Part shown: positions 1 to 54,973 of the stretch, piece by piece | How the letters are laid out: each line of letters starts with the position of its first letter | Numbering within the stretch: the stretch's first letter is position 1 | DNA from: a virus | Taxonomy: Duplodnaviria; Caudoviricetes | Reading direction: 5' to 3' (one strand) | Length of the DNA stretch: 54,973 bases | IMG/VR virus record: IMGVR_UViG_3300025141_012176 | Span: 1 to 54,973 of that record | Translations under genes and position numbers: made by a program | The notes under the pieces: model-generated | Told to the model about the DNA's origin: nothing | The model's database searches: none | Seen by the model: the letters and a program-made list of their open reading frames with translations, nothing else

Positions 1-117
1 GACGCTTAACTTGAGCTTATTGTGATTACAGAACGGGCAATGGAATAAGTGTTCGGATCCTGACTTGTAACTGCGCCCAAGAGCATTACGAACTATCTTT
101 AGCTTCTCTGCTTTCAT
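1..117 (-). CDS. DNA primase, N-terminal zinc-binding domain (partial, runs off window start)
   Basis: Not in ORF track; my translation from ATG at 117: MKAEKLKIVRNALGRSYKSGSEHLFHCPFCNHNKLKLSV. CPFC-x-H-x-K-x-KLSV resembles the Zn-ribbon of phage/DnaG primases; overlaps the end of the ruvC-like gene. Confidence 0.7.
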   Translation of the reverse strand, partial: MKAEKLKIVRNALGRSYKSGSEHLFHCPFCNHNKLKLSV

Positions 118-628
118 TTATGGCCCCCGCCCTAGCGATAACAAGTGAATCCGCCCTATCAAATTCATGAGGTTTCGGATTACCATGCTTAGTATATAAT
201 ATAACAAACTCTGGCTCGTTGTCAAGTAAAAACTGCATAACAACTTGTTTTGCTTTCATTCCTCTGGGAACTTTGATGCCACAAGACTTTCTTGCGGAAG
301 TTGCTGAAAGGTATTTCGGCTCCATTCCCCAGATTCCCCAACAAATCCAACTCACTATTCCGTTAAAAGATGCGAGAGTTGAGAGCGTCTTTGCTGATGA
401 GAAACCAGAGCGGAATGTCTGGAGGCTCTTCTCAATGTAGATGTGCTTGATGTCGTATTCTGATTCGATGTCGAGGAGTTTGTTTTTTACTCTCTCGGCT
501 TTGTGGAATAGAGTTGGGAAATGATTTTTATTTCTCGTGTCTATTGCTTCGCAGAGAAGGATCTCGCCTTCATTGTTGATTACTGTGACACCAGTTATGC
601 TTGTGGAAATATCTAAGCCGAGGATCAT
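86..628 (-). CDS. ruvC: RuvC-like Holliday junction resolvase
   Basis: N-terminal ILGLDISTSITG (RNase H-fold first Asp), IYIEK (catalytic Glu), C-terminal DRADSLVIA (DxxD). Confidence 0.85.
   Translation of the reverse strand: MILGLDISTSITGVTVINNEGEILLCEAIDTRNKNHFPTLFHKAERVKNKLLDIESEYDIKHIYIEKSLQTFRSGFSSAKTLSTLASFNGIVSWICWGIWGMEPKYLSATSARKSCGIKVPRGMKAKQVVMQFLLDNEPEFVILYTKHGNPKPHEFDRADSLVIARAGAINESREAKDSS
198..225 (-). promoter_or_regulatory. sigma70-like promoter inside ruvC, oriented toward the primase gene
   Basis: Minus strand TTGACA (225-220), 16-nt spacer, TATATT (203-198) preceded by TGn (extended -10); same consensus as the promoters at 52343-52371 and 54644-54672. Confidence 0.55.
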
Positions 629-633
629 ACTAT

Positions 634-662
634 ACTATAACACGATTAAACTTAGAAGTCAA
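634..662 (-). promoter_or_regulatory. sigma70-like promoter for ruvC (probably leaderless transcript)
   Basis: Minus strand TTGACT (662-657), 17-nt spacer, TATAGT (639-634); ATG at 628 is only 5 nt downstream, no Shine-Dalgarno. Confidence 0.6.
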
Positions 663-1869
663 TTTTTAATTTAAAAGTATAGTTTCTATTTTCTGTCTTT
701 TTAACAGGAGTTGCAACGCCGGCAACGCCGATTAGGTTTTGCTGTTCGTCGTATATGCCGATTTTAGAAATATAAGTTACTTTTTCAAAACTAGCTGTAG
801 GAAAGTCATATGCTGAAGATACGACATTCTTTATGGCTAGCTCGCTTTGCTCAGAAAAGCCATCTGTCCCAGAGGCAGGGAGGTCACGAGCATTGGTTCT
901 ATATTGTAGATATGTTGGGTTATTCGAATAGTTTACTTCTGATCTTCTGGCATGAGCCATTAGTGTCAAAGTTGGAACATAGTTTGTCCCCTCGAAAGAA
1001 ATTTTAGAAATTGTATTAGACATCGTAGCAGTTGCCCCAACTCCATCGCCGGGCATTGATGCACCAAAGAATTTCCACGCGGCATATTGGTGATCCGTTG
1101 CATCGCCCAGAAAATCTCTGGTTGAGTCTTCTAGCTTCCACGAGCCGGTAAGCAAAATTATTCCTTCGTTATAAAGAACAACGCCGGCGACGGATGCAGA
1201 CCCTTGAGTCATCGCATATGCGCTGCCGCTTACCTGTATAAGCTCTCCGTTTCTGTTTTTGTCTGTCGCTTCAGCGATCAAAGTGCCGGTGACATAATAC
1301 TGAAGTTTAACTGAGCCTTTCCTGATGCTGGAGCCATAGAATATGCTTGGAATCTCAATCATGCCAAGTGCTTGAGTTCCCTTGTTCCACCCTCCTTTTG
1401 TGTCATCTAGTGAAGAAGAGAAAACATAGTGGGCGCTCACTGGGGCATACATGTTTAAAGTATTCTTCAGCGCTGTGATATGTTTTCTTGATGCATTCTC
1501 GATATAATTAGTCCTATATAGGCTAGCCGTCATGGGGTAGCTTGAAGATATAATATCTCCATAGGAGAAGTTATTAGAGAAAGATGCTGTTGTCGTCGTC
1601 TTGAACGCTGACAATGCTCCTGTTTTTGTTATGAAAGGATAAATTATCTTTGGCGCGCCGGCGACAGTTGAGCCAGATAGCCTATCAACATTCATCTCAT
1701 AAAGGTTTATGTGCCCCTGTTCCGCGCCAATGCTAGAAGTAAACGCTCCAGAAACAGCAGTCTTGTTGTTGTAATAGATGTCACCATTAAAAATCAAAAA
1801 CTCAGACTGGGGGTGTGTTTTCACCCTGTTATGAAAGACATCGTTGGGCCCAAACTTATAAAGAGCCAT
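652..1869 (-). CDS. virion structural protein (baseplate/tail-associated)
   Basis: 405 aa; C-terminal YISKIGIYDEQQNLIGVAGVATPVKK...FKLKIDF is paralogous to the C-terminus of the neighbouring 362-aa protein; GVVLYNEGIILLT motif shared too; in structural cluster. Confidence 0.65.
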   Translation of the reverse strand: MALYKFGPNDVFHNRVKTHPQSEFLIFNGDIYYNNKTAVSGAFTSSIGAEQGHINLYEMNVDRLSGSTVAGAPKIIYPFITKTGALSAFKTTTTASFSNNFSYGDIISSSYPMTASLYRTNYIENASRKHITALKNTLNMYAPVSAHYVFSSSLDDTKGGWNKGTQALGMIEIPSIFYGSSIRKGSVKLQYYVTGTLIAEATDKNRNGELIQVSGSAYAMTQGSASVAGVVLYNEGIILLTGSWKLEDSTRDFLGDATDHQYAAWKFFGASMPGDGVGATATMSNTISKISFEGTNYVPTLTLMAHARRSEVNYSNNPTYLQYRTNARDLPASGTDGFSEQSELAIKNVVSSAYDFPTASFEKVTYISKIGIYDEQQNLIGVAGVATPVKKTENRNYTFKLKIDF

Positions 1870-1881
1870 GGCGAGCCCTCC

Positions 1882-2970
1882 TTAGTAGTCTAGTCGAACG
1901 CGCAAAGTTAATTCATTCGTAGGATCTTTTTTGAGCGGCTCGGAAAGTTTGGCGACAGCTAGCATGTGGTTGTCTGCGGAAAACAGCCCAACAGTTGTTA
2001 TATATGAAATTGGCGAGTCGGCAGCTTCATTCTTAACTCTTATCTTGCTTTCTGTTAGATATGTTGGATTAGCACTAAAGTTGAATTCGTTGTGCGCTGC
2101 GCGGCAGAAGTAAATGGTGGAGTTTAATTCAACTGTGTTGTTGAATGCAATATTAACTAATCTGTTTCGGAAACCATTGCAGCTAGATGAGATTTCTGCT
2201 GCTCTGAACATTTCTGGCACATTTGTCTCTATTCTTCCAGAAACATCGCCGTCCCCAAAGTAGTCAGATCCTGTGTTCGGAACAAATGGATTTGTCGCAG
2301 ATGAGCCGGTTTTGTTAGACTCACCAAAGATAGATGCCGTCAAGACAACAATGCCTGCCTGATAATATATCAAGCCAACCTTTCTGCCATCCGCGCCGCC
2401 GCCCTCTGGATACAAGACAGCATATTCTCCAGCAGGAGAGTTTACTCGATAGTCGCTAGCGGCGCCAGAATCGCTGATGACAAGATCGTCCAACCTAGCT
2501 TTGTAGGTACCGCCAGTCATGACAGTAATTGCAAAAGATCCTTTCTTAATCTCGTCTTTTGTCAGGAGTCGAGAGAAATTCAAGAAGAAACATTCATTTA
2601 GCTTGGTTCCTCCAGAAACGATATCTCCGTCCTGATCAAATTTCAAAATGTTGCCGAGGTGATCATGCCCCACTAGGACTTGAGCCATCTGGTTATAGAT
2701 GTTAATTTTCTTAGAATTCTGAGTATTTGCAGTCGATGCCAATCCGGAATCCGATGAGTATCCTACTGTAATGTCCATAATATGGTTAGCAGAGGAGCTT
2801 AAGTATGGGTAGTCATATACGCTTTGAAACATTCCATGGGAGAAGTTCTTGATATTGTTATCAGAATAGGTTCCGGACAAAATGGTTCCAGTAAGAGGTA
2901 TTGCTTCATGAAGAAGCGTCCTTGTCGAAACCTTGTCGCTTGTGGTGAGTGCCTTAAAAGAAGTTGCCAT
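1882..2970 (-). CDS. virion structural protein (baseplate/tail-associated)
   Basis: 362 aa; GLIYYQAGIVVLT and C-terminal YITTVGLFSADNHMLAVAKLSEPLKK...LRVRLDY, paralogous to the 405-aa neighbour. Confidence 0.65.
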   Translation of the reverse strand: MATSFKALTTSDKVSTRTLLHEAIPLTGTILSGTYSDNNIKNFSHGMFQSVYDYPYLSSSANHIMDITVGYSSDSGLASTANTQNSKKINIYNQMAQVLVGHDHLGNILKFDQDGDIVSGGTKLNECFFLNFSRLLTKDEIKKGSFAITVMTGGTYKARLDDLVISDSGAASDYRVNSPAGEYAVLYPEGGGADGRKVGLIYYQAGIVVLTASIFGESNKTGSSATNPFVPNTGSDYFGDGDVSGRIETNVPEMFRAAEISSSCNGFRNRLVNIAFNNTVELNSTIYFCRAAHNEFNFSANPTYLTESKIRVKNEAADSPISYITTVGLFSADNHMLAVAKLSEPLKKDPTNELTLRVRLDY

Positions 2971-2997
2971 TTTTGAGTCCTATAATTTATTGATTTT

Positions 2998-3912
2998 TTA
3001 AGATTGATTTTTTAAGAATCTAACGGGTATATCAATACGATATCCTGTGGTTAATCCGAGTACCGACACACTAGTGTCGATGTAGTAAGAGTCTGCCTGC
3101 AAACCCATTGGGCCAGTTGTCAGTTCAGTCGAGCCGAGATCAGTAAACAACTGTTCGCTGGTGTTCAATTCGGCGGATGCCTGGAAAGAGAACTTAAGAA
3201 TGGTTCCTCTGGCGCCTGCAATAACTTGAGTGCTCGGTGCGGCGAGAGTCTCGCCGTTGTCGACTACTATGAATTCATCAGCGCCGCCTTCTGAGAAGAC
3301 ATATGTCGCAATATTATCATCATCTAAAAGGCGGACGGCTTGTATTTCGTTGTTGGACGGGTCCATGATATCAGCAAATCGACTATCAATTTGAACCATA
3401 TAGGATGTCTCTCTTAGCTGGGGCGACAGTATTGTTGACGGGGCAACATTGACATTATCGATGCCCTGATCCAGCCGGATATAGTTGTTGCCCTGTGCTG
3501 CTCCGTTAAAGCCAAAAATATAATTTCCGGATGTACCCTCTTTGTCCTCTGTGACGGTATCAACCAGAACAACATATGCGCCGATGTCATGCCGTGCAGG
3601 GCCGCCTAGCTCATTGATTTTCATAACGGGCATGTACATGACATTAGTGTCTGAAATTGTTATTAGCCTTGAGTTCAGTGAAGACACATTATTGGTAAAA
3701 GCTTCAAGTACAGGAGTTTGTAATATCTCCAAATCATAGTATGCTGTGCCGCTAGCGTGAGTCTTGTTATAAAGACTGTAATCTATCTCGTCATCACCTA
3801 AAGCAAATTGTGAAATAGAAAAAGTTCCATCACCTTTGGCTAATCTCATTCTGCCAGTATCTGTTAATACTGCATCTAAAATTATGTCGCCGCTGTTATC
3901 TAAAAATGCCAT
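2998..3912 (-). CDS. virion structural protein (tail-collar-like N-terminus)
   Basis: 304 aa; N-terminal ILDAVLTDTGRMRLAKG...ISQFALGDDEIDY resembles tail-collar/baseplate N-termini; GAGG SD upstream. Confidence 0.6.
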   Translation of the reverse strand: MAFLDNSGDIILDAVLTDTGRMRLAKGDGTFSISQFALGDDEIDYSLYNKTHASGTAYYDLEILQTPVLEAFTNNVSSLNSRLITISDTNVMYMPVMKINELGGPARHDIGAYVVLVDTVTEDKEGTSGNYIFGFNGAAQGNNYIRLDQGIDNVNVAPSTILSPQLRETSYMVQIDSRFADIMDPSNNEIQAVRLLDDDNIATYVFSEGGADEFIVVDNGETLAAPSTQVIAGARGTILKFSFQASAELNTSEQLFTDLGSTELTTGPMGLQADSYYIDTSVSVLGLTTGYRIDIPVRFLKNQS

Positions 3913-3932
3913 TTGTTTACCTCTTCTTGTTG

Positions 3933-3940
3933 TAAATAGT
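3933..3940 (-). promoter_or_regulatory. putative late promoter motif ACTATTTA
   Basis: ACTATTTA 20 nt upstream of the ATG at 3912; CTATTTA recurs in intergenic gaps at 27754-27760, 53769-53776, 54115-54122. Confidence 0.5.
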
Positions 3941-3967
3941 ATTTATATCCCAAAATACACGAAGTAT

Positions 3968-6475
3968 TTAATCTAAACTGTCTAACTCAGTCGTTACATG
4001 CTCTGGCTTGCAAATCAAATTAATATCAAGCTTTTTGCCGGTCTTCATCGATGTCAGCCTTATCTTGAATTTTTTATCCCAAACAGATTTATCTGCCATA
4101 CCCAGAGATACATTCCCGCCTTGAGCCGCTACGAGATCTCTTGCACTAGAGTAATTAGCAAAATTTTCTTCATTAATTAATTGGTGCAACCCTGTCGGCT
4201 CGATTTGCAGGAACCTTCTGGCGCTTTTATTTGGCGCTGTTGGTACCTTATCTGCGAATTCTTTCATCACTTCAATATGAGGTATTACAATTTCTTCCTG
4301 CTGCGCAATCTCTACCTGATAAACTGGGGATGGATTTGAGGCATGCCCATGGACATCAATTGCCCTGAACATATAATAATATTTTGTATTCGGCTCGATT
4401 TCATCGATAAGCTCCATTGATGTTGAAAACTCATCCCTATTATAGATAATGGGCTGGCTTGAGTGTGTCGACACTCTTCCAGAGCCAAAACTACTATAGC
4501 TCACCGGCGCCTCGGTTAATCTGAACATTTGAAATTCTATCGGATAATCATCTGTCCCATAAGTAATCGGATCATCTGGTGAGAGATATCTCGCTTCTCT
4601 TATCGCTGCTGCCAGCGCCTGATCGTCTGATGTGATATATATTGGATCCGCAGTTATCTCCCCTATCGAGCCTTCAAGCAAGAACGATATACGGTTCGGC
4701 ACTCCGACGAACGGATAGGCGCTTATATGCGGTGGCAGGGGCGGCTTATCAAGAACAGTCCCTTTGGTTTGATAGTACGGTATCTCGACAACAATCGGAG
4801 ATATTGCAGTTACAATGTCAAATTCAGCCATTGCAATACTAGAAGGTGTTACAGTTATGTAAGTTTTGTCACCTGTTATGGGGTTGGTGGCAGTGGTTAG
4901 TCCCGGAACCCTTGCGTCAACCGGCTCTTCTGTCACGAAATCAACGAATTCAATACACTCGCCAGTAATTGGAACAGATTTTGATAGGTTCTCATATTTT
5001 AGTTCGGCGCCTAGGACGCAGACATAAGCAAAAATCTCATATGTATATTCTTGATCATACCTAATTTGGGTATCTAGATAAGATATCATGTCTAAATCTT
5101 TTTCGTTCGGTATCCATATGCTCTGTACCTCGGTGGGGCCTCTATATTTAACGATACGATATGCCAGTACATCAGAATATGACATATATCCTTTATATAT
5201 TTCTTCGGGGGTTCTATTGTGAGTGTTGGTGATTGCTGATAGTTTGCCAAAAAATACTGACATCGCCAGTGCCTTATTCATAAGGGATGACTCACTTGTT
5301 GCCATTTTAACGCCATCGCTCTGTGAGCTTCCCAAGAATATGCCCGCGGCTCCAAAACTGTAGGGGTTGGAGGCGAACGACGAAACCCACGAATAGAGCC
5401 CGAATGCATTCATGCCGGCTTGCTCCATCAAAGTTGAGTTATCGTCTGTCTCTATTAAATATGTAAATGGGGCACTGATTGGGGCGGCTGGGGACGCGTC
5501 AACACCGGGTCGGGGGTACCATCCCTCTGCCATATCTTTTAGCAGGATCTCATATACATTAGCTTCATCGAGCGCGGAGGAGAGAACCTCTGACTCATCT
5601 GTGGAGAATCTTATATCTGCATACCATGGGAACAAATCTTTTCTGTAGTTATAATCTGTTAATAAGTTGACGCTAGATTTTGGAACCAGAAGCAAAGAGA
5701 ATCTATCAGAGACATCAGCTAAATCGTTCGCCGAAGAAACATTCCTTCCATAAGATTTAAAATATGACCACGCGTGGTTATCACCGCTAGCGTTTACTCT
5801 GCCAAGCATATCTTCAGAAAGTGCGCCGTTGGCAGTAAGATTAGCCATAAACTCAGCATGATCTGGATCGTTAATAGCTAAGTTCTCAAATGTGAGCACT
5901 TCTCCCTCAACCGCCTCAGAAACAAAAGCATAGAAATTTGGAAGCGCGCTTTCAGGCTGTGAAGTTATTCCTGTGCTTGTCTCCCAATCTTTCTGATAGT
6001 AGTTGTAAATCATCTCCACTGTGGCAGTTTTTTCTTCAAGCTCTGAAGTTACCTCGGAAGTCCTTGTCTCCTCTGCTGGCACCAACTCATCAAAAGCATA
6101 ATCTTCAAAAGTATTGTTCATTGCAGTATTTTGGACTTCTTCTTGCAGAAACTCTTCCCATGAGGCGATCGCTACTTCCTGTTGTTGCGCAGTTATCGAG
6201 CCTTGTCCGTCTACGAAAGTGTCTTGAATTAATGTATCAATGTCGCCAACTATTCTTACAGAAGTTCGTGACATATGTAAATCCCCTGCCGGATCATATT
6301 CTGTCTCACCAAAAACAATCGAGGATATTCTAGAATCCATTCCAGAATAATCAGTTGCTATCTCCATCTTGCCATGCCAGTTCACGCCCAGAATATCCCT
6401 AATAGGATCCTCGGCGCCATTGCCATAGTTTGATGAGTTTACAAATTTTCTAGCTTTTCCGTATGTACCTGACAT
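3968..6475 (-). CDS. large acidic hypothetical protein, probable virion component (FN3-like beta segments near C-terminus)
   Basis: 835-aa ORF; YLDTQIRYDQEYTYEIFAY and IEPNTKYYYMFRAIDVHGHASNPSPVY resemble fibronectin-III/Ig-like strands. Confidence 0.55.
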   Translation of the reverse strand: MSGTYGKARKFVNSSNYGNGAEDPIRDILGVNWHGKMEIATDYSGMDSRISSIVFGETEYDPAGDLHMSRTSVRIVGDIDTLIQDTFVDGQGSITAQQQEVAIASWEEFLQEEVQNTAMNNTFEDYAFDELVPAEETRTSEVTSELEEKTATVEMIYNYYQKDWETSTGITSQPESALPNFYAFVSEAVEGEVLTFENLAINDPDHAEFMANLTANGALSEDMLGRVNASGDNHAWSYFKSYGRNVSSANDLADVSDRFSLLLVPKSSVNLLTDYNYRKDLFPWYADIRFSTDESEVLSSALDEANVYEILLKDMAEGWYPRPGVDASPAAPISAPFTYLIETDDNSTLMEQAGMNAFGLYSWVSSFASNPYSFGAAGIFLGSSQSDGVKMATSESSLMNKALAMSVFFGKLSAITNTHNRTPEEIYKGYMSYSDVLAYRIVKYRGPTEVQSIWIPNEKDLDMISYLDTQIRYDQEYTYEIFAYVCVLGAELKYENLSKSVPITGECIEFVDFVTEEPVDARVPGLTTATNPITGDKTYITVTPSSIAMAEFDIVTAISPIVVEIPYYQTKGTVLDKPPLPPHISAYPFVGVPNRISFLLEGSIGEITADPIYITSDDQALAAAIREARYLSPDDPITYGTDDYPIEFQMFRLTEAPVSYSSFGSGRVSTHSSQPIIYNRDEFSTSMELIDEIEPNTKYYYMFRAIDVHGHASNPSPVYQVEIAQQEEIVIPHIEVMKEFADKVPTAPNKSARRFLQIEPTGLHQLINEENFANYSSARDLVAAQGGNVSLGMADKSVWDKKFKIRLTSMKTGKKLDINLICKPEHVTTELDSLD

Positions 6476-6487
6476 TATATCTTCCTA

Positions 6488-7075
6488 TTAATAAGTAGCC
6501 GCCAACTCACTTTTATAAGCTTCTAACAGAGAAGTTGCTATGGCGTTTCCAAGCTCTGTTGCGCAGCAGGCCACAACTGGCGTAAATGTGGGGCCGGCTT
6601 CATCAATCAGCGCATCGAGATCTGTGCCTTCGAAGGTGCGCTCTGGATCGTCCTTTACGCAGTCGCCTTGCGTTATCGTTGTTGGTACCCAATGAAAATT
6701 GTCTCCACAGCCACTATTTGGCACACAAGCGCCGGTGTAGGTGCCATCTGCATCGCTCCACACAAAGGTGTCGTCGTATGTATAGCCATCAGGGCAACCC
6801 ATTTCACTCTCTGCTGCGTCTATCTCTTCCGATGGCTCTTCGTCAACCACTTCGGCATAGCCATTGTCGCCTTCTGCCAGACATTGCCATGAATCTTCTA
6901 TGCCGAACGCCGGTAGGCCCGGGACGAAAGTATATGTTTCGCCGTCCGCGCAATTGCCTCCTTCGCCAGTACCAGCGCCGGCGTCGTCCATAGGCACTAC
7001 TTCTCCTGCTGATATACCGGAGCCTTCAGAGATTGGTGGCGTATTGATGTTGTTGTTGTTGGGGAATGTTCCCAT
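6488..7075 (-). CDS. acidic, cysteine-repeat hypothetical protein
   Basis: Likely start ATG 7075 (AGGAGG SD upstream) rather than 7105; three Cys-bracketed segments CADGETY...QC, CPDGYTY...AC, CGDNFHW...DC. Confidence 0.65.
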   Translation of the reverse strand: MGTFPNNNNINTPPISEGSGISAGEVVPMDDAGAGTGEGGNCADGETYTFVPGLPAFGIEDSWQCLAEGDNGYAEVVDEEPSEEIDAAESEMGCPDGYTYDDTFVWSDADGTYTGACVPNSGCGDNFHWVPTTITQGDCVKDDPERTFEGTDLDALIDEAGPTFTPVVACCATELGNAIATSLLEAYKSELAATY

Positions 7076-7089
7076 TATATCTTTCCTCC

Positions 7090-9324
7090 TTAAACTTCCA
7101 ACCAAAAATATCCATCAGTATTTGGAATATCATAGAGAGTGTCGCTCCCCATTCCAAGCGCTTGATTTTGATATTTTGATATTTTGCACAAGTATTTTCC
7201 AGCGCCCAAGCCATAGAATGTGTCGCTATCTAGAAGGCTCCAGACTGGTTTTAACATCAAAGGGCGGCCCACTTCGGAAGCCTCATATGATTCCAGAACA
7301 TATACTGCATAAACATTAAAGTAATTCAATTCAAATATAGCCGAAGTAATACATGATGAGATTGCGTCTGCATTCATTGAGTGCCAATTTACACGAGCGA
7401 CTGATTTGTTTGCCTTGAAAAGGGACTTTATCTGCTGCGGCAGCGCCATCAAATCTCCTATCCCTTCTTCCTCCGTAACATTTCCCACTGTCGAAGTATC
7501 ATAGTTTTTTATCTTCCTATGCGTTAAATATTTAACATCAAAAGGCTTGGTACCAATGTCATTTATGTTTCCATCTGATATTCCGGATGCCATGAGTTGT
7601 GATGCTATTGCCATGGCAAATGCAGATACATTGATATTTTTAGATACATGTTGCTGATCTTTCTCGGCTGGCGTTCTAGTCTTATCTGTCGAAAGTTTAG
7701 TGTCTTTAGTCAAGAGACTTTTAACATCAACATACGCTTTTGATGTCGCAGGATTTACTTTACTGCCATCGCTCGCGAGCCTAACAGATATGCCTGATCG
7801 CTCTAATACTGATGCCGCCACATTGTCCGTTGAAGCTCCGTTTGCCGCGGCTGATGATTTATCCATCTTCGCCAAAACGATATTTAACGCTGCATTTCTG
7901 TAATCCGAAGAATTCCAATTTCCCATTCCTTTCGGATTTGTATTAAGAGTTACTCCGGCAGTGGTTATTGTCTGCGGAGTGAGGTACGCTGTCTTATATT
8001 TGTCTATGTTTGTTATAGGATCGGCACCGTTCTCAGGGAATTCCGCAAAGTATTTGCTTGTCTCACGGTTAATTCTATTGATATATTCAGATTTTGTTAT
8101 TGTCCTGTAGGAGGAATACCTGCCTTCATTTATATCCCACATTGAACCAAAGGTATCGGATATGTCAACGCTATTTCCATATGCATACCCATTAAGAGTT
8201 GCATACACATTTAAAATTACCTCGACTGGCCAGCCCTCAGAAGCTCCAGCGGAATACCCTTCTGCCAGTTCAGCAATAGACAAGTTTAAGCCGTACTCTG
8301 ATACCTGCATGTCAATAAACTCTTGAAGCATATTTATGACTTCTAATATTGATGTCGGGGTGGCGGTTAGAGGACTCAAGTCGTAATATAGCGAATTGGC
8401 AACTTCAGCATATGCTGCGGTTGATACAGCTTCCGTTGAGAAGTATTGAGATGCTTGCAAAAAAGTTACAACTGGGCACACCCATGGTGCCTGAGATGCA
8501 CTCTCAGTGTCGTCGAAGGCGCCGGCGGCAGATATTGAGGCATATCTTTGCAATTGATAGTCGACAAAGAATTCTGCAAAAGCTCCCCAAGCAGAGTCAA
8601 AAGAGCATGTATACAGCGCTTCGGCTTGATATTCTTCCAACTTACCAATTGAAGCTGCTACAATTGCCAAAATATCAGCTAGATACTCGCCTATTAAATC
8701 CGAGAAGCTAACTTTTACCTCATATTCATATTGCCCTTCGGCAGGGAAATCAAAGTCATTAACCATGAATGTCGAATAGCCAGCATATCTTCCGTCTACC
8801 GTTATCATCTGTACTTCTTCTATTGTTGCCAGAATATCTGCGCCGCTTTCAACCTCTCTGTTGCCCAGCGCATCTGTTATATATGCTTCCCATGACCATC
8901 GCTCTCCGAATATCGCATCTGAATCCTGAAGGACTTCCATCACGCCCACACCGCCCGGAGTGCCCACTACTATTTCTACATCATCCTCGTCTACATCAAC
9001 CCTTTTTCTTGTTATCGTCACGGATTCAAGAGTTATTTTCGACAGAACATCGCCTAGAATATCTGGATTTAAACTGACAGTGTTTGCGATATAGTTTGCA
9101 AACGGGCTCTTTTCCGTGATCATGGTGGTGTAATCCATGTCAAAGGAAAAGAAAACTATATTAGCACCTTCTTTGATTTGAGTCTGCGTGGTGTAGGTGA
9201 ATGATTCAATATCTGGATATGAGACATATGCTTCTGAAAAGTAGCCCCCTTCAGCGAATTCACCTAAATCATCAAGTACCGATTCGTCAATTGTGTCTAA
9301 TTCCCATTGATGAAATTGTGCCAT
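7090..9324 (-). CDS. hypothetical protein, probable virion component
   Basis: 744-aa ORF with acidic N-terminal half, contiguous with neighbours in structural cluster. Confidence 0.6.
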   Translation of the reverse strand: MAQFHQWELDTIDESVLDDLGEFAEGGYFSEAYVSYPDIESFTYTTQTQIKEGANIVFFSFDMDYTTMITEKSPFANYIANTVSLNPDILGDVLSKITLESVTITRKRVDVDEDDVEIVVGTPGGVGVMEVLQDSDAIFGERWSWEAYITDALGNREVESGADILATIEEVQMITVDGRYAGYSTFMVNDFDFPAEGQYEYEVKVSFSDLIGEYLADILAIVAASIGKLEEYQAEALYTCSFDSAWGAFAEFFVDYQLQRYASISAAGAFDDTESASQAPWVCPVVTFLQASQYFSTEAVSTAAYAEVANSLYYDLSPLTATPTSILEVINMLQEFIDMQVSEYGLNLSIAELAEGYSAGASEGWPVEVILNVYATLNGYAYGNSVDISDTFGSMWDINEGRYSSYRTITKSEYINRINRETSKYFAEFPENGADPITNIDKYKTAYLTPQTITTAGVTLNTNPKGMGNWNSSDYRNAALNIVLAKMDKSSAAANGASTDNVAASVLERSGISVRLASDGSKVNPATSKAYVDVKSLLTKDTKLSTDKTRTPAEKDQQHVSKNINVSAFAMAIASQLMASGISDGNINDIGTKPFDVKYLTHRKIKNYDTSTVGNVTEEEGIGDLMALPQQIKSLFKANKSVARVNWHSMNADAISSCITSAIFELNYFNVYAVYVLESYEASEVGRPLMLKPVWSLLDSDTFYGLGAGKYLCKISKYQNQALGMGSDTLYDIPNTDGYFWLEV

Positions 9325-9328
9325 GAAT

Positions 9329-10111
9329 TTATCCCCCGTTGCCTGCTGCTTTTGAGGATTTTAACCCTAGTCTCTCTAATGCTCCGCCGGCGCCTCTGAA
9401 TGTCTTGTCTATGACTTTTTTGGTAGGCGTAAATCTGCCTCCGTCATAAACTATCTGATAGTTAACCTTGCCCATGTAATATTTTAAAATTCGTGGCGAC
9501 ATGTCCATATCAAATTCGGCAGAGAGAGCCTCCATGTCAACATAGGTGCATGCAAAATATGCCAAATCACTACTATATCCGTCCTTCAGAAGAAACTCAA
9601 AGGTGAAGCTGTATTTCAGCGCGCTATGTCCGTTTATCGTGCAAGGCACGCTCGGATTGGCGCTTTCTTCGTCTGTCAACAACAATGTCCTCTCTTGAAC
9701 TGTAATGCCGGAAAACTTTGAATATAATTTCGCGTCAGTATAGGCTCCATTAACCCTTGCCTTGGCAGTGAACTGAGGGTTTGTGCTCTGTAAAACCTTC
9801 AGCTTAATATTTTTAGAAAAGTCTTTGTTCGCCCAATAAGTTTCTCCCGATGCATCTACCCTGTCATATATAACCACAGTAACCTTACACATGCTATCAA
9901 CGGACTTTTGGTTTGCGACTTCTCCATTTGAAACCTGTACGCGCTCGATTTCTCCATTGAATTTTAGTTTATTTACTATTGGGCCATTTCCGGTGTGAAC
10001 ATCTGCGGTGGGGTTAACTATGGTAGTGCCCTGCTCTATTACTGCTTGCGTTATATAGGCGCTTGGAAGCTTGGACCCCAATAAGCCAGATGCGTTGTTC
10101 ATGTCTAACAT
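9329..10111 (-). CDS. hypothetical protein
   Basis: 260-aa ORF overlapping the upstream stop codon (coupled). Confidence 0.6.
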   Translation of the reverse strand: MLDMNNASGLLGSKLPSAYITQAVIEQGTTIVNPTADVHTGNGPIVNKLKFNGEIERVQVSNGEVANQKSVDSMCKVTVVIYDRVDASGETYWANKDFSKNIKLKVLQSTNPQFTAKARVNGAYTDAKLYSKFSGITVQERTLLLTDEESANPSVPCTINGHSALKYSFTFEFLLKDGYSSDLAYFACTYVDMEALSAEFDMDMSPRILKYYMGKVNYQIVYDGGRFTPTKKVIDKTFRGAGGALERLGLKSSKAAGNGG

Positions 10112-11181
10112 TCTTCAACATCCCCCTCTGACACATTGCTGGTATAAATATTATATGGAGTCGCAGTTACCTCAGAATCTGGGCACTCCGACAACTGCTC
10201 AAGGAAAATAGACATTTCGGCGCCTCTTCTCCTAATTTTGCTAGCCGCGGAGCACAGGGCTGTCTGGCTTATTTCATGATCAGCGAGAATAGAAAAATAA
10301 TATTCAGCATATGTGGAGTCAGGAGCGACATGCTGAAACGGTAAATCTTTCTGATCTAGTAATATATTATTAACTACTTGCTCTGGTTGGCTGATAAACG
10401 ACAGAGGGGTTAATGTTTCTGTTTGGGATTCGCTTGAAATGCTTGGAGTGGAGACGCCGCCTGCTGACTCGACTGTCTCTACTTCAAACAATTCTATATA
10501 AAAGTTCTCACCTTCAAAAGATGTGTTTTCTTCAAATATCTCCAACAGCAGAGGTTCGCTATCCATTATTGCAAGAAAAGTATCATCCTCAAAGTATGTC
10601 GATACGATAGGCAAGCCCTCCATGTTGATTGCCGTAACATCATTATATGTCGCCGTTTCCTGGTTCAAAAGTGTTGTCTCTTTTTCTTGCACATATGTCT
10701 TATATTTTAACTCCACCTCAAGTTGCGGGATTCTCTGTGTTGGCGCCGATCCTGTTAAATACTCTATTGAGCCAGACAACTCTCCGGTAAGAAATCTAAC
10801 TTCCCATGACGGAGAATAAACAGAGCCAAGCTCGGATGTTCCTAATTGTCCGCCAAGAGCATAAGCAGTCGCCGAGGTTCGAACCATCGGAACAACATCG
10901 CCAACCTTTAGAGCCTCTTCTGAGGCAGCGGCGAACTGATTTACGGAAGATTCAACTCCGTAAAAAACATGGCGAGGGCGTATGTACGGGGTTTCTTCTT
11001 GAATTCTTTCTTCTGCCTTATTCTGTTGTTCTTCGAAGCTAGCCCATTGAGAATCGTACAAGACTCCTTCATCGTGAAAAGTATAATATACTGGCTTAAA
11101 CTTGCCCTGCGACAAGAGGTATTTGCCGTATTGAGTTAGTTGAATATCTAAGACATCTTCTTTTGGGTTGAAAAATTCCAT
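10105..11181 (-). CDS. virion structural protein (N-terminus paralogous to 2998-3912)
   Basis: MEFFNPKEDVLDIQLTQYGKYLLSQGKFKPVYYTFHDEGVLYD aligns by eye with MAFLDNSGDIILDAVLTDTGRMRLAKGDGTFSISQFALGDDEIDY. Confidence 0.6.
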   Translation of the reverse strand: MEFFNPKEDVLDIQLTQYGKYLLSQGKFKPVYYTFHDEGVLYDSQWASFEEQQNKAEERIQEETPYIRPRHVFYGVESSVNQFAAASEEALKVGDVVPMVRTSATAYALGGQLGTSELGSVYSPSWEVRFLTGELSGSIEYLTGSAPTQRIPQLEVELKYKTYVQEKETTLLNQETATYNDVTAINMEGLPIVSTYFEDDTFLAIMDSEPLLLEIFEENTSFEGENFYIELFEVETVESAGGVSTPSISSESQTETLTPLSFISQPEQVVNNILLDQKDLPFQHVAPDSTYAEYYFSILADHEISQTALCSAASKIRRRGAEMSIFLEQLSECPDSEVTATPYNIYTSNVSEGDVEEC

Positions 11182-11229
11182 AAATTAATTAGTTTCCATG
11201 CTTTATTTTCTTGTTACTTGTTGTTGTGA

Positions 11230-14200
11230 TTATTGAGCTTCATAATCCGGATCATCTGAGCCGTCCAGGAGGAAACCCGGATTGTTAGGATCCGGCGCTT
11301 TGCCAGGGGGGCCGTCCCAGGCGCCGCCTCCGCCGCCTCCGCCTCCGTCGCCTCCGTCGCCGCCCACTCCAGCCTTTCCAAAATCCTGACCGCCGGCTTT
11401 GTGCTGGTCGCGCTTGCTGCCTGAGCCGTCATTTAAATCCGCCTCCTCCTTGCCACCAACCTTTCCGGCGTTATTCTCAAGCGCTTGGACGACGGAGAAA
11501 AGCGGAGTAAAACCAATTTCTGATTCAATCTGTGCTGATTCAATTATAGAGAAATAATCATAAGGCCAGTTGTATCCGTAGTTTGGATTAGTGTTCGTAC
11601 CAAACGGCAGCGATTTCTGTGCGCCGGCGGCGCTTTCCCAAGCATCTGTAAGGGTTGTATCTTGGGTGCTTTCTCCGCCGGCTATTGTCTCATAATAATT
11701 TATCTTGCCTTTTTGTTTTGCCTTGAATACCATCCACTGAACTTTATCTTGGAACGGCGCGTTGACCATGGTAATGTCACCGAACTGGCCGGCGAAAGCT
11801 TTCTGGGCTCCAATATCGGCGAATTTCGCTTCTTCTTCGTTTGCATACCCCATCAACTCGTTCAGCAGCAAATCATGGCTTATCGAAGCTTCAGCAAGAG
11901 AGAGTTTCTTAGAGCATGGTGGTGCGACATTCTGCCAAATGTGAGCCAAATCATCTTGATCAAAAGTATAACTAAACGGGAATATATACATTGCAATCGG
12001 AGGTACATCCTCGTTTGTAACAAAGTCAAAAGTAGGCGGGAGGATAAATCTGCCCATCATGTTGATCTGCTCCATGATGCTAGGGCCTGCCGGCTCAAAC
12101 TCAACCGCTAGCGGTCTTCCGAGAGCCTGCGCTACTTGATTTGGCTCAAGTGCAAAGAAGGATTTCTCTCCAGACTTCTCTATAAATGGCACTGCGACGA
12201 TTGCCTCTTCCACAGTCAAGGTATCCCTAATCTGGCCGAGCTTTGTCGGTGTAGAGTCAAATCCCACCAAATCAACTAAGGATTTCATGTTGGCAGCATC
12301 TTGCATTCTTTGATATTCTAAGTCGGCGCCGGTTAGGGTAGAAGAAAGCGATGATTGATATATGTCCGTGGTTCTTGGCCATCCGTGATTTTGCAGCCAG
12401 TTTTGGGGAATATCATTTATTTCCATAAATATTCCTCTATGTGCGGAATTTTCTATGGCGCCATATTGGTGCCACATCCCTGACGGGACAGATTCTGACC
12501 CATGAGTCGGAATAGTAAGATCTGAAGCTCTCTGTGCTGGATTATAGGATGGGTTGAAGTTAAACATAGGGGTTTCGAATTTCGGTTGAATTGTCCAAAC
12601 TTTTTGATCAGCGAGGTTTGATATCTCAGTTTTTCCGGTGGCTTTATTAACCGTGACTTGGAAAGTATCTGTTATCTCTTGGGATAGCAAATTAAGGGAA
12701 GCGCTAATCTGCATTGCATTTCGGTTAATGTTCTCTCCCGAATACAGCGAGGAGCTATGCATGCCGTTCGTAGTAAACTTTGGATAGCGCTCGTCTGCCA
12801 AGGTTTTTACAGCAGCAAAGTTGCCGGCATTGGGATCATGTATGCCTGGATCGTGGCGCCAGTATTGAATCTTAACCTCTGACATCAACTCATCAAGCGT
12901 GTATTCTTTTGTCGATGACGGCGCGAAAAGAATATCTGCCCAAGCCTCTCCGTCATAATATGGGGGAGTGAAACTCCAATAATAACCTTCAAGGCTGTCC
13001 ATCGTGCCCCAATCGGAGCCAGACATGGATTCCCTGTGGAAGTTATTAGATCCTGTATTATAAGTATTCATATGAATCTTCTGATGTATTCTTCCCCACA
13101 CCGGCGGGCCAAAGGCTGATGGGCGGCTATACATTGTAAAAGTCTCAACCATACCGGTTTGGTTCCTAGGATCTTGTGGAAGCTCATATGAGCCAGTCGC
13201 GGCAAAGGTATCCTTGATTGCAGTATTTGAGCCGCCTCCTTCTGTAACATCCTCATCCCATGAGCGGGCCTTGTTCATCGAGCGCCGGAGCTTAACTCTG
13301 GCGCCATATATATCGCCGCCCTGAATTGCAAGATTCATCGCATCTTCTCCCCGCGATGTTATCTTGGTGTTTTGTCCATCATTCAAGAAAAAGTTAGAAA
13401 CCTCGGCGCAGAAGTTATTTGCCATCATCTTATACAAGAAGTTTCCGCCGCCGTCCCAAGATGCCGTAACATCAATTCTAACCCTTGGATCCGGCTCGTG
13501 ATCGATAAGGGGGGTGTTGAGGATATACTTCTCTGGATTTAGAATTGCTTCGAAAGGAATTCTGTAGTCCCATACGCCGGCGTTATAATCTAAGGACGCA
13601 GTGTTTCCTATGTCGGCATTGGTTTTGATCAGTAGCCGTTCATCGTAGAAAGTACCCAGGTTGAAGGACTGATTGGTGATGTTATCTGGATCTGTTTTGT
13701 TATTACCATTTCTTCCATCTTCATCGAAGAGGGGAGACTCTCCAACCCCATCAAAGCCAAGCCCCCAATAATCTGAGTTTCCTAGTTTTGTTTTTCTGAT
13801 TTTTGAACCATGTGTCATTATCGGATAATCAACAGCCAAGCCAGACTTAATAGAGTTGAACAATATTCCTGGTGCCATCATTGGCTGCAAGAAGGCGCGC
13901 CATGAGCCCTTAGTCGGAGCGTTAGCCGCGTCGAAGCCATCCTCGTTGGTTGCCGCAATTCCTCCCTCAAATGACACGGAAGACGCGTATGAAGACGAGA
14001 ATTGTTTTGCTAACGCTAATGTGCGCTCACAAGGATAAAAACCATCATATGGCAAGAACTTAATTGCGGCACGGCATGTCAGCGTCAGCTTTGCAGGCTC
14101 TGCCACTCCCTCTAAATCTGATTTTATCGTCGCAAAATTCTTCATGAAGTCTGAAGTGGAGTATATCTCATAGAAGCTAGCTGTGACTGAAGACTGTGGA

Positions 14201-17200
14201 TAAGTGTCGGAAGAGTTGTCTTGTCCGATTATTTCGAACATGTTCTGCTGATCGGCAAGAACATTTCCTTGATTCGTCACCACATAAAAACCTATATTGT
14301 CACCTATGCGGAATTCTGGGATTATAGAGTAGTCTTTTGCTTGTGCTCTAATTTCTGTCGCATATGAATCATAATCTTTATACCATGGATCAGAGGAGCC
14401 TGACACCCAAGCTGCCCTTCCCACTTGTCCGGCGCTTAAGTCATACCTGCCAGCAGATTCGGCAACTTGCCACTCTGCATATCCATACCCAATTGACGCA
14501 GAGCCTGCCCAGTTTCTATCGGTATGTCCATCAGAGTTGGCGAGGCGGCCTGCGGCGACAGGGCGATTGGGATTTGTCACTGATGCGGTGGAGCTAAGAA
14601 GGTGCGGGCGGATGTAGCAAGGGCTAGCATTTGCTACGGCACTAATAGCGCTGTAGTCTATAACAATACTGGAAGGTTGGCCGATGGAGCCTGATGCTCC
14701 CGCCAATGATGCGCCGATATTGTGGAAATATGTATGAGTGTTCATCAACTCGCCAGATATAGCTGTGACGCCGCTGGCGGTTACAGAAACTTCAGTGCCA
14801 GATGCAAAAGTATCAAATGCATCCAGTGGCCACATACTGTGCTTTAGTGCCTGGCCAGTCGTCGTTGGGGGTGCGGTGATGTGTCGATCTGCCCTGTTCT
14901 TCCTCCAGAAGTTATTTGTATAATTATATCTCTGCCTAACTCTGTTGTCGTACATGTTTTCAGAAGAAGGATAAATTATTTCTTTGTAGCTTATAGAAGT
15001 TAGATTCTCTACTGACGATTCAAGCCCAAGCAGCGCGCCGTTAGCATATTGATCTTTAACTAAGTCATAAGCAGTAACACTTCTCACGACAAGAGAAACG
15101 CTTGCGCTGGCATCCACTTTTGAATCGTCGAAATAAACCAAGTCATTTCCATGTGTTGTCCCTACGATGACTTTTAGAGGAGGCTCATTCGCCGGATCGT
15201 AGAAAAATGTATAATTGTTAGATGCTTCGTCATATGTCAAGCCTTCGGTGTAGAGCGTAACGGCGTGCTCGACGGGGCGGTACTTTGAGGACACAGGCGT
15301 TATCCTCTCGAAAACATCGATTGTTCCGAATTCAGATGCGACAGTTGGAGCAGCAGAATCGAAGTTCGCAACCTCGCCGGCTCTTACAATAGAATAAATA
15401 TTGTTCTTTCTTTGGTATCTAGCAACTGGATGCTCTCCTGTTCGTATCTGTTTCCAAGAAGGATATCCATAGGGCCCATTACGATGCAGGAGGAGGCAAT
15501 TTAGCGCGCCTACGCTGCCTGGCGAGCCTGATTCTAGAGTATTCAGCGCTGGTTTTACTGCTGAGTTTATGAAGCCTCCTGTGACAAAATCTTCGGCGCC
15601 GGCGTCAGCTAGCTCACCGGGTGATCCGATGTTGATATAATAAGTCGCATCCTTAGATATAGCGAAACCTAGGTTATTGGTGCTGGCAGCAAGAGAACTA
15701 GTTATAGGCTCTCTGATGTTGGTGTTGAGTCCGACGAAATCTGTAAACATTAGCCCCGTTTGGCCAGAGCCTACATTTGATTTGTCTTTGGCAAATCTTC
15801 TTTCCCCATCTTTCACTACACTGACTAGCTCGCTTGCTGACACGAAGTTAAGTGCGTTCTCCCAGCCCTGCCTGACAAGCACTCCATCTCTGGTCCGGAC
15901 AGCAGAGCTTGAAACTCTTCCACTATAAGGGGCATATCCAAGCACACGGCTGCCAGAAGATGCCAACGATGCGGTAATCCATGAGTATTGCATATCGCTG
16001 CGCGGTATCATGTGGCTAATATAGCCGTTATCATATTTTGAAGATGTTACATATGTTGGGTAATGGGAAACCAAGGAGGTGCTGTCCCCCACTGTACCGG
16101 CGCTGGCTGTCGCATCGAATATTCTTCCGGTGGCACTACCGGTTGAGACATCAGACACGGCAGCAGTGTCGCCACCTCCCAACTTGTACCAAGCGCAGAG
16201 ATTAGCATTTTCTGCCGCATGTGATTCTGTTAAAGCTTGTGGTCCCCATGAAAGATAGTCATCATAATTTCTATTGATGCTCCAAACTTCAGGATCGTTT
16301 AGTATGCCATCCCAAATCATACACTCCGCGATGGCGCCACTGAATGTGCAAGTATCGTAGTTCGAGCCACTGGTTGCAGTGCCGGCGCCGTTCCCTATCA
16401 TAGGTGCCAATTCATTAGGACTAGCAAAGGTAACCGGCGCTGAATCTGATGCATCACCAAATCTAGGATCTCCTATGAATCCACCTCTGCTAGTAGCATA
16501 TTCGATACTACCAGAAGCGTACTTTGCATAATCAGAATCCCGCTCCCACACATAGAATGTAGGTAAGGCGCCTTGAGCATCCTGGTATCCGTCGTTTTGG
16601 TTTACCCCCCCTTCCCCAGCCGCCACCGGTCCAAGCGCATTGGAGGTTCCATCAAAAGTAACTGCCACTAGCGTCCAGACGCCGGGATTAATACACTTGT
16701 CACTTGTCTTTACTACCAAAGAGCGATCATCAGCGGAGCCTCCGGCATATGCCCTATGGAAGAATAGCTTGGCATTATCGGCTTCTGAGCCTGAAATTCC
16801 GAACATCAAGCCGCGGCCGGCTTTGAAAGTGTTTTTATTCATGAATCCAGCGCAGAATATAGACTGCCAACCTCTTTCGCCAGCAGTGAGATCGCTGTGA
16901 TCACCTATGCCATCCCAACGGATCCATGCAGCTATGGTGCATTTATCAGTTCCGTCGGATCCGAAAATATCATCAAAGTAATTCAAAGCAGTCAAGCCAC
17001 CTTCATCTTCTATCTCGACTCTATCATCACGGACTCTGGTTGAGACGCCGCCGGCGGCATCCATTGCTATTCCATCAAAAGTCGTTGCGTTGTGCGCCAC
17101 ATATGTTGGTGTGCCGCTAAGTTCCATACGCTTCAGTCTATTTCTGTTAGTCTTGTGGAGAGAAGGATTAGTTACATAAGTCGTAGAAGACACAGAGCCA

Positions 17201-20200
17201 ATCTGTTGATCGTGCCCAAACTGCCCACTATAGCGCGCTAGATGGGTTCTTAAGCCGTAGGTTGTATTAAGATGATCTCTTACTCGCATGGTGTTGGCTT
17301 CGCCGCTTCCAGAGCCCAATACGGACAAGTTTCGGAATGGCAGTGCATTGTAGACTGAATACTCTTCAGCGTTCTTATCTAAGAATCCTCGTGACATTTG
17401 TTCGGGGCCGCCGGGAGAAGAGAAACGAGAAACGATAACACTATCTGAGCCTGTTAAGTCGCGTCGTGGCAGAGTAAATACGGTTGCGCTCGTGGCGGCG
17501 GTGCCGCCTGTAAAAGTAGTTTCACCATTGGCCGTCATGCCAGTTACTAAAGTTATTGCTGTGTTGCCAGCGGTGCCGGCGGTAGTTTGAGTTAGTGTAA
17601 ATGATGTTTGGGTGCCAGTATCGGTAGCGGGTACAGCCGTCATGTCTAGTTCGAGAGCAGCGATTGCGGCCAAGCATGCAATGTGAAAGGCCTGCGTAGC
17701 CTTCCTAACCTCGGAACCACCACTAATGCCTCCGGTGTTGACTTCCCATATGTGATCGCCTCCGTCGGAAGAAGTGTCACCAAAGTTCTTAGTAGGATCT
17801 GTATGGAAGGTTACGGTTGATCCATCAGCATTTGTCAATATTATATTTGTACCATCGGCACCGTTCAAAGCAGCAGTTCCTACAAATGTAGCAGTGGCAG
17901 CGGTGCTGCCGCTATTTTGTTGGGCGAACCTTAAAGATGTGTCCCTATCTAGCGATGGGCTGTCGTCGGCCGTTGTCGGGCTAGTGATGAAAGAAGGGCC
18001 GTGATCGTTTGCGTCTTCAGGGCGAACAGCAATCAATGTATGAACATTTGTTGTTGCCGGCAGCGCTGATGCGCCACTATGAATTAAGCCCGGAAGAGGT
18101 GCGACATTCGATTTACCAATGGTGTCGTCATTTGAATAACTTCTCTTCAAGAAACGATTGTTCGAAGATCTTCCCGCTATTTGAACAACATCGTAATTGA
18201 AAGTATAGTTTCCTATCTTTGTCGGAGAAGTCGTTGTCGAACCAGTAGCTGTTGATCCAGTTATTTGTTTTATGTTCTTTATATTATAATGGCACTTTCT
18301 TCCGAAGTCGCGACTCCACAAGGCAGAAGGGGTGTGGCCGGCGGGGCGAGAGAACACAATAGCAGACTGAGCGTTTGTTGTGTTGGAAAAACTAAGATCC
18401 CAAGCTTCGGGACGGTTGTGCCGCTCATCAAGAGACTTATTGCTGTCAGCATAGTTCAGGTCGACATGGCGGTTAAAATATCCGCCAACATATTTCTCAG
18501 GAAATGGGCCCTGCATAGGTATCTCTTTATCGGGCCCATAAGCATCAGTATGAAGGTTGGTTATTTGTACAGAAGCCGAGCCGGATAAAGGAGGGCTCCA
18601 GAGAACAACATCGGTTTGATATCCGGTGGAAACCGAGGAACTGACAAGATTAAAAGGAGCAATCAGATGCCCTTTGCCTGAGTTTGTGAAATCATTATTC
18701 TGGTTTGCGTCCGTAAATGCCTTAAAAGTGTACATCCTCTTTGCGCTTGGATTTTGGACATCATCAATATTGGGGAAATTATAAACTTCGGATGCTGAAA
18801 CCGCCAATACGCTAGCGCCCATTGCATTCTTAAGAATCCTGCTCCTAATGAATCCAAGCTTCTTGTTTTTGTTAAAGTTTATTCCGCCTCCGATGTGCCG
18901 AAGGTTATTTGTTTCAAAATTATAAGTCCTAGTGAACACTCTTCTTGGGTATTTTTTTGTTTTAAACGCAGTGCCTCCTTTAGTCGTGACAGAGCCAATG
19001 CCGGAAGCAGAGACATGCGTGGTGATCCTGTCTCTAATTACATTTCTATCTCTATCCAGTTCTGGAGTTGCAGAAGTAAGCCGGGAGTGTTCACGAGCGG
19101 CTCGCTCTCTCCACCAAAGGGCATTCTTCTCTTCAGGAGTTGAGCCGCCAGTAAAAGCAGTTTCACCATTGGCCGTCATGCCAGTTACTAAAGTTATTGC
19201 TGTATTGCCGTCTTCCCCAAGAGTAGTTTGAGTTAGCGTAAATGATGTTTGCGTGCCGGTGTTGGTAGCGGGCACGGCTGTCATATCTAGTTCGCCGGCT
19301 GCAATTGCAGTTAAGCAAGCAATATGGAATGCCTGCGTAGCCTTCCTGATTCCTTCCGACGAAAAATCCCCTCCGGTGTTGATGATCCAGCGATGATCTC
19401 CATCATCGTTAGAAGTGTCACCAAAGTTCTTAGTAGGATCTGTGTGGAAGGTTACGGTTGAACCGTCAGCATTTGTCAATATCAGATTTGTACCATCTTC
19501 ACCAGCCAAGGCGGTAGTTCCTACAAATGTCGCTGTAGCCGCAGTATCGGGAAGGGGTGCATGTCCATGCTCCCAATCGTAAAGCATTTCTGAAATGCCG
19601 AAGAGGCTAGCCTCTGGATCTTCTGCCTTGAATTCAATTGTTGGGAACTTACTCCAATACTTATTCCTCTCAAGGACATGGCTTTCCACCATTGTCCGGA
19701 CATCCTCAGATATATTAGCGGATGCTGGCACTAATTGGCGAATGAACTCTGCTATTGAGGAGTCAATCCACTTATAGTAGTCGACATATTTATCCAGTTG
19801 CGGGGTGTTTCCAATTCTATCAAAGAAAAGCTGCTTTAGTTTTTCAATGTCTTTATATTGAGGACGATAGCGATTTACAGGTTCGCCAATAAGGTTATTA
19901 AAGCCTACAATGCTTCCAAAGAAATTCATCATTTCTTCAGACATAGTGCGATACATGCTCTTTTCTATTGAGTAGAAATAATCAGTTATTCTGTCTTCGG
20001 CGCTGAAGTCTTTGGCCTCGTCTGCCTCTGTGGTGATCTGAATCATGTCGTTCGAATCGATATTTTCAGGCGGCTGCAATCTGGAGGCTCCGACAAAGTT
20101 GAAGTCTATAGCGTTGCCGTCTCCACTCTCCGGAGGCAGGAAGAAGTCACCTTTGCCGGAATGTTGCTTCTTTGCTATGTTTCCAAGCCAACTATATCCC

Positions 20201-23133
20201 CACCCCGCGCCGGCTCTGCTTGTCAGGTCGGAAGAACCAGACGATATATCATCAACATAAAAGATTGAGTCTGCCGATGATGGGTCGCCTGAATCTGAGG
20301 ATGCTGAAATGACATTTCCAAAATCCCAGTGTAAGGCTAGCGTATCAATATGTGGGATGAATGAGCCGGTATTGGGCCCTGCAATAGTCTTTTGTCCCAA
20401 ATATGGACTTCGATATGGATGCTCAACACCATAGTTTCTTGGATCTTTAGCGTGAGCAATAATGGAGCTAGTTGGCAAATAAGATGCCCAGTAACGAACG
20501 CCAGATATTTTTGCATCACTTTTTTGTAGTGCGCTGCCAGTAAAGTCTGTACGGTGGCAGCCAACATACATTCTTTTATGTGCTCGCATGAATTTCTCTG
20601 CGGATGCGGTTCCAATCATCTGTGTCTTATGGAAAGATCTTTCGACGACTCCACCCCTAACATTTGTTCCAAAGAATTCTAATTTATAAGCATTAGCAGA
20701 ACTCCCTGTTACAAGATTTGTTATGCCATAATTTTCTGGGCGTACCGAAACAGAAAGGTTCCACTTCTCATTGTCGTACACTCCCTTGAACAGGCTCGTC
20801 GTTAATTCTGATATGGGCGACGGAGTAGTGGAAGTTAGCGAGAAATACCCATCAGCAGATTCACGATTTGGCTTAATTAAATATACTTGGAAGTTTGCAT
20901 CATCAGGGTCACGCCAGCCAGTACTGGCTGCTGTTTCGCCCTTTGCCGTATGCATACCAAAAATTGAGGCGCTCTGGAATGGCGTGTCGAAATAGAACGA
21001 ATTACGAATGTCTGGCTTTATCGGGAATATTGCCTCGCACTCTGCCGTAAAGCCTAAGTGAGATTCTGCCCTCTCAAGGCTGCCAGTCAAACTTCCAGAG
21101 ATAAAGCCTACGGTATTTGAGTTGCTGGGGTCTGCATATTGATATACAGTTGAAGAGAATTTGTCCGGATCGTTAAAGTTGACATATCTTTTCTTTACTA
21201 CTGTTTCTCGGTAGCTATCTCTCAGATTGTGGTCAGCGTTGTTGGCGTAAAGATTTAGCCGCACAATGTCTTCGTCAACACCGAAACAATGAAGCAGGTT
21301 TCTGATAGATTTTGTTGTACCTTTTGTCTTGAAGATATAAGAAAGGTTGTTATAAATGTTTTGATAAATTAAGTTCTTAACATCATCCACATCTTCTTTA
21401 AAGTTGCGATCTTCGTCGCGCTGCATCATGATATTTAAAACATCAGCCTCAATGAATAGCTCAGGTGTTGATATGCCGAGATTTGAAATTAAATTTGAAG
21501 CAAAAGGATATGGCTTGTGGCTTGACGACATATATCCTGGCGCCTTGACTTTCGGCAATTGCCCAATCATCAGATGCAAGTTGTCAAAATAAGAACCAAC
21601 TAGCTGAACCATGTTTTTGAAAGTTCCATCTCCAGATGTATCATCTTCTTCTGAAATCCAATGTGGTATTGACATCAATAGAGATGAATTGTTTTGGCTG
21701 TCCCAGTCTGAACCTGAGATTGCTAACGATGAACTTAAGCCAGAAACCAGTGAATGTCCCGTATATATGATTGGATCTTCGAACTCCTTGTCAGCGGCTG
21801 AAGCCTCTAGGATAGCAGAGCCTGTATTTCTGGAAGCGCTGTCTGGGTAACCTACCCACACTCCATTAGATATCCTGCCTGAATAATCTAAAACTGTCGA
21901 GTCTGTTGTTGAGTTGCCAGTTATACCTTCATTAAATTTATAGTAAACTCCAAGGGACGCGTTTGCTATGTCTGTATTTGAGCCGCCACGAACTTGCGTG
22001 AACCAACTCCTTCCAATCTCTTTGTGGCTTCTAGCTTCTTTCCAGAACCTAAACTCATCCATAGATGCAGATAGTTTGCCCCATCCTTGAGTCGGATCAG
22101 TATATGCACCGGAGGGCGCTGTCCTCAGTGCTCCGATATTTGCAGTGAGCGATCCAGTTATTTCTCCGAGAGTAGCAGAGCCAGTGCCAACGGTATGATT
22201 AAGGTTGCCATTTACAAATAGCCTGATTTGTTGTTTTGAGCCGGAGTTTGCGACTGTAATTGCATAGTGATTCCAGTCTTCCATGAAGCCAGTTGTAACA
22301 GTGCTGTCGCCTATAGGAACATTATGGACTCCGCCGCCTAGGCTGCCGGCGTGGCTGCCAGACAATATAGTAACTCGAAATGGCGAGCCTGAGGCGCCGC
22401 CTGTCAATTCAACTCTAAATCTACCATAGTTGCCTGCCGTCTTTGCAGCGCCATTCCAAAGATCAAAAATAACCTCTTTTTGTGTCTTAGTCAAATCCCA
22501 TGCCGGCTTCTTAAGCCAGAACTCTACTGTAACTCCGTTGTCAAGATTTGTTCTCAAGTTTGAGAGTCGACTTCCTAGCCTGTCGCTTTGCAAAGCTTTG
22601 TTTGTTGAATAAATGTCAGTATCATAATAGTTCGAACCAGTAAATGTCGTTGCCAAGCTGCCCGTTGGCATGCCACCAGAAGCAGTGTGTGGGCCGCCGG
22701 TGATTCTAATATATTCATAAGAAGCAGTAGCGGGGGCGCCATAGCCTCCAAGATCATTTGTTTCATATGACTGCAAGTCGCCGAAGTTGCGTCCAAGTAT
22801 TGCGTAACCATTGGTTCGTGGGTATTTCTCTTCCAAAACCCATTTGGTAACATTTCCAGCATCATTTAAGAATTTTTGTTGTTCAGCTTCGGAGCCATCA
22901 TATGGCCACTGGTTTGCAATAACGCTCATGGCATCCATATAATATTTCTCGGCAGAGCCATACATGGCAAAGTTTGATGCAGTTGCCCAGTTAATATTGG
23001 GAACTACAGTATCCTTCTGAACCTGTCTTTGTTTAATCTGATCGGCAGATTCCGCATCGGCAGTTCCAAGCCTATCTAAATCTTTACTTGTAACTATACC
23101 TTTTTGATTTTGAAAAAATTCTCTAGCAGACAT
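11230..23133 (-). CDS. giant virion/baseplate structural protein with LamG (concanavalin A-like) domains and two inserted ATAT...FTGG modules
   Basis: 3967-aa ORF; LamG-type motifs TVEFWLK...WNHYAITV...IRLFVNG...MDEFRFW and TIAAWIR...WTLVAVTFDG...FSGAIAECMIWD; IFKTKGTTKSIRNLLHCFG resembles baseplate wedge (gpI/gp7-like) motif. Confidence 0.75.
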   Translation of the reverse strand: MSAREFFQNQKGIVTSKDLDRLGTADAESADQIKQRQVQKDTVVPNINWATASNFAMYGSAEKYYMDAMSVIANQWPYDGSEAEQQKFLNDAGNVTKWVLEEKYPRTNGYAILGRNFGDLQSYETNDLGGYGAPATASYEYIRITGGPHTASGGMPTGSLATTFTGSNYYDTDIYSTNKALQSDRLGSRLSNLRTNLDNGVTVEFWLKKPAWDLTKTQKEVIFDLWNGAAKTAGNYGRFRVELTGGASGSPFRVTILSGSHAGSLGGGVHNVPIGDSTVTTGFMEDWNHYAITVANSGSKQQIRLFVNGNLNHTVGTGSATLGEITGSLTANIGALRTAPSGAYTDPTQGWGKLSASMDEFRFWKEARSHKEIGRSWFTQVRGGSNTDIANASLGVYYKFNEGITGNSTTDSTVLDYSGRISNGVWVGYPDSASRNTGSAILEASAADKEFEDPIIYTGHSLVSGLSSSLAISGSDWDSQNNSSLLMSIPHWISEEDDTSGDGTFKNMVQLVGSYFDNLHLMIGQLPKVKAPGYMSSSHKPYPFASNLISNLGISTPELFIEADVLNIMMQRDEDRNFKEDVDDVKNLIYQNIYNNLSYIFKTKGTTKSIRNLLHCFGVDEDIVRLNLYANNADHNLRDSYRETVVKKRYVNFNDPDKFSSTVYQYADPSNSNTVGFISGSLTGSLERAESHLGFTAECEAIFPIKPDIRNSFYFDTPFQSASIFGMHTAKGETAASTGWRDPDDANFQVYLIKPNRESADGYFSLTSTTPSPISELTTSLFKGVYDNEKWNLSVSVRPENYGITNLVTGSSANAYKLEFFGTNVRGGVVERSFHKTQMIGTASAEKFMRAHKRMYVGCHRTDFTGSALQKSDAKISGVRYWASYLPTSSIIAHAKDPRNYGVEHPYRSPYLGQKTIAGPNTGSFIPHIDTLALHWDFGNVISASSDSGDPSSADSIFYVDDISSGSSDLTSRAGAGWGYSWLGNIAKKQHSGKGDFFLPPESGDGNAIDFNFVGASRLQPPENIDSNDMIQITTEADEAKDFSAEDRITDYFYSIEKSMYRTMSEEMMNFFGSIVGFNNLIGEPVNRYRPQYKDIEKLKQLFFDRIGNTPQLDKYVDYYKWIDSSIAEFIRQLVPASANISEDVRTMVESHVLERNKYWSKFPTIEFKAEDPEASLFGISEMLYDWEHGHAPLPDTAATATFVGTTALAGEDGTNLILTNADGSTVTFHTDPTKNFGDTSNDDGDHRWIINTGGDFSSEGIRKATQAFHIACLTAIAAGELDMTAVPATNTGTQTSFTLTQTTLGEDGNTAITLVTGMTANGETAFTGGSTPEEKNALWWRERAAREHSRLTSATPELDRDRNVIRDRITTHVSASGIGSVTTKGGTAFKTKKYPRRVFTRTYNFETNNLRHIGGGINFNKNKKLGFIRSRILKNAMGASVLAVSASEVYNFPNIDDVQNPSAKRMYTFKAFTDANQNNDFTNSGKGHLIAPFNLVSSSVSTGYQTDVVLWSPPLSGSASVQITNLHTDAYGPDKEIPMQGPFPEKYVGGYFNRHVDLNYADSNKSLDERHNRPEAWDLSFSNTTNAQSAIVFSRPAGHTPSALWSRDFGRKCHYNIKNIKQITGSTATGSTTTSPTKIGNYTFNYDVVQIAGRSSNNRFLKRSYSNDDTIGKSNVAPLPGLIHSGASALPATTNVHTLIAVRPEDANDHGPSFITSPTTADDSPSLDRDTSLRFAQQNSGSTAATATFVGTAALNGADGTNIILTNADGSTVTFHTDPTKNFGDTSSDGGDHIWEVNTGGISGGSEVRKATQAFHIACLAAIAALELDMTAVPATDTGTQTSFTLTQTTAGTAGNTAITLVTGMTANGETTFTGGTAATSATVFTLPRRDLTGSDSVIVSRFSSPGGPEQMSRGFLDKNAEEYSVYNALPFRNLSVLGSGSGEANTMRVRDHLNTTYGLRTHLARYSGQFGHDQQIGSVSSTTYVTNPSLHKTNRNRLKRMELSGTPTYVAHNATTFDGIAMDAAGGVSTRVRDDRVEIEDEGGLTALNYFDDIFGSDGTDKCTIAAWIRWDGIGDHSDLTAGERGWQSIFCAGFMNKNTFKAGRGLMFGISGSEADNAKLFFHRAYAGGSADDRSLVVKTSDKCINPGVWTLVAVTFDGTSNALGPVAAGEGGVNQNDGYQDAQGALPTFYVWERDSDYAKYASGSIEYATSRGGFIGDPRFGDASDSAPVTFASPNELAPMIGNGAGTATSGSNYDTCTFSGAIAECMIWDGILNDPEVWSINRNYDDYLSWGPQALTESHAAENANLCAWYKLGGGDTAAVSDVSTGSATGRIFDATASAGTVGDSTSLVSHYPTYVTSSKYDNGYISHMIPRSDMQYSWITASLASSGSRVLGYAPYSGRVSSSAVRTRDGVLVRQGWENALNFVSASELVSVVKDGERRFAKDKSNVGSGQTGLMFTDFVGLNTNIREPITSSLAASTNNLGFAISKDATYYINIGSPGELADAGAEDFVTGGFINSAVKPALNTLESGSPGSVGALNCLLLHRNGPYGYPSWKQIRTGEHPVARYQRKNNIYSIVRAGEVANFDSAAPTVASEFGTIDVFERITPVSSKYRPVEHAVTLYTEGLTYDEASNNYTFFYDPANEPPLKVIVGTTHGNDLVYFDDSKVDASASVSLVVRSVTAYDLVKDQYANGALLGLESSVENLTSISYKEIIYPSSENMYDNRVRQRYNYTNNFWRKNRADRHITAPPTTTGQALKHSMWPLDAFDTFASGTEVSVTASGVTAISGELMNTHTYFHNIGASLAGASGSIGQPSSIVIDYSAISAVANASPCYIRPHLLSSTASVTNPNRPVAAGRLANSDGHTDRNWAGSASIGYGYAEWQVAESAGRYDLSAGQVGRAAWVSGSSDPWYKDYDSYATEIRAQAKDYSIIPEFRIGDNIGFYVVTNQGNVLADQQNMFEIIGQDNSSDTYPQSSVTASFYEIYSTSDFMKNFATIKSDLEGVAEPAKLTLTCRAAIKFLPYDGFYPCERTLALAKQFSSSYASSVSFEGGIAATNEDGFDAANAPTKGSWRAFLQPMMAPGILFNSIKSGLAVDYPIMTHGSKIRKTKLGNSDYWGLGFDGVGESPLFDEDGRNGNNKTDPDNITNQSFNLGTFYDERLLIKTNADIGNTASLDYNAGVWDYRIPFEAILNPEKYILNTPLIDHEPDPRVRIDVTASWDGGGNFLYKMMANNFCAEVSNFFLNDGQNTKITSRGEDAMNLAIQGGDIYGARVKLRRSMNKARSWDEDVTEGGGSNTAIKDTFAATGSYELPQDPRNQTGMVETFTMYSRPSAFGPPVWGRIHQKIHMNTYNTGSNNFHRESMSGSDWGTMDSLEGYYWSFTPPYYDGEAWADILFAPSSTKEYTLDELMSEVKIQYWRHDPGIHDPNAGNFAAVKTLADERYPKFTTNGMHSSSLYSGENINRNAMQISASLNLLSQEITDTFQVTVNKATGKTEISNLADQKVWTIQPKFETPMFNFNPSYNPAQRASDLTIPTHGSESVPSGMWHQYGAIENSAHRGIFMEINDIPQNWLQNHGWPRTTDIYQSSLSSTLTGADLEYQRMQDAANMKSLVDLVGFDSTPTKLGQIRDTLTVEEAIVAVPFIEKSGEKSFFALEPNQVAQALGRPLAVEFEPAGPSIMEQINMMGRFILPPTFDFVTNEDVPPIAMYIFPFSYTFDQDDLAHIWQNVAPPCSKKLSLAEASISHDLLLNELMGYANEEEAKFADIGAQKAFAGQFGDITMVNAPFQDKVQWMVFKAKQKGKINYYETIAGGESTQDTTLTDAWESAAGAQKSLPFGTNTNPNYGYNWPYDYFSIIESAQIESEIGFTPLFSVVQALENNAGKVGGKEEADLNDGSGSKRDQHKAGGQDFGKAGVGGDGGDGGGGGGGGAWDGPPGKAPDPNNPGFLLDGSDDPDYEAQ
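11318..11365. repeat. GC-rich low-complexity repeat encoding poly-Gly
   Basis: ccgcctccgccgcctccgcctccgtcgcctccgtcgccgccc, encoding GGDGGDGGGGGGGGA near the C-terminus of the 3967-aa protein. Confidence 0.8.
17503..17904 (-). repeat. in-frame insertion module, copy D (134 aa, TAATAT...FTGG)
   Basis: 402 nt; near-identical to 19144-19545 and homologous to the 24245-25042 copies at both protein and DNA level. Confidence 0.9.
19144..19545 (-). repeat. in-frame insertion module, copy C (134 aa, TAATAT...FTGG)
   Basis: 402 nt; shares long identical DNA runs with copy D, e.g. gtttcaccattggccgtcatgccagttactaaagttattgctgt. Confidence 0.9.
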
Positions 23134-23140
23134 TAATCAC

Positions 23141-25507
23141 CTAGTCCTCGACATCTTCTACTCTAAATTTAAATGTTTCTGGCTGTTCTACCCACTGGCT
23201 TACTGCTCCGTTGTAATACGCGAAATTCATGCCATATGCATATCCGCCCTCAAGAACATTCATATCTAAGTCTAGGTAATTTCCAGAAACATCAAACGAT
23301 AGTAGTGTGTGCAAAGTAGATCCTGTTCCGTATGGTATCACTTCTAAGTTGTCAATAACCCGATGTACCCTGAACGAAGCGCTCTCAATTGTGGTATTCG
23401 AAATAGCAGTAGACGCTTTAGTATAAATAGTTGGGCTCCAATCTTTTTCGCGGACGAACAATCTAAATCTGGCTGACTTCTCTCTTCTATTGTACTCTGG
23501 GCGAAGGTTCGTTATGGCGGTAACATAAGTCGGATCCGGGCTGTAATTGCTAGCCTTAAGTCGAGTTGCTGTGAATGAGCCTGTGTGATATTCTGTTGTC
23601 GCCTTCCACCATACATCATAATATGTCTGCGGTGCGGCGGAGGAAGATGTCAAGCAGAAACTAGCGCTATATATTCCAGTGGATACATATCCACCAGTCA
23701 TAGCAGTCTTAGATGTGTCATTAACATGTGTGCCGTCTTTGTGAAGCTCCAATTTATCACCGGATGGCTCAGTATCATCAGATGAGCCAGAAAATAGACT
23801 GACATACACCTGCCCTGTTCCAAGATCTGGTACATTTCTTAACTGGCCTCTGAAATAATTGTAGAAATATATTGTATTAAGATTTTCATCTGCCGTCATC
23901 AAAGAGCTACTGAAATATATATTTCCCCTTTCATCTTTTGTTCTTGAATCCCATCTTGCCTCAATGTATGGGCGCTTAAAGAAATACTCGCTTGTTCTGC
24001 CGAAAAACTTTTTAGTATAATATGAATTTGTTGAGCCTGTCAAGTTGGTGGAAGAGGATGCCTCGCTGCTGGCTGTTATCATCACGCCAATTCCATAATC
24101 AGCAATCGGGGTACCATCTATCCACTCCTCTACTAGATGAGTAATATCAAGCTCGATATCTTCAGTGCCTTTGTCAAAATAGACACTATAATTGGATCCT
24201 GTAAGATAATCTCCTCCTGGGGACGCCCAAGTTCCGTGTGGTATGCCACCAGTAAAAGCAGTTTCACCATCTGCCGTCACACCAGTTATTAAAGTTATAG
24301 CTGTATTTCCAGCAGTCCCAACAGTAGTTTGAGTTAGTGTAAACTCTTCTTCGTCACCCCAGGTAGTGGGACTAATCGTCATGTCTAATTCGCCGGCGTC
24401 AATTGCACCTTTACATGCAATCCAGAATGCCTGCGTAGCCTTCCTGACTTCGCTGCCTCCACTGATGCCTTCGGTGTTGACTCTCCACCGTTGTCCTATG
24501 CCGCCGGTAAAAGCAGTTTCACCATCTGCCGTCACACCGGTTATTAAAGTTATTGCTGTATTGCCATCAGTCCCAACAGTAGTTTGAGTTAGTGTAAACT
24601 CTTCTTCGTCACCCCAGGTAGTGGGACTAATCGTCATGTCTAGTACACCGGCGTCTATTGCTGCCTTGCATGCAATCCAGAATGCCTGCGTAGCCTTTCT
24701 GACTTCGCTGCCTCCGGAAATATCTCTGGTGTTAACAGTGAAGGGTGACGCTGTTTCGTCGACCGTATCGCCAAAGTTCTTGGTAGGATCCGTGGTAAAT
24801 GTTATAATTTCGCCATCAGCATTTACCAATTTAAAAGATGTGCCATCTGCGTCGTCCAAGGATGCATTTCCTATAATTGTCGCTGTAGCCGCGGCGGTGA
24901 GATCGGCGGTGACATCGCCGAAGTTGAGAGTGGGATCCGTAGTAAATGTTACAGTTGATGCATCAGCATTTACCAATATCAAAGATGTACCACTTGCGTC
25001 GTCCAAGGATGCATTTCCTATAATTGTCGCGGTGGCAGAAGTAGGTACACTATTGAGCGTGCTTCCGTTGGCATATATCCAGTTTGAGCCGATATTACCA
25101 TTGACAAGATCTTTATACTCGAACATATCCAAGCCTGTTCCTTCTTGCCACGAAGCTGATACCGGCGACACACTAAGATAGAAGGCACGCGGCGTGGTTT
25201 GAGAATGCGGTGCATTAAACATCCTCAAATAGAAATTCACAGAGCCGGATGCAGGAATAGTTGTCGCTGTTCTATCCGATTCTATGGAATTTGTGCCCGT
25301 CACTGGAAACTTTATAAGGAATCTTGACAACTCTGAACTGCTAGCGGCGTTTGATACCGATGCTGTTGCCGATTGTCCGTATATAGAGAACACTTCCAAA
25401 ATATCAGAAGCGCCCATGTTGGATCCAGTTGCCCTTGTGCTTAGATTTTCAAGATAAGCATTAGTAATTGTGTTGTCTGCGGTTGCCCAATATCTTTTTA
25501 TTGCCAT
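23141..25507 (-). CDS. virion/baseplate structural protein carrying nested ATAT...FTGG modules
   Basis: 788 aa, directly downstream of gp6-like gene with TAATG overlap; WQEGTG...W...GGDY...DITHLVEEWIDG...GIGV...KFFGR...RPYIEARW resembles DNRLRE/CBM96-like domains. Confidence 0.7.
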   Translation of the reverse strand: MAIKRYWATADNTITNAYLENLSTRATGSNMGASDILEVFSIYGQSATASVSNAASSSELSRFLIKFPVTGTNSIESDRTATTIPASGSVNFYLRMFNAPHSQTTPRAFYLSVSPVSASWQEGTGLDMFEYKDLVNGNIGSNWIYANGSTLNSVPTSATATIIGNASLDDASGTSLILVNADASTVTFTTDPTLNFGDVTADLTAAATATIIGNASLDDADGTSFKLVNADGEIITFTTDPTKNFGDTVDETASPFTVNTRDISGGSEVRKATQAFWIACKAAIDAGVLDMTISPTTWGDEEEFTLTQTTVGTDGNTAITLITGVTADGETAFTGGIGQRWRVNTEGISGGSEVRKATQAFWIACKGAIDAGELDMTISPTTWGDEEEFTLTQTTVGTAGNTAITLITGVTADGETAFTGGIPHGTWASPGGDYLTGSNYSVYFDKGTEDIELDITHLVEEWIDGTPIADYGIGVMITASSEASSSTNLTGSTNSYYTKKFFGRTSEYFFKRPYIEARWDSRTKDERGNIYFSSSLMTADENLNTIYFYNYFRGQLRNVPDLGTGQVYVSLFSGSSDDTEPSGDKLELHKDGTHVNDTSKTAMTGGYVSTGIYSASFCLTSSSAAPQTYYDVWWKATTEYHTGSFTATRLKASNYSPDPTYVTAITNLRPEYNRREKSARFRLFVREKDWSPTIYTKASTAISNTTIESASFRVHRVIDNLEVIPYGTGSTLHTLLSFDVSGNYLDLDMNVLEGGYAYGMNFAYYNGAVSQWVEQPETFKFRVEDVED
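24245..25042 (-). repeat. in-frame insertion module, outer copy A (split by copy B)
   Basis: N-half TSATATIIG...NFGDVTADL (25042-~24899) and C-half IGQRWRVNTEG...FTGG (24499-24245) flank a complete inner copy. Confidence 0.85.
24500..24895 (-). repeat. in-frame insertion module, inner copy B (132 aa)
   Basis: AAATATIIG...NFGDTVDETASPFTVNT...RKATQAFW...FTGG; its C-half is almost identical in DNA to 24245-24480. Confidence 0.85.
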
Positions 25508-27309
25508 TACATTATTGTCCCTTTAATATCGGCATCAGGAAATTTAATCTCAAATGCTACATTATGTGGCATTATTATATATCTTCCATCTGGAGATGTA
25601 TTCGCGGCGATGCTGAATCGATAATCAGAATAATTTCCGCCGACATTCTGGGTTACTTTGACTCTTTTGACATCTGAAACGCCCTCAACTTTATTTAGAG
25701 CAGTTTGAATTTCTGAGATGTAGAACGGCTCTCCAATATATGTTGGGTTCGCGTATTTCGCTTTAAGCATATCTTGTGTTGCCTGAAGAACATCATACTT
25801 ATTCGAATCATGTGTCGCGACGACGGTGTACTCAATTTGTATGTTGATAATTTTTCCATCAATTATGTCTATTGTGTCGTTCATCATCTTATATTGTGCC
25901 AGCCAAGTCTTAAGATTGTTCTTTACAGTGTTGTTTGCTGATGTTAAATATCCGTTACTGTCCTCACCCAATACATAAAGATTAAGATTTCTTTTTATTG
26001 AATCCAAGTCTCTAACAATTCTACACCTCCTTATGGCGCCATACCTTTCTGGCATTGCATATGTAAGCGCTTCATAATCTCTTTTCGTGACTGCCCTGTT
26101 TTGCGTAGCGAAGTGATCTAGAGTTCTTCTCTTTAGTTCGTCCGTAGTCGGCAGAGAAACATCTCCAATGATTGGCTCTTCGTTGTAAACCTCAAAAGAA
26201 TTAATCACATCATCTTTCTTTGACTTAACAAGAACGAGAGGGTTTGCAAACTCTACAAAAGTATTGCCAACTTTAGTTATGCCACCAACAGCGGCATTAG
26301 CGTTGGCAGCCGTTACTGTTCGATATGTTATGTCAACATTCGTATTGGAAGGCGCCACGCCAAACTTATCTGTACCCAGAAGTTTCGATGGATCGAAGGT
26401 GGTGTCCGTTATGTAATCTCTGCCAAACATATCAAGCACAACATTAGTTGGCTCCGCCACAGAAGACCCTGTAAGCTCTGAGTCTGACCCAAATCCGAAT
26501 TGCAAATAAGTATTGTTTCTTTCCCTTTCAACCACAAATCTTCGTGGCACCACAAATGGCTTTAATATGGAAGACACTCCGTCAGACGAGGCTTCCGAGT
26601 TTACAATATCTTTATAGACGACATTTTGTGACAAGTAATCAACCTCGTAATACTGGTGCCCCTCATCATCAACCACTTTCAAAATCTCTGCAATGTTAGA
26701 TGCTGGAACTTTTACTCTTAAAAACCTTTCATAGCCTCCAACTGTAATCGTCTTTTGTCCCATTAGCCCAGATATAATCCTCGCGTAGGCTTTTATTGCA
26801 TAATGTGTTGGCAGCCCAGTGGAAGAATCCGTCCTAGCCACAACATGTGAATGTTTTGATGAATCGAAAAACAAATCTTCAACCAACAAGAAAGATGCAC
26901 CGTTGTCTCCTGAGAACGATGACCCCCTACGCAGAGTTGGTAAATAATTAGGATCAATGCCCATTCCACTAGTGGTGGCTGGGACTATTGCATAAATAGC
27001 TAGTACGCCATGGGTTGAAGGCGAGCCTCGAAACTTAAACCCCAGTTGCCGGGCATGTCTAAGGACATTGTTATATTCTAGCGCTGTATCCATAAAGGAC
27101 TCGTTAACTGCGTAGTCGAGATAGAAAGACAGAACATCACTGGTATAAGCAACCGTGTCAAGCATCAAAGAGCCGAAGGACGCTTCGCTAAAGTCTTTAT
27201 AAGTGTCGGGGTAATAAATCTTTGCCTGATCAATCAATTCGTTCTTGATCGAAGAGAAATCTCGACTAAGATAATTTATCTTTCTTGTGTGTTTTTTATC
27301 TCTTGCCAT
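25507..27309 (-). CDS. baseplate wedge subunit (T4 gp6 / baseplate J-like)
   Basis: INYLSRDFSSIKNEL, DVLSFYLD...NESFMDTA, LQFGFG, QNRAVTKRDY motifs typical of gp6; follows gp25. Confidence 0.88.
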   Translation of the reverse strand: MARDKKHTRKINYLSRDFSSIKNELIDQAKIYYPDTYKDFSEASFGSLMLDTVAYTSDVLSFYLDYAVNESFMDTALEYNNVLRHARQLGFKFRGSPSTHGVLAIYAIVPATTSGMGIDPNYLPTLRRGSSFSGDNGASFLLVEDLFFDSSKHSHVVARTDSSTGLPTHYAIKAYARIISGLMGQKTITVGGYERFLRVKVPASNIAEILKVVDDEGHQYYEVDYLSQNVVYKDIVNSEASSDGVSSILKPFVVPRRFVVERERNNTYLQFGFGSDSELTGSSVAEPTNVVLDMFGRDYITDTTFDPSKLLGTDKFGVAPSNTNVDITYRTVTAANANAAVGGITKVGNTFVEFANPLVLVKSKKDDVINSFEVYNEEPIIGDVSLPTTDELKRRTLDHFATQNRAVTKRDYEALTYAMPERYGAIRRCRIVRDLDSIKRNLNLYVLGEDSNGYLTSANNTVKNNLKTWLAQYKMMNDTIDIIDGKIINIQIEYTVVATHDSNKYDVLQATQDMLKAKYANPTYIGEPFYISEIQTALNKVEGVSDVKRVKVTQNVGGNYSDYRFSIAANTSPDGRYIIMPHNVAFEIKFPDADIKGTIM

Positions 27310-27329
27310 TGATAGCTTTAACTCCTAGT

Positions 27330-27728
27330 CTAGAAATTTAATTCTAATGTTGAATCAGCGCCGGACGGGATAACCTTGAATCTAATCGATATTCCAAGAA
27401 AGTTTGGATCCATATTCTCATATAAAGATGGAGACTCCGATTTTCCTGCGCTAGTGAAATTCACAGATGAAATATTAATATATGGAAGATATTTCTTTGC
27501 TTGTTTCTTTATTTTTGATTCTATTCTGCCCATTGTTTTTTGATTTAGTGGCTCAAATAAAAACTTCTTGAGCCCAACACCAAAATTTGGATCCATAATG
27601 CGCTCTCCGGGGACAGTCAGTAGTACCATTTTTAAGTTCTGTTTCGCAACTGAATTGATATCAGTTAGCGTCCCAAATCCGTATACGCCATCTCTAACAA
27701 ATGGTAATCTCGCTCCAAAACCTGACAT
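27330..27728 (-). CDS. baseplate wedge subunit gp25/GPW-like
   Basis: KQNLKMVLLTVPGERIMDPNFGVGLKKFLFE is the gp25/GPW signature. Confidence 0.92.
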   Translation of the reverse strand: MSGFGARLPFVRDGVYGFGTLTDINSVAKQNLKMVLLTVPGERIMDPNFGVGLKKFLFEPLNQKTMGRIESKIKKQAKKYLPYINISSVNFTSAGKSESPSLYENMDPNFLGISIRFKVIPSGADSTLELNF

Positions 27729-27753
27729 ATAGTTTTATTCCTTCTTCTTTCTA

Positions 27754-27760
27754 TAAATAG
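27754..27760 (-). promoter_or_regulatory. putative late promoter motif CTATTTA
   Basis: CTATTTATAG ~25 nt upstream of the gp25 ATG. Confidence 0.5.
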
Positions 27761-27781
27761 AAGCAATATCCATTTATAGCC

Positions 27782-30700
27782 CTAACAATCGTTTCCGTCT
27801 TTGTCGTATGGATTGCCCCGGCTTCTGCTCTTGTGGAACCAGCTTACATCCAAGTCAGGAAGCAAGCCGAAAAAGTCTCGCATATTTTCTAAGAAGTTGG
27901 TTTGGCTATCGTGCGAGTCCTCATCGGTAAAGGAAAACTCTCTTGATTTCCACATGGCTTTGAACAATCTACGGCATTGCTCCTTAGACTTGCTAAATGT
28001 CTTTGACTGATCCCATTTGTCAAACTTCGCCGAGAATGGGAGATTTCCAACATCTTTTCGAGCTATCGGTGGGTCGGCGCCATCAGAATCGGCATATGGG
28101 TTCCACCCATCACTTTCTCCGATAGAAGGCACAAACCCTCTAGCTGTATATATCGCCAATAATCCCTGAAGCTTCTCAAGTGGGAAAACATATTCAAGCA
28201 ACAGTTCAAGTCTTGGCTCTTTTGCAAGAAGCTCTGCCATACAGTCGACATCGTAAGAGTCAACGGCAGCATTGAAGCCATAGTCATCAATCGCCATATC
28301 AAGAGCGTCAATCTCTGTTGAAACCAAGGGGATGAGTAATAGATCTGGCCCCGAGGTGACTTCGGGGTTGGGGTTGGCGTCATCGGATAGCACATATTTT
28401 TGACCATATTGAGGATCCATAGGCTCCTGAGTATCGATGGTGCTCGCTGCCGGCGAATAAGTCCTGTCCCTAATAGTATTAATGTTGCTAAAGTTTAAGT
28501 TTGGATCGGCGGCTTTCACAGTCGCTGAAAGACTTTCGGGCAGTGCGTATGACAACCTAAGTCCATATCGAACCCCCACAGAGCCTTCAAGATTGTTGCT
28601 GGCGTCAAGAGACAAGTTTCCGAAGTACTCAGATAATGGAACTGAGGTGTCTATGTTTGAATTGGTGATCAGCGAATCAATAAATTCTTGCCAATCTTCA
28701 AGAGAAGTTACTCCTCTCGTTAGTTCCGATCTGTCAAGTATTTCTTGCGGTATTATGCCCACTGGTATCGGAAACTGGCTGGCTTCGGCGAGATCCTCTA
28801 TTACAACATATTTCTCCAAGAAAAAGAAGCCGGCTTCCACATCTTTCGGATCTATTGTTTCCAATTGCGATAGTGGGCTAGCCAGGAACGCTCCATCGTC
28901 GACCTCTATGATTACACCAACATCCATTATTGTCGGAGTGGCTCCGGATCGGAGATCTTCCGGTAAATCAATTTCCAAACTGCTTCCCAAGCACATGCCA
29001 CTAGTTCCCAGAAAATATTTCTTAAGATTGTCAATCGAAGGATTAATCCCGATGGGAGACAATGTTTCTCTGGCAGAGTCTGCCATGAATTCCAATTGCT
29101 CTTGCACGAGAGCAGAGAATATTGTTTTGGCATCAGCCTCTGTTTGCTGAACTCCCTGAAGAACTTTAAGTTGTCTGTATTCTTTGAGGCTCGTGAAAAT
29201 ATTAATCTTGTCTCCCAGTATCTCCTCGTCGGCTTCTTGTGCCGATCCTAGATCGCTCTCTGAAGGGAAGTTTACTTCAAAATTAATTTGAAAATCGTTT
29301 AGAGAGTCGAGCGCTTGCTGGGTGCCCCCTGTAACTTCTATTTCTCCAGCGTCAACTCTCCTTCCATAAACTTGAACTGCCTGCTCCAGCAAGGCATACC
29401 AATATTTTTGATCCCTAAAGAGCCCAAGTCTTATAGTATTATTCTTTATGTCTTCTGAAATCTTTGTCGTGATGTAGTCTGCGAAGATGGCGCCGGCTGT
29501 TGGCACAGTAAATTTACCGAACACAGGCATAGCTTTCATAAATTCTTCAGAAACATATATTCTTATCAAAGCAGCCAGCACTCCTTCAATGTTGGCAGCG
29601 GCTGTCCTGTCGAGGATTCTGGCATAAGGAAGCTCTTTAATGCATTCTTGATCTTGTGATAGTCTGGGATCGTCGGGCATGTTGTTAAAAACTTCATCAA
29701 CCCTCTCGGTGATATCGGCAAAAGTGATTAGCTTTTGAGGCTGCGGATCACAGCCGCATATTTCTGGCACTAGTGCCTGTAGTATGCCTGTCCAGCCGGT
29801 TGCCACCGGTGGCGATACATAATATGGGGCGCGCATGTAATTACCTCCATATAGCTGTGGATCTAGGAAAGTAACTCTTGGGTGCGGAATCGCTGTGATT
29901 GTGCCATCTTCATCAACCTCAGCACTAATACCTAACGGTCCGATGTCTTTCTTGGCTTTCACTGCTTCAAGATATTGTGCGCCAGAGAGTCCGGACAAAC
30001 TGGAGCCATAGTATTTGTCGCCTACTGTGTTTCCTACCGCGGCATCTGGCTCTAGATAGGCAAGATCAACATCGGTGATCGAAGAGTCCGACCATCCATG
30101 GCTCCAAAGAATTTCTCCATCGGCTATACTTTCAGCGAAATACGCGAGGAATCGTGTGATGATATTGTCCCAGAACTCTTGTGAGCCTCCAAATTCGGCG
30201 CCGATGGACTCAACAGCAGCGTCGACGCACTCGGATTGACGCAAGGATTCCATGAGGATCTGCCCAAAGCATTCAATTTGCGGGGAGAATTTTGCGGCAG
30301 ACAAATCGTATTTCGATTTCTCGCTGGTAGCTGCTGATGACAATGTGCTTTTAGAAGTAAATGACATCACTGCCTCAGATTCTTCCACCGTTTTGTCAAA
30401 AAGTGTTGACTGGTATTTATCAACTATTCTAAGTTGAGATACATCATCCGTGTTGGGAACTGCGGCGTCACCGTCATAAGTATATGTAAAATATTCAAAA
30501 TTAATATCAAATCCGTATTTATATGTTTCGCCGTCGCCGTTGCCATCTTGATTGTTGTCTCTGAATTCTAATACCAGATCTGGCTCCTTCGAAGGTATTG
30601 TCCCCATTGCTATCAACTGATCTTCGGTTAATCCCAGTAGAGCCTCAAGGTAGGCAAAGTCATCAACATAGTTTATGTTGGTGGCAAATTCAGCGTCCCT

Positions 30701-33700
30701 TAGATTAACCAACTCGTTTCTCAAGTGGCTGGCTACTCCGGTAGGCCACATACCTAGGGATTCCATTCCGAAGACATCTTTTTGGACTGTCTGTATGGCA
30801 CCCAGTAGTCCGTCATGTTCTTGATCTTCTGTGTGCACATACAGCGGAGAGAAAAAAGATCCAACGCGTCGATTGTGCCTCGTATATGGCATGGCAAGAG
30901 TATCGGAAAGGAGCATGTTAGCAAACCCCGTCCTGCCGAGGAGATCTGAAACGAATGCAGCTTCTATTCCACCGAACAGGGTATTGGTGGCAGATGACAT
31001 AACTTGGCTTAATTCTTCAGGCTCTCTTGGCAAAAGAGCGGTGCCGGCTTCTTGAGGATCAGGACAATCGGGGCAGTCTGGATCTCTGGCGCCTGATGGC
31101 ATGAGCGGCGGAAGAGCATCTTGCAAGAACTGTCCTGGACCTTTTTGCAGTATATTCGATACAGTATTGAAATCATCTTTGATCCTGTCTCTAAGTTTAT
31201 TCCACTGCTCTTCTATCTGCTCCTCAGTTACTGTATCGCCCGATATGTCAGCATTATGTCTCAGGAGCGCTGCTCTTGCGTTCCTCCAGTTCTCTAAATC
31301 TTCAGCAGAGGAACAGATGGTTGGACTAGATGGTTTCGTTCCGAGACGAGGACGAACTCTTTCCCTCAAGTCTCGTTTAAAATTCTTTGGAAGAAGAGCG
31401 CCGACATTTCGGAATACTGCCTTAATCTGTGCCTTGTTTGCGAAACTGGATTTATATGCTGGATTCTCAATCTCTATAATCTCCTGAACCAAGCTCAAAG
31501 AATCTGGAGTTGGGTTGCCTAAGATTAAGTCTGCCATTTCCTCCTCAGTTAGAACGGCAGATATATCAGTCACTAAAGAGTTTAAGCCATCTGCGCTAGA
31601 TAGTTCGCCGGCGGTGTCTGAGTCTGTGACGCCGAGTGCGGACATCAAGCCATTCAATGTATCTGTTACTTCTTCATCTGTCGCATCTGGCCCACAAAAG
31701 GCTTCTTTCACCATGTCGGAGAGGCTTATCTGTTCTCCAGACAGCAGAGCGGCCGCCATATCTGTTGCTGCCGTTAAAAGCTTGCATAACAGGCCATATA
31801 ATAGCTCAAGTATCTTTATTATGAGAGCCTTCAAGGCAGCTAAAAGTATTTGTTCAATTGTATACTTGGCAATTATAATAACATATTTAAAATAATCTTT
31901 TAAATTAGGCAACCAACCTAAAGGATTATTCATGTGGGGAAGAGTTACCGCGAGAGTCATTTCGCAAAAGTCTAGCTCTATTGACTTAATGAAGTCCATT
32001 ATGCTTGGATCAAACAATGGAGGGGAGGGGCAACCAATTAATGAAATAATGTTTGCTATAACTTGAGCGCCGGGAATATTATTAAGCGCATCTAAAACAT
32101 TATCGAAGCCTTTCTCTGCATAATAGCTCAAAAGAGTCGTAGCATAAACTTCCAGAATAATCTCCGCCGATTCTGACGCTGCTCCTGCAACGCCAATACA
32201 CGGAGCAATTCCAAAATTACTAGAGCCAGAGGAGCCTGAACTCGTGCCGAAACCATTGTCCTCTGACTGTTCGCTGCTAGAAGTTGCCGGTACTGTTTTG
32301 AGTGCGTCCCTTATTCTATCTATAATTTCATTTACTTCTTCAGAGCTTGGTATTGTAACATCATCGGTATATGAGTTGCCTGTCATATCATCTGCCGACA
32401 ATGCAGAATCTAGTTGCGTAGTGCTGCTTCCTTCCGGCAGCGCGCTGAGGGCTGCCTGAATGCCGCCAAAAGAGTCTAGCGCGGATTGCATATCGGTGGT
32501 ATCCAAATAGTCCACATCCATTGTACTGAGGGCATTAAGTATCGCTTCAACAATAATGGGATCCTCTTCTAGCACTATCGTTTCAAGCTGAGACATTAAT
32601 GATTTTGTTTGCTCAACCGTGTCCCATGGTGCTATAATTGCTTCTCCTAGCTGTACAGCGATATCGGCCGAGATAGCCTCCCTATCCTCTGATGGCAGTA
32701 ATAACCAAAGCTTCTCAAAAGCGCTTGTATCCATAGCATTTATGGCGGCAGAACAAGCTAGCTCCATAATTTCTTCAAAATCCAGTCCGATGCTAAGACA
32801 CTCTAGAGCGGTGCTCATTAAGTTAAACAACCCACAAAGTTTTAGATTATCAAATATTTCTGTAAAGAATTCTTTGATATCTGTTACTTCTTTCATTATA
32901 TCCGGAAGTTTGCCAAAGAAATCTGCATTGTCAAAAAATTCATTAAATATTGCCTCATCCTGCAATTGCTCCAGAAGCGATTCGTCGCTGAGGCTGGCTA
33001 AAATCTCCGCTCTCTCTTCTGGAGTCATGCAAAGGCTTTTATCAAAAAGGAAAGCAAGGGCATCTGGAAGGCTTATAAGGTTCTCAAACAATTCGCTGAA
33101 TACATCTCCCAGATTTAGATTATCGAGGGCACAACTCAACGCACTTTCTTCCATCTCATCGTCATCAGTGCTAATACCAGAGTCAATCAACACTGTGGGG
33201 TAAGTGTATTCTTCTACGAATTCGAGCCATGGCTTTGGGCCGCCGCGAGCGGCGAGATCGTCTGCCATCAAATTGATGTTGGAAATATACCCCATTGTCG
33301 ACGGATTGTTAAACGGAAATGTCTGTTTAAGAGTGGATATCTTGCCGCCATCTAAAACAATTGGATCACAATATTTGTTCTTTATGATAGTAACAGCCTT
33401 AAGCTCCATCTCTTCAGTGAAATCAAGGGTAACGGTTTCTGCCTGATCTAATCCCGGCTTGAAGATGCCTTCCTTTGGCACAAAGCCCTGTTCCTTGACG
33501 AAATCCAAGAACACGGCCCTAAACTCTTTAAAATAATAATGCTCATCTTGCAAATTCAGCGGCTTATTGTCCTCAAACAGTATCTTGCCGCCGTCTGTTC
33601 TGCTCCACATGCCTTGATATCTTGAGTAGAGAGCAAGTCCATGCCCAACCTTTCTATGAGTGTTCTTGAAGCCTGGAAGATCTATGTCAACTGTTTTCTC

Positions 33701-34213
33701 TCCACTTACAACATCGGATGTTTCAGCATCGGGAACAGCTAAATCGTTCAAAACATTTTCTGGAAGAGTAACCAAAACCCTCATTTTTATGCCCGGGCGC
33801 TCTGAAAGGTGGTAATCTTCGGCTACGGCGTACTGAGAAACTGTTTCGACTGTTGCGATGTCGTCTGATTTTCCATTATTTATCAAGAAAGATGTGACTG
33901 CGGGCTTGATGTACTGTTGCATACGAGCCTCAAGCTCATCGGCTCCGGTAGAAGTATAAAAAACTGGGTTTTCGTCATCGTCCCATGCAACCCTAGATGT
34001 GATCCAGTGTTGGCAAGTCCTTTCATTCATGAATGATTCGTTTATTCTTCTCTTTGTCCAGTCAGGGACAATAGCCTCTGGATTAGGCTCACACTCTCCT
34101 GGACACGGAGGGCAATCTACAGCAGACTCCGGAGGCGGCTCTGCCAACGGATTACATTCAGTCTCTAGTTCCGAAAACGGATTTTGATGTTCTAAGTATT
34201 TCGAGGTGCTCAT
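27782..34213 (-). CDS. very large acidic hypothetical protein (probable virion/baseplate-associated)
   Basis: 2143-aa ORF between gp5-like spike and gp25; helical, Cys-dotted, with a long hydrophobic segment (YVIIIAKYTIEQILLAALKALIIKILELLYGLLCKLLTAA). Confidence 0.6.
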   Translation of the reverse strand: MSTSKYLEHQNPFSELETECNPLAEPPPESAVDCPPCPGECEPNPEAIVPDWTKRRINESFMNERTCQHWITSRVAWDDDENPVFYTSTGADELEARMQQYIKPAVTSFLINNGKSDDIATVETVSQYAVAEDYHLSERPGIKMRVLVTLPENVLNDLAVPDAETSDVVSGEKTVDIDLPGFKNTHRKVGHGLALYSRYQGMWSRTDGGKILFEDNKPLNLQDEHYYFKEFRAVFLDFVKEQGFVPKEGIFKPGLDQAETVTLDFTEEMELKAVTIIKNKYCDPIVLDGGKISTLKQTFPFNNPSTMGYISNINLMADDLAARGGPKPWLEFVEEYTYPTVLIDSGISTDDDEMEESALSCALDNLNLGDVFSELFENLISLPDALAFLFDKSLCMTPEERAEILASLSDESLLEQLQDEAIFNEFFDNADFFGKLPDIMKEVTDIKEFFTEIFDNLKLCGLFNLMSTALECLSIGLDFEEIMELACSAAINAMDTSAFEKLWLLLPSEDREAISADIAVQLGEAIIAPWDTVEQTKSLMSQLETIVLEEDPIIVEAILNALSTMDVDYLDTTDMQSALDSFGGIQAALSALPEGSSTTQLDSALSADDMTGNSYTDDVTIPSSEEVNEIIDRIRDALKTVPATSSSEQSEDNGFGTSSGSSGSSNFGIAPCIGVAGAASESAEIILEVYATTLLSYYAEKGFDNVLDALNNIPGAQVIANIISLIGCPSPPLFDPSIMDFIKSIELDFCEMTLAVTLPHMNNPLGWLPNLKDYFKYVIIIAKYTIEQILLAALKALIIKILELLYGLLCKLLTAATDMAAALLSGEQISLSDMVKEAFCGPDATDEEVTDTLNGLMSALGVTDSDTAGELSSADGLNSLVTDISAVLTEEEMADLILGNPTPDSLSLVQEIIEIENPAYKSSFANKAQIKAVFRNVGALLPKNFKRDLRERVRPRLGTKPSSPTICSSAEDLENWRNARAALLRHNADISGDTVTEEQIEEQWNKLRDRIKDDFNTVSNILQKGPGQFLQDALPPLMPSGARDPDCPDCPDPQEAGTALLPREPEELSQVMSSATNTLFGGIEAAFVSDLLGRTGFANMLLSDTLAMPYTRHNRRVGSFFSPLYVHTEDQEHDGLLGAIQTVQKDVFGMESLGMWPTGVASHLRNELVNLRDAEFATNINYVDDFAYLEALLGLTEDQLIAMGTIPSKEPDLVLEFRDNNQDGNGDGETYKYGFDINFEYFTYTYDGDAAVPNTDDVSQLRIVDKYQSTLFDKTVEESEAVMSFTSKSTLSSAATSEKSKYDLSAAKFSPQIECFGQILMESLRQSECVDAAVESIGAEFGGSQEFWDNIITRFLAYFAESIADGEILWSHGWSDSSITDVDLAYLEPDAAVGNTVGDKYYGSSLSGLSGAQYLEAVKAKKDIGPLGISAEVDEDGTITAIPHPRVTFLDPQLYGGNYMRAPYYVSPPVATGWTGILQALVPEICGCDPQPQKLITFADITERVDEVFNNMPDDPRLSQDQECIKELPYARILDRTAAANIEGVLAALIRIYVSEEFMKAMPVFGKFTVPTAGAIFADYITTKISEDIKNNTIRLGLFRDQKYWYALLEQAVQVYGRRVDAGEIEVTGGTQQALDSLNDFQINFEVNFPSESDLGSAQEADEEILGDKINIFTSLKEYRQLKVLQGVQQTEADAKTIFSALVQEQLEFMADSARETLSPIGINPSIDNLKKYFLGTSGMCLGSSLEIDLPEDLRSGATPTIMDVGVIIEVDDGAFLASPLSQLETIDPKDVEAGFFFLEKYVVIEDLAEASQFPIPVGIIPQEILDRSELTRGVTSLEDWQEFIDSLITNSNIDTSVPLSEYFGNLSLDASNNLEGSVGVRYGLRLSYALPESLSATVKAADPNLNFSNINTIRDRTYSPAASTIDTQEPMDPQYGQKYVLSDDANPNPEVTSGPDLLLIPLVSTEIDALDMAIDDYGFNAAVDSYDVDCMAELLAKEPRLELLLEYVFPLEKLQGLLAIYTARGFVPSIGESDGWNPYADSDGADPPIARKDVGNLPFSAKFDKWDQSKTFSKSKEQCRRLFKAMWKSREFSFTDEDSHDSQTNFLENMRDFFGLLPDLDVSWFHKSRSRGNPYDKDGNDC

Positions 34214-34225
34214 GAGTTTATATCC

Positions 34226-35236
34226 TTATGTAGTCCTTACATTTCGACTGCATATATATTGCAAGCCATATGGCTCCAGAAAGTTAACTTCGTAGAACAT
34301 AGTGTTTACTTTTTGCGCCCAAAGAGGGCCATGAACATCTGTAAGCATGTTTGTAATGTTAACTGTGCCGGCTCCAACAAGCTCTGGAGATGGAAATGTC
34401 TGGATGGCTCCAATGCCGGCGCCTTGGTGCGTATGCAACATCAGTGCCGCGTTGAACGCTTGTTGGTATATTGCAAAGTTAACAACAGAGGCTTGTAGTT
34501 GATTTATCAAATCAACCAACTCTTTCATCCCTTCTACCATGTTGTCGCCCATTATTAATGGCTGTAAGGTGTTTATTTCGAAGACTCCCTTTGTGGGGGA
34601 AAAGTGCAGATGGGGGCTTGTGTTGTTTCCAGCAATGAACTCAATTCCTGGAGCAGGCATGCCAGAGGTGTATCCAAGGGCATTTTTCTCTCCACCTGGA
34701 CCGGCGGAGACGCCCCTCCCCTTTCCAGTGACTATTTTTACTCCCTCTCTTCCTATAACCCTAACATCATCAGCTTTAATTCCTATGCCGGAAGTTCCTT
34801 CTTTTCTTCCTATCTTTCCCGCTTCTAAACCAAAGTTTCTATCAATATTTGTCTTTTGGCTGATATGTATTCTGGCGGCGTCACCAAAGAAATTGGGGGC
34901 GGAGATGGTGGCTGACGGGCCGTCTTCTTGAGATGAGCCCCTTCCAACAACAACATCAATAGAGCCGGCTTGAGTGGCGCCTCTTGCTCCGAAACCGCTT
35001 GCGCGGCTAGCAGGGCGATCTCTGCCCATAACAATCCAAGTGTTATTATTGCCTCTGATTACATGCTCGTTTGTGGTGCCATCATAAACAGGCTGCGGCT
35101 CTGTGACGCTTTCCTGATTGAGCCCTAATACTTTCGCTGCGCTGGCAGGCGTGTATGTGGAAAGAAAATCCTGTACCTCTTGGTCTATTTCCTTGAACAG
35201 GTTTGAGATTTCCCAATTTTTTGTTCTGCGTGCCAT
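34226..35236 (-). CDS. baseplate central spike protein (gp5 C-terminal-like)
   Basis: VIRGNNNTWIVMGRDR, IGIKADDVRVIGREGVKIVT beta-helix-like strands, PLIMGDNMVE followed by a helix and HTH (HxH metal-binding tip motif); position upstream of gp25. Confidence 0.6.
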   Translation of the reverse strand: MARRTKNWEISNLFKEIDQEVQDFLSTYTPASAAKVLGLNQESVTEPQPVYDGTTNEHVIRGNNNTWIVMGRDRPASRASGFGARGATQAGSIDVVVGRGSSQEDGPSATISAPNFFGDAARIHISQKTNIDRNFGLEAGKIGRKEGTSGIGIKADDVRVIGREGVKIVTGKGRGVSAGPGGEKNALGYTSGMPAPGIEFIAGNNTSPHLHFSPTKGVFEINTLQPLIMGDNMVEGMKELVDLINQLQASVVNFAIYQQAFNAALMLHTHQGAGIGAIQTFPSPELVGAGTVNITNMLTDVHGPLWAQKVNTMFYEVNFLEPYGLQYICSRNVRTT

Positions 35237-35245
35237 TAAAAAGTC

Positions 35246-36568
35246 CTAAGGGTTCCAGCCGGCCGGGAGTTCTGCGCTCGATACCAATGTATATCCTAGT
35301 GTCGAGTCGTACCCGCCGCCCCAGATCTCTTCGTGCTTCCTAGCTAGCGTCATGAATTCCATAAAATGGCCTACATTTGCAAAAACCTGACAGCCTCCGG
35401 AGTACTTGTTGACGAGTGTTGAAGTACCTGTTCCGCTTGATCGGTGTAAGTTTAGTCCAACATTCTTCTGCTGTTGATTAATCTCCGCATATTGAGTGTC
35501 CCAATTGGCATCTCGAAAAGTTACCCCAGGATAGGGAGAGTTGGTACCCACCGCTTCATAGCTTATGTGTTTCCGAACTCTATATCCTGGCTGTCGAACA
35601 GCAGTTTTGTGCGTTGGCATAAACGCGACCCCGGCGTCGTTGAGCGGCTTCAGGGTACCATTTTTTTGCGGGTTGCCAAGCAGCCATGTCATACCAGGAC
35701 GAGTTGTGCATGGCCATATTTTGAACTGGGTTTCTCCGTTTACTTTATATGTGACTGTAAAGAAGTCATCAAACAGATTTGTTAAGTTTGGAGGCGGTCC
35801 TGCCTCGGAATTCTGCACACCAACGATATTCAATTGATAATCTTCTTCAAACCATAGATGGCCATTATCTTTCATGAATGTCTCTATCACTCCTGCGTCG
35901 ATTGAATTTTCGAGATGTGAATAATCTGGCAACTTCGAAGATGGCACATATGGTTCAAATGGGGGGATTCCGGCAGGGTTGCCATTGGATCCAACTGGTA
36001 CGCCGCCTTCTCCAATGAGCGCGGCCAAGTCTACGGCACAGCCTGGCGCTGAACCGTTATTGCCCGAAGGCGTCGTCGCCTTCGAACACAAACCTAGAAT
36101 AGTTTTAGATTCCCTGTCCACCCAAACAATATCGCCAATAGCTATCGTTTCATCCGAACCGGCGCCTTCGTTCTCTTTGCTCGTCACATAAAGAGGGTGC
36201 ATATAAATCCGCTTAAGCGCGATGTCCGGAGAATCAACAATATCACATGGATCTGGGTATATCGCGTCAGGGCTAGGTATGTTTTCATCCGGAGGGAGAC
36301 AGCGGCATCTGCAAGCTTTTCTTGGTTTGGCGCCGAATAGTGAGCCAATGATGCCTCCAGCACCGTTTGCCTCTGAGGTTGGCGGCCAAATTGTGGGCTC
36401 CTCCAATACCAGCGCGGCATAACGCGGTATACTAGCGTATACCCCAAAGCTTTCCATAGATTGCTGGGCTGCCCACAGCGCACCTTCTGCCTGAAGCTCT
36501 ATCATGGCTTCGTGATCACCTAAGATTCCGGGATCAAATCTATACTGAAAGGTGCTGCTATTTGCCAT
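35246..36568 (-). CDS. baseplate hub-associated protein with C-terminal YkuD/L,D-transpeptidase-like peptidoglycan-acting domain
   Basis: IAIGDIVWV (OB-fold-like as in gp5 N-terminus); C-terminal GLNLHRS...KYSGGCQVF matches the H-x(14-17)-S-x-GC catalytic motif. Confidence 0.55.
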   Translation of the reverse strand: MANSSTFQYRFDPGILGDHEAMIELQAEGALWAAQQSMESFGVYASIPRYAALVLEEPTIWPPTSEANGAGGIIGSLFGAKPRKACRCRCLPPDENIPSPDAIYPDPCDIVDSPDIALKRIYMHPLYVTSKENEGAGSDETIAIGDIVWVDRESKTILGLCSKATTPSGNNGSAPGCAVDLAALIGEGGVPVGSNGNPAGIPPFEPYVPSSKLPDYSHLENSIDAGVIETFMKDNGHLWFEEDYQLNIVGVQNSEAGPPPNLTNLFDDFFTVTYKVNGETQFKIWPCTTRPGMTWLLGNPQKNGTLKPLNDAGVAFMPTHKTAVRQPGYRVRKHISYEAVGTNSPYPGVTFRDANWDTQYAEINQQQKNVGLNLHRSSGTGTSTLVNKYSGGCQVFANVGHFMEFMTLARKHEEIWGGGYDSTLGYTLVSSAELPAGWNP

Positions 36569-36570
36569 CC

Positions 36571-36879
36571 TTAGTCGTTCTCCTGTTCGCGAGTACTCGG
36601 CGATGAACCTAGCATCTCATATATATCTTTCTTGTCAGTCTCTGACAAGCCGGTATTTCCTGCTTGCTGCTTATACAATAACTGCGCTGCTTTAACCAAT
36701 TGCTCGTTTGAGCGTTGCTGAGTTTCCACATATTTGGCAGCTATTAGCCCATGATCGCGGTGGGGTTCTGGGGCTTTGCTCATATAGTTAATCAAATCAT
36801 TCAGAAGTTCGTTGGTGACAGTTCTGTCTGCGCGAACATTATCGATTGCTTCTTGTACAATATCCTCTACTTTGCTCAT
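36571..36879 (-). CDS. hypothetical coiled-coil protein
   Basis: Likely start MSKVEDIVQ at 36879 (ATGA overlap with the sigma factor stop). Confidence 0.65.
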   Translation of the reverse strand: MSKVEDIVQEAIDNVRADRTVTNELLNDLINYMSKAPEPHRDHGLIAAKYVETQQRSNEQLVKAAQLLYKQQAGNTGLSETDKKDIYEMLGSSPSTREQEND

Positions 36880-37589
36880 ATCTTTCCATCTTCCCATTTA
36901 ACTTTAAAAACACGATACTTGATGCGCATCTTGTTTAGATTATTAACTACCTGCTTTGTATTCAGCCCAGTAATCTCCCTCAGATATAAGTAAATAGCTT
37001 TCTTGTTGAAAATTTCTATATCATCTGGGTGCTCTAGAAGTATTTTGACTGCTTCATATACTTTTTTCTCGTTGTCTTTCATCCCTTCAGGGTTCCAGCC
37101 GTCCATCTCGGACTTTAGACTAGCCCAGAATTGAGTCTTCGCTGTCTCCTCTAGCCATGGATTTTGTATAGACATAAACTCTAATTCAGAATCTCTGGAC
37201 ATGTTATCCAAATCGACTTCGGTGAAGCGCTTCTTCCGCTGTACTTTTACCTTATGAATAAACCAATTTTTTGTAATGACGCTAAAATAGGAGAAGGCTT
37301 TGTATCCCTTGCTCTGATCATATTTATCTAGTATTGTAGTCAGCCAGATTTTGCACTCTTCCCTAAGATCTGTTATGTTTGACAGTGTTGTGAATTTATA
37401 TGTAAATACAATCTTGTCAACCAACTCATTAAAAGCAGGGCCGATGAGGTTGACATATAACTCTGTGCGTCTTTTTATATCTTCAGTCTTGGCATATTCT
37501 ATTATCGCATCCTCATGGACTTGAGTAAAATAAAGTCTCTTTTGCTTTTTTCTCTTTGGCTTAGATGGCAGGTTCTTCGGTTTCGACAT
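36876..37589 (-). CDS. phage sigma factor, T4 gp55-like (late transcription)
   Basis: LYFTQVHEDAIIEY, LDKYDQSKGYKAFSYFSVITKNWFI (sigma region 2-like), C-terminal HTH-like YLREITGLNTKQV; likely start 37589 after GGAGAGG. Confidence 0.7.
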   Translation of the reverse strand: MSKPKNLPSKPKRKKQKRLYFTQVHEDAIIEYAKTEDIKRRTELYVNLIGPAFNELVDKIVFTYKFTTLSNITDLREECKIWLTTILDKYDQSKGYKAFSYFSVITKNWFIHKVKVQRKKRFTEVDLDNMSRDSELEFMSIQNPWLEETAKTQFWASLKSEMDGWNPEGMKDNEKKVYEAVKILLEHPDDIEIFNKKAIYLYLREITGLNTKQVVNNLNKMRIKYRVFKVKWEDGKI

Positions 37590-37914
37590 TATCATCCTCT
37601 CCTTCTTCAACAATCTCGTCATCAGTTTCAACTAAGGTATATATGTCCCTATAGTCCTCCAGTTGTTGCGATAAATCTTTTGCATGCTCCAGGAGGAACC
37701 CTAAAGTCTCATCTCCATAATAATTTTCAAGACTATAAACCTTCTCCAAATGACTTTCAAAGCCCTCTATCATAGTTCTTAAATCTAACATGTTGCCCGA
37801 AACAAAGACTAAGCGCCGGAGCGCCTGTCTCGTATACCATATCAATCCAACATTTAAAATGATAGAAAAGAGTGCTAGCGCTGACAAGCATATGATAATC
37901 GTATATATATTCAT
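37561..37914 (-). CDS. membrane-anchored hypothetical protein
   Basis: N-terminal TM helix IIICLSALALFSIILNVGLIWY followed by coiled coil and acidic tail. Confidence 0.7.
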   Translation of the reverse strand: MNIYTIIICLSALALFSIILNVGLIWYTRQALRRLVFVSGNMLDLRTMIEGFESHLEKVYSLENYYGDETLGFLLEHAKDLSQQLEDYRDIYTLVETDDEIVEEGEDDNVETEEPAI

Positions 37915-38171
37915 TTGTATTCCTCCTTTTTTATTCTTTCTTTTTCTGCTTTTAGATCTTCTTTGCTGTTCTCGATAAACTCTCTAACTGCTACCCCTAC
38001 TGGCTGTTCACCCGAACCCCCACTTGGTGATGTTGTGGTGAATGCAGATGGCAGCCTAGATAGAGAGCCGTTGGTGGCGCAGATGGCGCACACTTCCAAG
38101 TCCTCAGACATAGAATGATGTGTTTCAAATACGCCACCACAGTCCTCGCAGCGGTAAGAATATCTAGGCAT
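37911..38171 (-). CDS. FmdB-family zinc ribbon protein
   Basis: MPRYSYRCEDCGGVFE...CAIC; likely start at 38171. Confidence 0.8.
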   Translation of the reverse strand: MPRYSYRCEDCGGVFETHHSMSEDLEVCAICATNGSLSRLPSAFTTTSPSGGSGEQPVGVAVREFIENSKEDLKAEKERIKKEEYK

Positions 38172-38364
38172 CTTGTTCTTGACTCTCGTTATCAAACTTA
38201 ACAAGAGGGGGGTTCATTACCATGAGTCCCTCCTCAGAATTCTTAAGCTTGAATCCCTTGATCACAGGCACAATATCGCTCTGCTCCATCAAAGACTTCT
38301 GCAAAGCCATCATTAAAGCACCAACGGCTTGATCTGAAAGTTGCATATTTTGTTCTTTACTCAT
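38164..38364 (-). CDS. small hypothetical protein
   Basis: 66 aa, GGAG SD, overlaps both neighbours. Confidence 0.65.
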   Translation of the reverse strand: MSKEQNMQLSDQAVGALMMALQKSLMEQSDIVPVIKGFKLKNSEEGLMVMNPPLVKFDNESQEQDA

Positions 38365-38668
38365 TATCTTCTCCTTTAAAAAATGCTTCTGAGCTTATGT
38401 TCTTGTCATCTACAAATAAATCATAGATTGGTTTGCCAAATTTCAAATCATGATATTTGACTCCCCATTTATCAAATTGTTTTTCTGTCACACTTCTCCA
38501 GTCAATTCCTGAGCCAGTTCCTCTGGCTGTCCAGTATGTGATTGTATTTCCTTCATCATAAAGTTGATTGATTTTCTCTATATTTTTCTTTATGGGTTCA
38601 GCTTTTGCATAGTCTCTATCATCAGGAGATACGCATATTGTCTCATCTATATCAACATATAAAATCAT
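38357..38668 (-). CDS. HAD-family phosphatase (capsule-biosynthesis EcbF/BcbF-like)
   Basis: YVDIDETIC (DxD motif I), WTARG (II), GKP...FVDDK (III/IV); start MILYVD at 38668 via ATGA overlap. Confidence 0.8.
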   Translation of the reverse strand: MILYVDIDETICVSPDDRDYAKAEPIKKNIEKINQLYDEGNTITYWTARGTGSGIDWRSVTEKQFDKWGVKYHDLKFGKPIYDLFVDDKNISSEAFFKGEDNE

Positions 38669-39357
38669 TCTTGAGCCTGCTTTGCTTTGTATAGTGTTTC
38701 TGCTACACCGAATTGCCACTCATAGTCAACATCAAAAGTTTCTTCTTCCGGCACTACAAATAGTTCTGGGCTGTTGGGAGTGTAATCTCCCATCCAGACA
38801 TTCTCTCCCAAAGCAGGCATTGAGCCGGCATAAAGACAGTGCGCAGCCTCAAGGGTTGTACCCACCATCTTGGTGTTCAACACTGCCTCTCCTTCTGGCC
38901 ATTCTGTTATCAACTCGCCCTCTGTATTCCAAAAATAGTTTTTCTTCTCAATTACACCGAACAAACCATCAGAATCAGTTTGTAAATAGTGCCTTATAAA
39001 TTTATCAATAGTCTCTGTTGATAACAGACTGCAACAAGCATTGAACATCAAAACATACTTATAAGGAAGCTTATCCCACCATTCGAAGATTTCCGTCATC
39101 GGGGTACCCTCTGACTTGGCAGATTTTTCACTCCTCTCGAAAACATTGATTCCACGATTCTTGCCAATAGAAATAAGCTCTGGCTCGTGCGCTGCCAAAT
39201 AAAAGTTTTCTTTTGGAAGCACCTTGCTGTCCAAAACCTTATCTATGGCAATGTCTGTCAATGTACTACCAGCAAATGGACGAATCATCTTATTGGGGCA
39301 GCGTTGTGATCCCAGTCTAGCTTGAACGATCAAGCAAATATCTTTGATATTCTTCAC
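38665..39357 (-). CDS. neuA: CMP-nonulosonic acid synthetase / cytidylyltransferase (NeuA/PseF/KdsB family)
   Basis: VQARLGSQRCPNKMIRPFAG N-terminal motif, C-terminal FDVDYEWQF. Confidence 0.8.
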   Translation of the reverse strand: MKNIKDICLIVQARLGSQRCPNKMIRPFAGSTLTDIAIDKVLDSKVLPKENFYLAAHEPELISIGKNRGINVFERSEKSAKSEGTPMTEIFEWWDKLPYKYVLMFNACCSLLSTETIDKFIRHYLQTDSDGLFGVIEKKNYFWNTEGELITEWPEGEAVLNTKMVGTTLEAAHCLYAGSMPALGENVWMGDYTPNSPELFVVPEEETFDVDYEWQFGVAETLYKAKQAQE

Positions 39358-40183
39358 CTAAAACTCCTGTTAAAACTTGTGTGCTTATGTTGCACGGATG
39401 TCCGTGCCCTAAATTTCTAAACTTAACATCTTTTCCAATGTCATGCAAGAGATAATCCCATAAAACTAAGAATTGTTTAGAATATTTTTCAATTATTTCT
39501 TCTTCTTTATTGGAATTTTCTATCGCGCCAGTTTGATCTTTCTGTTTTTGAAACGCATGATAGTGTTTGCCAGAGAGTGGTGTCGGGATATAACCATCCA
39601 TCCCCGCTATGTGTATCTCTAAGGCGCCCAACAGTGTTGCGATGACAACCAATCTGGGTATGGCACCTATTTTTGAATGATATCGAGTGTGTGCCCAGAA
39701 AACCCTATCACCATATTTTGCTTTGAATTTTTTCATCTCTTTTGGATCTCTGCCGCAGTTTTCAAAACAAAGCATAGTGTTATGTTTTTCTAAATACTCA
39801 TGTAATTCTTTGTTAGAAAAACGAACTTCATCGCCAATATTAGCCAGAGAGACATTAATGCCTTTAACTCTATCATTCATGAAAAAATGATTTGTTGAGA
39901 AGACAAAATCATAATCATCTGCCTCCCAGTTGACTTCAGTTGTCGTTGGACCTGCTCCCAGAATTAAAATCTTCGAGCCTTTAAATCTATCTAGTCGACT
40001 GTTCACCTGATGAATAATTTCATCATCTACCAATGTCTTTCCTCCTCCTAAGTTGGGTACCAATATTTGCTTGACATAATCAATGCCTCTGCGTCGATTG
40101 TTGGCAAAAGTGGCGGCAGGCGAAATAAAAGAAGAGTCTGTTATAGAACTATTAAACCAATTTAGCTCTTTAGTCCATATCAT
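39317..40183 (-). CDS. putative nonulosonic acid transferase (Cst/GT42- or Maf-like fold)
   Basis: KILILGAGPT...DYDFVFSTNHFF resembles Campylobacter Cst IIAGNGPS...VFRCNQFY; LLGALEIHIAGMDGY matches the GxxxIYLxGxD motif. Confidence 0.6.
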   Translation of the reverse strand: MIWTKELNWFNSSITDSSFISPAATFANNRRRGIDYVKQILVPNLGGGKTLVDDEIIHQVNSRLDRFKGSKILILGAGPTTTEVNWEADDYDFVFSTNHFFMNDRVKGINVSLANIGDEVRFSNKELHEYLEKHNTMLCFENCGRDPKEMKKFKAKYGDRVFWAHTRYHSKIGAIPRLVVIATLLGALEIHIAGMDGYIPTPLSGKHYHAFQKQKDQTGAIENSNKEEEIIEKYSKQFLVLWDYLLHDIGKDVKFRNLGHGHPCNISTQVLTGVLGEEYQRYLLDRSS

Positions 40184-40207
40184 AGCTTCCCCTCATTATT
40201 TTTCATT

Positions 40208-40864
40208 TTATTCTCCTAATTCTGCTAATTTAATTAATAATTTCTTACCATCTGATGTCCGAATGAACGCATTCGGATATGGATCTCCAAGCATGCGGAT
40301 CTTGTTGTAAAGGTGTTCGCCAGTTTGATTTTTAATCTCATCCAAAGAAATCTCGCTCTGTTCTGGCTTTCTCCTAGAAAAGTAAGTCGCCTTGCTGTCG
40401 TCCTGCTTTTCTGGCTGCATGCCTTCTCTAAGAATTTTAACAGTAAGAGATGTACCAATCTTTGTTAGTCTATCAAAAATTTCTGTTATTGTCCCAGAAA
40501 GAGATAGGGGGCCCTGTGCTACAACATCTCCTGCATCGTATTCTTCTCCAATAACAAACAGTGTTACCTTAGAGTTAACAACCCCTCTGATAATTTGATT
40601 CTGAATTGGGCTGCCTCCGCGGAACTCAGGAAGGGGAGAGGGATGAAGCATGATTGATTTATAATTTTTAAAAATCTCAGGCTCTATTTTCCAACTCCAT
40701 CCGTAAAAAAGAACAACATCCGGATTGTAATCCATAATAATTTTCTTGTCATATTTTTCTTTGGAGCCTATTACCAGTACTTCGTGTTCCGTATTTATCA
40801 AAAGATGCTCATAGATTCTTAGAGCCCAAGCACGATAGCCCACACATGCCACCCTCATTTGCAT
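40208..40864 (-). CDS. formyltransferase (Fmt-like, probably sugar N-formyltransferase)
   Basis: LHPSPLPEFRGGSPIQNQI, YDAGDV, DPYPNAF motifs. Confidence 0.85.
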   Translation of the reverse strand: MQMRVACVGYRAWALRIYEHLLINTEHEVLVIGSKEKYDKKIIMDYNPDVVLFYGWSWKIEPEIFKNYKSIMLHPSPLPEFRGGSPIQNQIIRGVVNSKVTLFVIGEEYDAGDVVAQGPLSLSGTITEIFDRLTKIGTSLTVKILREGMQPEKQDDSKATYFSRRKPEQSEISLDEIKNQTGEHLYNKIRMLGDPYPNAFIRTSDGKKLLIKLAELGE

Positions 40865-41535
40865 GCCCTCAATATCCTGAATGCTTCTGAGAATTCATTA
40901 CCGCTTTGCATTCCTCGAAACTTACTCAGGACTTCGATTCCACTATCGTTCCTAGGGTGAGGCCAGGGATTACCTTCTGTGTAATATTTTCTAAATGCCG
41001 AACATTTATTGTCGATGTCTTTTTCTGTAACGCTAAAAAACAAGTTGGGAGAAAAGCTATCTTTAAATCCCCACTCTGAACTGCTCAAGACTTCGTAACA
41101 CAAAACAGTTGCAACGCCGGAACCTAGTGTACTGGGACGGGTAGCAATCACCGTTGCATCATGAACCTTTCTGTGGTCTATGTTGCTATCCCCATCCCAG
41201 TGCGTAAAGACAGTATCTGGCTTAAATTCTTTCACATGCTTCTCTATAATTTTATTTATTTCGATCTGTGGTACCTGATCCAGCTTTCCACAAGGAAGAT
41301 TGTTGAAAAAAACCTGTGTCACTCGTAGTTCGTGCAAGGCATCCAATGCGGAATTATTTCTCTTTGTCAACTCTGCGCCATAATCTTCGCAGTCTGTATC
41401 CGAAAACCTACAGCTTGTACCCTCCGCAATAAAAACTACCCTGAACTCTGTTTGAGACTGAAATCTGCTCATGGTTGCGCCGCATCCCAAGATATCGTCA
41501 TCAGGGTGCGCTGCTATTATTAATGCTCTTTTCAT
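40855..41535 (-). CDS. PIG-L/LmbE family N-acetyl-sugar deacetylase
   Basis: AAHPDDDILGCG, THWDGDSNIDH, AEAF-like C-terminus. Confidence 0.9.
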   Translation of the reverse strand: MKRALIIAAHPDDDILGCGATMSRFQSQTEFRVVFIAEGTSCRFSDTDCEDYGAELTKRNNSALDALHELRVTQVFFNNLPCGKLDQVPQIEINKIIEKHVKEFKPDTVFTHWDGDSNIDHRKVHDATVIATRPSTLGSGVATVLCYEVLSSSEWGFKDSFSPNLFFSVTEKDIDNKCSAFRKYYTEGNPWPHPRNDSGIEVLSKFRGMQSGNEFSEAFRILRACK

Positions 41536-42055
41536 AATCCCCCCTTAACATAGACAAGATATAAGAATCATAGTATTTACCATCATAATAATAATGTTGC
41601 CTATGACATGCGTCGACAGAAAAACCTCTTTCTTTAAAGAAATCTAGTTTCTTATTGTCTATTTCATAAATCTCTGCCCATACCTTGTTCATGTTTAAAA
41701 AATGAAAAGCCCTCTTTAAAGCCAATTCAAAAGCATCAGGGGCGTACTTCTCGTCAATCCATGCAGCGTCATGTCCGATGTAGAAGTGCAAGTCGCAATG
41801 ACGATTTAACCAATCAATATAAGTGAACCCTGTTACCCCTATGGGCATGCTCTCTTTTTCTTGATCAGTTATCATAAACATTTCGAAATTATTATCGAAT
41901 GTCATGTCTTCATACCACTTATTCTTTTGCATCATTGAGAATTCTCGATATTCCCTAAAGTACTTTCTTAGGTTCTCATTGTTTCTCCACTTATGCAACA
42001 GCGGCAGATCTTCTTTTTCTATGGCACGGATGGCTATTTTGTTATATTCTACCAC
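41501..42055 (-). CDS. GNAT N-acetyltransferase (PseH/RimJ-like)
   Basis: IRAIEKEDLPLLHKWRN, IDWLNRHCD, LNMNKVWAEIYEID motifs. Confidence 0.85.
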   Translation of the reverse strand: MVEYNKIAIRAIEKEDLPLLHKWRNNENLRKYFREYREFSMMQKNKWYEDMTFDNNFEMFMITDQEKESMPIGVTGFTYIDWLNRHCDLHFYIGHDAAWIDEKYAPDAFELALKRAFHFLNMNKVWAEIYEIDNKKLDFFKERGFSVDACHRQHYYYDGKYYDSYILSMLRGDYEKSINNSSAP

Positions 42056-43116
42056 TTAAAATGCTCTCTGCGAAGATAATCTCCATGGATAATGTTCTTG
42101 TTAATCTCCAGTCCGGTCAAAGAATTTATGTCATTTACAGATATCGCATCGGGCGGACAAGGGCGCTGGAATTGGACAATAGATCTATCAAATGCTTCTC
42201 CTTGAGAGACATCTCTTGTTACTCTGATTGCTCTTCGTTGTAAAACCACAGTCTCTTGTTCGTTTGTTTGGACTTCTTTTGTGCCGTGTCCAATTGAAGA
42301 CTCTAACATCCTAGTGTCCTCAACCATTCTACTCCAGGTGTTTGGGTCCATTGAAAATGGATGGTCTGGGCCGGCTCGACTAGTGTCATCTGTAAAGTGT
42401 TTCTCAATCACTCTCGCGCCAAGAGCGATGGCGCCTAGGACAGTAACATGGCCATGAGTGTGATCGCTGAGGCCCAGAATCATGTTGGGATACATTGAAC
42501 GATATGTTTTCAGCACATTCAAGTTGATGTATTTAAGATTCTCCGAATCAGCAGTATAGTTTGTATTGCACTGCATAAGCACAAGCTGAGAATTGTGCTT
42601 CTGGATAATGTCAACCGCTGACTGCACTTCGCCTATCGTGCTAGCGCCGGTGGCCAAAAGAGTAGGCTTGCCCTTCTTTGCAACCTTCTCAAGCATCTCG
42701 TGCCACGCCGCATCTCCACTTCCTATCTTAAACGCCGGGACATGTTCATCTAGATAGTCAACCAAATCTAAATCATATGGCGTAGAGAAAAACGCAATTT
42801 CGAGTTCTTTGCATAACCCCTTAAGTTCCAGCGTCCAATCTAGCGGAACTTCAGCATCTTTATATACTTCAAAGATAGTCTTGTCCCAACTAGACTGGTG
42901 GCTGAACTTTCCGCCTAGGTTTTTAAATCCATAATCGCTTACATATTTTGTAACATCATGGTGCTGAAATTTAACGGCATCAGCGCCGGAATCTTTAGCT
43001 AGCTTGATTAGATCTTTTGCTCTTTGAATGTCTCCATCGTGATTTGCTGCAATATCAGCGATAAAGTAAGTCTTAGAGTCTTTTGAAATTAAGTCATTTC
43101 CTATTTTTATAATCAT
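42049..43116 (-). CDS. neuB: nonulosonic acid synthase (NeuB/PseI family, with C-terminal SAF/antifreeze-like domain)
   Basis: IADIAANHDGD, ADAVKFQ, FKIGSGD, GLSDHT, IEKHFT, GPDHPFS, C-terminal RRAIRVTRD...RP. Confidence 0.92.
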   Translation of the reverse strand: MIIKIGNDLISKDSKTYFIADIAANHDGDIQRAKDLIKLAKDSGADAVKFQHHDVTKYVSDYGFKNLGGKFSHQSSWDKTIFEVYKDAEVPLDWTLELKGLCKELEIAFFSTPYDLDLVDYLDEHVPAFKIGSGDAAWHEMLEKVAKKGKPTLLATGASTIGEVQSAVDIIQKHNSQLVLMQCNTNYTADSENLKYINLNVLKTYRSMYPNMILGLSDHTHGHVTVLGAIALGARVIEKHFTDDTSRAGPDHPFSMDPNTWSRMVEDTRMLESSIGHGTKEVQTNEQETVVLQRRAIRVTRDVSQGEAFDRSIVQFQRPCPPDAISVNDINSLTGLEINKNIIHGDYLRREHFKW

Positions 43117-43870
43117 TTTCTAACATCTCCATTCCTTCTTTAAAGGAAAATAATTCATCAGGCATCTCTAAAACAAGTTGCTGACGCGGTGTTGACACTG
43201 GCCTAACCAACGAAGGATCTAAGTCCATTCTTTTTGCCACTTCTATGAGAAAATTATATTTGCTCATAATCTTATCGGAAGCGACAGTACACAGTGATTT
43301 TGAGAATTTCGAACTGTCGGTGCACTCTCTCTTTATAAATTTAGATAACTGACCAACATGTACAGGGTTGAAAAAACTATTCTCAAACCCATCGATTGGC
43401 TCTTTATTAGATAGCTTATTTATTGCCCACTCTGCAAGATTCGAAGGGCCAAAAAGATTTGTGCGGATTACTAAATTTCCTTCACTAGATAATGTTTTCT
43501 CTTCTCCAGCCTTCTTTGTTTCAAAATAAACACTTTTTTTATAATCATCTTTGTTCCACACAGGAATTGTTGAAATATAAATCAGTTTATCACAATGTTT
43601 TTTTAGCGTGTCGACGATTGTCGCATGCAGAGCAAGGCTTTCTTCCGCATTATCTTCGCATGCTCTCAAATCTGTGATGGCTGCCGTATGTATGATGATA
43701 GAATAGAATTTTCCAGATAGCCATTTTCTAGCTTCCTCTAGGTTCGTCAAATTCAAGTGCTCGCGGCCTTTTATCGTCTCGACGGGCATGCGCCTAAAGT
43801 CTTCAGACAATCTTGAGCCCAACATGCCATTTGAGCCGGTAATTAAGATCTTTCTATCCCTCAATGCCAA
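43094..43870 (-). CDS. RmlD-like NDP-4-keto-6-deoxysugar reductase (extended SDR)
   Basis: ILITGSNGMLG, HTAAITD, YISTI, YFETK (YxxxK), IRTNLFG. Confidence 0.8.
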   Translation of the reverse strand: MALRDRKILITGSNGMLGSRLSEDFRRMPVETIKGREHLNLTNLEEARKWLSGKFYSIIIHTAAITDLRACEDNAEESLALHATIVDTLKKHCDKLIYISTIPVWNKDDYKKSVYFETKKAGEEKTLSSEGNLVIRTNLFGPSNLAEWAINKLSNKEPIDGFENSFFNPVHVGQLSKFIKRECTDSSKFSKSLCTVASDKIMSKYNFLIEVAKRMDLDPSLVRPVSTPRQQLVLEMPDELFSFKEGMEMLENDYKNRK

Positions 43871-44825
43871 CCCCTACCTCAATAATTTTTCTTAAAGATG
43901 ATACATTGTTGTCGAGATGCAGGGAAGAGTTATACTCCAAACCCTCATATCTTTTGTCATATGTATGTTCTTTGTTTGTGTATTGAGGAGTAACCACCAT
44001 TAAGGTTTCATCAACTTCGTAGGTAAATGGAAGCTCTGTTTTAGCCAGCATATCCTCATGAATCTTTTCGCCGGGACGCATGCCGAGGACTACAGTGTCT
44101 GCATTTTCAACGCCAGTCATCTCCAATACCGCATCAAGTACCGTCTCAAGTTTATAAGAGTTTATCTTCGGAATAAATACCTCACCACCTTGCGTGGTTT
44201 CTAATGCAAGCAGAACAGTGTCGACTGCATCATCAAGCGTAAACAAGAACCTACTACAATCAAAAGATGTGATTGGAATTTGCTCATTATTTCTTACTTT
44301 TTCCATCCACAAAGGAATAAAAGAGCCACGACTTGCAATGACATTTCCGTATCGAACGGATGCGAAAACTGTGCTGCTAGAGTTGTAATCAAAGTTTGTA
44401 AATATTCTTTCGGCGATAAACTTACTGGAGCCATAAACATTTATTGGCTGGCATGCTTTGTCAGTAGAAATCAGCATACATTTCTTGACATCGTTTGCCA
44501 AAGCTGCTGTTGCAACATTTTGAGATCCCATGACATTTGTTTTTATACATTCATCTGGATGAAACTCCATATCGTCAACCCTCTTGAGGGCTGCTGCATG
44601 GATTACATAATCTGGCTTATGCAACCTCATTGTTGTGTCTATCTTCGTAAGATCTCGGACATCCCCAATCACTCTAATAATATCAGGATCAGAACCAAAG
44701 GCAAGCGCCTGCTTTGCCTCGTCCCGACTGTAAACGATTATCTTCCATCCCAGATTTTTAATCTTCTTAATCAAAGCCTTGCCCAGAGAGCCAGTGCCAC
44801 CGGTTATTAATATCTTCTTTCTCAA
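43854..44825 (-). CDS. pseB: UDP-GlcNAc 4,6-dehydratase (PseB/FlaA1-like)
   Basis: ITGGTGSLG, SRDEAKQ, GDVRD, STDKACQPINVYGSSK, VRYGNV, GMRPGEKIHE. Confidence 0.85.
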   Translation of the reverse strand: MRKKILITGGTGSLGKALIKKIKNLGWKIIVYSRDEAKQALAFGSDPDIIRVIGDVRDLTKIDTTMRLHKPDYVIHAAALKRVDDMEFHPDECIKTNVMGSQNVATAALANDVKKCMLISTDKACQPINVYGSSKFIAERIFTNFDYNSSSTVFASVRYGNVIASRGSFIPLWMEKVRNNEQIPITSFDCSRFLFTLDDAVDTVLLALETTQGGEVFIPKINSYKLETVLDAVLEMTGVENADTVVLGMRPGEKIHEDMLAKTELPFTYEVDETLMVVTPQYTNKEHTYDKRYEGLEYNSSLHLDNNVSSLRKIIEVGVGIEG

Positions 44826-44826
44826 A

Positions 44827-45657
44827 TTACCCCCTAAGTTTTTTGCGTATGGGCTCTTCGCCCTCGGTTACCTTTTTAATTCCATCGCCATAAGCCATTT
44901 CTAATTCCCTAATGCCTTTGACTAGCTTAATTAGCCCTTGTGGCTCTATGGATGACAAATGATCAGAGCCCCACATTGTTCTGTCGAGAGTTATGTGCCT
45001 TTCAATTATAGATGCCCCTAGGTAGATTGCGGCGACAGAAGTGCCCAATCTGAACTCGTGCCCACTATAGCCCACTTCGCAGCCGTAGCGAGCCTTCAGG
45101 GTGCCTATACAGGATAGATTCAATTCCTCTAGTGGTGCTGGATAAGTTGAATTGCAATGCAACAAGCTAAACTCTGCCCCTTCTTCTCTCATCCACCGAA
45201 CTGCTTCGTCTGTTTCGCTCATTGTGCTCATGCCTGTAGAGAAAATAATCTTTTTGCCTGTTCTGGCTGACGCCCTCATTAGCTCTTCGTTTGTCATCAT
45301 AGCAGACGGAAGCTTCAAAAAAGGAATGTCGTACTGCATCAAAAACTCAAGACTGTCAATGTCCCATGGAGAAGCAGACCATGCAATGCCTCTGGATATG
45401 CAATATGCATCAATTTCATCATATTCTTCTTTGCCGAATTCGACACGATATTTGTAGTCCAAGTATGTCATTCTGCCCCATGGAGTATCCCTCATTACAC
45501 CCTTTTGGTGTTCCGGAACACATACATCGGGATTTCTTTTCTGGAACTTTACAGCATCACAGCCAGAGACGGCAGCAATGTCTATAAGTTTTTTAGCATT
45601 TTCCATGGAGCCGTTGTGGTTAATTCCAATTTCTGCTATGACATATGTTTTTTTCAT
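44827..45657 (-). CDS. neuB: nonulosonic acid synthase (NeuB family, short form lacking SAF domain)
   Basis: IAEIGINHNG, DAVKFQKR, HCNSTYPAP, GYSGHE, IERHITLDR, GSDH; 276 aa. Confidence 0.92.
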   Translation of the reverse strand: MKKTYVIAEIGINHNGSMENAKKLIDIAAVSGCDAVKFQKRNPDVCVPEHQKGVMRDTPWGRMTYLDYKYRVEFGKEEYDEIDAYCISRGIAWSASPWDIDSLEFLMQYDIPFLKLPSAMMTNEELMRASARTGKKIIFSTGMSTMSETDEAVRWMREEGAEFSLLHCNSTYPAPLEELNLSCIGTLKARYGCEVGYSGHEFRLGTSVAAIYLGASIIERHITLDRTMWGSDHLSSIEPQGLIKLVKGIRELEMAYGDGIKKVTEGEEPIRKKLRG

Positions 45658-47687
45658 AATTGTACTCTCGGTATTTCTTCGTAAAGAGAACTTTTATCTG
45701 ATGCAAGCTCAAGATGTACACCGCGTTCCTTTAACCATTTATAAAGATGCTCTGACGCTTCTCTGGTTGAATCGATTTCCCAATCTAGAATATCTCCTCG
45801 ATTGTGTAAAGACTCGGTTGTTCCAAAGAAATGTTCATAATCATCCAGTTCTTTAGGGTTATTATAACACAGATCCCACCCAAGTGCAACTATTTTCTTT
45901 ACTCCAAGGTGCAGCGCTGCGTATAAAACTGTCTCATACATTATGCCCGGGCCGCAGGGGCGCTCTATTTGATTGTCCAAAGTATATTTTTCAAAGTCTT
46001 TTGTCACAGAAAGAAACTCATTGTCTATCTCCGTTCTGATTGGTACCTTGAAAAACAAATCTGATTTTTGGAATCTGCTCCAGCGTTGCCCGTGAGAATA
46101 ATTGCTGCTAGCGATAGATATTGGCGACATTTTATCATATATGTAGTGCTCCCAAAGTGGAGGCTTCGTTGGTGCCGGCATGTTTGCACAGTTAAAGAAA
46201 TGAAAATCCGTAATGTATGGGAATTTTTCATATGCTTGCTTTACAGAAAAAACCAATTTGTTCTTTAGCATGCTCCTTAAAAGCTCTGGATCGTAATCTG
46301 ACAGAGATGGACCGCATGAGAGTATATAACAAGTTTCTCCCTCAAAAGAATCTTTTAGCAGCGCTACCTTCTCGTCAAGAGTTGGAAGCTTTCGAAGCCT
46401 AGATTTGATATCAAGCCGCTTCTCCGTGATGGCGCTGGTGCCAGACATAGTTGTGTGCACAAATGTTTCATCAGATTTCTTAGCAGTCTCATATATCATC
46501 TCTCCTATCTTTAGCGGAGAGTAGTCTCCGGAAAGAACATTGTCACTGCCGGACTTGCCCATGTCTTCCAGTTCTTCTCTTTTGTTCTTCCATAGGTTGT
46601 ATGCTTTTCTTAGCTGCTTTCTTGTGCTATTAACATGACACTCATACCATTCTCCATCATTCTCGTATGGCACAACACCGAAAAGACATGTGTCCCAGTG
46701 TCCGTCTACAAGAAATGCTGCATCATCATGAACAAAGCCCGTGTGTCCTCCTTTCTTCGGCACCAGCACCGGCAATGCTTTAGTCAGCGCCTCAGCGATT
46801 GGCAAGCCGAAGCCTTCACCCCTAGAGGTTAGCGCAAAAACATCAGAGTTCTCGTATAGCCAATTAATATTCTCAAAAGGAAGGAATCCTGGTATTAAAA
46901 TAATATTGTTGTCAACAGGATCCGCATATTTCGGGTTAACCATGTCATGTTTGTAATACCTGATTTCATTCTGCATTGCTTCGACATTATGTGTTCCACT
47001 AGCATATGCTTTAAGTATCAGAATGGCATCGTCTTCTTTTGTGAACTCAGCAGCCCAGGCTTTGAGAAGGATATCAAATCCTTTCCTTTTCGTCCACTGA
47101 GATATTGACAATACTGTAAACTTATCATCAAGCTTGACAGGCAAGTTTAATTCCTTTGGTGGCGTCATATTTTCCTCAATAACATGAGGAATAACTGTCG
47201 TTTCGCAGCCGGCTGCTTTTTCAAATGGCTCTCTGTTCCATTCGCAAGGAACAATTACTTTATCAGTGTGATAATATTCATACACCTTTTTCCATTCCCA
47301 AGGAACAGAATCGGTTTCCCAAGTGCATATGCTTATATTCCTATCTGATGCATTCTGTAGTTTTAGAACTGACGGACTGCAATTTGGAGATGGACGAAAC
47401 TTGTCATCAGCAAATGTCAAAAGAGGCGTTGGCATGTGCCATAAAAAAGTATATCTTTGTCGAACCATTTGATCAATATCATGATCATTCTGGAACTCGT
47501 ACTTCTCAATAAGCGCCAACTCCTCCGAAGACAGGTTGTCAGACTCTGTTATGACGGTAGAGTATATTTTCAACTCAAAAGCATCTGGATTCTCTTTTAG
47601 ATATGCATCCAGAGCCTTAAGATAACCTCTTGCTGCAACAGCGTATCCTGCTGTATCCCTAAATTGGGCACAATATACTATTCTCAT
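45654..47687 (-). CDS. GT-B (GT4-like) glycosyltransferase fused to a Maf/DUF115-like domain
   Basis: N-terminal RKGFDILL and SRGEGFGLPIAEA; C-terminal ETCYILSCGPSL ... LHLGVKKIVALGWDL. Confidence 0.8.
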   Translation of the reverse strand: MRIVYCAQFRDTAGYAVAARGYLKALDAYLKENPDAFELKIYSTVITESDNLSSEELALIEKYEFQNDHDIDQMVRQRYTFLWHMPTPLLTFADDKFRPSPNCSPSVLKLQNASDRNISICTWETDSVPWEWKKVYEYYHTDKVIVPCEWNREPFEKAAGCETTVIPHVIEENMTPPKELNLPVKLDDKFTVLSISQWTKRKGFDILLKAWAAEFTKEDDAILILKAYASGTHNVEAMQNEIRYYKHDMVNPKYADPVDNNIILIPGFLPFENINWLYENSDVFALTSRGEGFGLPIAEALTKALPVLVPKKGGHTGFVHDDAAFLVDGHWDTCLFGVVPYENDGEWYECHVNSTRKQLRKAYNLWKNKREELEDMGKSGSDNVLSGDYSPLKIGEMIYETAKKSDETFVHTTMSGTSAITEKRLDIKSRLRKLPTLDEKVALLKDSFEGETCYILSCGPSLSDYDPELLRSMLKNKLVFSVKQAYEKFPYITDFHFFNCANMPAPTKPPLWEHYIYDKMSPISIASSNYSHGQRWSRFQKSDLFFKVPIRTEIDNEFLSVTKDFEKYTLDNQIERPCGPGIMYETVLYAALHLGVKKIVALGWDLCYNNPKELDDYEHFFGTTESLHNRGDILDWEIDSTREASEHLYKWLKERGVHLELASDKSSLYEEIPRVQL

Positions 47688-48955
47688 AACATCACTATGT
47701 TCTGTGATGCATCCTGTGCCGGAGCTTGTGCCTCCTCTGTCTGCAAGGCATCAACGAAGTTCTCATACATTATTTCATCTGTAAAGTTTGTAGTTACATA
47801 CTTCTTTAGCTTCTTGGCTCGGTTTTTTGCCTTGCTATATGATTCTTTTACATTTCTCATTTGCTCTTTAAAGCTAGACTCTTCAGGGTAACACCACATT
47901 GATCCGTTCTCTATGACTCCCTCCCAAAGCGCATCTTTTTGTACGGGGCCCAATGTGAATTCTACTCTCGAAAATAATGGGCGGGTTTTAACTTTTCCGG
48001 TTTTCTTATCCTTTAGTGGTGCATATAAAAAGTCGTTCTGCCCACTCCAGCCTGGTGCAATGACAGGCAAGCCGTAATAGGCAGCCTCAAAGATTGGCAG
48101 CCCGTAGCCCTCGCCGTGAGCGATGGTTACGAAAGCCTTAATCTTTTCATGTTGGTATAAAGCCGAAAGCTCTTCTTCTGACATGTTTCCATGAAGAAGA
48201 TATACCTTACACTTGCTATCCTTAAAGTTTTCCATTATCTGCCTGATGTTCATTTCCGTATGGTTTTTATCCATAAGACAATTTTTAGCCAGACTGGTTT
48301 TTAGCACCAAACCAACTTCTTCGTCCTTAAATTCCTGCATAAACCAAGCAATTGTATTTGGAAGATTCTTTCTTGGGCCAAACTGTGCAATTGCTAAAAA
48401 ATTAAAATCATAATCTAGATTTAGCTCAAAGTCTTCTTCTGGCTTCTTTGCTCGGACAGGATAATTAACGACACTTATCGGAGTTTCGCTTTTTAGTGTA
48501 ACCTCTTGCCCTGTTTCGGGATGAGGTGCCTTATATACAGTGTTCATGAACACCTCTTTAGAATGATTGGATACAACAATAATTTTATCCATGTGATTGC
48601 AAGCCTCCAGCCAGACTGGTGCAGCCTTTGTAGTCTCTATCCCTGCTGTATATCCAATGTTGATGGGTGCCATATTTTGGAACTCGTTAGGAATCGTTAT
48701 CTGCAAAGATATATCATACTGCGCGCCTGTGTGGGGTGACTGTTCGTAGTCTCTGGTTTTAATACACAGGGAGTCGATCCATGCATGCTCTGGTGTATCA
48801 TCCTGTATCCAACTAGTTTTGCCCCAATTGATTGGATGCACATATATATCATACATATGCTGATGTTCTCTAAGCGCTCTTAGTGCGAACCTAGCCTGCT
48901 CTCCATATCCTGAGCGCGTTAGTACGGGCCCATGAACTATTATTTTCTTTCTCAT
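47684..48955 (-). CDS. GT-B (GT4-like) glycosyltransferase
   Basis: GPVLTRSGYG, PRKNL, HGEGYGLPIFEAAYYGLPVIA. Confidence 0.88.
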   Translation of the reverse strand: MRKKIIVHGPVLTRSGYGEQARFALRALREHQHMYDIYVHPINWGKTSWIQDDTPEHAWIDSLCIKTRDYEQSPHTGAQYDISLQITIPNEFQNMAPINIGYTAGIETTKAAPVWLEACNHMDKIIVVSNHSKEVFMNTVYKAPHPETGQEVTLKSETPISVVNYPVRAKKPEEDFELNLDYDFNFLAIAQFGPRKNLPNTIAWFMQEFKDEEVGLVLKTSLAKNCLMDKNHTEMNIRQIMENFKDSKCKVYLLHGNMSEEELSALYQHEKIKAFVTIAHGEGYGLPIFEAAYYGLPVIAPGWSGQNDFLYAPLKDKKTGKVKTRPLFSRVEFTLGPVQKDALWEGVIENGSMWCYPEESSFKEQMRNVKESYSKAKNRAKKLKKYVTTNFTDEIMYENFVDALQTEEAQAPAQDASQNIVML

Positions 48956-50226
48956 GCTATCTCCTTAAGTGTCCAGTTTTTGTATAGTTTCCTGTCTTTC
49001 CATGAGCCATGTTTTTCATAAACGCTATCCATAAGCTCTACCCATTTCTTTGCAAAATCTTCAAAATTATAATTCTTTCTTACATGTCCCAATCCCTTTC
49101 TGCTAAGTTCTCTCCTATCTCCTTCTGGCATATTCATCATCTTTGTCAAAGCATCCATAAAATCTTCTTTATTGATTCTGTCTTCAAAGATATATGGTAC
49201 CTGCTGAGAACCAATGAGAGCCTTGGACGATGGCTCAATGCCTATTCCGAACCACTCTTCGCCGTCTGTGAGTTGCTCCTTCAGTCCACCAGTCATGGTG
49301 GCGATGATTGGAGTGCCGGTGCTCAATGACTCTAGAGTAGCCAATCCAAACCCTTCGGCATCAGAAATGTTAATAGTGCAATCTGCCATGTTATAAAGAT
49401 TATTCAGATACTGAGGAGGGAGCTTGTCGATCGACAACATAAGCTCTTTGTTCGTTAACCCAAACTTCTGACATAAATGCACTAATGGCTGCCCATGCGC
49501 ATCGTTAGGATCAGTATGCATGACTAGCCTTGCTTTATCTCTACCAACTCTATCCAAGAATTCGTTAAACCAATATATCAAAGTTCCAGATTGTTTTCTT
49601 CTTGCGTTGCGATTGTTCCAGAAAAAAGTGAACCTAGGTTCAATATCGTCCATAGACTCAACCCCAAACAGATCAATCATGAAAGGCTCTATGTCTTCTT
49701 TCTGGAGCGGGTGAAAGAACTCTGGATCAATTGCGTGAGGGACATAGTGCCTTTCCACATCTGGGGCGACAATTGAAACAATATCGTCGGTAACTTTAGA
49801 TATCGTTGCGACAACATCATTAGATTGATAAAAAACTTTATTGAATTCTGGTGCTGGATAATTATCCCAGACATGATAATATACCATTGGTACATTCGCT
49901 CGGATTTCGTCTTCTATTTCCCACAGCCATCCCCAAAATCTAGGATCCGTCATGAACCATAGGATATCTGGTTTTTCGGAGCGCAGACAGGAACGGATAT
50001 GTTCCTGTGTGCCATAATTGTCTACTGGCAATATTCTCCAATCATCCATATATGGCTCAACCTTTGACATCTCATAATTTTCATGGCTGATTGCCCCTCC
50101 GAAGCTAAGTACTTCGTATCTTCCTGTCTTCAGCAAAGCTTCGATAACATATTTTGTTTGCGTCCCAACCCCAGAAGGAGACAGAGGATGATCAGAAATC
50201 GTTAAAATTTTAATTTTTTTATTCAT
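48952..50226 (-). CDS. GT-B (GT4-like) glycosyltransferase
   Basis: SDHPLSPSGVG, NRNARRK, AEGFGLATLESLSTGTPII. Confidence 0.88.
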   Translation of the reverse strand: MNKKIKILTISDHPLSPSGVGTQTKYVIEALLKTGRYEVLSFGGAISHENYEMSKVEPYMDDWRILPVDNYGTQEHIRSCLRSEKPDILWFMTDPRFWGWLWEIEDEIRANVPMVYYHVWDNYPAPEFNKVFYQSNDVVATISKVTDDIVSIVAPDVERHYVPHAIDPEFFHPLQKEDIEPFMIDLFGVESMDDIEPRFTFFWNNRNARRKQSGTLIYWFNEFLDRVGRDKARLVMHTDPNDAHGQPLVHLCQKFGLTNKELMLSIDKLPPQYLNNLYNMADCTINISDAEGFGLATLESLSTGTPIIATMTGGLKEQLTDGEEWFGIGIEPSSKALIGSQQVPYIFEDRINKEDFMDALTKMMNMPEGDRRELSRKGLGHVRKNYNFEDFAKKWVELMDSVYEKHGSWKDRKLYKNWTLKEIA

Positions 50227-50238
50227 ATTTTCCTTCTT

Positions 50239-51003
50239 TTAAGTACAGTGTACTGTTTTGTAAAATTCACACTTTTGGCAGGCTAAACGATTCTTGACGC
50301 AATTGCCGGCTTTGATATTTTTGACAGCTTTTGTCAAGAGCGTCAAAGCTCTCTTTGTTTTTAGCTTGCCGCTAGTGACTCTAAAAAATTCAACTTTGTT
50401 CTTCTTTGCTGTTCTTTTCAGGAGAGCAAAGTGAGTCTCGATATTGTCTGGATCTATGCCGTGTTTTTTGGCATAGAAATGCTTGTATAGCGTTAACTGA
50501 TAAGTTGTCATAGGATCCGATTTTCGTCGAGAATCCCACCCCCAAGAGCAAGTCTTCCAATCAAATATATGATATTTGCCATCAGAAGTTTTCACGACTC
50601 CATCGATGAAGCCCTTGAACATATATCCCTCTTCATCTGTTGGCACCATTAGATTTTCTTCAGCGCTGATTACCTTGTAATCTTCAAAATATAAATCCAA
50701 AGCTCCTTCAATCTCTGGGAGGAGACTTAAGCCTTGCTCTCCCATGTCATCAATCAGCTTCTGATCCATTGGCACGCCATCTTCCTCCAGTCCATCGACA
50801 ATTTTGATAAAGCTGGAAAGAAAAACTTCTTCAGGGTTCCTGCGTGACTTTAATAAGATGCCCTCACAAACATTATGCACCGCATTGCCAAACGCAGTGA
50901 ATTCATTGCCGACGAAACCCTTAAGGTTATCAATCTTGATTAATTTGTGATAATAAGCACATTGATCCCAGAGTTTAAGCTCTGAAAAAGATATATGTGA
51001 CAA
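50239..51003 (-). CDS. Cas4-like / PD-(D/E)XK exonuclease with Fe-S cysteines
   Basis: ISFSEL...CAY, FGNAVH, GFIDGV...IFDWKT, YQLTLY, C-terminal CQKCEFYKTVHC. Confidence 0.85.
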   Translation of the reverse strand: MSHISFSELKLWDQCAYYHKLIKIDNLKGFVGNEFTAFGNAVHNVCEGILLKSRRNPEEVFLSSFIKIVDGLEEDGVPMDQKLIDDMGEQGLSLLPEIEGALDLYFEDYKVISAEENLMVPTDEEGYMFKGFIDGVVKTSDGKYHIFDWKTCSWGWDSRRKSDPMTTYQLTLYKHFYAKKHGIDPDNIETHFALLKRTAKKNKVEFFRVTSGKLKTKRALTLLTKAVKNIKAGNCVKNRLACQKCEFYKTVHCT

Positions 51004-51004
51004 T

Positions 51005-51364
51005 CTACACCTCTTTTTTAGTTGTTTTCTTTTTTATGCCGTATGACTTCGACGAAGTAGCTTTTTTTGCCGGCTTGCTTGTAGTTGCCGCGGCTTTCTT
51101 AACTTTTTTAACTGGCTTAACTGGCTCAGAGAATATCCACTCAGCAGACATTGTTTTTGGATATCTTGTATCCAATGTGTCGTTTTTTAAAAGTTCTCCA
51201 AACTCAATATTGTTCTGCTTTAGAAGCTTTTTAATTTCTTGAGAGTTTGCATATTTTATCTCAAGAGTTGCTTCCGAAGGCTTCGGGGTTTTAAAAGATG
51301 CGGAAACTATAATTTTTCCACCCTCTCTGTTGATTGTTAAATCTTTAAAATTAATGTCCATCAT
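51005..51364 (-). CDS. hypothetical protein with Lys/Ala-rich histone H1-like C-terminal tail
   Basis: KPVKKVKKAAATTSKPAKKATSSKSYGIKKKTTKKEV; GGAG SD. Confidence 0.65.
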   Translation of the reverse strand: MMDINFKDLTINREGGKIIVSASFKTPKPSEATLEIKYANSQEIKKLLKQNNIEFGELLKNDTLDTRYPKTMSAEWIFSEPVKPVKKVKKAAATTSKPAKKATSSKSYGIKKKTTKKEV

Positions 51365-52106
51365 ATTCTCCTATTTCTAAAGTGTTCAAAATTTTATAAA
51401 GTGCTGGGCTTACTTTTCCCAAATATTCGCGAAGCTTCATATCAACAAAATAATCTTCAAATCCTGTTGAAAAATACTCTGACAATGATGTTATGGCATA
51501 CGGAGTATTAAGATATTCTTTTGTCAAATTAAGGATCGTTGGATATCCTATTTCCTTAGCCAAATAGACATCTAATTCTTCATTAAATTCTAGTTCTTTA
51601 AGAAAATGTCTCATATATTTATCTACTCCCTCAAATTCAGGATAATTGAGCATAGTAAAGAAAAGTTTCCTTCGCTTCCCCAAGAACTCTCGTGATAGCT
51701 TGCCATCACTGTAGATAAGTCCACCATGTTTTTCCTCTAATGAGTGGGCGAATTCGTGGATAATGTCGTCAACCATGTCTTTGGCACTACTCTGAATGTT
51801 TGATACATATATCGCGCCAGCATCGTACATGGCGTTGATATCCCTGCTCTCAAAAATGTCAAAAGTGCCAATATATATTGAATCGATCTCTTGCATCAGG
51901 TGAGCAGGAACTAAATTTTTTATATTTTCAAGTACTTCCTGCACGGAAACACCCTCTTTATCTGGCTCGGAGGCTTCCATATCGTTTACAATATAAACAT
52001 ATATGTGATTTAAAAAATACTCCTTTTGTGACTTTTTTGCTTCACCAAGGGAATGCAATATTGCTTCTTGTATTTTATTATTCTTCATTGCTTCCGGCCG
52101 ATTCAT
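51351..52106 (-). CDS. HEXXH zincin-like metallopeptidase
   Basis: IIHEFAHSLE plus downstream YAITSLSEYFSTGFEDY (third ligand Glu, MtfA/lethal-factor-like pattern). Confidence 0.6.
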   Translation of the reverse strand: MNRPEAMKNNKIQEAILHSLGEAKKSQKEYFLNHIYVYIVNDMEASEPDKEGVSVQEVLENIKNLVPAHLMQEIDSIYIGTFDIFESRDINAMYDAGAIYVSNIQSSAKDMVDDIIHEFAHSLEEKHGGLIYSDGKLSREFLGKRRKLFFTMLNYPEFEGVDKYMRHFLKELEFNEELDVYLAKEIGYPTILNLTKEYLNTPYAITSLSEYFSTGFEDYFVDMKLREYLGKVSPALYKILNTLEIGEYDGH

Positions 52107-52314
52107 TCATGAGTCTTTCGCCCTCAGAAACATCAGCTAAACCCTGCTCGTATCCACGAATCCAGTTTTCTTCAGCCACTAGCATTAAGAATTCTGGGAA
52201 CTCTTCTGCTAGAACTTCTACAATCATTTCAACAGTAACTTCTTCATCAGAAGATAGTTTCTCTCCCACATAATCGATTATAAAATCTTTCAGTGGCGTC
52301 TCTTTGTCCGTCAT
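52078..52314 (-). CDS. small acidic hypothetical protein
   Basis: 78 aa, GAGG SD, first gene after sigma70-like promoter. Confidence 0.7.
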   Translation of the reverse strand: MTDKETPLKDFIIDYVGEKLSSDEEVTVEMIVEVLAEEFPEFLMLVAEENWIRGYEQGLADVSEGERLMNESAGSNEE

Positions 52315-52342
52315 GCTCTGACCTCTTTAAGTTAACTCCTAT

Positions 52343-52371
52343 AATATAACCCAAATTGGATGCAATGTCAA
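52343..52371 (-). promoter_or_regulatory. sigma70-like (early) promoter
   Basis: TTGACA (52371-52366), 17-nt spacer, TATATT (52348-52343) in an intergenic gap. Confidence 0.75.
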
Positions 52372-52378
52372 GTATTAA

Positions 52379-53734
52379 TTATAAATTTTTTGCTGCGACA
52401 GTTGCCAACTTAGATCTCTCGCCCTTTCTTAAGGTAACATGCCCAGCAATGTCAAACTTCTTCAGCCTCTCTACGGCATGAACTAGGCCTGTCGATGTCT
52501 CGTTAATGTAAATGTTGTCTATCTGTTCGATGTCGCCAGTAAGGACAATTTTTGTCCCCTCTCCTGCTCGCGTAAGAATAGTCTTCACTTCATGTCGAGA
52601 GAGGTTTTGCGCCTCATCAATAATGATAAAAGCATTTGCAATGGAACGCCCTCGAATATAAGTGAGCGCTTCCATCTCGATGATGCCCTTCTCCATGTAC
52701 ATTTCCAGTGTAGAGTTGTCGTCGCCTGTAAGGTACTTCAGGTTATCCTCAATAGGAGCCAACCATGGCTTCATCTTATCTTCTACATCGCCGGGAAGGA
52801 AACCAATGTCTTTTCCCATAGGCTGTATGGGGCGGGACACGATTAAACGCTTATATAAGCCGCCTGAGAAGCCCTTGTCGTTGAAAGCCGTGCTCATTGC
52901 CGTCTCTCTGCCTACGACTTGCTCTAGTCCCGCTGCAATGGCTAATAGTGTCTTTCCTGAGCCTGCCTTGCCAATGAGAGATACAATCTGGATTTCTGGA
53001 TTCATTAGCAAATCAAGAGCGAATGTCTGCTCTTTGTTTCTGGCCCTTACTCCCCAGAGCTTTTCCTTGTATGCTCTGATGGGCTGTAGTGGCCACATGT
53101 AACCCAAGAAGCGACAGAGGGCAGTCTTCTTCTCATTTGTGTTGGAGACGAGCATAATAAACTGGTTCGGGAGCAATCCAACTTTATCGTCTTTTTCAAT
53201 GAAGACACTTTCTCCAGAGTAGAACTGATCAACCACTTGCTCATCGACGAGATACTTGACAAAGCCTGAATAAAGCTCGCTTTCTTTCCTTATTGCCTGA
53301 TTCTTGTTGTAATCCTCTGACAGAATACCGATGGAGTCAGCGATGACTCGCATGTTGATGTCGCGACTTACAAGAATAACTTTTCTTTTGTCATGAAAAG
53401 ATTTTTCTGTGAGAGCAGTAGAAATAATGATGTGATCGTTATGCTCGCAATCCAAATCATCAGGCAAAGCTGAAACTCCATGCGAAGCAACCTTTAAGAT
53501 GCCCTTGCCCTTTCCGAGTCTCACGCCCTTTTGGAGCGTTCCTTTTGTGCGCAACTCATCAAATTTACGAATGATGCTTCTCGCCATGGCTCCGACAGTA
53601 TCCTGTCGCTTCTTGTGCCCATCGATCTCCTCTAACACCTTGAGAGGAATAACGATGTCGTTATTGTCGTAGTCAAAGATACAGTTGGCATCAGACAAGC
53701 AGACACTGGTGTCCAAAACATAAATTTTCTTCAT
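52379..53734 (-). CDS. phoH: PIN-PhoH fusion protein (PhoH2/YlaK-like)
   Basis: N-terminal PIN (YVLDTSV, VLEEID, NDHII, SRDINMR), Walker A GKAGSGKT, IGFLPG, YIRGRS, IIDEAQN, GDIEQID. Confidence 0.92.
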   Translation of the reverse strand: MKKIYVLDTSVCLSDANCIFDYDNNDIVIPLKVLEEIDGHKKRQDTVGAMARSIIRKFDELRTKGTLQKGVRLGKGKGILKVASHGVSALPDDLDCEHNDHIIISTALTEKSFHDKRKVILVSRDINMRVIADSIGILSEDYNKNQAIRKESELYSGFVKYLVDEQVVDQFYSGESVFIEKDDKVGLLPNQFIMLVSNTNEKKTALCRFLGYMWPLQPIRAYKEKLWGVRARNKEQTFALDLLMNPEIQIVSLIGKAGSGKTLLAIAAGLEQVVGRETAMSTAFNDKGFSGGLYKRLIVSRPIQPMGKDIGFLPGDVEDKMKPWLAPIEDNLKYLTGDDNSTLEMYMEKGIIEMEALTYIRGRSIANAFIIIDEAQNLSRHEVKTILTRAGEGTKIVLTGDIEQIDNIYINETSTGLVHAVERLKKFDIAGHVTLRKGERSKLATVAAKNL

Positions 53735-53768
53735 TTACTTTCCTTTTGCGAGCCTTGACCCTTACTGA

Positions 53769-53776
53769 TAAATAGT
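53769..53776 (-). promoter_or_regulatory. putative late promoter motif ACTATTTA
   Basis: Directly after the terminator and ~35 nt upstream of the phoH ATG. Confidence 0.5.
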
Positions 53777-53779
53777 TCC

Positions 53780-53815
53780 AGAAAGAAGAAAGCCACCGAC
53801 AAAGCGATGGCTTTC
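53780..53815 (-). terminator. Rho-independent terminator
   Basis: Minus-strand hairpin GAAAGCCAUCG-CUUUGU-CGGUGGCUUUC followed by UUCUUUCU. Confidence 0.7.
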
Positions 53816-53820
53816 AAAGA

Positions 53821-53925
53821 AGAAGAGAGGGCGAAAGGGCTTTTTCGAGTCACCAATGGTTTTAGGCTAACTCAGTCCAGCCAACGGACTTAGGGGGGGG
53901 TAGTTATTTTTCCACCCTCTCTTCT
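53821..53925 (-). ncRNA. candidate structured RNA element (3' UTR or small RNA)
   Basis: 16-bp closing stem AGAAGAGAGGGUGGAA / UUUCGCCCUCUCUUCU with G-U pairs on the minus strand, enclosing a C8 run and possible small hairpins. Confidence 0.35.
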
Positions 53926-54083
53926 AAACACTCTGTAATTTGTAATATTTTTGCTGCGTCTTTGTTTCCTGTAACAACTTGATAAATTAATGTGCCCACC
54001 ACCGAGGCGACAATGGAGCCAAAGATGGTCCCGATTCCAAATGCGATATATGCCGCACCGGCTTTCTTGAGTTTATTGAACAT
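53904..54083 (-). CDS. small single-pass membrane protein (59 aa, not in ORF track)
   Basis: MFNKLKKAGAAYIAFGIGTIFGSIVASVVGTLIYQVVTGNKDAAKILQITECLEERVEK; G-rich SD upstream. Confidence 0.65.
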   Translation of the reverse strand: MFNKLKKAGAAYIAFGIGTIFGSIVASVVGTLIYQVVTGNKDAAKILQITECLEERVEK

Positions 54084-54114
54084 TCCATTTTACCCCCCAA
54101 GATGTTCATACTCA

Positions 54115-54122
54115 TAAATAGT
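54115..54122 (-). promoter_or_regulatory. putative late promoter motif ACTATTTA
   Basis: ~31 nt upstream of the ATG at 54083. Confidence 0.45.
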
Positions 54123-54149
54123 CGGTAATATTTCTTAAAGATAATCATT

Positions 54150-54443
54150 TTATAATTTATATAACCAATAGTTTGCGGTAAGTTCTTCGCCTTCTTTTAT
54201 ATCCTTAATGCTTCTTAAGCTTATCACTTCAAAATTCTCATAAGCTTCACAGTTTGGATATTCTGAATGGTTAAAAAACCCTCCAAGTGGTGTTCTACAA
54301 TATCCATTTGGAAATCTCCAGTCTTTAACATGGCTGATTCCAAATTCTGTGTTGCAGGGAATGTCTTCCTTTGCGAACAAGCCAATGCCCTCTATATCAG
54401 ATTGATCAATTGTAAGACAATCCGGCAGAGGGCGGTATGACAT
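54150..54443 (-). CDS. minimal SET-domain protein (lysine methyltransferase family)
   Basis: SDIEGIGLFAKEDI (GxG), FFNHSEYPNC (NHS motif), DIKEGEELTANY (ELxxxY). Confidence 0.9.
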   Translation of the reverse strand: MSYRPLPDCLTIDQSDIEGIGLFAKEDIPCNTEFGISHVKDWRFPNGYCRTPLGGFFNHSEYPNCEAYENFEVISLRSIKDIKEGEELTANYWLYKL

Positions 54444-54625
54444 TACTTGTCAGCGTTCTTCGTTTTCTGAACATTCAAACGAAGCTCTTGTGCAAGCAGC
54501 TTTAACTCTTGCATGTTCTTGCGAACTCTTGTTCCTGCTGCTGCATTTCCCTTGTCATAGAACTTTTCACAGTCCTCTTCAGTTGCTGCAACTAATTCTC
54601 TAATTTGTTCTAAAAGATTGCTCAT
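54443..54625 (-). CDS. histone H1-like protein Hc1 family (core only)
   Basis: EEDCEKFYDKGNAAAGTRVRKNMQELKLLAQELR matches the KGNxAAxxRxR signature of Hc1-family proteins; AGGAG SD. Confidence 0.8.
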   Translation of the reverse strand: MSNLLEQIRELVAATEEDCEKFYDKGNAAAGTRVRKNMQELKLLAQELRLNVQKTKNADK

Positions 54626-54643
54626 TTCTTTCTCCTTTCTTAG

Positions 54644-54672
54644 AATATAACACTTTAAAACTTACTTGTCAA
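54644..54672 (-). promoter_or_regulatory. sigma70-like (early) promoter for Hc1-SET
   Basis: TTGACA (54672-54667), 17-nt spacer, TGT-TATATT (-10 hexamer at 54649-54644). Confidence 0.75.
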
Positions 54673-54973
54673 TAACTTTCTTTGTTTTTATCTTCTTTTT
54701 AGTTGTTGTCTTTGTTTTTGTCTTTTTTCTTTTCTTAAGCTCTTTAATGTCTTTCTGGATCTCAGACATACCTTCATCTATTCTTGTTGACTGCTCTTGT
54801 ATGGATTCAATAGCCTTATCACAGCCTTTATCTTCAAGTTCAGTCACCAACCCTGTCTCGTCAGCTTCTTCGTCTTCTGGTGGCTGTTGGGCGACTGCAA
54901 CAGCAGGTGTTGGCTGAGTAGAGGCACATGTCAAGGGTGCTGCTGCTGCGAAGAGTGTCGCAATAACCATCAG
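54662..54973 (-). CDS. hypothetical exported/membrane protein with coiled coil and Lys/Thr-rich tail (probably partial)
   Basis: Frame is open to the window edge; hydrophobic N-terminus, coiled coil, C-terminal KKRKKTKTKTTTKKKIKTKK. Confidence 0.55.
   Translation of the reverse strand: MMVIATLFAAAAPLTCASTQPTPAVAVAQQPPEDEEADETGLVTELEDKGCDKAIESIQEQSTRIDEGMSEIQKDIKELKKRKKTKTKTTTKKKIKTKKVIDK

Follow-up and report, generated by a model that had tools for sequence, protein, structure and literature searches.

The window, the whole stretch of 54,973 nucleotides of Caudoviricetes DNA analysed here, covers about 30% of the genome. In two adjacent virion genes it contains, in frame, four copies of a module that is probably an autonomously folding accessory surface domain of about 134 residues, exchanged horizontally between phages and shuffled by recombination. 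The first of these genes (11230-23133, on the minus strand like every feature given below) encodes a giant virion protein of 3967 residues whose sole Pfam match is Laminin_G_3 (residues 195-373). It contains copy A (17503-17904; site A, giant residues 1745-1878) and copy B (19144-19545; site B, residues 1198-1331), both of 134 residues and 402 nt. The second gene (23141-25507) encodes a virion protein of 788 residues in which two copies are nested. The inner module C (24500-24895; 132 residues, 396 nt) is complete and lies within the outer module D, whose N-terminal part (24896-25042; 49 residues, 147 nt) ends in the variable loop where C is inserted, and whose C-terminal part (24245-24499; 85 residues, 255 nt) restarts after it at a QRWRVNT motif, so that D amounts to 147 + 255 = 402 nt. 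The 788-residue ORF is directly downstream of a gene for a 600-residue J/gp6-like baseplate wedge protein (25507-27309; phrog_219, 1.2e-19; phrog_6, 3.4e-16), and a gp25/GPW-like baseplate wedge protein of 132 residues is encoded at 27330-27728 (PF04965, 2.2e-12). The J/gp6-like neighbour would place the two adjoining module-bearing genes in a baseplate cluster.

The positions and lengths of the four in-frame ATAT...FTGG copies (402, 402 and 396 nt for the uninterrupted ones) are those given by the initial annotation, made from the letters of the window. In all contexts examined the similarity begins at the ATAT motif and ends at the FTGG motif, in keeping with the sharp boundaries then proposed: the copies start T/A-A-A-T-A-T and finish F-T-G-G, and the next residue is T, S or I in the window and A in the related protein P0010. 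With respect to copy A, protein identity is 83% for B, 66% for C, and 65% and 73% for the N- and C-terminal parts of D, and the two module C-halves in the 788-residue gene are 89% identical over 245 nt. When a profile of the module copies was compared with the 54,973-base record, exactly five pieces were recovered, corresponding to A, B, C and the two parts of D, and nothing more. The 15-mer described as common to the start of B and C is present; the motif pattern that was said to group D with A and B rather than with C is mistaken, as ISGGSEVRKATQAF occurs in A, C and D while B differs, with DFSSEGIRKATQAF.

By sequence comparison, the module appears to constitute a previously undescribed family. 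It has no match in Pfam, PHROG or NCBIfam, and the profile of its copies gave no match at E<=1 among 177,635 distinct PDB sequences. A scan of 185,579 species genomes found no relative, and among GenBank phages tblastn matched neither module types 1 and 3 nor the C-terminal part of the 788-residue protein. Among 1.84 billion representatives, relatives at E<=1e-3 were found in only 56 proteins; for the host protein family by itself, the relatives at E<=1e-5 number 3958. No paper describing the module was found among the titles and abstract beginnings covered by a literature search. AlphaFold2 with a 28-row alignment predicted the module with a pLDDT of 91.5 and a pTM of 0.87, while the whole nested block (274 residues) predicted without an alignment reached a pLDDT of 40.1. 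The model is an alpha/beta fold composed of a beta-hairpin N-terminal part, the variable loop, an 18-residue helix (65-82) and a beta-rich C-terminal part. The resemblance to tail-sheath and flagellin insertion domains that the initial annotation suggested searching for was not retrieved by Foldseek against the PDB (none at E<=1e-3; best E-value 0.88) but did appear at moderate level with VIA-align, in which the best row was FliD (6iwy_A; Z 7.6, rmsd 2.8, 100 residues aligned), together with flagellin (4nx9_A, Z 7.0), T4 gp11 (1el6_A, Z 5.7) and the sheaths 8kee_A (6.6), 9cb9_A (6.6), 9khy_a (5.9) and 7kh1_A6 (5.4); for 5h5v_A and 7kh1_A6 the range was Z 5.1-5.4. All of these values are below Z 8, where a match may reflect a common arrangement only, and the predicted module accordingly may be said to resemble, with moderate scores, the outer domains of FliD and flagellin and the insertion domains of tail sheaths. 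In BFVD, three matches were obtained at E<=1e-3, each an uncharacterised phage protein. In the ESM Atlas, apart from unnamed clusters, one crAss auxiliary capsid cluster was retrieved at 0.90, which is to be taken as a lead only.

Interruption of D by a complete copy raises the point of how its two parts relate in the folded protein. Predicted as a complex, the two halves gave a score of 0.57, the best of three controls being 0.00, with at least 93% of the contacts agreeing between runs and a partner pLDDT of at least 74. Of 157 solved complexes, 116 attain the mark for this score, as do 2 of 215 mismatched pairs, and values at 0.60 or under comprise 18 of the 157 solved complexes and both passing mismatches; the prediction is therefore consistent with the halves of D re-forming one domain, which it supports weakly and does not decide.

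The sites occupied by the module are filled in some proteins and empty in others. In the giant family about 10 positions behave in this manner among orthologues, which is contrary to the fixed positions expected of an ordinary stable domain. Site B is empty in 22 orthologues, being bridged there by -10 to 8 residues against 130-140 in the window, and, reciprocally, the window is empty at sites filled in L006, P0053, P0005/P0008 and P0010/P0029. For the 788-residue family, 91 of the best 120 relatives are empty at the site, 28 bear a single cassette of varied type and one, the window's own protein, bears the nested pair. This hot spot lies between conserved 'SNW' and 'GGDY' anchors, and relatives that are 91-96% identical in the C-terminal region are either empty (P0064) or hold any of four different cassette types. 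Replacement is also seen in DNA: in the related locus L107 the flanks are 92.5% and 94.6% identical to those of the window, and the 821-nt nested block is swapped for 365 unrelated nt.

Site A provides the two alleles in near-identical genomes. In three of four marine runs (X5, X8 and X11) a contig links position 17489 with 17909 across 5 letters, so that 414 nt including module A are missing in frame, within flanks that are 95-100% identical; in run X2, contigs span both boundaries of module A without differences. The sequence of the empty allele is ...NSGSGATVF..., that of the filled one ...NSGS[module]TAATSATVF...; no flank sequence is duplicated, and module A is followed by a stretch that partly repeats its own beginning. 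Two other joints were discarded as artefacts, that from 17601 to 17729 because it depends on a single contig with a side of 20, and that from 19100 to 17503 because the end of copy B, outside the compared stretch, lands on copy A. Empty and filled alleles hence differ by an entire module within otherwise colinear proteins, and one module is found inside another; a module inserted in host chains in this way would have termini that emerge together, presumably side by side.

Synonymous sites tell the module DNA apart from the genes in which it resides. Between the window and the genomes L006 and L009, synonymous divergence (pS) in the flanks is saturated (0.76-0.94), whereas in the module it is 0.20 and 0.23 for the outer C-terminal part, 0.31 and 0.28 for the outer N-terminal part, and 0.50 and 0.48 for the inner copy, respectively. 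Module divergence equal to that of the flanks, which would have been the mark of a fixed domain, is thereby contradicted. Third-codon-position identity within the block is 0.65-0.90 save in one interval of 20 codons (0.30, codons 256-275), and outside the block it is mostly 0.05-0.55 with few intervals higher. Young module DNA lies in old flanks, and a divergence between genomes so far below that of the flanks implies exchange between genomes and not solely within them. The copies are, moreover, mosaic. The recombination test (PHI) that had been recommended gave 0.599 against 0.745+/-0.013 for permuted data, a value as low being reached in none of 1000 permutations, and together with the filled and empty sites this bears out the earlier proposal of a plug-in domain shuffled by recombination. 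The accompanying proposal, homogenisation by gene conversion, agrees with the finding that in three of four genomes the inner and outer nested copies have lineage-specific motifs in common, as predicted.

Relationships among modules cross the limits of proteins and of sites. Window copy B and the inner copy of the 788-type protein of L009 share 89% identity, the module of P0010 (site 5) is 91% identical to that of P0007 (site A), and a phrog_376 tail protein carries a copy that matches the inner copy of L006 at 87% identity. A tree of 32 modules is only approximate, as recombination would make any single module tree; on it the 9 rows of the giant family need 7 changes, the 4 rows of the 788 family need 4 and the 3 sheath rows need 3. 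All host labels together require 20 changes against a shuffled mean of 22.1, a number as low being obtained in 7 of 200 shuffles. The labels are thus slightly more clustered than shuffled ones, indicating that some vertical signal remains, and the relationships read from the sequences seem mostly to ignore host protein and site. Nucleotide identity between contexts peaks at 85-88% and not at about 100%, and consequently no very recent jump has been caught.

With the module masked, the proteins that bear it sort into singletons and at least 10 host families of more than one member. The hosts that could be annotated are tail sheath, the phrog_376 tail protein, a crAss muzzle protein, a protein with a T7-fibre N-domain and beta-helix, a baseplate wedge protein and LamG giants, and modules in unrelated proteins of different tail types are 65-90% identical. 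At least four unrelated host proteins contain the nested composite, its outer and inner copies arranged in the same topology, and the architecture recurs on independent contigs. In the sheath protein P0048 the module occupies residues 107-240, and the insertion domains of the matched sheath chains lie in the same region, at residues 84-212.

Taking these results together, we propose a model in which the module would enter and leave the host polypeptide at one point, and through this single point of entry and exit could be spliced in frame into virion protein loops while leaving the proteins intact. Splicing into its own variable loop would give rise to the nested pair of the 788-residue protein. 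At the DNA level, spread and replacement would take place through recombination, whether of co-infecting phages with one another or of paralogous copies, with gene conversion among copies and with new sites arising from illegitimate or short-homology events; the module would encode no machinery of its own. As neither machinery for mobility nor terminal inverted repeats nor a target-site duplication turned up, the route of movement is a matter of inference. Sites in the tail and baseplate proteins of an uncultured marine phage clade would as a result resemble cassettes, some filled, some empty and others swapped. The module is presumably exposed at the virion surface, and its most likely function would be that of an accessory adhesion or decoration domain with a role like that of Ig-like domains on phages; the neighbouring genes and the fold are what point to a baseplate location and to decoration.

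An actively mobile in-frame cassette, a sort of 'domain transposon' or homing-type element whose conserved ends would be recognised by a trans-acting enzyme encoded elsewhere and copied to new sites, is an unlikely alternative to the recombination-shuffled domain. Boundaries that are sharp and constant across contexts are what such an element would produce, but in the fold these conserved ends fall on the first beta-strand and on the terminal turn, so that protein constraint explains them. The 5' codon choice of type-1 copies is strongly conserved, ACA GCG ACA ATT GTA GGA in most, which might suit a recognition signal; the end codons are no more conserved than codons elsewhere in type-1 copies, and the conservation is lost in other cassette types. 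Many insertion sites in one protein family, a nested composite that propagates as a unit and occupancy that differs between near-identical genomes would likewise be accounted for. Cross-context nucleotide identity never exceeds 88%. As to the enzyme, comparison of the 32 window ORFs with PHROGs yielded no endonuclease, transposase, integrase or reverse transcriptase, in line with the absence of transposase and reverse transcriptase noted at the outset, while the share of the genome covered by the window means that a trans-acting factor could lie elsewhere. Inverted terminal repeats common to the copies are absent (A has one weak pair of 20 nt, 75% complementary and not at both ends, and none was found in B or at the ends of the nested block), and filled and empty alleles of site A display no target-site duplication, again as the initial annotation had it. 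That the two conserved ends, the 5' one encoding ATAT and the 3' one encoding FTGG, are DNA recombination signals for a phage-encoded enzyme, making the module a true in-frame mobile element, is doubtful. The qualification of the module as self-propagating is not supported, no enzyme, terminal repeats or target duplication having been found, and neither is a diversification mechanism beyond ordinary recombination.

Two other classes of element were considered and rejected. The copies do not carry the intein signature of N-terminal Cys/Ser, C-terminal His-Asn and a following Cys/Ser/Thr, and the earlier remark on missing intein termini was correct. A DNA transposon or MITE is discarded by the absence of both terminal inverted repeats and target-site duplication.

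At any single site an insertion is indistinguishable from a deletion, so that the filled or empty state is not polarisable there, and this leaves room for ancestral fixed domains that were differentially lost through in-frame deletions, with gene conversion alone and no new insertions. We judge this improbable. Direct repeats favour deletions, and gene conversion, which is supported, could by itself keep copies alike within a genome, yet not explain a module synonymous divergence between genomes far under that of the flanks. Furthermore, a detectable module exists in only 1 of 72 giant-orthologue ORFs (70 related loci), which would demand very many parallel deletions; sheath, podovirus-type tail protein, crAss muzzle and T7-type fibre cannot have a common domain-bearing ancestor; and the nested pair requires at least one insertion.

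Simple vertical inheritance of a strongly constrained domain, in which old paralogues would stay alike through purifying selection on the protein, is more improbable still. The protein is indeed under purifying selection, as dN/dS among copies is 0.12-0.58, but synonymous sites are conserved as well in the module in comparison with the flanks of the same gene. Codon bias is not the cause of that conservation, because GC3 is equal in module and flanks, and RNA folding of A and B (z-scores of -1.21 and -2.49), whose structures differ, gave no consistent sign of a conserved RNA structure. Filled and empty sites among orthologues and near-identical genomes are equally at odds with it. Finally, targeted hypermutation by a diversity-generating retroelement (DGR), or an assembly artefact, could be thought of for repeated, mosaic copies that are similar but not identical in putative host-recognition genes, and has a negligible probability, since the differences show no adenine bias and fall on all four bases in three copy pairs (of the 84 between A and B, 19 are on A, 27 on C, 16 on G and 22 on T), no reverse transcriptase was found among the 32 ORFs of the window, which covers about 30% of the genome, and both the recurrence of the architecture on independent contigs and the X2 contigs across module A speak against misassembly.

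Surface proteins set the host range of phages and their environmental adhesion, and the gain of new surface features is usually reconstructed from distant comparisons. Here one small domain can be traced as alleles, as hot-spot cassettes, as copies at multiple sites of a giant protein, as a nested composite and as a unit crossing tail types, being common to myovirus-type, podovirus-type and crAss-like tail proteins. The module thus lends itself, as a natural system, to the study of how domains are inserted in frame and exchanged, offers to phage-tail engineering an insertion-tolerant scaffold and a map of permissive sites, and introduces a new family of domains with which to annotate uncultured marine phages of a very abundant group. 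If the mobile-element reading were true, a dedicated system would paste, swap, nest and excise surface domains in tail and baseplate proteins, amounting to a programmed diversification of the virion surface, a mechanism unlike both DGRs and the swapping of tail-fibre genes.

The recombination-shuffled domain can be compared with several known systems. Ig-like accessory domains (I-set, FN3, Big_2) are reportedly present on virion proteins of phages. Like the module, they look non-essential, occur in unrelated structural proteins of unrelated phages and are thought to spread horizontally and to decorate the virion surface. A further trait of the Ig-like class is that it binds carbohydrates or surfaces weakly. 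Their fold is a beta-sandwich, whereas that predicted for the module is alpha/beta with an 18-residue helix on beta-strands; they are mostly appended at termini, whereas the module inserts in internal loops, at many positions per protein and also in itself; and its mobility, unlike theirs in this comparison, has DNA-level evidence in the empty alleles and the synonymous-site contrast.

T-even tail-fibre adhesins, in their receptor-binding segments, and the central hypervariable region of flagellin undergo recombinational swapping. As in the hot spot of the 788-residue protein, conserved flanks or motifs permit there the in-frame replacement of a surface segment, but they involve one variable locus, while the module is copied to many unrelated loci and proteins and nests in itself. 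The best structural matches of the module, the insertion domain (InD) of tail sheaths and FliD D3 or flagellin outer domains, are surface-exposed insertions into a conserved core. The published account of the sheath of Vibrio phage XM1 independently presents its InD as resembling FliD D3 and suggests acquisition by gene exchange (PMC10457771). With these domains the module has no detectable sequence similarity and only Z 5-7.6, and they are described as fixed in one protein, in contrast to a module that varies in presence and keeps 60-90% identity across many proteins. Rickettsia palindromic elements, lastly, are repeats inserted in frame in many unrelated genes. Both they and the module are repeated DNA units present in many coding sequences, in frame and non-destructively; the Rickettsia elements are short, palindromic and without a defined fold, whereas the module is non-palindromic and encodes a domain that is predicted to fold with confidence.

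The 54,973 bases of the window are the entire virus record, estimated at about 30% of a genome. All genes of the region under study are on the minus strand: a gp25-like gene (27330-27728; PF04965), a baseplate J/gp6-like gene (25507-27309; phrog_219 and phrog_6), an ORF of 788 aa (23141-25507) and a giant ORF of 3967 aa (11230-23133), whose sole Pfam match is Laminin_G_3. The module, a domain of 132-134 residues running from an ATAT to an FTGG motif, is present in the giant as copies A (17503-17904) and B (19144-19545), and in the 788-aa protein as copy C (24500-24895) lodged inside copy D, which is split around it (24896-25042 and 24245-24499). All copies lie on the minus strand and keep the reading frame; B matches A at 83% identity, C at 66%, and the two D parts at 65% and 73%. 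These coordinates are exactly those of the initial annotation, and a profile of the copies finds five pieces only in the record (A, B, C and both D parts); the sharing of the motif ISGGSEVRKATQAF had been misstated, since it is common to A, C and D, with B as the exception. The nesting of C within D is precise: uninterrupted outer-type modules elsewhere carry a loop reading ...DVTADIGDH.WRVNT..., and in nested pairs the inner copy lies between ...DVTAD..(GD) and ..GQRWRVNT. A 186-aa antisense ORF (24621-25181, plus strand) overlaps the nested block and has similar counterparts in relatives; no antisense ORF of at least 80 aa lies over copy A, and the 186-aa ORF looks like a by-product of Ala/Thr/Gly-rich coding, not a gene. 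The giant ends in a long Gly-rich C-terminal tail (11230-11500), and upstream of the gp25-like gene a 2143-aa ORF (27782-34213) has a Cys/Pro-rich N-terminus and no PHROG match.

No Pfam, PHROG or NCBIfam model covers the module, its profile matches no PDB sequence at E<=1, tblastn against 50,697 GenBank phage records gives nothing, and scanning 185,579 prokaryote species, each by one genome, turns up no relative. Among 1.84 billion representative proteins, a profile search finds 56 at E<=1e-3, 24 of them at E<=1e-30. In L006, a related locus, the giant carries two divergent type-2 modules (L006:6287-6661 and L006:12794-13174) about 2170 residues apart; they are 90% identical to each other and about 25-30% identical to the window's type, which indicates, from sequence comparison, duplication or homogenisation of a second subtype within a genome. 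The proteins P0030 and P0043 each contain four modules in tandem, which belong to yet another divergent subtype; the module unit therefore also forms arrays.

Presence and absence of the module can be observed within a population. The stretch 16900-19100, which includes copy A, was found in 24 listed marine runs, with at least half of the sampled words in 10 of them, and was compared with contigs from four runs. In three of these (X5, X8 and X11, each from a different study) a contig links 17489 to 17909 through five other letters; this allele is in frame, reads ...NSGSGATVF... and is missing module A together with the next four residues. Flanks of the empty allele are nearly identical: X8 differs at 0 of 103 and 26 of 825 bases, X11 at 4 of 331 and 16 of 338; the X8 contig has a depth of 44.3 against 44-48 in its flanks. 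In X2, contigs with zero differences span both boundaries of module A. Being contigs rather than reads, they establish the existence of both alleles, not their proportions. Directly downstream of module A in the gene (17488-17502), the residues TAATSAT form a partial copy of the module's start (TAATAT), and the empty allele lacks their TAAT portion; TAATSAT may be a remnant of a tandem donor or a microhomology junction.

The 788-aa family has a cassette hot spot. This family abounds in metagenomes: the C-terminal part of the protein (23141-24220) has 3958 relatives at E<=1e-5, on contigs of up to about 200 kb, yet no tblastn match in the 50,697 GenBank phage records. Judged by the J protein, the nearest phages in culture are Microcystis phage Mel-JY01 (33.5%) and Flavobacterium phage immuto (30.1%), and the clade carrying this family appears uncultured. 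Occupancy was scored in the best 120 of the 3958 relatives as the distance between conserved SNW and GGDY anchors: 91 are empty (fewer than 40 residues), 28 have a single insert of 120-179 residues, and one, the window's own protein, has the nested pair (287 residues). All 28 inserts begin ATAT-type, finish F(T/S/A)GG-type and contain T(L/I/V)TQ...G..GN, and despite these common motifs they belong to several very different subtypes. This site varies among relatives that are 91-96% identical over the C-terminal region: it is empty in P0064 (513 aa) and occupied by three further cassette types in P0061, P0062 and P0063/P0065. The orthologue P0019 has a single type-1 module (the window's subtype) there. 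At the DNA level, locus L107 is 92.5% identical to the window upstream and 94.6% downstream, with 365 unrelated bases in place of 25078-24257; in L103 and L105, 389 bases replace the nested block likewise.

The giant family also differs in occupancy. L006 is syntenic with the window (J protein 50% identical, giant orthologue present), and its 788-type protein is 59% identical to the window's, with the same nested pair. With flanks mapped onto the window's giant, sites at residues ~114/131 and ~2479/2544 are filled in L006 and empty in the window, and site A, the position of copy A, is empty in L006. Other filled sites are ~219-264 (nested in L014; L047/L054; P0016), 313/322 (P0053, L015), ~665-685 (P0005, P0008, nested), 728-748 (single in P0010, double in P0029; L077), ~800 (L062) and one further site in P0051. 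The window, P0012 and P0059 carry a module at site B. Of 87 orthologous ORFs or proteins compared, 22 bridge this site with -10 to 8 residues, the remainder not reaching it or being unbridged; a clean empty junction is seen in P0029. Just one of 72 giant-orthologue ORFs (from 70 of 77 related loci) has a module at E<1e-3. The empty sites sought in orthologues were found in both families, as well as in near-identical population contigs. In P0016 (1909 aa), a short relative of the giant, a very large stretch is deleted internally and a lone module sits precisely at the joint, flanked by sequence that matches giant residues 167-247 and 2360-2394; a module-mediated in-frame rearrangement would fit, although site A is not where the downstream junction falls.

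In comparisons of the window with L006 and L009, the J gene (0.81) and both flanks of the 788-aa gene (0.76-0.94) are saturated in synonymous differences per synonymous site. Within the nested block the values against L006 and L009 are 0.20 and 0.23 for the outer C-part, 0.31 and 0.28 for the outer N-part, and 0.50 and 0.48 for the inner copy. Third-position identity is mostly 0.05-0.55 in the flanks and 0.65-0.90 in the block interior, the exceptions being 0.30 inside the block (codons 256-275) and 0.75 in one scoring window just upstream. The GC3 of module and flanks is equal, substitutions between copies have no base bias, and RNA folding of the copies gives no consistent structure. It follows that the module DNA is much younger than its carrier genes; divergence equal to that of the flanks, which the initial annotation had named as speaking against mobility, was not found, the synonymous values of the module being far lower.

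The nearest neighbours of a module are independent of host protein and site. Window B is closer to the inner copy of the L009 788-type protein (89% identity) than to A (83%); identities are 91% between P0010 (site 5) and P0007 (site A), 87% between the L006 inner copy and that of a phrog_376 tail protein, and 94% between the copies of P0004 and P0009, and across contexts nucleotide identity reaches 85-88%. In a tree built from 32 type-1 modules (six from loci and, out of 68 catalogued, the 26 with at least 58% identity to A), host labels change 7 times for 9 giant rows, 4 for 4 of the 788-aa family and 3 for 3 sheaths, clustering being limited to two near-identical pairs; over all labels the tree requires 20 changes, where shuffling gives 22.1 on average and a count as low in 7 of 200 shuffles. 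Recombination, proposed from the mosaic similarity of the copies, is detected in 15 DNA copies (two near-duplicates removed, 201 informative sites), where PHI is 0.599 against 0.745+/-0.013 and none of 1000 permutations is as low. In the window, L006 and L007, inner and outer C-parts have lineage-specific motifs in common, and the L009 inner copy is of the type of the window's giant instead, a distribution in keeping with gene conversion plus replacement. With the module masked, the bearers belong to many unrelated families, and every bearer that could be assigned a name is a virion part: tail sheaths, at different positions (P0035, P0036, L019-L023), the phrog_376 tail protein (P0006, L007), a crAss muzzle protein (P0022), a protein with a T7-fibre N-domain plus beta-helix (P0025), a baseplate wedge protein (P0018) and LamG proteins. 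The nested composite recurs, its outer and inner types unchanged, in four settings: the 788-aa family, two sites of the giant, the phrog_376 protein and P0004; the composite itself has therefore been copied as a unit.

A single module modelled with a 28-row alignment gives a confident fold (pLDDT 91.5, pTM 0.87), with strands 2-9, 20-24, 30-40, 47-49 and 52-58, a helix 65-82, and strands 88-91, 102-109, 116-118 and 123-125; the nested block folded without alignment gave no usable model. C enters D after residue 49, in the loop with least model confidence and most indels. Complex prediction of the two halves of D, whose score of 0.57 (best control 0.00) is weak support, is consistent with an outer copy that still folds.

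How would such a domain spread? Since no mobility enzyme, inverted repeat or target duplication was found among the window ORFs, the module copies and the site A alleles, passive recombination is preferred to a dedicated mobile element; we regard the former as the likely route and the latter as improbable. Under passive recombination, a compact domain whose chain enters and exits at one point would tolerate insertion into loops and be tolerated there, and copies would be created, converted, swapped and deleted as co-infecting phages, and paralogous copies, exchange DNA. The module probably serves as an exposed accessory domain and may act in adhesion or surface variation. It is rich in Thr and Ser, and the window has a block of sugar-metabolism genes (38357-53734, minus strand), with three glycosyltransferase-like ORFs (45654-50226), two nucleotide-sugar epimerase-like ORFs (43094-44825), and a phosphoheptose-isomerase-like ORF (38357-38719), and a PhoH-like gene is located at 52379-53734; from composition and gene content, virion glycosylation is conceivable.

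Flagellin and tail-sheath insertion domains had been suggested for structural comparison. Foldseek of the predicted structure against the PDB gave nothing significant; BFVD has three matches at E<=1e-3, all uncharacterised phage proteins. The top VIA-align matches, which all span the whole model, are FliD (6iwy_A; Z 7.6, rmsd 2.8, 100 residues aligned), flagellin (4nx9_A; Z 7.0), a phage baseplate chain (9f4b_FD; Z 6.8), tail-sheath outer domains (8kee_A and 9cb9_A, Z 6.6 each; 9khy_a, Z 5.9; 7kh1_A6, Z 5.4) and T4 gp11 (Z 5.7); as all Z values lie in the range for which the tool warns of a common arrangement, this is resemblance in fold class to FliD, flagellin and sheath domains, not membership. 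In PMC10457771 the insertion domain of the XM1 sheath is likened to FliD D3, in agreement with the FliD and sheath matches of the module. No paper describing the module was listed by full-text literature searches. Promiscuous decoration domains and the swapping of tail-fibre segments are already known; new are this domain family, its insertion at many internal sites together with self-nesting, and the population-level and synonymous-site evidence of ongoing exchange.
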